Shown piece by piece: positions 1 through 28,867 of a DNA stretch of 28,867 nucleotides. The stretch lies in IMG/VR virus record IMGVR_UViG_2660238462_000003, one strand, 5' to 3'. The notes under the pieces were generated by a model that ran no database searches, was not told where the DNA came from, and saw nothing but the letters and a program-made list of their open reading frames with translations. The first letter of the stretch is position 1, and each line of letters starts with the position of its first letter. This DNA is from a virus. Taxonomy: Duplodnaviria; Heunggongvirae; Uroviricota; Caudoviricetes. Made by a program: the position numbers and the translations under genes.

Positions 1-258
1 ATGGCAATTTATTCTCTTGTTGATGAAAACGATTTGCGCACAATGAAGGACATTGATCGGTTCATTCGTGAAAAAGAGTGCATAGCACTTACCACGCTGG
101 CAAACTCAACACGCTGGAAAATGGAGCAGGCAGGTAAATTCCCGCGACGTATCAAGATCGGTGAACGTGCTGCAGGGTATCGACTTTCAGAGGTTCAGGC
201 ATGGATCCGTGGTGAGTGGCATCCTGGATGGAAACCTGGAAAAACAAAACAGCAATAA
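1..258 (+). CDS. AlpA-family winged-HTH DNA-binding protein (phage regulator / excisionase-like)
   Basis: 85 aa ORF; motif ...KFPRRIKIGERAAGYRLSEVQAWI typical of AlpA/Xis-like HTH; followed by terminator; true start could lie upstream of window or at an internal Met. Confidence 0.7.
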   Translation: MAIYSLVDENDLRTMKDIDRFIREKECIALTTLANSTRWKMEQAGKFPRRIKIGERAAGYRLSEVQAWIRGEWHPGWKPGKTKQQ

Positions 259-270
259 CCAGTAAATAAT

Positions 271-296
271 GCCCCTCATCACGAGGGGTTTTTTGT
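271..296 (+). terminator. Rho-independent terminator after alpA-like gene
   Basis: GC hairpin cccctc-atcac-gagggg (272-288) followed by T-run ttttttg. Confidence 0.55.
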
Positions 297-314
297 CTAT
301 AAGGTAAAAACGCG

Positions 315-893
315 ATGAATAAAAATATTGCCGTGACGGGCAAGGGGTACGCTCGTCCAGTGAAAAAATTCTGCGATATTCGTGATCTCGTCGTTCTGCG
401 CTTTGATAGTGTGAACGTTCGTGTGGTGTATCTGAACGGCGATCCGTGGTTTGTTGCAAAAGATGTTTGTGCTGCGCTGGAACTAACCAATTCGCGTACG
501 GCGTTGCAGATGCTTGATGATGATGAAAAGGGAGTAAATTTAACTTACACCCCAGGAGGAAATCAGAATATGAGAATTATCTCTGAGTCAGGTTTCTACA
601 AACTAATAGCCCGCAGCCGCAAAGCAACGACGCCTGGCACATTTGCTCATCGTTTCAGTAACTGGGTATTCAGAAATGTGATACCAGGTATCAGAAAAAC
701 GGGGACTTATGGTATCCCGTGGGGTGCATTACAGGATTTTTCCCGCCGTAAAGAGCAATATCAAATAAGTGCCAGCGAGAAGGGGAGGGAGCTACAGGCA
801 TGTAAGCGCAAAAAGCGTGAGCTGGAGGAAGAAGAAAAAACGCTGATACGTGAATATCAGCCTGAGTTTTACTTTGGTAACCGCATTCAGTGA
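315..893 (+). CDS. BRO-N domain protein (phage antirepressor-like) with charged coiled-coil C-terminus
   Basis: 192 aa; N-terminal ...FVAKDVCAALELTNSRTALQMLDDDEKG...SESGFYKLIARSRKA... resembles BRO-N/KilA-N family; C-terminal KRKKRELEEEEK. Confidence 0.6.
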   Translation: MNKNIAVTGKGYARPVKKFCDIRDLVVLRFDSVNVRVVYLNGDPWFVAKDVCAALELTNSRTALQMLDDDEKGVNLTYTPGGNQNMRIISESGFYKLIARSRKATTPGTFAHRFSNWVFRNVIPGIRKTGTYGIPWGALQDFSRRKEQYQISASEKGRELQACKRKKRELEEEEKTLIREYQPEFYFGNRIQ

Positions 894-902
894 CAAAACA
901 AA

Positions 903-923
903 GGCGACCGCAAAAGGGTCGCC
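903..923. terminator. Stem-loop (possible bidirectional terminator)
   Basis: ggcgacc-gcaaaag-ggtcgcc perfect 7-bp stem just after BRO-N stop; no clean T-run. Confidence 0.35.
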
Positions 924-1226
924 AGTGGGAACAAGGGAAAACAAAAGCATCACCAACAATGCCACATTTGCGGCTGGTGGGCAATGTGATCAGTCAGATT
1001 TGGTTCGTTCCAAGGTTTGCAACGAGAGCTTTTTCCTGTGCTCTTTAAGGAATTTCTCAAGAGCAAACGAACAAGGTGCGAATCTTTCTGATTCATGTTC
1101 ATGCGCTATATTTTTGCGTCGTCTCTTACGAGTTGGTGATGGTGTTTTGGTTGATTCTGTGTCGCTCATGGTGCTGTCCTGTAAAGCAATGCGCCTGCGT
1201 TCCTCAAACTATGGCGCTGATATTGG

Positions 1227-1532
1227 CTATTCATGCTCTTTGACCTTGCGTCGCTGGAGTTCTTCACGCGCGACGGTGACGAGTTGCCCGATCTCCTCGG
1301 CTGCTTTGATGCCGATTTGTTCGACCTTAGCCAGGGCATCCAGTGACGACACAAGGGGATTTTCTCCGCTGCCTTCTGCTTGGCGGCGGGCTATTTCTCC
1401 GCGCATGGCGGTTACGATAAATCCGGCATTGCTTTCACCGTCCAGCTTAACGGATTCCATCCCTTGCATAACATCTAGTGGGACTCTGACAGTTGTCAGT
1501 TGTGATTTTGCGTTTTTGTTAGCCGTTGCCAT
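1227..1532 (-). CDS. Small ribbon-helix-helix-like / DUF3950-like putative regulator (candidate island repressor)
   Basis: 101 aa; strong SD (AGGAG) 8 nt upstream; N-terminal TTVRVPLDVMQGMESVK...GFIVTAMRGEI looks like beta-strand + helix RHH; divergent from the replication operon. Confidence 0.5.
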   Translation of the reverse strand: MATANKNAKSQLTTVRVPLDVMQGMESVKLDGESNAGFIVTAMRGEIARRQAEGSGENPLVSSLDALAKVEQIGIKAAEEIGQLVTVAREELQRRKVKEHE

Positions 1533-1593
1533 TTCTGAAACTCCTAATCATCGGTGTGTTTCAGTATACACAAAAAAAGAAATACAAAAAGCC

Positions 1594-1630
1594 TTGACGT
1601 GTGTTTCATGCGCTCATAACATGAAACACA
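1594..1630. promoter_or_regulatory. Promoter-like TTGACG with overlapping perfect 10-bp inverted repeat operator
   Basis: TTGACG at 1594-1599; gtgtttcatg (1601-1610) and catgaaacac (1620-1629) are exact reverse complements separated by 9 bp; sits in the divergent region between the 1227..1532(-) gene and the 1913(+) operon. Confidence 0.4.
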
Positions 1631-1912
1631 CCGAAAGGATTGTTGAAATACAAAGAGCAACGCCCCGCAGTGCTGGGAACACATACGGGGCGTCTAACCA
1701 ACAACGTAAACTAGGAGCCGTTATGGTTGCTGTAAATCATATACCACACCTTGTACACACACAAACGGCCTTTGTGTGGCGTTTTCTGGCACTGAGTGCC
1801 GGAGAATCTCAAATCATCCACGTAACCGCCTGGACGGAACGCGAAGCGCGTAGCCGTTGCCCGTCCGGTTGTGTTGCTGTATTCGCTGCAAAAATCCGCC
1901 AGGGAGTGAGTC

Positions 1913-2098
1913 ATGCTTAAAACCTTCCGTGTATTTGCCCGAGCTGTTAACCCAATAGGCCACACAATTGGTATCGCTCAGAATGTGAAGGCTGTTAATG
2001 TTCAGACGGCTATTGCTGCGGTGAGAAGCGAATCATCAGAATATGGCTTATCACAAGTCATTATTTCAGCAGTGTATGAATTAAAAGAGGTGCATTAA
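1913..2098 (+). CDS. Hypothetical small protein (61 aa), first gene of replication operon
   Basis: SD GGGAG upstream; stop overlaps next start (TAATG). Confidence 0.4.
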   Translation: MLKTFRVFARAVNPIGHTIGIAQNVKAVNVQTAIAAVRSESSEYGLSQVIISAVYELKEVH

Positions 2099-2289
2099 TG
2101 CAGGAAATTACATTACACGAAGCCGCTGAACGTGCGCACCAGACAGAAATTATTTGCCGCCTTCTTGAGGTATACCCGAACAAAATTACAGATGCTGATA
2201 TATCCGCACTGGCGAGCCTACTGGCGCGTCTTTCGGGAAGTGTCGCTAGTTTTTTGATTGAGGAAGAAAGTAAGCTGGTGGGGGATTAA
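2098..2289 (+). CDS. Hypothetical small protein (63 aa)
   Basis: Translationally coupled in operon; no recognisable motif. Confidence 0.4.
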   Translation: MQEITLHEAAERAHQTEIICRLLEVYPNKITDADISALASLLARLSGSVASFLIEEESKLVGD

Positions 2290-2511
2290 ATGAATACAGA
2301 ACGGGAAGTCTTTTTTAAATTGTTAGCATGTGCAGAAAGTTCATTAACTTTAAATAATTCAGCAAAAGCAATATTAAATATGTGGCTTGATTGCATAAAT
2401 GACAATGAAGATGCAAATATTGCTTATGGCCTGTTGTCACTTATTGATGAATCAGCAGAAAAACTCAATGACGCAATAAATAGTGCCCTGCTATCAAATA
2501 AGTCGAGTTAA
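2290..2511 (+). CDS. Hypothetical small protein (73 aa), AT-rich codon usage
   Basis: SD GGGGGA upstream; composition markedly more AT-rich than neighbours. Confidence 0.4.
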   Translation: MNTEREVFFKLLACAESSLTLNNSAKAILNMWLDCINDNEDANIAYGLLSLIDESAEKLNDAINSALLSNKSS

Positions 2512-2528
2512 GTCGAGGAATAAATAAT

Positions 2529-2828
2529 ATGGAAATGAAAAATTCTGGCTTTATTGCCAGCGGCCCCGCTCGACCTGAATTTATGAACGGCGATATTTAC
2601 CGCGATAAATACGGCGGCACGGTAACGATTAAAGGCGTGGCAGAACGGCGCATCACTTACCGCCGTGAGGGGTATAGCTATGACTGCGTGATGCCTGTTT
2701 ATCAGTTCCGGCGTGATTTTCCCCTGGTATATGCCGCACCCCGCAGTAAGCCCATCAGCAGGGAAAAAGCGTGGGGAAATATCCAGAAAATGAAAACCAT
2801 GATTAACGGATTCAGAGGTAAAAAATGA
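2529..2828 (+). CDS. Hypothetical protein (99 aa) translationally coupled to primase
   Basis: SD AGGAA upstream; stop overlaps primase start (ATGA). Confidence 0.45.
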   Translation: MEMKNSGFIASGPARPEFMNGDIYRDKYGGTVTIKGVAERRITYRREGYSYDCVMPVYQFRRDFPLVYAAPRSKPISREKAWGNIQKMKTMINGFRGKK

Positions 2829-4579
2829 AACTGGCACCGAACGTAAAACAGCAGTCACGCGGCATAAAACACAAAGGAACAGAAGTCATTATTTTTGCGG
2901 GTAGTGATGCCTGGGCACACGCGAAACAATGGCAGGAACATGATGCGCGTATGGCCGGAGATAATGAGCCTCCTGTGTGGCTTGGGGAGCAGCAGCTATC
3001 CGAACTGGATAATCTGCAAATTGTGCCGGAAGGCCGAAAATCAGCACGCATATACAGGGCCGGATATCTTGCGCCTGTAATGATAAAGGCGATTGGTCAG
3101 AAGCTGGCGGCAGCAGGCGTACAGGATGCAAATTTTTATCCTGAGGGTATGCACGGCCAGGAGGTGCAGAACTGGCGCGAATATCTGGCCCGTGAACGCC
3201 AGAATCTTTCTGATGGTCTGGTCATTGAGCTTCCGGTAAAGCAAAAGGCGCAACTTTCGCAGATGGCGGACAGTGAGCGCGCGCAGTTGCTTGCCGATCG
3301 CTTTGATGGCGTTTGCGTACATCCTGAAAGTGAAATCGTTCACGTATGGCGCGGCGGGGTATGGTGTCCGGTCAGCACAATGGAACTTAGCCGCGAAATG
3401 GTGGCGATCTATTCAGAGCACAGGGCCACTTTCAGCAAGCGCGTAATCAATAACGCCGTGGAAGCGTTAAAAGTTATTGCCGAACCAATGGGCGAGCCGT
3501 CTGGCGATTTGCTGCCGTTCGCCAATGGTGCGCTTGACCTGAAAACGGGGGAATTTTCCCCGCACACGCCGGAGAACTGGATCACCACGCACAACGGCAT
3601 TGAGTACACGCCACCAGCACCAGGGGAGAACATCCGCGATAACGCGCCAAACTTTCATAAATGGCTTGAGCACGCAGCCGGAAAAGACCCGCGCAAGATG
3701 ATGCGTATATGTGCCGCGCTGTACATGATTATGGCGAACCGGTACGACTGGCAGATGTTTATTGAGGCCACCGGAGACGGCGGGAGCGGTAAAAGTACAT
3801 TCACACACATAGCCAGCCTTCTGGCAGGGAAACAGAACACGGTAAGCGCTGAAATGACATCGCTTGATGATGCTGGTGGACGTGCGCAGGTTGTCGGGAG
3901 TCGTCTTATCGTCCTGGCTGACCAGCCGAAATATACAGGCGAAGGAACGGGCATCAAGAAAATCACAGGCGGCGACCCCGTGGAAATTAACCCGAAATAT
4001 GAAAAGCGTTTCACGGCGGTAATCAGGGCGGTGGTGCTGGCGACCAACAACAACCCGATGATATTCACCGAACGGGCCGGAGGTGTGGCACGTCGTCGCG
4101 TGATTTTCCGTTTCGACAATATCGTCAGTGAGGCCGAAAAAGACAGGGAGCTACCGGAAAAGATTGCGGCTGAAATCCCCGTTATTATCCGCCGATTGCT
4201 GGCGAACTTTACCGACCCTGAGAAGGCACGGGCTTTACTACTGGAACAGCGTGACGGTGATGAAGCACTGGCAATAAAGCAACAGACGGATCCGGTTATT
4301 GAGTTTTGCCAGTTCCTGAATTTTCTGGAGGAAGCGCGCGGCCTGATGATGGGTGGCGGTGGTGATTCAGTGAAGTACACGACCAGGAACAGCCTTTACC
4401 GCGTCTATCTGGCGTTTATGGCATACGCGGGCAGGAGCAAACCGCTAAACGTGGCTGAGTTCAGCAAGGCCATGAAGCCAGCGGCGAAAGTTTACGGGCA
4501 TGAATATATTACGCGAAAAGTTAAGGGAGTAACGCAGACCAACGCAATTACAACAGACGATTGCGACGCGTTTTTATAA
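2825..4579 (+). CDS. P4-family / D5-type primase-helicase (satellite replication protein)
   Basis: 584 aa; Walker A GDGGSGKST and surrounding D5_N/primase-C-like architecture; followed directly by iteron array. Confidence 0.85.
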   Translation: MKLAPNVKQQSRGIKHKGTEVIIFAGSDAWAHAKQWQEHDARMAGDNEPPVWLGEQQLSELDNLQIVPEGRKSARIYRAGYLAPVMIKAIGQKLAAAGVQDANFYPEGMHGQEVQNWREYLARERQNLSDGLVIELPVKQKAQLSQMADSERAQLLADRFDGVCVHPESEIVHVWRGGVWCPVSTMELSREMVAIYSEHRATFSKRVINNAVEALKVIAEPMGEPSGDLLPFANGALDLKTGEFSPHTPENWITTHNGIEYTPPAPGENIRDNAPNFHKWLEHAAGKDPRKMMRICAALYMIMANRYDWQMFIEATGDGGSGKSTFTHIASLLAGKQNTVSAEMTSLDDAGGRAQVVGSRLIVLADQPKYTGEGTGIKKITGGDPVEINPKYEKRFTAVIRAVVLATNNNPMIFTERAGGVARRRVIFRFDNIVSEAEKDRELPEKIAAEIPVIIRRLLANFTDPEKARALLLEQRDGDEALAIKQQTDPVIEFCQFLNFLEEARGLMMGGGGDSVKYTTRNSLYRVYLAFMAYAGRSKPLNVAEFSKAMKPAAKVYGHEYITRKVKGVTQTNAITTDDCDAFL

Positions 4580-4589
4580 TTTTTTGTAA

Positions 4590-4815
4590 AAGCCATCTAC
4601 CCCATCTACCTGAACAAAATAAACGCATATTATTCAACATGATAAGTGGGTATAGGGCTAGGTAGAAGGCTAATAAAAGCTCTCTACCTCTTCTACCTGA
4701 TTTTATCAGTTTCAGGTAGCAGGGTAGACGGCAGGTAGAGGAGTCAAAAAGCTATCTACCCGCTGAAAGCCGCGCCATTACTGACATGATGAGCATTCGG
4801 GTAGATGGGTAGAGG
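4590..4815. repeat. Iteron array, putative satellite replication origin
   Basis: At least 11 copies of (A/T)CTACC / GGTAG(A/T) core in both orientations (e.g. catctaccccatctacctga, ctctacctcttctacctga, tcaggtagcagggtagacggcaggtagagg, gggtagatgggtagagg); AT-rich flank; immediately 3' of primase. Confidence 0.6.
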
Positions 4816-4864
4816 GGGGGAGGCACAACTAAAAACTTTTTAAACGAGGGGGGGGTGAAAATAA

Positions 4865-5179
4865 ATGCGCATACATAAAAATCACTTAATAAACATGCCA
4901 GCCGAAAACATGAATCAGGGGCGACAAATGACCAAAATTCGCAGAGACAGAACACAGGCAAAATATAAAGCGTTAGACATGACAGAGCTTTCCTTAAAGG
5001 TGGCAATCAAAGCGATAGACCACCACACACGGGCAGGATACGCGAAGGAACATCCCGACCTGATAAGCGCATTCATGACCACAGCAGCGGCAAACTTTGC
5101 CACGCTGACAGAACGGGAGATTGCCGAAGCGGAACAGGTGACAACCATCAATGTTAAAACCGGAGAGCAGACAGCATGA
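4865..5179 (+). CDS. Hypothetical protein (104 aa; alternative start at 4919)
   Basis: ORF with stop overlapping SSB start; purine-rich SD-like sequence upstream of both candidate starts; G8 tract immediately upstream. Confidence 0.4.
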   Translation: MRIHKNHLINMPAENMNQGRQMTKIRRDRTQAKYKALDMTELSLKVAIKAIDHHTRAGYAKEHPDLISAFMTTAAANFATLTEREIAEAEQVTTINVKTGEQTA

Positions 5180-5625
5180 CAGCACAGATAGCGGCTTACG
5201 GGCGGCTGGTGGCTGACCCGCAGTTAAAGACCACCAGCAAAGGGACACAAATGGCGATGGCGAGTATGGCGGTTCCCCTGCCGTGCAGCCAGGCAGATGA
5301 CGGAACGGCGACGATGTGGTTATCCGTCCTGGCGTTTGGCAGACAGGCCGACGCACTGGCAAAACACCACAAAGGCGAACTGGTGAGCGTGGCGGGTAAC
5401 ATGCAGGTAAGCCAGTGGACAGGCCAGAACGGCGAAACGCGGCGGGGCTGGCAGGTTATCGCAGACAGCGTAATCAGTGCGCGAACGGCGCGACCGGGCG
5501 GCAAAAAAGGCCAACAGGGGCAGGCTACTGACGAACTGAACAGAGCAAAACAACAGGCAGATCAGCAAGGAAGCCAGCCACCAGTGGGAGATAATGAGCA
5601 ATGGGGAGATGATATCCCGTTTTAA
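5176..5625 (+). CDS. Single-stranded DNA-binding protein (SSB-like, divergent)
   Basis: 149 aa; OB-fold-like N-terminus alignable to E. coli SSB, Q/G-rich linker, C-terminal acidic tail ending DDIPF. Confidence 0.75.
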   Translation: MTAQIAAYGRLVADPQLKTTSKGTQMAMASMAVPLPCSQADDGTATMWLSVLAFGRQADALAKHHKGELVSVAGNMQVSQWTGQNGETRRGWQVIADSVISARTARPGGKKGQQGQATDELNRAKQQADQQGSQPPVGDNEQWGDDIPF

Positions 5626-5642
5626 ATATTGCCAATAAAAAA

Positions 5643-5667
5643 GGCCGGAAAAAATAAATTTTCCGGC
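5643..5667 (+). terminator. Stem-loop between ssb-like and capsid genes (possible attenuator)
   Basis: ggccggaaaa-aataaa-ttttccggc inverted repeat; no T-run. Confidence 0.3.
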
Positions 5668-5841
5668 ATGCTACATAAATCCCGACCAAAGGGAGTGAAG
5701 ATATTAACACTAATTGTCCGCACTGAAGTTGTCACCCCAAAACTTTATACAACATTGCACTCGGTTGCATGTGTTCGCATGACAAATATCGGTGGTAGCA
5801 TATATCCACAATTATTTTTAATGAATGCAAAGAGGATGCGT

Positions 5842-6882
5842 ATGGTTGATTTATATTCGCCTACTCAGCTTGTACAGGTGGTTAATGCTGTAGATGTACA
5901 AAAACAACTAAATGCGTTGTTTACCAGTTTGTTTTTTACTCGCTCGGTAATGTTTGAATCGCGCGATATTATTCTTGATACAATCGACGATCCAAATATC
6001 CCAATTGCAGCGTTTTGTTCTCCTATGGTGGGTAGTAAAGTTTCACGTGACGAAGGGTACGAATCAAAAACAATTCGTCCAGGCTATATGAAGCCGAAAA
6101 GCAGCATTGATCCAAATAAGTTAGCTGTGCGCCCTGCTGGTGTATCACCTGAGCAATACAATGCTTTTGGGGCACGTAATATTAAAGTTAAACAGGCGAT
6201 TGTAAATCAGGCTAAAGCTATTCGTGCACGTATTGAATGGCTTGCTGTTCAGGCAATCACAACGGGGAAAAATATCATTGAGGGCGATGGTATTGAACGT
6301 TATGAGCTGGACTGGAATATAAAACCACAAAATATCATCACTCAGTCTGGCGGTACTGAGTGGTCAGGTAAGGATAAAGAAACTTTTGATCCAAATGATG
6401 ATATTGAGAGCTACGCAGAATTTAGTGAGGGCGTCACTAATATCATCATTATGGGTGGTAATGTATGGAAGAAATACCGTTCATTCAGAGCGATAAAAGA
6501 GGCTTTGGATACCCGTCGTGGTTCTAATTCCGAACTGGAAACGGCCCTTAAAGACCTTGGTGATTCGGTGAGTTTTAAAGGGTATATGGGCGATGTTGCG
6601 ATTGTTGTTTACAGCGGGCGTTATACCGACGAGGACGGAACAGAAAAACATTTCCTTGATCCTGATTTGATGGTGCTTGGCAATACGGCTCTTCAGGGGA
6701 TTGTCGCCTATGGCGGTATTCAGGATCCGGAGCTAATCCGAATGGGGCTGACTAAAGCCGAACTTGCACCGAAAAACTATATTGTGCCTGGTGATCCGGC
6801 TATTGAATATGTGCAGACACATTCAGCACCACAGCCAATACCGGCCCGCATCAATCGTTTTGTTACCGTTCGCATTGGCTAA
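5842..6882 (+). CDS. Major capsid protein, lambda gpE family
   Basis: Shared blocks with lambda gpE as recalled: NITQSGGTEWS, DTRRGSNSELETA, GDVAIVVYSG, MVLGNT, PGY.KPK; start chosen at ATG 5842 (SD GAGG 6 nt upstream; ORF opens at 5629); about 347 aa vs 341 for gpE. Confidence 0.85.
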   Translation: MVDLYSPTQLVQVVNAVDVQKQLNALFTSLFFTRSVMFESRDIILDTIDDPNIPIAAFCSPMVGSKVSRDEGYESKTIRPGYMKPKSSIDPNKLAVRPAGVSPEQYNAFGARNIKVKQAIVNQAKAIRARIEWLAVQAITTGKNIIEGDGIERYELDWNIKPQNIITQSGGTEWSGKDKETFDPNDDIESYAEFSEGVTNIIIMGGNVWKKYRSFRAIKEALDTRRGSNSELETALKDLGDSVSFKGYMGDVAIVVYSGRYTDEDGTEKHFLDPDLMVLGNTALQGIVAYGGIQDPELIRMGLTKAELAPKNYIVPGDPAIEYVQTHSAPQPIPARINRFVTVRIG

Positions 6883-6891
6883 GGGGGAGCA

Positions 6892-7233
6892 ATGGCTACT
6901 CATTACACTGAACTCATGGCTGGCACTGAAGCACTGGTGACTACGCTGGGGATATTTTCAGCTAATAAAGGGGTAATTCCTGCATTTACGCCACTGATGC
7001 AGGAAGATGCAACAGGTGCACTGGTGGTATGGGATGGTTCGAGCGTAGGTAAAGCGGTTTATGTTTCCGCTGTACAAATCGACACAGCGAAAAAAACACA
7101 GGCACAGGTTTATAAGACAGGTGTTTTAAATGTTGATGCTCTGAACTGGCCTGAGTCTGTAAAAGAACTGTCGGCAAAGGTTGCCGCGTTTGTTGGCTCA
7201 GGTATTTCTGTTCAGCCGCTGGCTCGTGTGTAA
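6892..7233 (+). CDS. Head decoration protein, lambda gpD family
   Basis: 113 aa; PAFTPLMQEDATGALVVWDGSSVGKAV and WPE...AFVGSGISV align with lambda gpD; strong SD AAGGGGGAG. Confidence 0.7.
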   Translation: MATHYTELMAGTEALVTTLGIFSANKGVIPAFTPLMQEDATGALVVWDGSSVGKAVYVSAVQIDTAKKTQAQVYKTGVLNVDALNWPESVKELSAKVAAFVGSGISVQPLARV

Positions 7234-7244
7234 AGGGGGATACA

Positions 7245-7628
7245 ATGCAGAATCATTACAATGACCTTAAGCCAATTGCCGAAATGATGTATCCGGATCC
7301 AGCAGTAGAGGAATTAAAGGCTATTGCTGACAAAATGCGTTTAAGTGAACGCCTTGTTGATATGAATCAGGTGATGGAACTTACTACCCTTAGCCGTCGC
7401 ACATTGCTAAACCTTGAGGCTAGTGGAGAGTTCCCGGAGCGTGTGCAGGTTACGGAAGGGCGTAAGGCCTGGTATTTAAGTGAAGTGATCGACTGGATAA
7501 ACAATATTCCTCGATCTTCTGAATATTGCCGCGTACCTGTCCCAAAAAAGCCAGATGCGGCGCTATGCCTCAAGATTGAGCGTGTACGTCGCAATGCACG
7601 GGATGGTCGCTATAAGTTGATTGGTTGA
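7245..7628 (+). CDS. AlpA-like winged-HTH DNA-binding protein (second copy) immediately upstream of cos
   Basis: 127 aa; MNQVMELTTLSRRTLLNLEASGEFPERVQV...AWYLSEVIDWI matches AlpA/Xis-like HTH; strong SD AAGGGGGA. Confidence 0.6.
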   Translation: MQNHYNDLKPIAEMMYPDPAVEELKAIADKMRLSERLVDMNQVMELTTLSRRTLLNLEASGEFPERVQVTEGRKAWYLSEVIDWINNIPRSSEYCRVPVPKKPDAALCLKIERVRRNARDGRYKLIG

Positions 7629-7650
7629 TGAAATTAGGGCCCGTTCTGGC

Positions 7651-7830
7651 TGGCGGGTCCTTTCCGGCGATCCGGTAGGCTACGGGGCGGCGACCTCGCG
7701 GGTTTTCGCTATTTATGAGCCTTTTTCGGGTGCTGGTGGTGGTTTTGTTGTTCGCTCTATCTCTATGAATAAAAAGGAAAAGATAAAGCCAATACACCAA
7801 CCTGAAACATTACTTAAGTGGGGATATTGA
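7651..7830 (+). other. Lambda-type cos site (cosQ - cosN - cosB)
   Basis: 7685-7696 GGGCGGCGACCT equals the lambda cohesive end; following CGCGGGTTTTCGCTATTTATGA matches the lambda left end; preceding GGGTCCTTTCCGGCGATCCGGTAGGCTACG closely matches the lambda right end (cosQ); downstream cosB region diverges. Confidence 0.8.
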
Positions 7831-8300
7831 TGAAATCGCACCTGATGAACAAAAAAAACATGGCGCAAAGCTGCCGTGTAAGTGCGACAGCGTTCGACAA
7901 GTGGGGAGTGACTCCCGTTGAACGTAAAGGCCGCGAGGCGTTTTATGATGTTGCCAGCGTAATAGACAATCGGGTTAGCAATGCAATTAACCAGATTACA
8001 GACGACAAAGGCGAGATTGATGATGATGAACTCCTACGAGTCAGGATCAGATTGCTGACAGCACAGGCAGAGGCGCAGGAGCTTAAAAACGAGCGCGAAC
8101 GCGGCGACGTTATTGATACAGCGTTTTGTATATACGTGCTTTCAAAATTGGCGAGTCAGATTTCTTCAATCATGGACAGCCTGCCGCTTGCCATGACAAG
8201 GAAGTTTCCCGACATGAAGCCGTCTATGCTGGATGGACTGAAAAAGAAGTTATCAGAGCCTGTAACGCATGCGCAAAACTTGACGAAAACATACCGCTGA
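7830..8300 (+). CDS. Terminase small subunit, lambda Nu1 family (in-frame part; C-terminal domain continues in -1 frame to 8371)
   Basis: RLLTAQAEAQELKNERERGDVIDTAFCIYVLSKLASQISSIMDSLPLAMTRKFPDMK aligns with lambda Nu1; SD GGGGA 5 nt before ATG 7830; -1 frame 8246-8371 encodes EVIRACNACAKLDENIPLMLSDYLMETAG matching the Nu1 C-terminus. Confidence 0.8.
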   Translation: MKSHLMNKKNMAQSCRVSATAFDKWGVTPVERKGREAFYDVASVIDNRVSNAINQITDDKGEIDDDELLRVRIRLLTAQAEAQELKNERERGDVIDTAFCIYVLSKLASQISSIMDSLPLAMTRKFPDMKPSMLDGLKKKLSEPVTHAQNLTKTYR

Positions 8301-8382
8301 TGCTGTCCGATTATCTGATGGAAACTGCCGGAAACGTACCGGATAAGTTGCAGCCGAATAAAGATAAGTAACGTAGTACGCT

Positions 8383-8664
8383 ATGACTGAATCCGAAATA
8401 CTGCGATTAATCCGCCGTGCTTGTGGAATCAGCAAGCAGCATGACGAACAGGCCACGCAGCCGGACAGCGTGACCGCAGATAATTATGTGCGTGTAGTGG
8501 CTGAGGTGATGCGCCGTGACGGTATTGAGCTTAACGGCGTGGATATGCGCAACATACGAACAAGAGTCCTTGAGTTGCTGGCATATCGTCGCCGTTCTCA
8601 ACAACGGAGGGAGAGCGCGAAAAATACTTACCAGTGGAAGAAGCCGGAACGATTGCGGCGGTAA
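8383..8664 (+). CDS. Hypothetical basic protein (93 aa)
   Basis: ORF directly after terS; Arg-rich C-terminus; weak SD; no recognisable family. Confidence 0.35.
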   Translation: MTESEILRLIRRACGISKQHDEQATQPDSVTADNYVRVVAEVMRRDGIELNGVDMRNIRTRVLELLAYRRRSQQRRESAKNTYQWKKPERLRR

Positions 8665-8679
8665 CTTGCTGATATTCCC

Positions 8680-9060
8680 GATAACGCAAAATTGCGCTGG
8701 CTGACTTGTTGCATTGCAAAAAGTTAAGCAGGAAGGCACGGCCTGTAAGATGGGATGCAGTAAGTAGTTCAAGGCTACCTTGTGCTGGCACGCACAGTTA
8801 AGCCGTCGGTGCTGGATATCCCCCACTGGGGGAAAAGCTGGCTACATCCCTCACATCTGAGGACTGATAACGCGACATTGCGCTGGCTGGCAAAGTGCAA
8901 AATTGCACGATGGCCTAACCCATTGATTATTTCGAAAACCTGCAATGCAGGAAATCGGGGAAGTAAGCCTAAGCTATTGATTGTTTCGAAAACCCCCATT
9001 GGGGGATGTCGGGAAAGTAAGACTAACCCATTGATTCTTCCACAATCCTCAATTTGAGGA
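8680..9060. repeat. Non-coding region of short palindromes and degenerate direct repeats
   Basis: Direct repeat gataacgc(a/g)a(a/c)attgcgctggctg at 8680 and 8866; palindromes cgcaaaattgcg, ttgcattgcaa, cccccactggggg, gtgcaaaattgcac, cctgcaatgcagg, cccccattggggg, cctcaatttgagg; three roughly 55-bp units each starting (c/t)cattgatt(n)tt(t/c)c. Confidence 0.5.
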
Positions 9061-9479
9061 GGCCGGAACGTCTACATAGCTGCATCGCCGTAATGATGAT
9101 TCAGCCCACCAGCCAAATCAGCACAGCAACGACAGAATAGCCCGACACAGAAAAACCACGAATATGGGGTTTTTGTTATGACATGGTCATGATGACCACT
9201 CATACAAAACAGGTAAAGCCCACCAGCCTGATTAAAGGTTAACCGGAAAAAAGCCAGGTATCCAATCTCGATATGGGGATCCCTATATCGACATTAACGC
9301 CCACTAAAACTGTGCATATATGCATAGAAAAAGCATCCACCAGCTTTATGACGGATGCCGCTCATCTTATAAATAATCGTGTATTGCAGTGTGTATTGCG
9401 ACTCCTTTAAACGATAGGTCTGAGCATTCGTAATGTACTGTTTTTAAATTTTATTTTTTCCTGTCTTTTCATAAAGGCG

Positions 9480-9707
9480 ATGTATGCCGCCACCATTGAG
9501 AGTGAGCTGGATACGCAGTCAGCGATGGATTTTATTCTGGGCGCGAACAGTCAGGAGCAGCGGGAAAGGCTGACCGGCTGGATTGGTGAAATTGCCGCGT
9601 ATTACGCCGCAGCGCCGGTCCGGCTGGGAGGCGCAAAAGTACCGCACCTGATGCCGGGGGACTCACTGAACCTGCAGACGGCTCAGGACACGGATAACGG
9701 CTACTCC
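9480..9707 (+). CDS. Hypothetical protein, 3' end lost in scaffold gap
   Basis: ORF MYAATIESELDTQSAMDFILG... running into the N-run; unrecognised. Confidence 0.25.
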
Positions 9708-9717
9708 NNNNNNNNNN
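9708..9717. other. Assembly/scaffold gap (10 N)
   Basis: Run of 10 n characters. Confidence 0.95.
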
Positions 9718-9921
9718 CGCAGCTTTACGCTTGTCTTCTCTTATTTTGAAGTACAGATTCGTCAGGTAAGTCAGAAAGCCCAGAACCAGACTTCCCAGCA
9801 CACCAATAGCAGCCCACTGTGATGGACTGACCTGATCAAGCCACTGTAAAAACCAGTAGCCAGCACTGCCTGCGGAGGTGCCGTAGGCAATGCCCGTTGT
9901 TAACTTGTCCATGGATTTCAT
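9718..9921 (-). CDS. Holin, phage 21 S21 (pinholin)-like; C-terminus truncated by gap
   Basis: [63 protein letters not shown]... matches S21/EssD-type holin; strong SD GGAGGTGAGG. Confidence 0.8.
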
Positions 9922-10294
9922 AGCCTCACCTCCGCAAATAACGGATGGTGTACACGGTTCGGAACGAAGAGGGAAAGGTATAGAAGTTACATTAGCGTAA
10001 GGCCTGAACATCTATTCAAAAAGAAAAACGCCAGCGATTATTCTGGCGTAGCTGAAAGCATCATAAAATTATCAAATACGAAAATTACAAAATCATTAAA
10101 ACGCATCACGTTACATCATGTGTTTTTCTAAAAAAATCTTGATGAATATTTGTGGGGAGGAACACCAAAATATCTTCTGAAAACACTTACAAAATATGAC
10201 GTATTTTCATAACCGCATATCTCAGCAACTTTCCCAACAGAATATAAATTGTAGCTTAATAACCTTTCCGCCATCACCATTCGCTCTTCAAGAA

Positions 10295-10680
10295 TTAATT
10301 TTCGTGGATCTCAACTGAGCGTGAGAAGCAGATTGTTTTACGAGCCAACCGCTTAATACGGGTGCGTAGCGTCAGATTATTACGCTCAATGCGTTGGGTG
10401 AATATTTTGCCGGTCAGATGCTTATTCTTCGGCACCTCCCGGCCATAGCTGCCCCAGTCATCGCTGGTCAGCATGCCGATATTGAAGGGTGTAAGCAGTG
10501 CCAGTAGCTCCCGGCACGTTTGATCGGTTCGGGGACCAAAAGTGTAGGCCAGTACACCGCCTGTTTTGGTGTTGTACGCGTACCAGAGTCAGTGTTGCCG
10601 GGCTTTACTGCCAACGTAGCTCCATTGCTCATCAAGCTCGCAGATAAGCGCCACATCAGCATGGGCAACAGGCGAAGAAG
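10295..10680 (-). pseudogene. insB: IS1 insB-like, internal TGA stop and short C-terminus
   Basis: Minus-strand translation LICELDEQWSYVGSKARQH*LWYAYN...MLTSDDWGSYGREVPK...RIERNNLTLRTRIKRLARKTICFSRSVEIHEN resembles InsB; stop falls where IS1 InsB has Trp. Confidence 0.6.
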
Positions 10681-10953
10681 TTATTCGCTTTGGCGCGAGT
10701 TTTTTAAAGTCCGGATGACGGTGTTAATACCAATTTTCAGTGTCCTGGCGGTATCGCGAACCCCGGCACCATTAAAGGCCATTTCAGTTATCCGCTCTTT
10801 CATACCCGGCTTACGTGCTTGATAAGTATAAGTGAGCTGAAACACACGGTGGCAGTCACGGCAGCGAAATCTGTCACGGCCTTTAGGGTTCTGACCATGG
10901 CGGTAAACCTGAGCTGACTGACAACGGGGACAATGAATATTAACTCTGGCCAT
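10681..10953 (-). CDS. insA: IS1 InsA-like zinc-finger/HTH protein
   Basis: 90 aa; CPRCQS...CRDCHRVFQ zinc finger and HTH GINTVIRTLKN typical of IS1 InsA (divergent from K-12 IS1). Confidence 0.8.
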   Translation of the reverse strand: MARVNIHCPRCQSAQVYRHGQNPKGRDRFRCRDCHRVFQLTYTYQARKPGMKERITEMAFNGAGVRDTARTLKIGINTVIRTLKNSRQSE

Positions 10954-11432
10954 GAGATAACCTCAAAAGCCCGTATTATACATCAGACTCAACTAATTAG
11001 AGGCATCACCATAGAACATATGTATGGCATATTATCCACCTGATATCATTGGGGTTACACCAGGTAAGTATAGGTGGGTAATCAATATTCGCCAGTTCAA
11101 CAATAAGGAAAATCTCATTGCATCACAACTATAAAAGCATGTGTTTAACTCGCAAAAAATCATTAAACTAATCTGTTATATTATAATAGCTGCGTGCAAT
11201 AATAATATTATATGCTCTTAATATTCGCTTGAAATATCTTTATATAAAAACAGATTGAATAAAATATTTTGGGGCTGGTATATTTACCAACATTAAATTG
11301 CATCTCAATATTTTCTTCAGCGTGAACAGGATTTTTATACAAACTGACACTATGGGTATCATAGTGTAGTTTTTACGATTGTAAATATCCTGCATGCAGG
11401 AACTCATCACTTTCAGATGATATCGCATACAG

Positions 11433-12392
11433 TTAATTCACCATCAGTCTTAAAGCCAGTTCTTCCGGATAGGGATCGAAGTAATTCTGTGTAAGCAAGT
11501 AATCATTAGGATACTCACCCAGATAATGCTTCAGCAGAGTCAACGGCGCAAGAAGAGGCAATGTGCCAGAACGATAGTTAAGTATAACCTCGCTCAACTC
11601 TTTACGCTGGCGTGTACTTAAGTAGTTACTAAAATACCCCTGTATATGCATCAGCACATTCGTGTGATTTTTACGTGATGCAGGTTTTATGAGAATCGCC
11701 ATCAGCTTATCACGATACACCTCAAAGAATGATTCAAGGTCCGCCCACTCGTGTATTGCAGCCACAAATGGTCCCATATCTTTATAGCCTGCCTGACTAT
11801 GCGCCAACAACTGAAGCTTATAACGACTATGAAAAGCTAATAACTCTCTTCTTGATAATTTCTCCTTGTAAAGGTGATTGAGCTCATGCAAAGCAAAAAC
11901 TCTTTCAACAAAATTCTCACGAAGCACTGGATCATGTAATCGCCCATCCTCTTCAACCGGTAGCCAAGAAAACTTTTCCATCAAAGTGCTCGTAAATAGT
12001 CCCACTCCATCTTTACGACCTCGATTACCATTTTCATCATAGACACGCACGCGCTCCATGCCACAGCTGGGAGATTTAGCACAAACCACAAACCCCGATA
12101 CATCCTTTAATTTGTCCATATAAGAACGACTAAACTCTGTCATTCTCTCTGTCACATCCTCATTCTGGTCGTGGCTGAAACACATCCGTATATTTCCTTG
12201 CGTCGAGCGCACAAGACGTAGAGCAGGACGCGGAACTGGCAGCCCTATAGCCATTTCCGGACATACTGGTCTGAATGTTACCCATTCCACTAATTTGTCC
12301 ATTAAAAAGTCAGCTCTTTTGTGACCACCATCAAAACGAACAGCAGAACCGGCCAAACAACCGCTGATTCCAATCACAGGTTTTTTTATCAT
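11433..12392 (-). CDS. DUF523/DUF1722 (YbgA-like) family protein
   Basis: 319 aa; strong SD GGGGGAGGA; N-terminal Cys-containing DUF523-like region plus C-terminal DUF1722-like region (from memory of family features). Confidence 0.55.
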   Translation of the reverse strand: MIKKPVIGISGCLAGSAVRFDGGHKRADFLMDKLVEWVTFRPVCPEMAIGLPVPRPALRLVRSTQGNIRMCFSHDQNEDVTERMTEFSRSYMDKLKDVSGFVVCAKSPSCGMERVRVYDENGNRGRKDGVGLFTSTLMEKFSWLPVEEDGRLHDPVLRENFVERVFALHELNHLYKEKLSRRELLAFHSRYKLQLLAHSQAGYKDMGPFVAAIHEWADLESFFEVYRDKLMAILIKPASRKNHTNVLMHIQGYFSNYLSTRQRKELSEVILNYRSGTLPLLAPLTLLKHYLGEYPNDYLLTQNYFDPYPEELALRLMVN

Positions 12393-12584
12393 ATCCTCCC
12401 CCTTGACTAATTCATTAACAGATAAACTGTGTAGTGCACGGAATAAATTGCCTTTCTGGCGTCATCACTGACAATTTTTCTGTTATGGACTATTCCTAAT
12501 ATAGTATAAAAGTTCTTTAAGTGATTGGTCGTAATCATCTATCTTTCATACTTACCCTCAACTATCAAAAGTACAGGATTTATT

Positions 12585-13109
12585 ATGAAGTTATGGCCTG
12601 TGTTGACTGGCATTGCACTCTCTTTCACTCTTATAGCATGTAAGGCCCCGACACCACCTAAAGGTGTGCAGCCGATTACAAATTTTGACGCCAACCGCTA
12701 TCTCGGAAAATGGTATGAAATAGCTCGCCTCGAGAACCGGTTCGAACGTGGTCTGGAACAGGTCAGCGCTACTTATGGAAAACGGAACGACGGAGGGATT
12801 CGTGTACTTAACCGTGGATACGATCCAACGAAAAATAAATGGAGCGAGAGCGAAGGTAAAGCATACTTTACTGGAGATACTAAAACTGCAGCGTTGAAGG
12901 TTTCGTTTTTTGGCCCCTTCTATGGTGGCTATAATGTAATCAAACTGGATGATGAGTATAAGTATGCTCTTGTCAGTGGTCCGAACAGAGAATACCTATG
13001 GATTCTGGCAAGGACCCCAACTATTCCAGATAAAGTAAAAGCAGACTATGTGCGAACCGCTCAAAAGCTGGGATTCAATGTCAATGAATTATTATGGGTT
13101 AAACAATAA
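12585..13109 (+). CDS. blc: Outer membrane lipoprotein Blc (bacterial lipocalin)
   Basis: Lipobox LIAC; NFDANRYLGKWYEIARLENRFERGLE...KVSFFGPFYGGYNVI...YLWILARTPTI closely matches E. coli Blc; SD AGGA 6 nt upstream. Confidence 0.85.
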   Translation: MKLWPVLTGIALSFTLIACKAPTPPKGVQPITNFDANRYLGKWYEIARLENRFERGLEQVSATYGKRNDGGIRVLNRGYDPTKNKWSESEGKAYFTGDTKTAALKVSFFGPFYGGYNVIKLDDEYKYALVSGPNREYLWILARTPTIPDKVKADYVRTAQKLGFNVNELLWVKQ

Positions 13110-13136
13110 AATCCCTACCCGAAATGATACTTATTA

Positions 13137-13165
13137 GAAAAAAAACCAGCCTTTGGGGAGGCTGG
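13137..13165 (-). terminator. Rho-independent terminator downstream of Q (tR'-like)
   Basis: On minus strand ccagcctccccaaaggctgg hairpin followed by T8. Confidence 0.5.
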
Positions 13166-13265
13166 CTAAATCAGGAAACAAGCTGTTATATGATAATAAC
13201 TACGTTGCGATTCCAACATTTAAAATGTTAGACTAATGACAATCAGACAGCAACTTTTCTTTTAA

Positions 13266-13643
13266 TTATTTCGAACAATCAGCATCCATCTCCAATCGGA
13301 GATCCAACACCATCAGCATGCCCTCCACTACGCCCTCAGCTTTCTGGAGCATCCTGCCAACCCAACAATCAGATCGCCCATGCTTACGTGCAAGCGCCAT
13401 AAAAGTCATGCCGCCGACATAATAGTCCACCAATAAATCATGCAAATCGCTGTTGTTTTTTTTCAGGCGAGCCATACATCCACAAATGATCATCGCGTCA
13501 TCGTCACAGCATTGCGGGCGAGATTTGACTTTTGAAGAAATTAACCCCTTAAAACCGGCAGCAATGGACGACCAGGTCACATCTTCATGATTATTAGCCG
13601 CCCACGCTCCCCAACGCTCAAGAACCATCTGAATATCACGCAT
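13266..13643 (-). CDS. quuD: Late-gene antiterminator Q (DLP12 QuuD-like)
   Basis: [31 protein letters not shown]...[16 protein letters not shown] matches QuuD/Q82-family; ORF opens at 13658 but start chosen at 13643. Confidence 0.8.
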
Positions 13644-13728
13644 CAACTTACTCCACAAAAATCAGACCAGAACGCCAATTACAAGCAAAAATCAACAAAA
13701 CAGTATTAGTTGATTGTTATCTCTGACT

Positions 13729-13869
13729 TCATACTCCTGCTCCTGTCAGGGTTTTGGCGTAATTCTTCAGTATTCGGTAATCGGTCAAAACAGAACCGGG
13801 GAAACGATATAAGCGCAGACGCCCCCAGCGGTGGCGAAGACGTTCTGCCATATAAAACTCAAACATCAT
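13729..13869 (-). CDS. ylcG: YlcG-like small protein (46 aa)
   Basis: Minus-strand [49 protein letters not shown] between rusA and Q; not in supplied ORF track (under size cut-off). Confidence 0.45.
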
Positions 13870-14228
13870 TCATTCCCCATTTCGGTGATGGTCAGTTCCA
13901 GCCTCCCACCTTTGGTAACAGGCATCTTCACAACGCGGTAATCAACGACCTGAGCATCATCCAGCCAGAAACCTGCTTTAGTGAGTGCGTCAAAAGCGGC
14001 TTTTTGCAGATTATCCAGGTCACGGCGACGGCGATCCGGCATGTGGCACTCAATGCGGATTTTCACAGGCATAGCCAGGCCGATATCCAGCATTGCGTTT
14101 TTAATGATTCGGGCGACGTTATCGCGGTATGCCTGCCCCTCTGCGCTGACGTGCGTGCGCCCGCGATTATGGCGGTAATAGCGATTATTGCTCGGAGGCC
14201 AGGGTAATGTGATGCTGTAGGTATTCAC
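13866..14228 (-). CDS. rusA: Holliday junction resolvase RusA
   Basis: 120 aa [41 protein letters not shown]... matches E. coli RusA as recalled. Confidence 0.9.
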
Positions 14229-14515
14229 GCCTTAATAACCCCCTCTTTCAGCCAGATAACCTGTGTTCTCGCCATACCTTCCAGCGCGCATTCTTTTGCA
14301 TATGCAGCATCGACAAAATGTGTGCGGCGGTCGATTTCGTCGTGGCAGGCAGAACATGCAATGGTGGCAATCAGGTCTGGCGGTTTGGTACCGGTGCCGC
14401 ACAATCCAGTCAGCCGGATATGTGCCAGTACAGACGTTTCAGGGTTGCCATTACATACGCCAGGGATTCTTACCTGGCATTCCCGACTACGCGCTGCTTT
14501 TCTCAAATCAGCCAT
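14225..14515 (-). CDS. ybcO: YbcO-like (DUF1364) nin-region protein
   Basis: [40 protein letters not shown]...[11 protein letters not shown]; start at 14515 with SD AGGAGGAA. Confidence 0.75.
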
Positions 14516-14678
14516 GATTCCTCCTTGCTGCCAGTCGCAACCATTTTTTATCAACCAGGCTGGCGGTATATCCGAGCAGTGTTGGTATTTCGGAAGGCTT
14601 CAGCTCCGGTTTACGCTTACGACGATCTGGTACTCTGTAGATGTGTCCGTTCATGACACGAATAAGCGGTGTAGCCAT
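14508..14678 (-). CDS. ninE: NinE-family protein (56 aa)
   Basis: Minus-strand [59 protein letters not shown]; start overlaps ybcN stop (TAATG); under ORF-track size cut-off. Confidence 0.5.
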   Translation of the reverse strand: MATPLIRVMNGHIYRVPDRRKRKPELKPSEIPTLLGYTASLVDKKWLRLAARRNHG

Positions 14679-15133
14679 TACGCCTCCTGCTTGTCGCGGA
14701 GCAGCTGGAACTCGCAGCTCTGCGGAATAGTCAGGTGGCAGCCAATATTCACCGCCCAGGCTTCAACCTTACACAGGAAGACATACATCTCTCCGGTATC
14801 AAGATCGGAGGTATGGCGTAACGACTGGATAGTGGTGATATCACCGGTTACGACATCAACCAGGTCTTTGGTTTCATAACCGAGATATGTGTGTTTGAGA
14901 GCATCTTTTACCCAAGCTGGAGTGGCGAACGTTTTACCCTTGCTGATGAGGTATTCACTGATTTCGCTGTACCACATGTGGCTGAGTGCATTCTGGGAAA
15001 GACTGCGTCTCTCGCGCCACGGTTTAAGCACCATGCGAAAGCATTTGCCGTCCTCCAGATAAGGCTGGATCTGCCGACCGATAGCGGTGAAGTTACCGCG
15101 ATGCAATTTGATACCATCTTGTGGGAGGTTCAC
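14678..15133 (-). CDS. ybcN: YbcN-like nin-region protein
   Basis: 151 aa ORF resembling DLP12 YbcN; position upstream of ninE-ybcO-rusA. Confidence 0.75.
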
Positions 15134-15408
15134 GCTTCACCTCCGCAGAGGTCAAACGTTGGATGCAAGATATCGCAGGTGCATTTCTGCATCTGTGACT
15201 GGTTGAAAGGTGTTCTGATTGTCGTTTGCACTTTGAGTCCCCTCAAAGCGCAGAAGTCACCGGAGTTGTTCAGGCTCCGATGACATGATTATGGCGAGTT
15301 GATTATGATGAATCAATAGGTTCTTATGTCAAATGAACACTAGATCCAAAGGAGGGTAACAATTATCATAGCCAATGAGATTAATCTCATTTTTAATAAG
15401 GAAATTTC

Positions 15409-16827
15409 ATGAAATATTTCTCAACTGGTTTTTATGTTTCAAACTCCACATCTCTAGCTGAGATCTTTAATGAATGTTTTTCTTGGGTAAACGACTCACC
15501 ACATACAACTTTTATTCCAGCACAATTAGTATGTGATTATAAAAGCGAGGAGTACTTCATAGAGTCTAAAAATGAAAGAATTGATATAATAACTTATAAA
15601 AACAAAGATACTAGTTTAGGCTGTTTTAGGTATTCGAAAATATCTGAGCCACACAAATGGGTAACAGATATTTCAATTAATAAAAATCTCAAAACTGATA
15701 CCATGTGGATTCAGGTGGAATCTAGCGTTGTAAGCCAAGATGCAGCTTATCTAGCCCCGCAACCTAAGAAACCATTAGTTGTTATGAGATTGATTGATAA
15801 ATTTTCTGGTGGTCTTGATGATATTTTCAAGGTGTCAGTCGAACCTCATTCCTTAGATGATACTGATGAACATTTAAATATAGCAGCTAAAGTTATAAAT
15901 GGTGAAACTGACAACAGACTACCAATAATATACGTTAGCTCCAAGTATTTTTTTAATGAACATGCTCACAATATCATCCCAGAACGCCTTGCAAGAAAGG
16001 TATGCGGATTAGCACATGTATTAATTGAGCCTAGCAATAGACTATTTTCTATTAAGCTAAAAAATGAGACAAATGCTAAAAATGCCTATGCTGGTGCTGT
16101 TGGTATCTATTGGCCACGGGGTCAAAATATCAGTTTTTATCGCCGTGGTGAGAAAACCGCAAAAGAATTTGAAGATGAGTTATTTGATGATGTTGTAAGA
16201 GCTACGACTACAATGGCTCCTGTCTCAGATAGTGGATGGAGTGAGATACAAACCAGAAAAACGAAAGACTCTATTAACTCACTCAAAGAAAGAGGAGAAT
16301 ACACACGCGAACTGATGGCGCTTTACGAAGCCGATAATGTTGCGAAAGATGACCAAATAGAAGATCTTAAGCATAAGATCTCCTCTTTAGAGCACAGAGT
16401 ACGCACTCTTCAATCACAAGCTTCAGCCCAAGGAAGCATTGTGCTTAATGCTGGTGAAGAGACTGATTTTTTTGATGGAGAAATCAAAAATATAATTATT
16501 GACGCACTAAAAACTGCCATAAAAAATAAAAATGAATTTGGTAGAAGCTACCATATCTTATCATCCCTAATTGCCAATAATGAATACAATAAAGAAACCG
16601 AGAGTCGCCGCCAATTACTTAAAAGGACTTTAACAGGTTACAGAAGCATGGATAGCGCAACACAAAGAAATTTAAAGGACTTAGGTTTCAGTGCGTCAAG
16701 CGATGGAAAACACTGGAAGTTAACATATAATGAAGACCCTCGATATTCCTATATTTTACCTAAAACAGGAAGTGACCACAGAGGTTCTTTAAATGCTATC
16801 TCGGATATAGCAAACATTATTTTCTAA
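15409..16827 (+). CDS. Hypothetical 472-aa protein, AT-rich moron between nin region and ren
   Basis: Long ORF with SD AAGGAAA; much lower GC than flanking genes; central coiled-coil-like segment (EDLKHKISSLEHRVRTLQSQ); no recognised motif. Confidence 0.55.
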   Translation: MKYFSTGFYVSNSTSLAEIFNECFSWVNDSPHTTFIPAQLVCDYKSEEYFIESKNERIDIITYKNKDTSLGCFRYSKISEPHKWVTDISINKNLKTDTMWIQVESSVVSQDAAYLAPQPKKPLVVMRLIDKFSGGLDDIFKVSVEPHSLDDTDEHLNIAAKVINGETDNRLPIIYVSSKYFFNEHAHNIIPERLARKVCGLAHVLIEPSNRLFSIKLKNETNAKNAYAGAVGIYWPRGQNISFYRRGEKTAKEFEDELFDDVVRATTTMAPVSDSGWSEIQTRKTKDSINSLKERGEYTRELMALYEADNVAKDDQIEDLKHKISSLEHRVRTLQSQASAQGSIVLNAGEETDFFDGEIKNIIIDALKTAIKNKNEFGRSYHILSSLIANNEYNKETESRRQLLKRTLTGYRSMDSATQRNLKDLGFSASSDGKHWKLTYNEDPRYSYILPKTGSDHRGSLNAISDIANIIF

Positions 16828-16835
16828 TAAATTTC

Positions 16836-16861
16836 AATAGCACTCACAAATGAGTGCTATT
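16836..16861. terminator. Hairpin between convergent moron genes
   Basis: aatagcactca-caaa-tgagtgctatt perfect 11-bp stem. Confidence 0.4.
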
Positions 16862-16878
16862 GTTGCCACTGAATTACT

Positions 16879-17133
16879 CTATTTAAATTCAACTTTTATC
16901 CCTTTGTTTAGCAGGGCATCAGAAACTGCCTTTTTTGTAACATTTATCCCTGCAAGCAATGCTTTATGCATTGGTCCCTTAAAAATTTCTACTTCTTCTT
17001 CAGTGAGTTTAGGCAATGTAATATAAATAACATCTTTCATCTGCTTGTTTTTATAGCATGAGCTTCTTGTGTGCTTACAATCGATATTTTCTTTATTTCC
17101 CAAAACATCATCCCCTTTATAATTCAGTTCCAC
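16879..17133 (-). CDS. Hypothetical small protein (up to 84 aa; non-ATG start likely, or 53 aa from internal ATG), AT-rich
   Basis: ORF convergent with the 472-aa gene; first codon at 17133 is GTG; weak SD. Confidence 0.3.
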   Translation of the reverse strand: MELNYKGDDVLGNKENIDCKHTRSSCYKNKQMKDVIYITLPKLTEEEVEIFKGPMHKALLAGINVTKKAVSDALLNKGIKVEFK

Positions 17134-17197
17134 ACATCAATTATTTAGTTATCACGAATGTCGTAAAACTAAAATTAGTAACAATAATTGCTCATAC

Positions 17198-17485
17198 CTA
17201 CTCTCTTCCATATAAAGCCAACACCCGCTTCATCGCGGCACTTTGACGACACTCCTTAAAAATCAGATTCGTGCTCACCTTTCCTTCCCGTTCTTCTCTG
17301 GTAGCGAACCGGTAATACACCGTTCGCCAGACCTTACCATCAACGACCAGGATTCCTGACCGCGCCATTTTAGCCGCAGCCTGATTTATGCTGGTTACGG
17401 TTGCGCCTGTTACCGCGGCAACGTCCTGCGCACAGAAGTTCTTATGAGTCCCCAGGTAATGAATAATTGCCTCTTTGCCCGTCAT
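17198..17485 (-). CDS. ren: Ren protein
   Basis: MTGKEAIIHYLGTH...VTSINQAAAKMAR...GKVWRTVYYRFATREEREGK... matches lambda Ren as recalled; immediately downstream of P. Confidence 0.8.
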   Translation of the reverse strand: MTGKEAIIHYLGTHKNFCAQDVAAVTGATVTSINQAAAKMARSGILVVDGKVWRTVYYRFATREEREGKVSTNLIFKECRQSAAMKRVLALYGRE

Positions 17486-18183
17486 ACACTTGCTCCTTTC
17501 AGCCCAAACTTCGCTTTGATTTCTGCGATCTTCGCCAGAGCCTGAACACGATTAAGCGGTCTCCCGCCCATGACAGGAAGTTGTTTTACTGGTTCAGGTA
17601 TCGCCTCACCACGGTTAATTCGCGCTGTCATACAGGCCAGTTCATCGGCAGCCTTGCGCCGTAATTCCGCATCAGTCAGCGCATTGGCCCGCATGTTCTG
17701 ATACAGGTTGGTAACCAGCCAGTAGTGCGCGTTTGATTTCCACGGATAAGACTCTGCATCTGGATACAGGCCACGTTTCCGGCAATACTCGTAAACCATA
17801 TCAACCAGCTCGCTGGCGTTTGGCAGCCCGGCGGTAACGGATGCTTCTTCCCGGCACCAGGCAACAAACTGCCCGGGTGATGGCAGGAATGGTCGATTCT
17901 GCCGACGGGCTACGCGCATTCCTGCGTTAACCTGTTCCATCGTGGTGATCCCGTTTTCCCGGAAAGCCAGAACCCACTGGCGGCGGATTTCGTTCAGTTC
18001 GTTCTGGTCCCGGTTAGCCAGGCTCGCCGGGAAAGTTGCCAGTAACTGGCTGAACACACCATTGATGATCTGCGCTACCTGTTGTACCTGCGGCTTTTCG
18101 TCGTACTGTTCCGGCATGTTGTTGGCGATCCGGCGCATCTGCTCACGGTCAAAGTTAACCATCTGTGCGGCGATGTTTTTCAT
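17482..18183 (-). CDS. P: Replication protein P (DnaB loader)
   Basis: 233 aa essentially identical to lambda P as recalled (MKNIAAQMVNFDREQMRRIANNMPEQYDEKPQVQQVAQIINGVF...). Confidence 0.9.
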   Translation of the reverse strand: MKNIAAQMVNFDREQMRRIANNMPEQYDEKPQVQQVAQIINGVFSQLLATFPASLANRDQNELNEIRRQWVLAFRENGITTMEQVNAGMRVARRQNRPFLPSPGQFVAWCREEASVTAGLPNASELVDMVYEYCRKRGLYPDAESYPWKSNAHYWLVTNLYQNMRANALTDAELRRKAADELACMTARINRGEAIPEPVKQLPVMGGRPLNRVQALAKIAEIKAKFGLKGASV

Positions 18184-19109
18184 AAATCCACCCCGTAAAT
18201 CCAGTCAGTGTTTGTCAGGTCGAGTTTTGATTTTCCGGCTATCACGCCAGCCTGTTGCTTGTTACGGTTGATTTCGAGTTGGGTCCACTTGTCGCGGAGT
18301 TTGGCCGGACTTAGCACGTTACCGGACCAGAAGTTGTCCTGGCATGCCCAGCGGAACAGCACGCACATGTCGCGGTGGTTACGGCCGTCACGTTCACGCA
18401 TCAGGCGGATATCGTTAGCCCACCCTGCAAAATTCGGTTTTCTGGCTGATGGCGCGATGGTCTTCACCATGTCAAACATCCACTCTGCGGCGGTCAGGTC
18501 TTCTGCTGTCCCCCACCTGCTGCCGCTCTGAATTGCAGCATCTGGTTTCTCCACAGGAAGATCGTTTTCTGGTTGGTCAGAGGATTCGCCAGAATTCTCG
18601 GACGAAAAAGGTTTTATATTGTCTTTTGTTAGTTTGTATTTTGTGTTTACCTGATTCGGGTAAGTGCCTTTACCTGATTTGGGTAAACTTTTCTTACCTG
18701 ATTCAGGTAAATTTACCTCTTTCAGGTAAACTTTATTTTTCTTACCTGATTCGGGTAATGTTGACCATTCACTGACCACATTATTAATGCCGATATTCCG
18801 CCCGCTCTGAATAAAAATCCCACGCTTTACCAGAACACTTTTTGCAGCAGAACACTTGTGCGGCAATATCCCGGTCAACTCGGAAAGTTGCTCGTTGCTC
18901 ACCCAATCCAGTTTTTTATTAAAGCCATATGTTTTGCGCATGACAGCCAGGAAGACCAGAAGCTGGTGCTGTGTTAATCCGGCCAGCATCACAGCTTCCA
19001 GCAACTCATTTGCAATGCGCGTATAACCATCATCGAGATCTGCCACGCGCGGCTCCTTTTGTGCCGCATCCGGCACTGGAAAATTGAATATCTCAGCAGT
19101 GTTTGCCAT
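18180..19109 (-). CDS. O: Replication initiator O (lambda-like C-terminal domain, different N-terminal DNA-binding domain)
   Basis: C-terminal ...YSSENSGESSDQPENDL...GTAEDLTAAEWMFDMVKTIAPSARKPNFAGWANDIRLMRERDGRNHRDMCVLFRWACQDNFWSGNVLSPAKLRDKWTQLEINRNKQQAG... matches lambda O; start at 19109 (SD GGGAGGA) rather than 19199. Confidence 0.85.
   Translation of the reverse strand: MANTAEIFNFPVPDAAQKEPRVADLDDGYTRIANELLEAVMLAGLTQHQLLVFLAVMRKTYGFNKKLDWVSNEQLSELTGILPHKCSAAKSVLVKRGIFIQSGRNIGINNVVSEWSTLPESGKKNKVYLKEVNLPESGKKSLPKSGKGTYPNQVNTKYKLTKDNIKPFSSENSGESSDQPENDLPVEKPDAAIQSGSRWGTAEDLTAAEWMFDMVKTIAPSARKPNFAGWANDIRLMRERDGRNHRDMCVLFRWACQDNFWSGNVLSPAKLRDKWTQLEINRNKQQAGVIAGKSKLDLTNTDWIYGVDL
18647..18758. 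repeat. ori iterons inside O gene
   Basis: Five 17-bp iterons TTACCTGATTCGGGTAA (variants at 18647, 18670, 18695, 18714, 18742) with an AT-rich stretch alongside. Confidence 0.75.
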
Positions 19110-19195
19110 AATTCCTCCCGCAATGAGTGTGTTACGATTTGCACCTGAAAGTCGGTTCTGTTCCCGCAGACCGACTTTCGCCATTTCTGAACCTG

Positions 19196-19735
19196 TCATA
19201 TTGCCCCCAGCATGGTGGTCACCATCGCCATTAATGGACCAGCCAGATCCGGGTCCACACGAAACATCGACACAATACCTTCACTCATTTCCTTCAGTTT
19301 CTGGTGGCGTGGTGCGTTGAGAATGACAGCCTGTTTTGCCTCACTGAGTTCCTTTTCCATTTCAGCCAACCGAGTCATGAAGCTATCCTGCTCAACCAGG
19401 TAACCGCGATATTCCAGCGGTAGTACCGCCAGAATTGCCGGGGTCAGTTCACGCACGTTATTTCGGTATTTTTCAGAATCGAATTTGTTATCGAGGAAGC
19501 GGAACAGCTTCTGGCGTGCACGGCTGACATCATCAGGGAAATCGATGGTGCCGTCGCCCTGCTCCCGATACTCATTCACAATGAGTGCGGCAACGACATC
19601 CTGATTATCTACAGCCGACCAGGCGCGGACGGCATCACGGATTTTTTCGTGGCCTGGAGCTTGTTTTGTTTGAGAACGATTTATCACCGCAGTCGGAATA
19701 AATCCGCTAGTCTGTTGGTATGTAAGTGGTTGCAT
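19196..19735 (-). CDS. YdaT-like protein in the cII position
   Basis: 179 aa; SD AAGGAG; segment PAILAVLPLEYRGYLVEQDSFMTRLAEMEKEL resembles YdaT-family proteins (recalled, uncertain). Confidence 0.45.
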   Translation of the reverse strand: MQPLTYQQTSGFIPTAVINRSQTKQAPGHEKIRDAVRAWSAVDNQDVVAALIVNEYREQGDGTIDFPDDVSRARQKLFRFLDNKFDSEKYRNNVRELTPAILAVLPLEYRGYLVEQDSFMTRLAEMEKELSEAKQAVILNAPRHQKLKEMSEGIVSMFRVDPDLAGPLMAMVTTMLGAI

Positions 19736-19804
19736 AATTGACTCCTTTAGTTTGAATTGACTGTTAAGTTGATTGCTTATTGTTAAAGAGCGTGAAATGG
19801 AAAT

Positions 19805-20035
19805 TTAAGCTGCGTTCTTTTCGGTGTGTGGAAACAACTTCGGAAGATCCGGGCGAATCTGGTATGCCTTCACAACTCCACCAGTAGCCGTAACAATGCT
19901 GCCGACATGTTCAGGGGATACCTTTGCTTTGTTGTGAAGCCACTTATAGACGGCCTGCTGTGAAACTTCGCAGGCATCGCCTAGTTTCTTTTGTGAACCA
20001 ACGATATTGATCGCTGTTTTGATTGCTGGGTTCAT
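19805..20035 (-). CDS. Cro-like HTH regulator
   Basis: 76 aa; HTH GSQKKLGDACEVSQQAVYKW; divergent from cI across operator region; SD GGAGG. Confidence 0.65.
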   Translation of the reverse strand: MNPAIKTAINIVGSQKKLGDACEVSQQAVYKWLHNKAKVSPEHVGSIVTATGGVVKAYQIRPDLPKLFPHTEKNAA

Positions 20036-20139
20036 AACAACCTCCGTGGTTAATCCGAATAAAGATTAAAACTATGGTTGTTTTTAGTCAACAACCATTT
20101 TCGTTTGATGAAATAAAACCTTGGTTGTACATTTGATCT
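20036..20139. promoter_or_regulatory. Immunity-region operators and divergent promoters (OR / pR / pRM-like)
   Basis: Inverted repeat actatggttgtt / aacaaccat (20070-20100) plus half-site ccttggttgtac between cro-like and cI. Confidence 0.6.
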
Positions 20140-20829
20140 ATGAAAACAACACTCTCAGAAAGACTTAAAGAAGCCAGATTAGCGCGAGGCCTTACACAAA
20201 AGGCGCTTGGGGATTTGGTCGGGGTTAGCCAGGCTGCTATTCAGAAAATCGAAACAGGGAAAGCTAACCAAACAACTAAAATCGTGGAGATCGCGAACGC
20301 TTTGGGTGTGCGCGCAGAATGGTTATCTTCTGGCGTTGGAAATATGTCAGACAGTACAGTGCAACCAATACAATCAACTGTCAGCCATTCCAAATACTTC
20401 AAAATTGACGTTCTTGATATAGAAGTCAGTGCCGGGCCAGGTGTAATCAACCGTGAGTTTGTAGAAGTTCTACGCTCGGTTGAGTACTCGTTTGACGATG
20501 CTCGTCACATGTTCGATGGCAGGAAGGCGGAAAATATCCGCATCATTAACGTGCGAGGTGACAGCATGTCAGGGACGATCGAACCAGGTGACCTGCTGTT
20601 CGTTGATATCACTGTTAAATCTTTCGACGGTGATGGCATCTATGCGTTTCTGTACGACGACACTGCCCATGTAAAACGTCTTCAAATGATGAAGGATAAG
20701 CTGCTGGTTATCTCTGATAACAAGAGCTACTCGCCGTGGGACCCGATCGAGAAAGACGAGATGAACCGGGTGTTCATATTCGGTAAGGTCATTGGAAGCA
20801 TGCCGCAGACGTACAGGAAGCATGGTTAA
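20140..20829 (+). CDS. cI: CI-type repressor (XRE HTH + S24 LexA-like peptidase domain)
   Basis: N-terminal HTH LTQKALGDLVGVSQAAIQKIE; C-terminal ...RGDSMSGTIEPGDLLFVD...KRL with Ser/Lys dyad typical of S24 autoproteolysis. Confidence 0.85.
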   Translation: MKTTLSERLKEARLARGLTQKALGDLVGVSQAAIQKIETGKANQTTKIVEIANALGVRAEWLSSGVGNMSDSTVQPIQSTVSHSKYFKIDVLDIEVSAGPGVINREFVEVLRSVEYSFDDARHMFDGRKAENIRIINVRGDSMSGTIEPGDLLFVDITVKSFDGDGIYAFLYDDTAHVKRLQMMKDKLLVISDNKSYSPWDPIEKDEMNRVFIFGKVIGSMPQTYRKHG

Positions 20830-21058
20830 TTTATCTACGACTTAAGGGAGCGAAGGTTAAGGTTTATACCACTCGGATTAGATATTGCACTAAATTCTCT
20901 ATAAGAACGCCAAATCTGTTTGCATATTTCAGTAAATATTCTCGTTGTTAGCTGAGATTTGTTGCTACTGTCAGCAAAATGTCCCCCTATCTCGTAGCGG
21001 TTTTTATTTCGAATCATTATGTTAAGATGTTTCTGATTATAATGAATGGAAACATAAA

Positions 21059-21439
21059 ATGAGAAAAATCCTAATCGCTGCCATGATGGCATCTGTATTG
21101 GCTGGGTGTGCTTCTTCAGGCAACCAGCAACTCAAAAATGAAACTGAAATTAGTGTCCAGTCTAAACTTCAGGAAGGTAAAACAACCAAGAATGAGGTTA
21201 AATCTTACTTTGGTTCTCCTGATGCTGTTTCATATACTGACAGTGGAAACGAGATCTGGAAGTACGCCTTTGCAAAAGTAAAAGTTAATGGCACCACTTT
21301 TATTCCATTCTATGGATTATTCCATAATGGAACGAACGGTACGAAAAAAGAACTTACTATTCTTTTTAACGATGACACGATTAAGAAATACACAATGTCA
21401 GAAACCCAAATAAACTCGAAATCAGGTTGGGCTGACTGA
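21059..21439 (+). CDS. Lipoprotein moron with BamE/SmpA_OmlA-like pattern, in the rex position downstream of cI
   Basis: Signal peptide with lipobox LAGC; KNEVKSYFGSPDAV...GNEIWKYAF...LTILFNDDTIKKY pattern resembles BamE-like fold; AT-rich; terminator follows. Confidence 0.6.
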   Translation: MRKILIAAMMASVLAGCASSGNQQLKNETEISVQSKLQEGKTTKNEVKSYFGSPDAVSYTDSGNEIWKYAFAKVKVNGTTFIPFYGLFHNGTNGTKKELTILFNDDTIKKYTMSETQINSKSGWAD

Positions 21440-21447
21440 TAATCATA

Positions 21448-21475
21448 CCCGGCAACCGCGCCGGGTTTTCTTTTC
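21448..21475 (+). terminator. Rho-independent terminator after lipoprotein gene
   Basis: cccggc-aaccgc-gccggg followed by ttttctttt. Confidence 0.6.
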
Positions 21476-21584
21476 CTCCCCCTCATAACTCATACCGTCC
21501 AAAAAACCACCACACCTCACTTCAGTTATCGCTATGCGATGCAAGTCACAAAATAAATCCATCCTAAATACAACCAGTTATATT

Positions 21585-21650
21585 TAAAACAACCGACAAA
21601 ACAACTTTTGTTGTTGACGATAAAACAACTATAGTTTTAAATTAAATTCA
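21585..21650 (+). promoter_or_regulatory. pL/OL-like promoter-operator
   Basis: TTGACG (21614-21619), 17-bp spacer, TTAAAT (21637-21642); operator-like aacaactatagtttt resembles OR half-sites; aacaacttttgttgtt palindrome. Confidence 0.4.
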
Positions 21651-21716
21651 TCGCAACGACACAACGATACGGTAACCACCTGTTTCACCGTTGCGATGAC
21701 CGCTTAGATCCGCAGT

Positions 21717-22127
21717 TTGAATTTCAGCAGGCTTCGGGGAGTGCGAGGGGTGAAACGGACGCGTGAACGTCGGTGTGACCAGCTGAAATCAACACAACAC
21801 TTTATACCTCAGTCGCTTCAACGAGGCGGCTTAGTTATGACAACCGGCGGCCATCCACCGCCTGAATACGCGCAGAAGTCTCTATATGTTCAGCAGCCCA
21901 GCTTACGGGCAGGAGTTTTTATGGTTCATCAACATTACGGAACGCAGACCGTTAATCGCGGTGCGGTCATGCCAGGAATGCTGGTCAAACACAAAGATGG
22001 TACCTGGACTGCATCAGCTAATTTACGCGGACGGCTTTATCTGCATCGCGGCATCGAGCGCACTTATACCCGTGATTTGCTCGTAGAAGTTTTTCTCGAC
22101 GGACGCGGTAACGGCCTGAATCACTAA
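21717..22127 (+). CDS. Possible N-like antiterminator or early-left protein (start codon uncertain: TTG 21717, GTG 21741 or ATG 21837)
   Basis: Only long ORF between pL-like promoter and gam; Arg-rich N-terminal stretch GVKRTRERR reminiscent of N-family arginine-rich motifs; no ATG at ORF start. Confidence 0.3.
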
Positions 22128-22202
22128 TCCCCTTTCCTGTTTTCCTAATCAGCCTGGCATTTCGCGGGCGATATTTTCACAGCCATTTTCAGGAGTTCAG
22201 CC

Positions 22203-22499
22203 ATGAACGCTTATTACATTCAGGATCGTCTTGAGGCTCAGAGCTGGGCGCGTCACTACCAGCAGATCGCCCGTGAAGAGAAAGAGGCAGAACTGGCAGA
22301 CGACATGGAAAAAGGCCTGCCCCAGCACCTGTTTGAATCGCTATGCATCGATCATTTGCAACGCCACGGGGTCAGCAAAAAAGCCATTACCCGTGCGTTT
22401 GATGACGATGTTGAGTTTCAGGAGCGCATGGCAGAACACATCCGGTACATGGTTGAAACCATTGCTCACCACCAGGTTGATATTGATTCAGAGGTATAA
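22203..22499 (+). CDS. gam: Gam (RecBCD inhibitor), short-form length
   Basis: 98 aa [56 protein letters not shown]... matches lambda Gam; in-frame stop at 22146-22148 upstream. Confidence 0.9.
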
Positions 22500-22504
22500 A
22501 ACGG

Positions 22505-23290
22505 ATGAGTACAGCACTCGCAACGCTGGCTGGGAAGCTGGCTGAACGAGTCGGCATGGATTCTGTCGACCCACAGGAACTGATCACCACTCTTCGCCAG
22601 ACGGCATTTAAAGGTGATGCCAGCGATGCGCAGTTCATCGCATTGCTGATCGTCGCCAACCAGTACGGTCTTAATCCGTGGACGAAAGAAATTTACGCCT
22701 TCCCTGATAAGCAGAACGGCATCGTTCCGGTGGTGGGCGTTGATGGCTGGTCCCGCATCATCAACGAAAACCAGCAGTTTGACGGCATGGACTTTGAACA
22801 GGACAACGAATCCTGCACATGCCGGATTTACCGCAAAGACCGCAATCATCCGATCTGCGTTACCGAGTGGATGGATGAATGCCGCCGCGAACCATTCAAA
22901 ACCCGCGAAGGCAGAGAAATCACGGGGCCGTGGCAGTCGCATCCCAAACGGATGTTACGGCATAAAGCCATGATTCAGTGTGCCCGTCTGGCCTTCGGAT
23001 TTGCTGGTATCTATGACAAGGATGAAGCCGAGCGCATTGTCGAAAATACTGCATACACTGCAGAACGTCAGCCGGAACGCGACATCACTCCGGTTAACGA
23101 TGAAACCATGCAGGAGATTAACACTCTGCTGATCGCCCTGGATAAAACATGGGATGACGACTTATTGCCGCTCTGTTCCCAGATATTTCGCCGCGACATT
23201 CGCGCATCGTCAGAACTGACACAGGCCGAAGCAGTGAAAGCTCTTGGATTCCTTAAACAGAAAGCCACTGAGCAGAAGGTGGCAGCATGA
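22505..23290 (+). CDS. bet: Bet (RecT-family ssDNA annealing protein)
   Basis: 261 aa essentially identical to lambda Bet as recalled. Confidence 0.95.
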
Positions 23291-23967
23291 CACCGGACAT
23301 TATCCTGCAGCGTACCGGGATCGACGTGAGAGTTGTCGAACAGGGGGATGATGCATGGCACAAATTACGGCTCGGCGTCATCACCGCTTCAGAAGTTCAC
23401 AACGTGATAGCAAAGCCCCGCTCAGGAAAGAAGTGGCCTGACATGAAAATGTCCTACTTCCACACCCTGCTGGCTGAGGTTTGCACCGGTGTGGCTCCGG
23501 AAGTTAATGCTAAGGCGCTGGCCTGGGGAAAACAGTACGAGAACGACGCCAGAACCCTGTTTGAATTCACTTCCGGCGTGAATATTACTGAATCCCCGAT
23601 CATCTATCGCGACGAAAATATGCGCACCGCCTGCTCTCCCGATGGTTTATGCAGTGACGGCAACGGCCTTGAACTGAAATGCCCGTTTACCTCCCGGGAT
23701 TTCATGAAATTCCGGCTCGGTGGTTTCGAGGCAATAAAATCGGCTTACATGGCCCAGGTGCAGTACAGCATGTGGGTGACGCGAAAAGATGCCTGGTACT
23801 TTGCCAACTATGACCCGCGCATGAAGCGTGAAGGCCTGCATTACGTCGTGGTTGAGCGGAATGAAAAGTACATGGCGAGTTTTGACGAGATGGTGCCGGA
23901 GTTCATCGAAAAAATGGACGAGGCACTGGCTGAAATTGGTTTTGTATATGGGGAGCAATGGCAATGA
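23287..23967 (+). CDS. exo: Exo (lambda exonuclease)
   Basis: 226 aa essentially identical to lambda Exo as recalled. Confidence 0.95.
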
Positions 23968-24146
23968 AGCATCCTCACGATAATATCCGGGTAGGCGCGA
24001 TCACTTTCGTCTACTCCGTTACAAAGCGAGGCTGGGTATTTCCCGGCCTTTCTGTTATCCGAAATCCGCTGAAAGCCCAGCGGCTGGCTGAGGAGATAAA
24101 TAATAAACGGGGAGCTGTATGCACAAAGCATCTCCCGTTGAATTAA
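23958..24146 (+). CDS. Lambda orf61-like small protein
   Basis: 61 aa ORF directly after exo, position and size match lambda orf61. Confidence 0.55.
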
Positions 24147-24310
24147 GAACGAGTATCGAGATGGCACATAGCCTCGCTCAAATTGGAGTCAGGTTTGTGC
24201 CAATACCAGTAGAAACAGACGAAGAATTTCATACGTTAGCCGCATCCCTTTCACAAAAGCTGGAAATGATGGTGGCGAAAGCAGAAGCAGATGAGAGAGA
24301 CCAGGTATGA
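24119..24310 (+). CDS. Lambda orf63-like small protein
   Basis: 63 aa ORF, position and size match lambda orf63. Confidence 0.55.
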   Translation: MHKASPVELRTSIEMAHSLAQIGVRFVPIPVETDEEFHTLAASLSQKLEMMVAKAEADERDQV

Positions 24311-24386
24311 CAACCACTGAATGCATTTTTCTGGCAGCGGGCTTCATATTCTGTGTGCTTATGCTTGCCGACATGGGGCTTGTTCA

Positions 24387-24602
24387 ATGACACCTCAGCA
24401 AGAAAACGCCCTTCGCAGCATTGCCCGTCAGGCTAATTCTGAAATCAAAAAAGCCAGACAGCAGTTTCCGGATAAAAACGTCGATGACATTTGCCGTAGC
24501 GTACTAAAGAAGCACCGCGAAACGGTAACGCTGATGGGATTCACACCGACTCATTTAAGCCTGGCGATCGGCATGTTGAACGGCGTCTTTAAGGAACGGT
24601 GA
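24387..24602 (+). CDS. Lambda orf60a-like small protein
   Basis: MTPQQENALRSIARQANSEIKKARQQFPDKNVDD...; start at internal ATG 24387 of ORF 24321..24602. Confidence 0.55.
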   Translation: MTPQQENALRSIARQANSEIKKARQQFPDKNVDDICRSVLKKHRETVTLMGFTPTHLSLAIGMLNGVFKER

Positions 24603-24700
24603 ACATGAAAAGCAAAATCATCAGGGAGCTACAGGCTCCTTTTTTATTATTCGCATTCACCCTCAAGCGTATTAACCAACAATTCAGGGATTAATGAAAG

Positions 24701-24922
24701 ATGGCAGACATAATTGATTCAGCATCAGAAATTGAAGAATTACAGCGCAACACAGCAATAAAAATGCGCCGCCTGAACCACCAGGCTATATCTGCCACTC
24801 ATTGTTGTGAGTGTGGCGATCCGATAGATGAACGAAGACGACTGGCCGTTCAGGGTTGTCGGACTTGTGCCAGTTGCCAGCAAGATCTGGAGCTTATCAG
24901 TAAACAGAGAGGTTCGAAGTGA
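24701..24922 (+). CDS. TraR/DksA-family C4 zinc-finger protein
   Basis: 73 aa with CCECGDPIDERRR...CRTCASCQ four-Cys motif. Confidence 0.7.
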   Translation: MADIIDSASEIEELQRNTAIKMRRLNHQAISATHCCECGDPIDERRRLAVQGCRTCASCQQDLELISKQRGSK

Positions 24923-25132
24923 GCGAAATTAACTAGAAGCCAAAGATAAAATCATCGCTGAGCAGGAGAAAATCGCTAACGGAGAAAAGACAGTAAGTCA
25001 GTATATGAAAACCGCATGATATCATCAGATAAAAATCGGTCGTAAAGCGAAATATTAATACCAGAACAAACGAGTCGAGGTAAATTATATTACCTCGATA
25101 AATTAACTAAAACTTGCCCGCTATATACTATA

Positions 25133-25735
25133 TCATTCAGTATCATCACGCGCGGTCTGTGCATATGTCACTACCGCACCTAATATATTAATTTTCTTTT
25201 CAACATAGATAATATTATCGTACTCATAATTGCCATACGGATAGCAAATGCGAATATTCTCATGTAGATCGGGGTCATCCACCTCAGCTCCAGAACAACT
25301 TTTTGAACTACCGGAAGTATACCGATACGGTGCAACGTAAGACGATGTCTCTCCAGGCAAAAAATAAGTTAGTGTCGTAAGGGGTATAATCAGAAAAAAT
25401 CCAGCAAATATGCACATCCCTGCATAAACCTTAAGGTATGCTGACAGACTCTTCCAGCCGCTTTGTTTTACTATCCCCTTCTTAACCCAAAACAGAGATA
25501 ACAGAAAAGCTATTCCCATGCTAAACAGAATGTAATAGTGGGATATACTCTGATTAAGAAACGTGACCCTGTAGATATCTGCCCGCCACCAGAAGAAAAG
25601 GAAAATAAAGATCAGCCCTGAAACTGTCATGCAAATCAAATAAGGATACGAATCTTTTTTCATGTTTAGCGCCCATAAAATTTTTCCTGACCCGGACAAA
25701 TTTACCATCCATTTTTTGCGCAGAAAATAGCTCAT
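25133..25735 (-). CDS. Hypothetical membrane protein, AT-rich moron (start uncertain)
   Basis: Three hydrophobic helices (LICMTVSGLIFIFLFFWW, ILFSMGIAFLLSLFWV, AGMCIFAGFFLIIPLTTLTYF) then Cys/Tyr-rich C-terminal domain; low GC; no convincing SD at any of three candidate ATGs. Confidence 0.45.
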   Translation of the reverse strand: MSYFLRKKWMVNLSGSGKILWALNMKKDSYPYLICMTVSGLIFIFLFFWWRADIYRVTFLNQSISHYYILFSMGIAFLLSLFWVKKGIVKQSGWKSLSAYLKVYAGMCIFAGFFLIIPLTTLTYFLPGETSSYVAPYRYTSGSSKSCSGAEVDDPDLHENIRICYPYGNYEYDNIIYVEKKINILGAVVTYAQTARDDTE

Positions 25736-26134
25736 TACTTACTGCACAATAATACACAAAATTGCGTAAATTTTTTGCATGGATTTTAGCTCTTTCAGCC
25801 GACATTTAAGGGGTAAATAGCATTTCCTAAAAGCAACTGCACCAACCCAACAGAATGGGCTACCGCTTACGTTGAGAGCAAAAAAGTGTATAGCAGCAAT
25901 GAACAGCATCCTCGCACTGACGAGGATTTCTTTTATCTGAACTCGCTACGGCGAGTTTTTTTATGGAGATGATAAATGCACTTCCGAGTCACAGGTGAAT
26001 AGAATGGAGAACCATTCAACAGAGTTATCGAAGCCGAGAACATCAGCGACTGCTATGACCACTGGATGCTGTGGGCGCAGATAGCACATGCAGACGTAAC
26101 CAATATTCGAATTGAAGAACTGAAAGAACACCAA

Positions 26135-26156
26135 GCCGCCTGATGGCGGTTTTTTC
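26135..26156 (+). terminator. Rho-independent terminator upstream of xis
   Basis: gccgcc-tgat-ggcgg followed by T6; preceded by a start-less C-terminal remnant ORF. Confidence 0.5.
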
Positions 26157-26182
26157 TTGCGTGTAATTGCGGAGACTTTGCG

Positions 26183-26401
26183 ATGTACTTGACACTTCAG
26201 GAGTGGAACGCTCGCCAGCGACGCCCAAGAAGCCTTGAAACAGTTCGTCGATGGGTGCGCGAATGCAGGATATTCCCTCCTCCGGTTAAGGATGGAAGAG
26301 AATATCTGTTCCACGAATCAGCGGTAAAGGTTGACTTAAATCGACCAGTAACAGGTAGCCTTTTGAAGAGGATCAGAAATGGGAAGAAGGCGAAGTCATG
26401 A
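26183..26401 (+). CDS. xis: Excisionase Xis
   Basis: 72 aa MYLTLQEWNARQRRPRSLETVRRWVRECRIFPPPVKDGREYLFHESAVKVDLNRP... matches lambda Xis. Confidence 0.95.
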   Translation: MYLTLQEWNARQRRPRSLETVRRWVRECRIFPPPVKDGREYLFHESAVKVDLNRPVTGSLLKRIRNGKKAKS

Positions 26402-27449
26402 GCGCCGGGATTTACCCCCTAACCTTTATATAAGAAACAATGGATATTACTGCTACAGGGACCCAAGGACGGGTAAAGAGTTTGGATTAGGCCGAGACAG
26501 GCGAATCGCAATCACTGAAGCTATACAGGCCAACATTGAGTTATTTTCAGGACACAAACACAAGCCTCTGACAGCGAGAATCAACAGTGATAATTCCGTT
26601 ACGTTACATTCATGGCTTGATCGCTACGAAAAAATCCTGGCCAGCAGAGGAATCAAGCAGAAGACACTCATAAATTACATGAGCAAAATTAAAGCAATAA
26701 GGAGGGGTCTGCCTGATGCTCCACTTGAAGACATCACCACAAAAGAAATTGCGGCAATGCTCAATGGATACATAGACGAGGGCAAGGCGGCGTCAGCCAA
26801 GTTAATCAGATCAACACTGAGCGATGCATTCCGAGAGGCAATAGCTGAAGGCCATATAACAACAAACCCTGTCGCTGCCACTCGCGCAGCAAAATCAGAG
26901 GTAAGGAGATCAAGACTTACGGCTGACGAATACCTGAAAATTTATCAAGCAGCAGAATCATCACCATGTTGGCTCAGACTTGCAATGGAACTGGCTGTTG
27001 TTACCGGGCAACGAGTTGGTGATTTATGCGAAATGAAGTGGTCTGATATCGTAGATGGATATCTTTATGTCGAGCAAAGCAAAACAGGCGTAAAAATTGC
27101 CATCCCAACAACATTGCATGTTGATGCTCTCGGGATATCAATGAAGGAAACACTTGATAAATGCAAAGAGATTCTTGGCGGAGAAACCATAATTGCATCT
27201 ACTCGTCGCGAACCGCTTTCATCCGGCACAGTATCAAGGTATTTTATGCGCGCACGAAAAGCATCAGGTCTTTCCTTCGAAGGGGATCCGCCTACCTTTC
27301 ACGAGTTGCGCAGTTTGTCTGCAAGACTCTATGAGAAGCAGATAAGCGATAAGTTTGCTCAACATCTTCTCGGGCATAAGTCGGACACCATGGCATCACA
27401 GTATCGTGATGACAGAGGCAGGGAGTGGGACAAAATTGAAATCAAATAA
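26379..27449 (+). CDS. int: Tyrosine integrase Int
   Basis: 356 aa matching lambda Int as recalled (MGRRRSHERRDLPPNLYIRNNGYYCYRDPRTGKEFGLGRDRRIAITEAIQANIELF...). Confidence 0.95.
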   Translation: MGRRRSHERRDLPPNLYIRNNGYYCYRDPRTGKEFGLGRDRRIAITEAIQANIELFSGHKHKPLTARINSDNSVTLHSWLDRYEKILASRGIKQKTLINYMSKIKAIRRGLPDAPLEDITTKEIAAMLNGYIDEGKAASAKLIRSTLSDAFREAIAEGHITTNPVAATRAAKSEVRRSRLTADEYLKIYQAAESSPCWLRLAMELAVVTGQRVGDLCEMKWSDIVDGYLYVEQSKTGVKIAIPTTLHVDALGISMKETLDKCKEILGGETIIASTRREPLSSGTVSRYFMRARKASGLSFEGDPPTFHELRSLSARLYEKQISDKFAQHLLGHKSDTMASQYRDDRGREWDKIEIK

Positions 27450-27545
27450 TGATTTTATTTTGACTGATAGTGACCTGTTCGTTGCAACAAATTGATAAGC
27501 AATGCTTTTTTATAATGCCAACTTAGTATAAAAAAGCAGGCTTCA
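27450..27545. other. Prophage attachment junction (lambda att core with phage arm on left, bacterial arm on right)
   Basis: Core ttagtataaaaaagc (27524-27538) is the reverse complement of GCTTTTTTATACTAA; left flank matches the lambda P arm, right flank gcaggcttca matches E. coli attB. Confidence 0.8.
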
Positions 27546-27583
27546 ACGGATTCATTTTTCTATTTCATAGCCCGGAGCAACCT

Positions 27584-28867
27584 GTGAACACATTTTCAGT
27601 TTCCCGTCTGGCGCTGGCATTGGCTTTTGGCGTGACGCTGACCGCCTGTAGCTCAACCCCGCCCGATCAACGTCCTTCTGATCAAACCGCGCCTGGTACC
27701 TCTTCTCGCCCGATTCTGTCGGCAAAAGAAGCGCAGAATTTCGATGCTCAACACTATTTTGCATCCCTGACACCAGGTGCTGCAGCGTGGAATCCTTCCC
27801 CGATTACCCTGCCTGCGCAACCTGACTTTGTTGTCGGCCCGGCGGGCACTCAAGGTGTAACGCATACCACGATTCAGGCGGCGGTAGATGCGGCAATTAT
27901 CAAGCGTACCAACAAGCGCCAGTATATTGCCGTGATGCCTGGTGAGTATCAGGGAACGGTATATGTCCCTGCCGCTCCGGGTGGAATTACTCTGTACGGT
28001 ACAGGTGAAAAACCGATTGATGTGAAGATTGGGCTTTCCCTTGATGGTGGCATGAGCCCTGCCGACTGGCGTCACGACGTCAACCCGCGCGGCAAATATA
28101 TGCCAGGTAAACCAGCGTGGTATATGTACGATAGCTGCCAGAGCAAACGCAGCGACAGTATCGGTGTTCTCTGCTCTGCGGTCTTCTGGTCACAAAACAA
28201 TGGCCTGCAACTGCAAAATCTGACCATCGAAAACACGCTGGGCGATAGCGTAGATGCAGGTAACCATCCGGCGGTGGCACTGCGTACTGATGGTGACCAG
28301 GTACAGATTAACAACGTTAACATTCTCGGTCGTCAGAACACCTTCTTTGTCACCAACAGCGGTGTGCAGAACCGTCTGGAAACGAATCGTCAGCCGCGTA
28401 CGCTGGTGACCAACAGCTACATTGAAGGGGATGTGGATATCGTTTCTGGTCGCGGCGCAGTGGTGTTCGATAACACCGAATTCCGCGTGGTGAACTCACG
28501 TACTCAGCAAGAAGCGTATGTGTTTGCACCGGCTACGCTGTCCAACATTTACTACGGTTTCCTCGCCGTAAACAGCCGTTTCAATGCTTTCGGTGATGGT
28601 GTGGCGCAACTGGGCCGCTCGCTGGATGTTGATGCCAATACCAACGGTCAGGTGGTGATCCGTGATAGCGCCATCAACGAAGGTTTTAACACGGCTAAAC
28701 CGTGGGCCGATGCGGTGATCTCTAATCGTCCGTTTGCGGGTAATACCGGCAGCGTAGATGATAACGACGAAATACAGCGCAATCTGAATGACACTAACTA
28801 CAACCGCATGTGGGAATACAATAACCGCGGCGTGGGTAGTAAAGTGGTTGCAGAGGCGAAGAAGTAA
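27584..28867 (+). CDS. ybhC: YbhC outer-membrane lipoprotein (pectinesterase-family), chromosomal
   Basis: GTG start; lipobox LTAC; 427 aa matching E. coli YbhC, the gene adjacent to att-lambda. Confidence 0.9.
   Translation: MNTFSVSRLALALAFGVTLTACSSTPPDQRPSDQTAPGTSSRPILSAKEAQNFDAQHYFASLTPGAAAWNPSPITLPAQPDFVVGPAGTQGVTHTTIQAAVDAAIIKRTNKRQYIAVMPGEYQGTVYVPAAPGGITLYGTGEKPIDVKIGLSLDGGMSPADWRHDVNPRGKYMPGKPAWYMYDSCQSKRSDSIGVLCSAVFWSQNNGLQLQNLTIENTLGDSVDAGNHPAVALRTDGDQVQINNVNILGRQNTFFVTNSGVQNRLETNRQPRTLVTNSYIEGDVDIVSGRGAVVFDNTEFRVVNSRTQQEAYVFAPATLSNIYYGFLAVNSRFNAFGDGVAQLGRSLDVDANTNGQVVIRDSAINEGFNTAKPWADAVISNRPFAGNTGSVDDNDEIQRNLNDTNYNRMWEYNNRGVGSKVVAEAKK

Follow-up and report, generated by a model that had tools for sequence, protein, structure and literature searches.

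A low-GC stretch between ren and the nin-type genes of an Escherichia coli prophage raises the question of what the insert carries, and whether its larger reading frame, ORF472, serves in defence against phages. The original prediction had placed a foreign, AT-rich moron with a defence function at this point of the window (the whole 28,867-nt stretch of DNA that was analysed), and that call was borne out: ORF472 is foreign cargo at a variable site flanked by ren and the nin genes, and it is almost certainly both an allele of DS-10 and a defence gene. We further posit that the encoded protein couples a sensor to an RNase domain that is kept in check within the same chain. For the whole statement, a DS-10 allele carried as prophage cargo together with this self-inhibited sensor-RNase mechanism, we estimate a probability of roughly 0.6. 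The features of the locus are listed in Table 1; both reading frames lie at exactly the predicted positions and converge on each other.

Table 1. Features of the ren-to-nin insert and its left border, in positions of the window.
Feature	Position	Strand	Description
Prophage backbone	15130..15326	-	ylcH/orf33-like small ORF (15130-15231) and promoter/regulator-site region
Candidate sigma-70-like promoter of ORF472	15280..15309	+	ATGACA-18-TATGAT; consensus scan, 10/12 matches
Island (true insert)	~15327 to 17206-17222 (~15327-17210)		between ren and the nin-type block
Perfect 18-bp palindrome	15374..15391	.	AATGAGATT-AATCTCATT; 6 nt upstream of RBS
ORF472 (DS-10 allele)	15409..16827	+	ATG start, 472 aa; RBS AAGGAA at 15397-15402
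N-terminal beta-rich domain	15409..15738	+	residues 1-110; AF2 model, pLDDT ~85-92
Thioredoxin-like domain without CxxC	15766..16218	+	residues ~120-270
Central coiled coil	16237..16419	+	residues 277-337; AF2 helices 277-294 and 300-337
Three-helix linker domain	16441..16638	+	residues 345-410; invariant E358 and R379
C-terminal HicA-like domain	16654..16824	+	residues 416-472; alpha-beta-beta-beta-alpha; H435 codon 16711-16713
Hairpin between the convergent ORFs	16835..16862	.	perfect 12-bp stem, 4-nt loop
ORF84	16879..17133	-	GTG start, 84 aa; alternative 53 aa from ATG 17040

ORF472 is deposited in RefSeq as the 'hypothetical protein' WP_042028685.1. It matches DS-10 (WP_087897267.1, from E. 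coli; working id ZAPB) without gaps at 395 of the 399 residues compared (99%; DS-10 residues 1-399), the sole differences over that span being T62N, V124I, S133P and I215T. Both are single-gene units from E. coli and both encode 472 aa; because this length and the coordinates of the HicA-like segment found by HHpred (residues 416-471 in DS-10) agree, we infer that the identity continues over the last 73 residues.

The defence phenotype of the family member DS-10 is known from the literature (DeWeirdt, Mahoney & Laub, 'DefensePredictor', Science 2026, PMC13092281). Cloned as a single CDS, DS-10 was scored as defensive (TRUE in Table S6), and its entry in the covered part of Table S8 gives the result as replicated (TRUE). 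In the rows of Table S7 covered here it takes Bas1 from 3e6 to 30 PFU (-log EOP 5), while Lambda is reduced by 0.74 log with small plaques and Bas3 forms small plaques; strong protection is reported in these rows for Bas1 only, a phage that several other systems among them also lower strongly. The paper lists DS-10 as having no homolog among known defence proteins (HHblits hit FALSE); its main text counts 'a HicA mRNA interferase' among the defence domains validated for the first time, and DS-10 is not part of the mutagenesis figure (PMC13092281). ORF472 had been put forward as an uncharacterised defence gene, which it is not, since DS-10 was published in 2026; the defence gene is already known. 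The defence call from raw sequence is best regarded as a blind and independent rediscovery of DS-10, and as a discovery it adds little because a 99%-identical allele of the system had been validated and published. New here are the size of the family, its mobility as a lone gene, its homology to HEC-07 and the HicA-like C-terminus with the invariant H435. Literature searches on WP_042028685 and on subsequent studies of DS-10 or HEC-07 returned nothing further.

With respect to domains, no recognisable motif had been predicted for ORF472, which is right only for single-sequence scans with Pfam and NCBIfam, but PADLOC models, profile-profile alignments and fold comparisons do find domains. The C-terminus is HicA-like rather than RelE-like. 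HicA_toxin of Pfam is the top family in 6 of 24 ORF472 relatives (best E 0.0048), the domain of the window copy itself staying below the Pfam threshold with no match to this family at E up to 10. The HicA-like model of PADLOC is matched by 6/39 family members (best E 2.6e-5), and PHROG phrog_2053 matches ORF472 residues 411-467 (E 9e-8). When the C-terminus is compared with E. coli K-12 HicA by hhalign (probability 69%, E 4.4e-5), H435 falls on the His of 'GSNH' in the latter; HHpred had likewise returned HicA 6HPB_C at DS-10 residues 416-471 with a probability of 0.91 (DeWeirdt et al., PMC13092281). The AF2 model contains the dsRBD-like alpha-beta-beta-beta-alpha fold of HicA at residues 416-470. 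In the ~55 residues of this fold, in the 'G-x-H-x-K-L' strand and in the retained position of the catalytic His, ORF472 resembles the HicA toxins (PF07927; PDB 6HPB, 5YRZ, 6G26, 1WHZ), from which it differs in that the domain forms the last 12% of a 472-aa protein and scores below Pfam thresholds. Across 139 sequences with only 23-46% identity to ORF472, H435 does not vary, and catalysis is predicted from alignment and model.

Canonical HicAB systems are type II toxin-antitoxin pairs, whereas no HicB-like gene adjoins ORF472, and the neighbours of its homologs differ in every context. Fused HicA architectures offer a further comparison. In the portion of Gerdes (2024; mBio, PMC10865869) covered here, classes 11-13 are HicA-HicB and class 14 is 'SMC'-HicA; like ORF472, the fusions are monocistronic and carry HicA at the C-terminus, after coiled-coil-rich sequence and a globular domain. 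The same portion proposes a defence role for fused HicA architectures. Class 14, as presented there, is SMC-like and partly bears NERD domains (example WP_223300692.1), and is likened to ORF472 by description only.

Seen as a whole, ORF472 is a single chain of five parts: beta-rich, thioredoxin-like, coiled coil, helical linker and HicA-like. The beta-rich domain is proposed from the model to be a sensor module; its Foldseek matches are weak and of the START/Bet v1/CoxG type (E 0.016-0.2), and its final ~30 residues already align to HEC-07. D137 and P172 are invariant in the thioredoxin-like domain, and G200, A202, H203, E207 and P208 nearly so; a search of this domain for known catalytic motifs found none. 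The central coiled coil had been correctly predicted and corresponds to two helices of the AF2 model. It starts with 'ELMALYEADN', which aligns with 'ELLGLYEQDN' of HEC-07, and Pfam and PDB sequence matches at 280-340 are solely coiled-coil noise; the tropomyosin, taxilin and GCN4 peptide matches that the ORF472 sequence gave in Pfam, NCBIfam and the PDB were discarded as composition artefacts. The helical linker is a candidate for an intramolecular inhibitor of the RNase domain or a scaffold for it. Searched against the PDB with Foldseek, the full model had no match at E <= 0.001.

The remote-homology and structure-prediction check that had been suggested for ORF472 was fruitful in a second respect besides the HicA-like C-terminus. 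HEC-07 is a validated single-gene defence, the tested protein being WP_033943166.1 of P. aeruginosa (Payne et al., bioRxiv 10.1101/2024.01.29.577857; PADLOC models PDLC04158-04161). According to the sequence and profile comparisons, the N-terminal two-thirds of ORF472, thioredoxin-like domain included, is remotely homologous to it. ORF472 matches the HEC-07 profile of PADLOC at E 1e-9, and all 39 of 39 family members match the model (best E 1.9e-14). Alignment to the tested protein by hhalign gives a probability of 95.3% (E 2e-8, 227 columns, ~19% identity), and BLASTP finds 25% identity over 151 aa (E 2e-4). The homologous span, DS-10 residues 82-321 and HEC-07 residues 102-351, runs from the last part of the N-terminal domain through the thioredoxin-like domain, which lacks CxxC, into the first part of the coiled coil. 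ORF472 is not counted as a member of HEC-07 because too small a part of the model is matched (positions 107-366 of 553 only, 47%).

DS-10 and HEC-07 each act against phages as a single gene, and each protein closes with a small RNase fold of the toxin type in which a His is conserved. HEC-07 is ~80 residues longer and has a RelE-like C-terminus of the HP0892 type, whose His stands almost at the end, whereas the His of the HicA-like C-terminus of DS-10 lies in the second strand; a RelE-family RNase domain with a His near the C-terminus, as in HEC-07, is not present in ORF472. As for the AdoMetDC-like N-terminal domain of HEC-07, neither spermine synthase nor AdoMetDC appears among the top Foldseek matches listed for ORF472, which are weak throughout. 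The homology to HEC-07 suggests that both use a common chassis for sensing, on which RNase toxin domains can be interchanged. We consider the odds about even that DS-10 and HEC-07 are two branches of one widespread superfamily, in which a conserved chassis of beta-domain, thioredoxin-like domain and coiled coil senses infection, the C-terminal toxin domain has been exchanged in evolution and intramolecular inhibition replaces HicB or RelB; the helical linker with its invariant E358 and R379 may be the source of this inhibition. If true, the superfamily reading would describe a general route by which type II toxins turn into antitoxin-free defence effectors. Residues H435, E358, R379, D137 and H203 provide a concrete handle on antitoxin-free toxin domains in immunity.

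HicA-type dsRBD folds can be simple RNA binders. The HicA-like domain might be a non-catalytic, dsRBD-type RNA sensor, candidates for the effector then being the thioredoxin-like domain with its conserved D137/H203/E207 cluster or a recruited host factor. The residue aligned to the catalytic His of HicA is, however, invariant over 139 diverged sequences, the thioredoxin-like domain lacks a known catalytic motif, and HEC-07 has a RelE-like RNase fold with its own His at the equivalent position, as would be expected of a swappable effector and not of a sensor. We regard a sensor role as improbable on these grounds, even though the dsRBD-like fold of HicA (Gerdes 2024, PMC10865869), the modest HicA similarity scores, the conservation that outside the C-terminus is strongest in the thioredoxin-like domain, and an 'AHV' motif common to DS-10 and HEC-07 despite their differing C-termini all speak in its favour.

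For DS-10 with a catalytic HicA-like domain, we infer RNase activity, auto-inhibition, a trigger and abortive infection along the following lines. In the uninfected cell the HicA-like domain would, by analogy, be kept inactive within the ORF472 protein, and if it is held in this way by the chain itself, a separate antitoxin would not be needed. The module common to DS-10 and HEC-07, made up of the N-terminal and thioredoxin-like parts, may sense a phage-derived cue, and this cue could free or assemble the RNase via the coiled coil. Like HicA toxins, the RNase would then cut RNA without needing the ribosome. This would halt translation and no phage progeny would form, which by analogy would probably amount to abortive infection. 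It is also conceivable, if rather unlikely, that the infected cell survives and the same RNase confers direct immunity by destroying phage transcripts or blocking a phage step. The DS-10 data in the covered part of the source are plaque counts and compatible with either outcome, and the protection reported there is narrow, being strong for Bas1 and in plaque size only for Lambda and Bas3. Against survival of the cell, free HicA toxins cut cellular mRNAs as well as tmRNA and arrest growth, as known from HicAB (Gerdes 2024, PMC10865869), and an element conferring target specificity is not evident in the protein.

The insert had been described as a two-gene unit, whereas our analysis supports a unit of one gene. 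The status of ORF84 as a gene is doubtful. A Shine-Dalgarno sequence is absent at both possible starts (GTG 17133, ATG 17040), and a search of 5.8 billion proteins yielded only near-identical copies of the frame, in just 4 clusters, of which all that are named come from E. coli. ORF84 has no match in Pfam, NCBIfam, PADLOC or PHROGs, nor in phages by tblastn, and the label 'phospholipase D-like', which it bears in one RefSeq record, is unsupported by the four HMM libraries. Compared with the VCSW7 allele, its 3 synonymous versus 2 non-synonymous codon changes are uninformative.

If ORF84 were an antitoxin, regulator or trigger adaptor of ORF472, the two would form a toxin-antitoxin-like pair. 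Consistent with such a pair, they are strictly co-inherited in E. coli, being carried by the same 24 of 5,426 complete genomes at 95-100% identity; both are AT-rich, and a 12-nt indel between alleles preserves the 84-aa frame of ORF84. The indel says little, however, since it precedes the alternative start of the 53-aa version. Moreover, DS-10 protected as a single CDS (PMC13092281), ORF84 is missing beside the homologs examined in other elements at 77%, 62%, 40% and 25% identity, and two convergent frames with a hairpin between them are no operon. Together with the few clusters, the lack of domain matches and the missing Shine-Dalgarno sequence, this makes a functional pair very unlikely. ORF84 is probably an orphan that accompanies the cassette solely in E. 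coli and is not part of the defence function, which leaves ORF472 as the one gene of the unit.

The low-GC island that had been predicted is real: GC content is 0.31-0.39 across ~15200-17200, compared to 0.50-0.56 in the flanks on either side, and no other part of the window is as low at 1-kb resolution. The proposed interval of 15134-17197 holds from ~15327 onward, but its leftmost ~190 nt (15134 to ~15326) are lambdoid backbone with the ylcH/orf33-like ORF and a phage-82-type promoter, and this segment recurs, at 82-87% identity, in phage 82, in HK639 and in >2,500 E. coli genomes. At the right border, similarity to other ren-bearing prophages restarts 10-26 nt inside ren. The extent of the true insert given in Table 1 follows from these two borders. 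A search for flanking direct repeats as a signature of insertion found short chance matches only, and an Rfam scan of 14900-17600 yielded no match at E up to 1.

The host element is a DLP12-type lambdoid prophage of E. coli. In contrast to what had been predicted, the cassette does not replace the nin region, as a complete nin-type block (ylcH, ybcN (NinB-like), ninE, ybcO, rusA, ylcG, Q) lies beside the insert, its genes from ybcN to Q following directly. The same slot downstream of ren varies in content among prophages and is empty in some, for example in strain N1, where ren directly adjoins ninB. Elsewhere it holds emrE and ybcK (O157:H7 strain 86-24), Lar with DUF7301, or genes 57-61 of HK639, all unrelated to the ORF472 cassette, whose gene runs against the early-right operon of the phage. 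Foreign composition, a promoter-like site in the sequence, a terminator hairpin and absence from otherwise similar prophages are all properties of a prophage moron. Our analysis thereby documents that cargo varies at the ren-to-nin junction of lambdoid prophages and that a defence gene can reside there.

Regarding expression, the candidate promoter of ORF472 is situated in the backbone, where the promoter of the divergent ylcH-ybcN genes overlaps with it (cf. phage 82 annotation). The palindrome is not kept as a conserved operator upstream of homologs in other elements, so any regulatory role would be speculative. The hairpin between the two frames is as strong as had been claimed (-17 kcal/mol, z = -4.5; 0/200 shuffles fold as well). 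It is likely a terminator, fits the pattern of intrinsic terminators on the minus strand only, and has counterparts right after the stop codon in the homologs L003, L005 and L008.

We give hardly any weight to the alternative that the window copy is a silent passenger in a defective prophage. The late region of the prophage has been lost to IS elements, four residues differ from the assayed DS-10, and the promoter is a consensus match only, all of which would suit a passenger. ORF472 is nonetheless intact, and the identical protein sequence occurs on 450 contigs. Its codon differences to the VCSW7 allele are 13 synonymous and 4 non-synonymous, and 0/4 of the substitutions relative to DS-10 fall on a conserved column of the 139-sequence alignment.

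ORF472 belongs to a family of 3,496 clusters at 50% identity, nearly all of them ~470 aa in length. As these thousands of clusters are without a Pfam family, many genomes carry an unannotated defence gene. Homologs lie beside the integrase in a DUF927 island that occupies two chromosomal sites. Others are carried by an ICE, sit at the terminus of a P2-like prophage with a HipA_C gene as neighbour, or share an island with radical-SAM, HSP70-like, AAA-protease and Schlafen-like ATPase genes. Such settings, like the presence of ORF472 in just 24 of 5,426 complete E. coli genomes, are typical of defence genes. In all examined contexts (prophage, integrase island, ICE and defence island) the homologs are lone genes, and the family moves alone, as a single gene, across mobile elements.

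The 472-aa protein encoded in the AT-rich island (ORF472) is a copy of the already published single-gene anti-phage defence system DS-10 ("ZAPB", WP_087897267.1, 472 aa, single CDS; DeWeirdt, Mahoney & Laub, Science 2026, DefensePredictor, PMC13092281). The two proteins are identical at 395 positions of the printed DS-10 sequence (399 residues), and the differences (T62N, V124I, S133P, I215T) leave the conserved columns untouched. DS-10 was scored "defensive TRUE" and "replicated TRUE" in the supplementary tables; it reduced Bas1 from 3e6 to 30 PFU (a 5-log drop) and Lambda by 0.74 log with smaller plaques, and smaller plaques were its sole effect on Bas3 (PMC13092281). The main text mentions it only as "a HicA mRNA interferase", a domain newly validated in defence, and the study contains no DS-10 mutants (PMC13092281). 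Since ORF472 matches a protein with a defence phenotype, the original prediction was right in its central inference that the island carries a defence gene; its description of that gene as uncharacterised is overtaken by the 2026 publication. A rival to a defensive role in this host is that the copy in the window is silent. The remaining value of the locus lies in the homology of DS-10 to the defence protein HEC-07 with a swap of the toxin domain, in the size of an unannotated family, and in the cargo slot between ren and the nin-type genes.

Sequence searches of Pfam, NCBIfam and PDB with ORF472 returned coiled-coil noise only. One real match was obtained in PADLOC, to HEC-07 (E 1e-9, residues 83-334), and in PHROGs the last 57 residues matched a family of unknown function. 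HEC-07 is a validated single-gene defence; Payne et al. (bioRxiv 2024) describe its domains as AdoMetDC-like, thioredoxin-like but lacking CxxC, and a RelE-like RNase in which a His is conserved. Its PADLOC model is matched by 39 of 39 DS-10 relatives (best E 1.9e-14). The tested HEC-07 protein, compared through its first 399 residues (Table S2 of Payne et al.), aligned with the DS-10 family profile over 227 columns (probability 95.3%, E 2e-8); in BLASTP, DS-10 and HEC-07 are 25% identical over 151 residues (E 2e-4), and the motifs "G-x-AHV" and "EL-x-x-LYE-x-DN" are common to both. Because the aligned spans are residues 82-321 of DS-10 and 102-351 of HEC-07, the two families have a middle chassis in common, whereas the C-terminal toxin fold is RelE-like in HEC-07 and HicA-like in DS-10. 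DS-10 is entered in the DefensePredictor tables without HHblits homology to any known defence protein (PMC13092281), and the link therefore appears to be new to the literature.

An AF2 model of ORF472 built on 39 homologs (pLDDT 83.8) divides the protein into five predicted parts (Table), with the central coiled coil noticed earlier placed at residues 277-337. Several lines, each modest, point to a HicA-like C-terminal domain: HicA_toxin is the top Pfam family for this domain in the relatives (6 of 24, best E 0.0048), six of 39 family members match the HicA-like PADLOC model (best E 2.6e-5), and hhalign against E. coli K-12 HicA (probability 69%, E 4.4e-5) aligns H435 with the "GSNH" His. They are concordant with the published HHpred match of DS-10 residues 416-471 to HicA (6HPB_C, probability 0.91; PMC13092281).

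A HMMER scan of 1.84 billion representatives yielded 3,496 clusters at 50% identity (E <= 1e-3), including 1,039 with E <= 1e-30. Among the best 150 of the 3,496, nearly all are ~460-480 aa long and align over their full length, and a few are shorter or N-terminally extended; a word-based search found homologs in Enterobacterales, Pseudomonas and Caulobacter. Across 139 aligned sequences, 23-46% identical to ORF472, only D137, P172, E358, R379 and H435 are invariant, and H203, E207, G426, F427, D443, R445, D456 and R458 are nearly so. Invariance of the His at the catalytic position of HicA is evidence that the HicA-like domain keeps its putative active site; the rival reading is a C-terminus that binds RNA only. 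We posit, as the best-supported reading, that ORF472 fuses a sensor to an RNase in one self-contained protein. The chassis common to HEC-07 would sense infection, with the HicA-like domain as effector, and as there is no antitoxin gene, this domain may be held inactive within its own chain. Once active, the domain would cut RNA in a ribosome-independent way and translation would stop; abortive infection is the probable outcome, and direct immunity its rival.

The convergent 84-aa ORF (ORF84) is probably a non-functional or accessory passenger. It forms only four protein clusters, the named ones from E. coli, and is found solely with this cassette; searches for relatives in phages, for a family match in HMM libraries and for a Shine-Dalgarno sequence at both candidate starts were negative. 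The alternative start, an ATG at 17040, gives the 53-aa form called in some records. A 95%-identical allele differs by 3 synonymous and 2 non-synonymous changes and by a 12-nt indel that keeps the frame and lies 5' of the alternative ATG; the comparison was uninformative. In one RefSeq genome an allele is labelled "phospholipase D-like domain-containing protein", a label without support in any HMM library. The cassette had been described as a two-gene unit, and ORF84 might accordingly be a functional partner of ORF472, but it is absent beside all more distant ORF472 homologs examined and lies outside the validated single-CDS DS-10 unit (PMC13092281), which makes a two-gene system very improbable.

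The relatives of ORF472 stand alone and carry a hairpin of their own past the stop codon, and they occur in several kinds of element, as expected for a mobile, self-sufficient defence gene. The cassette itself is rare in E. coli (24 of 5,426 complete genomes). A 77%-identical homolog (P0004) in E. coli/Salmonella (contigs L003-L007) lies beside an integrase at the edge of a DUF927-bearing island found at two chromosomal sites, near dsbD-cutA-dcuA-aspA and near speC-nupG-mltC, and in Dickeya a homolog is embedded in an ICE, among its transfer genes. In Pseudomonas (P0050, contigs L009-L012) the homolog is flanked by a HipA_C kinase gene on one side and by the tail end of a P2-like prophage on the other; directly upstream of it (~6114-7839, tail-fibre end), this kinase gene and an unknown ORF of 235 aa may form a HipA-based defence pair similar to DS-6/HipAD. 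The most divergent homolog examined (P0075, 25% identity; metagenome contigs L013-L016) is accompanied by a conserved block encoding one HSP70-like, one AAA+/trypsin and one transglutaminase-core protein, a small radical-SAM protein and two SLFN_AlbA_2/HATPase_c_4 proteins, which looks like an uncharacterised defence island.

Both predicted ORFs are present in the window at the coordinates first given, and the low GC of the island (0.31-0.39 vs 0.50-0.56 in the flanks) and the strong hairpin between them (perfect 12-bp/4-nt, 16835-16862, -17 kcal/mol, z -4.5) were borne out. The interval first assigned to the island, 15134-17197, is foreign in its bulk; its leftmost ~190 nt are backbone, with 82-87% identity to phage 82, HK639 and >2,500 E. 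coli genomes. As similarity to other ren-bearing prophages restarts 10-26 nt within ren, the foreign segment extends from ~15327 to ~17210 (~1.9 kb); no flanking direct repeats were found as a mark of its insertion. The mini-ORF in the left backbone is a truncated pseudogene in EFF60 and intact in strain MB20 (RefSeq), and the best plus-strand promoter match for ORF472 overlaps the divergent promoter of this region. A perfect 18-bp palindrome (AATGAGATT|AATCTCATT, 15374-15391), 6 nt 5' of the ORF472 ribosome-binding site, could be an operator; its conservation does not extend to the upstream regions of homologs from other elements. Nin genes had been thought replaced by the cassette; nin-type genes are present, and the segment adds to them, lying between ren and ylcH-ybcN. 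The contents of this slot vary between prophages: it is empty in strain N1, where ninB directly adjoins ren, and holds emrE and ybcK in O157:H7 strain 86-24, Lar, DUF7301 and phiTE_015 genes in ESDR8, and five other genes in phage HK639.

Features of the window and predicted parts of ORF472
Feature	Position	Strand	Remarks
200-aa ORF	25133-25735	-	inside low-GC kilobase
cI-like repressor	20140-20829	+	
cro-like gene (early-right operon)	19805-20035	-	
YdaT-domain protein, 179 aa	19196-19735	-	early-right operon; "toxin YdaT domain-containing"
O	18180-19199	-	early-right operon
P	17482-18183	-	early-right operon; Pfam Phage_lambda_P, E 9.5e-62
ren	17198-17485	-	early-right operon
Island	between ren and ybcN		
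ORF84	16879-17133	-	
ORF472	15409-16827	+	
ylcH/orf33-like mini-ORF with its promoter region	15130-15326	-	backbone; phage 82-annotated promoter and "possible regulator-binding site"
ybcN	14678-15133	-	early-right operon; weak NinB match
ninE, ybcO, rusA, ylcG, Q	beyond ybcN	-	early-right operon
Q	13266-13658	-	
Lipocalin gene	12525-13109	+	downstream of Q
YbgA-family gene	11433-12392	-	downstream of Q; GC 0.37
Beta-rich N-terminal domain	residues 1-110		AF2; weak START/Bet v1-type Foldseek matches only
Three-helix linker	residues 345-410		AF2
C-terminal alpha-beta-beta-beta-alpha domain	residues 416-470		AF2

The window is a piece of E. coli chromosome, its island being 100% identical to strain EFF60, and the prophage is a defective DLP12-type lambdoid remnant with its early-right operon on the minus strand. 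At the cII position, the YdaT-domain protein stands in place of a lambda-type CII. The late genes are missing downstream of Q and are replaced by a second block of foreign cargo (~8300-13110), which also holds IS5 and IS3 copies and fragments of envY and a protease. A further low-GC kilobase (25000-26000, GC 0.386) lies toward the integrase end of the prophage.

Follow-up and report, generated by a model that had tools for sequence, protein, structure and literature searches.

Organization of the immunity region

The window described here is a 28,867-nucleotide stretch of DNA from a virus of the class Caudoviricetes (IMG/VR record IMGVR_UViG_2660238462_000003). Segment 17207–24880 matches Escherichia phage PhiR26_1 (PV340555) at 98.8% identity; the record of this lambda-like phage gives E. 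coli K-12 MG1655 as the host, and the remaining parts of the window are mosaic. The features of the immunity region are organized as follows.

20036–20105, no strand assigned: OR-like operator cluster between cro and cI, with three AACAAC-N4-GTTGTT-like sites (20036, 20067 and 20090)
20140–20829, plus strand: cI-type repressor (HTH and S24 peptidase), matching phrog_4 (8.7e-73) and the CI-like phrog_6201
About 20823–21446, plus strand: AT-rich cassette of ~624 bp, absent from phage PhiR34_1, as seen in pairwise alignment and as a trough in GC content
20830–21019, no strand assigned: orphan AT-rich spacer (~186 nt) containing a weak hairpin and a probably spurious antisense ORF
21020–21028, plus strand: predicted extended -10 promoter element (TGT-TAAGAT), a conserved motif at a fixed distance from the ATG
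21029–21058, plus strand: conserved 5' leader with a Shine-Dalgarno-like GGAA (21048–21051), its alignment columns kept in E. coli, Salmonella and Citrobacter loci
21059–21439, plus strand: gene for a 126-aa lipoprotein of the SEN1984 family (phrog_3135) with a predicted BamE (SmpA/OmlA) fold, assigned by profile, fold and RefSeq name
21447–21475, plus strand: intrinsic terminator with a 7-bp GC stem, loop and T-run
21600–21643, plus strand: OL-like operators and a PL-like promoter (TTGACG-18-TAAATT), located by operator pattern search and promoter match

The repressor is annotated as cI in PhiR26_1 and as 'S24 family peptidase' in RefSeq, and cro (19805–20035) and a cII-like gene (phrog_163) are transcribed divergently from it. 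The operator-like pattern AACAAC-N4-GTTGTT occurs at seven sites in the window (1.6 expected), and the OL-like sites at 21600 and 21624 (21600–21639) overlap the PL-like promoter just past the terminator. Within the interval 20830–21480 the sole convincing gene is the lipoprotein ORF, and the terminator begins seven nucleotides past its stop codon; the stem (21447–21466) and following T-run have a folding energy of -14 kcal/mol (z = -3.7), equalled or bettered by none of 200 shuffles. There are no Rfam matches in the whole window.

Because operators are present both between cro and cI and past the terminator, the lipoprotein gene falls between cI and OL/PL, in the position that rexAB has in phage lambda. 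The original prediction, which had named this position and a terminator at the end of the gene, is thus sound in its outline, and it was also right that the gene is on the same strand as cI; it is not immediately downstream of it, however, since an AT-rich stretch of 229 nt (20830–21058) separates the two. Lambda rexA-rexB follow the same logic of position and transcription, being located 3' of cI on the same strand and ahead of the operon terminator and OL/PL, but they are unrelated in sequence. RexAB is a two-gene abortive-infection system, one of whose proteins is cytoplasmic and the other in the inner membrane, whereas the gene here codes for a single small exported lipoprotein.

A cassette between cI and its terminator

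The immunity region of phage PhiR34_1 is the same, with a cI gene about 95% identical, but does not include the lipoprotein gene. When the two are aligned, homology ends in the last codons of cI and restarts exactly at the terminator stem, so that the inserted unit is a cassette of ~624 bp inside the cI transcription unit. GC content over the cassette is 0.36–0.37, as against ~0.5 in both flanks. The terminator is common to cassette-less phages, and it is therefore probably the ancestral terminator of the cI operon.

Of 5426 complete E. coli genomes, 71 (about 1.3%) carry the 651-bp interval at ≥99% identity, in every case on the chromosome, and the two E. coli neighbourhoods inspected are DLP12-like prophages at argU. 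One E. coli genome has an IS1 insertion somewhere inside the 651-bp query region. The first part of the cassette, the orphan spacer, has no similarity to any other locus beyond near-identical E. coli copies, and its hairpin (about 20985–20999; -3 kcal/mol) does not exceed that of shuffled sequences. An antisense ORF (20835–21092) has no PHROG match, and its homologues are likewise confined to near-identical copies; a coding role was rejected and both ORF and spacer are treated as non-coding for these reasons.

The lipoprotein and its export signals

In the N-terminus of the protein, MRKILIAAMMASVLAGC, an n-region with positive charge and a hydrophobic core precede the lipobox L-A-G-C, whose cysteine, predicted to be lipidated, is residue 17 (21107–21109). 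The signal peptide comprises residues 1–16 (MRKILIAAMMASVLAG-C) and is of the textbook lipoprotein type. Cys17 is invariant in an alignment of 83 family sequences, and the 126-aa lipoprotein with a lipobox that had been read from the window sequence is confirmed. Sorting of lipoproteins by the Lol system is governed by the residue at +2; here position +2 is alanine and +3 is serine, and the Lol-avoidance signal (Asp) is absent, so the protein should be located at the outer membrane, in the inner leaflet.

There are more than 200 close homologues, and an exhaustive search (E ≤ 1e-3) finds 1332 cluster representatives at 50% identity. On this number and the low dN/dS ratios described below, which exclude a chance ORF, the lipoprotein gene is judged from sequence to be a real gene.

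A family related to, and separate from, BamE

Resemblance to BamE had been suggested from a pattern of residues, and profile searches, profile comparison and structure prediction all agree with it. The protein matches Pfam BamE (PF04355) with E = 1.6e-4 and 21.8 bits, just below the gathering cut-off of 23.2 bits, and 69 of the 83 relatives match at E ≤ 0.01, the best at 4e-9. Comparison by hhalign with E. coli BamE (in a sequence that agrees with the PDB alignments) gives 92% probability, E = 6e-7 and 24% identity. A search of PDB sequences with the single protein returned one spurious match driven by the signal peptide and was set aside; with the family profile the top matches are BamE chains, although weakly so (E about 0.02–0.05). 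An AlphaFold2 model built from the alignment has a mean pLDDT of 81.5, with a confident core and a low-scoring loop at residues 80–89, and in a Foldseek search of the PDB the E. coli BamE chains of BAM complexes occupy ranks 1–8, 10 and 13. The modelled fold, two helices and a beta-sheet, is superposable on BamE. Sequence profile, hhalign and fold evidence together show that the guess of a BamE fold was right.

The similarities to BamE extend to the lipobox and the GxP and WxY motifs, and G21-N22 of the lipoprotein aligns with the QGN of BamE. Motifs that are invariant or at least 90% conserved in the 83-sequence alignment are C17, G21-N22, G52-x-P54, W67-x-Y69, P83, F103 and G123. After the lipid anchor, the tether of the lipoprotein is much shorter than that of BamE and, as a further feature of its family, there is a hydrophobic insertion of ~14 residues (FIPFYGLFHNGT) with the near-invariant Pro83. 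The mature domain is accordingly modelled as a short-tethered BamE/SmpA-OmlA module of two helices and a beta-sheet with a family-specific hydrophobic loop, FIPFYGLF.

BamE itself is encoded at the chromosomal bamE locus, whereas the gene described here is in a prophage cassette, and the family coexists with true BamE. Identity with BamE proper, or orthology to the chromosomal core gene, is not supported, in view of the cassette location, the presence in only 71 of 5426 genomes and the 24% identity; going by its sequence relationships, the lipoprotein is a member of a separate paralogous family, the SEN1984 family or phrog_3135. The match to phrog_3135, which carries the annotation 'unknown function', is full-length (2.9e-48, residues 1–124, the whole profile covered). 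The identical protein WP_001226568.1 is named 'outer membrane protein assembly factor BamE' by RefSeq in most genomes, and 'SEN1984 family lipoprotein' in one annotation among those listed, the newest there. The automated name 'BamE' is misleading and is better read as 'BamE-fold paralogue'. NCBIfam release 20 has no model for the family and gives only weak, signal-peptide-driven matches (Ag473, TrsH and similar). SEN1984 belongs to the same family, but its gene is part of an excisable, mobilisable island rather than a prophage immunity region; this is ROD21 of Salmonella Enteritidis, and the protein was predicted to be BamE-like by Phyre2 (PMC10655114, PMC3198454).

The resemblance raises the possibility that the lipoprotein is a BamE mimic: anchored very near the outer membrane, it would bind in lysogens at the BamA POTRA5/BamD site of the BAM complex, filling or competing for the BamE site and shifting BamA conformation or outer-membrane protein assembly and substrate flux. 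The prophage could benefit through the exclusion of phages that rely on BamA or on receptors assembled by BAM, through an altered receptor display, or through an advantage for its own beta-barrel proteins, of which PhiR26_1 encodes three in the outer membrane (a porin, Lom and an omptin). In keeping with this, E. coli BamE chains from BAM complexes are the nearest solved structures, the G-N after the anchor, GxP and WxY are common to both proteins, and the very high conservation of the lipoprotein would suit binding to a highly conserved machine. Nonetheless, identity to BamE is only 24%, the insertion of roughly 14 residues and the much shorter tether set the two apart, and true BamE is also present in the hosts, with the lipoprotein as a separate paralogue. 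We consider mimicry improbable, although if true it would be the first example of a virus using a subunit paralogue to reprogram the essential machine for beta-barrel assembly.

Recurrent genomic slots

We classified 87 loci from the window, viral contigs, Citrobacter genomes and phage records, and the gene recurs in three slots. The most common is after a cI-type repressor (59 loci, plus one after a Phage_CI_repr protein), always on the same strand. At 16 of these cI-coupled loci the ATG is 47–48 nt past the cI stop codon with no terminator between, and at others one or two variable genes intervene; in Salmonella phage S107 the gene is between cI and N. The second slot, after an Arc/Mnt-type repressor, is seen at three loci, where in each case a divergent Bro-N antirepressor lies opposite, in an arrangement like that of P22 immI. 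The third is in the tail operon directly upstream of the tape measure gene (24/87), a place that is filled elsewhere by varied exported proteins, lipoproteins and antirepressor-like genes. The lipoprotein gene adjoins a YebO/gp15-family gene in the tape-measure slot of a Serratia prophage, and a distant homologue in Pseudomonas phage PP9W2 is located just before the tape measure gene; another, in phage Lodos, adjoins the integrase.

The pre-tape-measure slot is also that of HK97 gene 15, the founding moron, which codes for a YebO-derived inner-membrane superinfection-exclusion protein (PMC3594210). HK97 gp15 and the lipoprotein are both envelope morons captured from a chromosomal gene and have the tail assembly/tape-measure slot in common in the case of the 24 homologues. 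They are unrelated in sequence and fold, gp15 is an inner-membrane protein whereas the lipoprotein is predicted to be in the outer membrane, and the gene in the window is in the immunity region and not in the tail operon.

With regard to the moron criterion (Juhala/Hendrix), the gene is present or absent between related phages, deviates in base composition and is found in three different genomic slots. It is accompanied by a conserved extended -10 motif and a strong terminator, the latter being common to cassette-less phages. We are confident that this is a lysogenic-conversion moron, carried as an AT-rich cassette of ~624 bp between cI and the cI-operon terminator of a lambda-like prophage. 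For SEN1984 a BamE-like fold had already been reported, and the gene family itself was catalogued; what this analysis adds are the boundaries of the cassette, the promoter element, the three slots in which the gene recurs and a measure of how strongly it is constrained.

Predicted expression in the lysogen

The extended -10 element is invariant in an alignment of five loci, and 23 of 43 non-redundant upstream variants have a TGnTAnnnT motif 39–44 nt ahead of the ATG (chance occurrence is about 7% per 70 nt). At loci that are not coupled to cI there is an upstream terminator followed by the conserved element, with TGnTA(A/G)GAT at constant spacing from the start codon, and at the Citrobacter loci the upstream terminator is followed by a TTGACC -35 at 16-nt spacing from the element. 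In the window the upstream hairpin (-3 kcal/mol) is too weak for a terminator, so that read-through from cI is also plausible. Two other readings of the region were rejected: a minus-strand promoter-like site (21065–21036) is inside an AT-rich palindrome and is not conserved at other loci, and the match of the conserved leader to a sigma-E-type promoter is poor by eye.

Expression in the lysogen had been predicted from position, and comparison supports it well, through the inclusion of the cassette in the cI unit, the 16 loci at 47–48 nt, the slot behind Arc/Mnt-type repressors and the extended -10 element; the promoter is predicted from consensus and conservation. Transcription in the lysogen would probably proceed both by read-through from the repressor promoter and from the gene's own extended -10 promoter.

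Distribution and selective constraint

Outside the phages, homologues with 40–50% identity are ordinary chromosomal genes of Beta-, Gamma-, Zeta- and Alphaproteobacteria, Nitrospirae and others, for example after the nuo operon, inside the atp operon or beside ksgA. No conserved partner gene was found for the non-enteric homologues in the neighbourhoods of 80 loci from species-representative genomes, where contexts vary, and ten longer family members have matches to the BamE domain alone, with no informative partner domain. The Enterobacterales clade (at least about 63% identity) is mostly in prophages, with carriers in Escherichia, Salmonella, Citrobacter, Enterobacter, Klebsiella and Serratia, and distantly related genes occur in phages of Pseudomonas and Alteromonas. 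In the contig collection, 783 blocks list one of the Citrobacter variants. Only 18 of 50,697 isolated-phage records include a homologue and no classical model phage is among them, which is probably why the family is uncharacterised. The carriers span tail types, including lambda-like phages, Rac-like prophages and phages with DUF6246/TMP_3-type tail modules.

All 87 loci have an intact reading frame. Among the phage copies, dN/dS is 0.02–0.10 where it can be computed, with synonymous sites saturated, and the mature protein is ~90% conserved across genera, most of the changes being in the signal peptide. Such strong purifying constraint speaks for a functional protein whose partner is conserved, and against a fast arms-race interface.

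The same observations bear on whether the gene is merely a hitch-hiking or decaying passenger with no current function in the prophage. The E. coli cassette does carry the orphan spacer without homologues elsewhere, and there is the one genome with IS1 within the query region, but the intact frames, the low dN/dS, the invariant lipobox and the conserved regulatory motif make decay extremely unlikely. We also find it very unlikely that the lipoprotein serves as orphan immunity to a toxin that acts in the periplasm (T6SS, contact-dependent or colicin-like; compare BtiO or lipocone immunity): a toxin gene is adjacent in none of the three slots, and BamE-fold immunity proteins are described as rapidly evolving, whereas this lipoprotein is highly conserved.

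Candidate functions

Our best guess, which we hold tentatively and by analogy, is that the lipoprotein is an envelope-level superinfection-exclusion factor. It would be exported and lipidated at Cys17, and from the inner leaflet of the outer membrane it may bind a conserved envelope component on the periplasmic side. The component bound could be an outer-membrane beta-barrel receptor or, alternatively, the tail and tape-measure apparatus of an incoming phage, and the binding would keep superinfecting phages from adsorbing or from delivering their genome, in a way comparable to Cor, Llp and HK97 gp15, although with an unrelated fold. This reading is suggested by the circumstantial evidence of the company that the gene keeps, namely the repressor operons, the gp15 slot and the gp15-like neighbour, and by the precedents for exclusion by lipoproteins in Cor, Llp and Ltp.

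Cor (phages phi80, N15 and HK022) and Llp (T5) are likewise small phage-encoded outer-membrane lipoproteins and provide the proposed functional model, but are without homology to the lipoprotein. Cor is made by lysogens, and Llp is made early in T5 infection. The only match to a Cor PHROG is weak (E = 0.066) and confined to the signal peptide, none of Cor, Llp and Ltp is among the fold matches, and no family among the PADLOC-DB defence models was matched, even at E ≤ 10. Cor is a lipoprotein exclusion factor that acts on FhuA (PMC3594210), and Ltp, according to a reference listed in PMC10883804, is a lipoprotein that acts on the tape measure protein. No functional study of any family member was found in the literature. 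Also running counter to exclusion, the gene is tied to no single tail type, and the mature protein is extremely conserved, unlike arms-race proteins.

The chromosomal homologues at 40–50% identity and the family member in the non-phage island ROD21 fit a general role in the envelope equally well. The gene could then be a host-fitness or virulence moron with no role in exclusion, strengthening or remodelling the lysogen envelope with effects on stress, serum or antimicrobial resistance, or colonisation, in the way of Bor. Lambda Bor is a serum-resistance lipoprotein moron; like the lipoprotein described here it is a prophage-encoded outer-membrane lipoprotein and conversion gene product, and it is found on the same phage type, but it is of an unrelated family and bor is located near the lysis genes. 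Also pointing this way are the housekeeping contexts of the homologues across Proteobacteria, the location of a family member in a Salmonella Enteritidis pathogenicity island, the strong purifying selection, which points to a conserved host partner, and the outer-membrane conversion genes Bor, Lom, porin and omptin carried by the same phage type. Against this, no phenotype has been reported, carriage is only about 1.3% of complete E. coli genomes, and the placement by lysogeny repressors and in the gp15 slot, while compatible, is left unexplained. We regard a pure host-fitness role as a real possibility, if a somewhat unlikely one.

Significance

If superinfection exclusion is the function, the lipoproteins would be a new and widespread family among the few envelope-level exclusion factors of Gram-negative prophages, with a fold that normally serves the cell's outer-membrane assembly machine. 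Such genes shape phage infection of clinical Enterobacterales, are relevant to phage therapy, and draw attention to conserved sites of the envelope that are open to blocking from the periplasmic side. Even if the role is in host fitness, the recurrence is a clear comparative signal: with the gene found behind two unrelated kinds of lysogeny repressor as well as in the gp15 slot, lysogens appear to pay for keeping it.

Sequences flanking the lipoprotein gene

In loci where the BamE-fold lipoprotein gene directly follows cI (L032-L054 among others), 47-48 nt separate the cI stop codon from the lipoprotein ATG, and a hairpin with a 6-bp stem, AGCTTC-N7-GAAGCT (-6.9 kcal/mol), is conserved in this spacer. 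No T-run follows the hairpin, which may act in processing or in the control of translation. Most non-Escherichia coli immunity-region loci also have a conserved ORF of 65-80 aa (phrog_3975, catalogued in PHROG as 'unknown function') about 30-250 nt downstream, on the opposite strand and converging on the lipoprotein gene (L002, L004-L007 and L032-L054); the window lacks this ORF. The E. coli genome of strain ET201 (NZ_CP100994.1, hit H51) has an IS1B, placed only to within the 651-bp query region (window 20830-21480), which splits the match to that region into two pieces.

The PL-kil leader

On the PL side of the window lie:

21614-21643, PL-like promoter
within 21717-22127, kil (phrog_294)

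There is no N-like antiterminator gene in the window between this promoter and kil and gam, and a leader of ~280 nt (21644-21920), opening with a hairpin with an 11-bp stem (21648-21699), stands in its place. The leader may bring about antitermination without N, in the manner of put; an Rfam search of the window gave no match in it, and as a whole it does not fold significantly (z = -1.2).

The ren-nin interval

15409-16827, + strand, 472-aa ORF between ren and the nin region

This ORF has no Pfam match and matches the candidate system HEC-07 weakly in PADLOC (1e-9). The window has no homology to the lambda-like Escherichia phage PhiR26_1 at 15307-17206, and the corresponding ren-nin position in PhiR26_1 is occupied by PD-lambda-1 whereas the window has the 472-aa ORF. 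The interval is probably a hotspot of swappable defence genes.

A satellite-like gene block

Positions 1-9000 of the window (+ strand) are occupied by a satellite-like gene block, beside or within the lambdoid prophage late region and in reverse orientation to the prophage late genes, which includes:

315-893, +, Bro-N protein
2825-4579, +, D5_N/DUF5906/Pox_D5 primase-helicase
5629-6882, +, Phage_cap_E major capsid protein
7818-8300, +, Nu1-like small terminase

The block looks like a capsid-forming PICI-type satellite.

Cargo slots and outer-membrane genes

In siphophage-like prophages of Klebsiella, Enterobacter and Serratia, the slot directly 5' of the tape-measure gene, between it and the DUF6246 gene, is a moron island (L055-L086, L091 and L003). 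Its occupants are interchangeable exported proteins and lipoproteins of at least five unrelated small families, with no Pfam matches among those scanned. Antirepressor-like genes of the KilA-N and Bro-N types share the island, and the Serratia version adds a YebO/gp15-like gene.

The Q/lysis-proximal region of the window (11433-13109) also holds cargo genes:

11433-12392, -, 2-thiouracil desulfurase/DUF1722 protein
12525-13109, +, Blc-like lipocalin

The lipocalin is a candidate further envelope-directed moron. Four additional outer-membrane conversion genes are present in the PhiR26_1 record (L176), at these positions of that record:

15616-16713, OmpD/NmpC-like porin
18489-18782, Bor
39522-40121, Lom
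46781-47734, omptin

With the porin, Bor, Lom, omptin and the BamE-like lipoprotein, the cargo of this phage type is unusually outer-membrane-directed.
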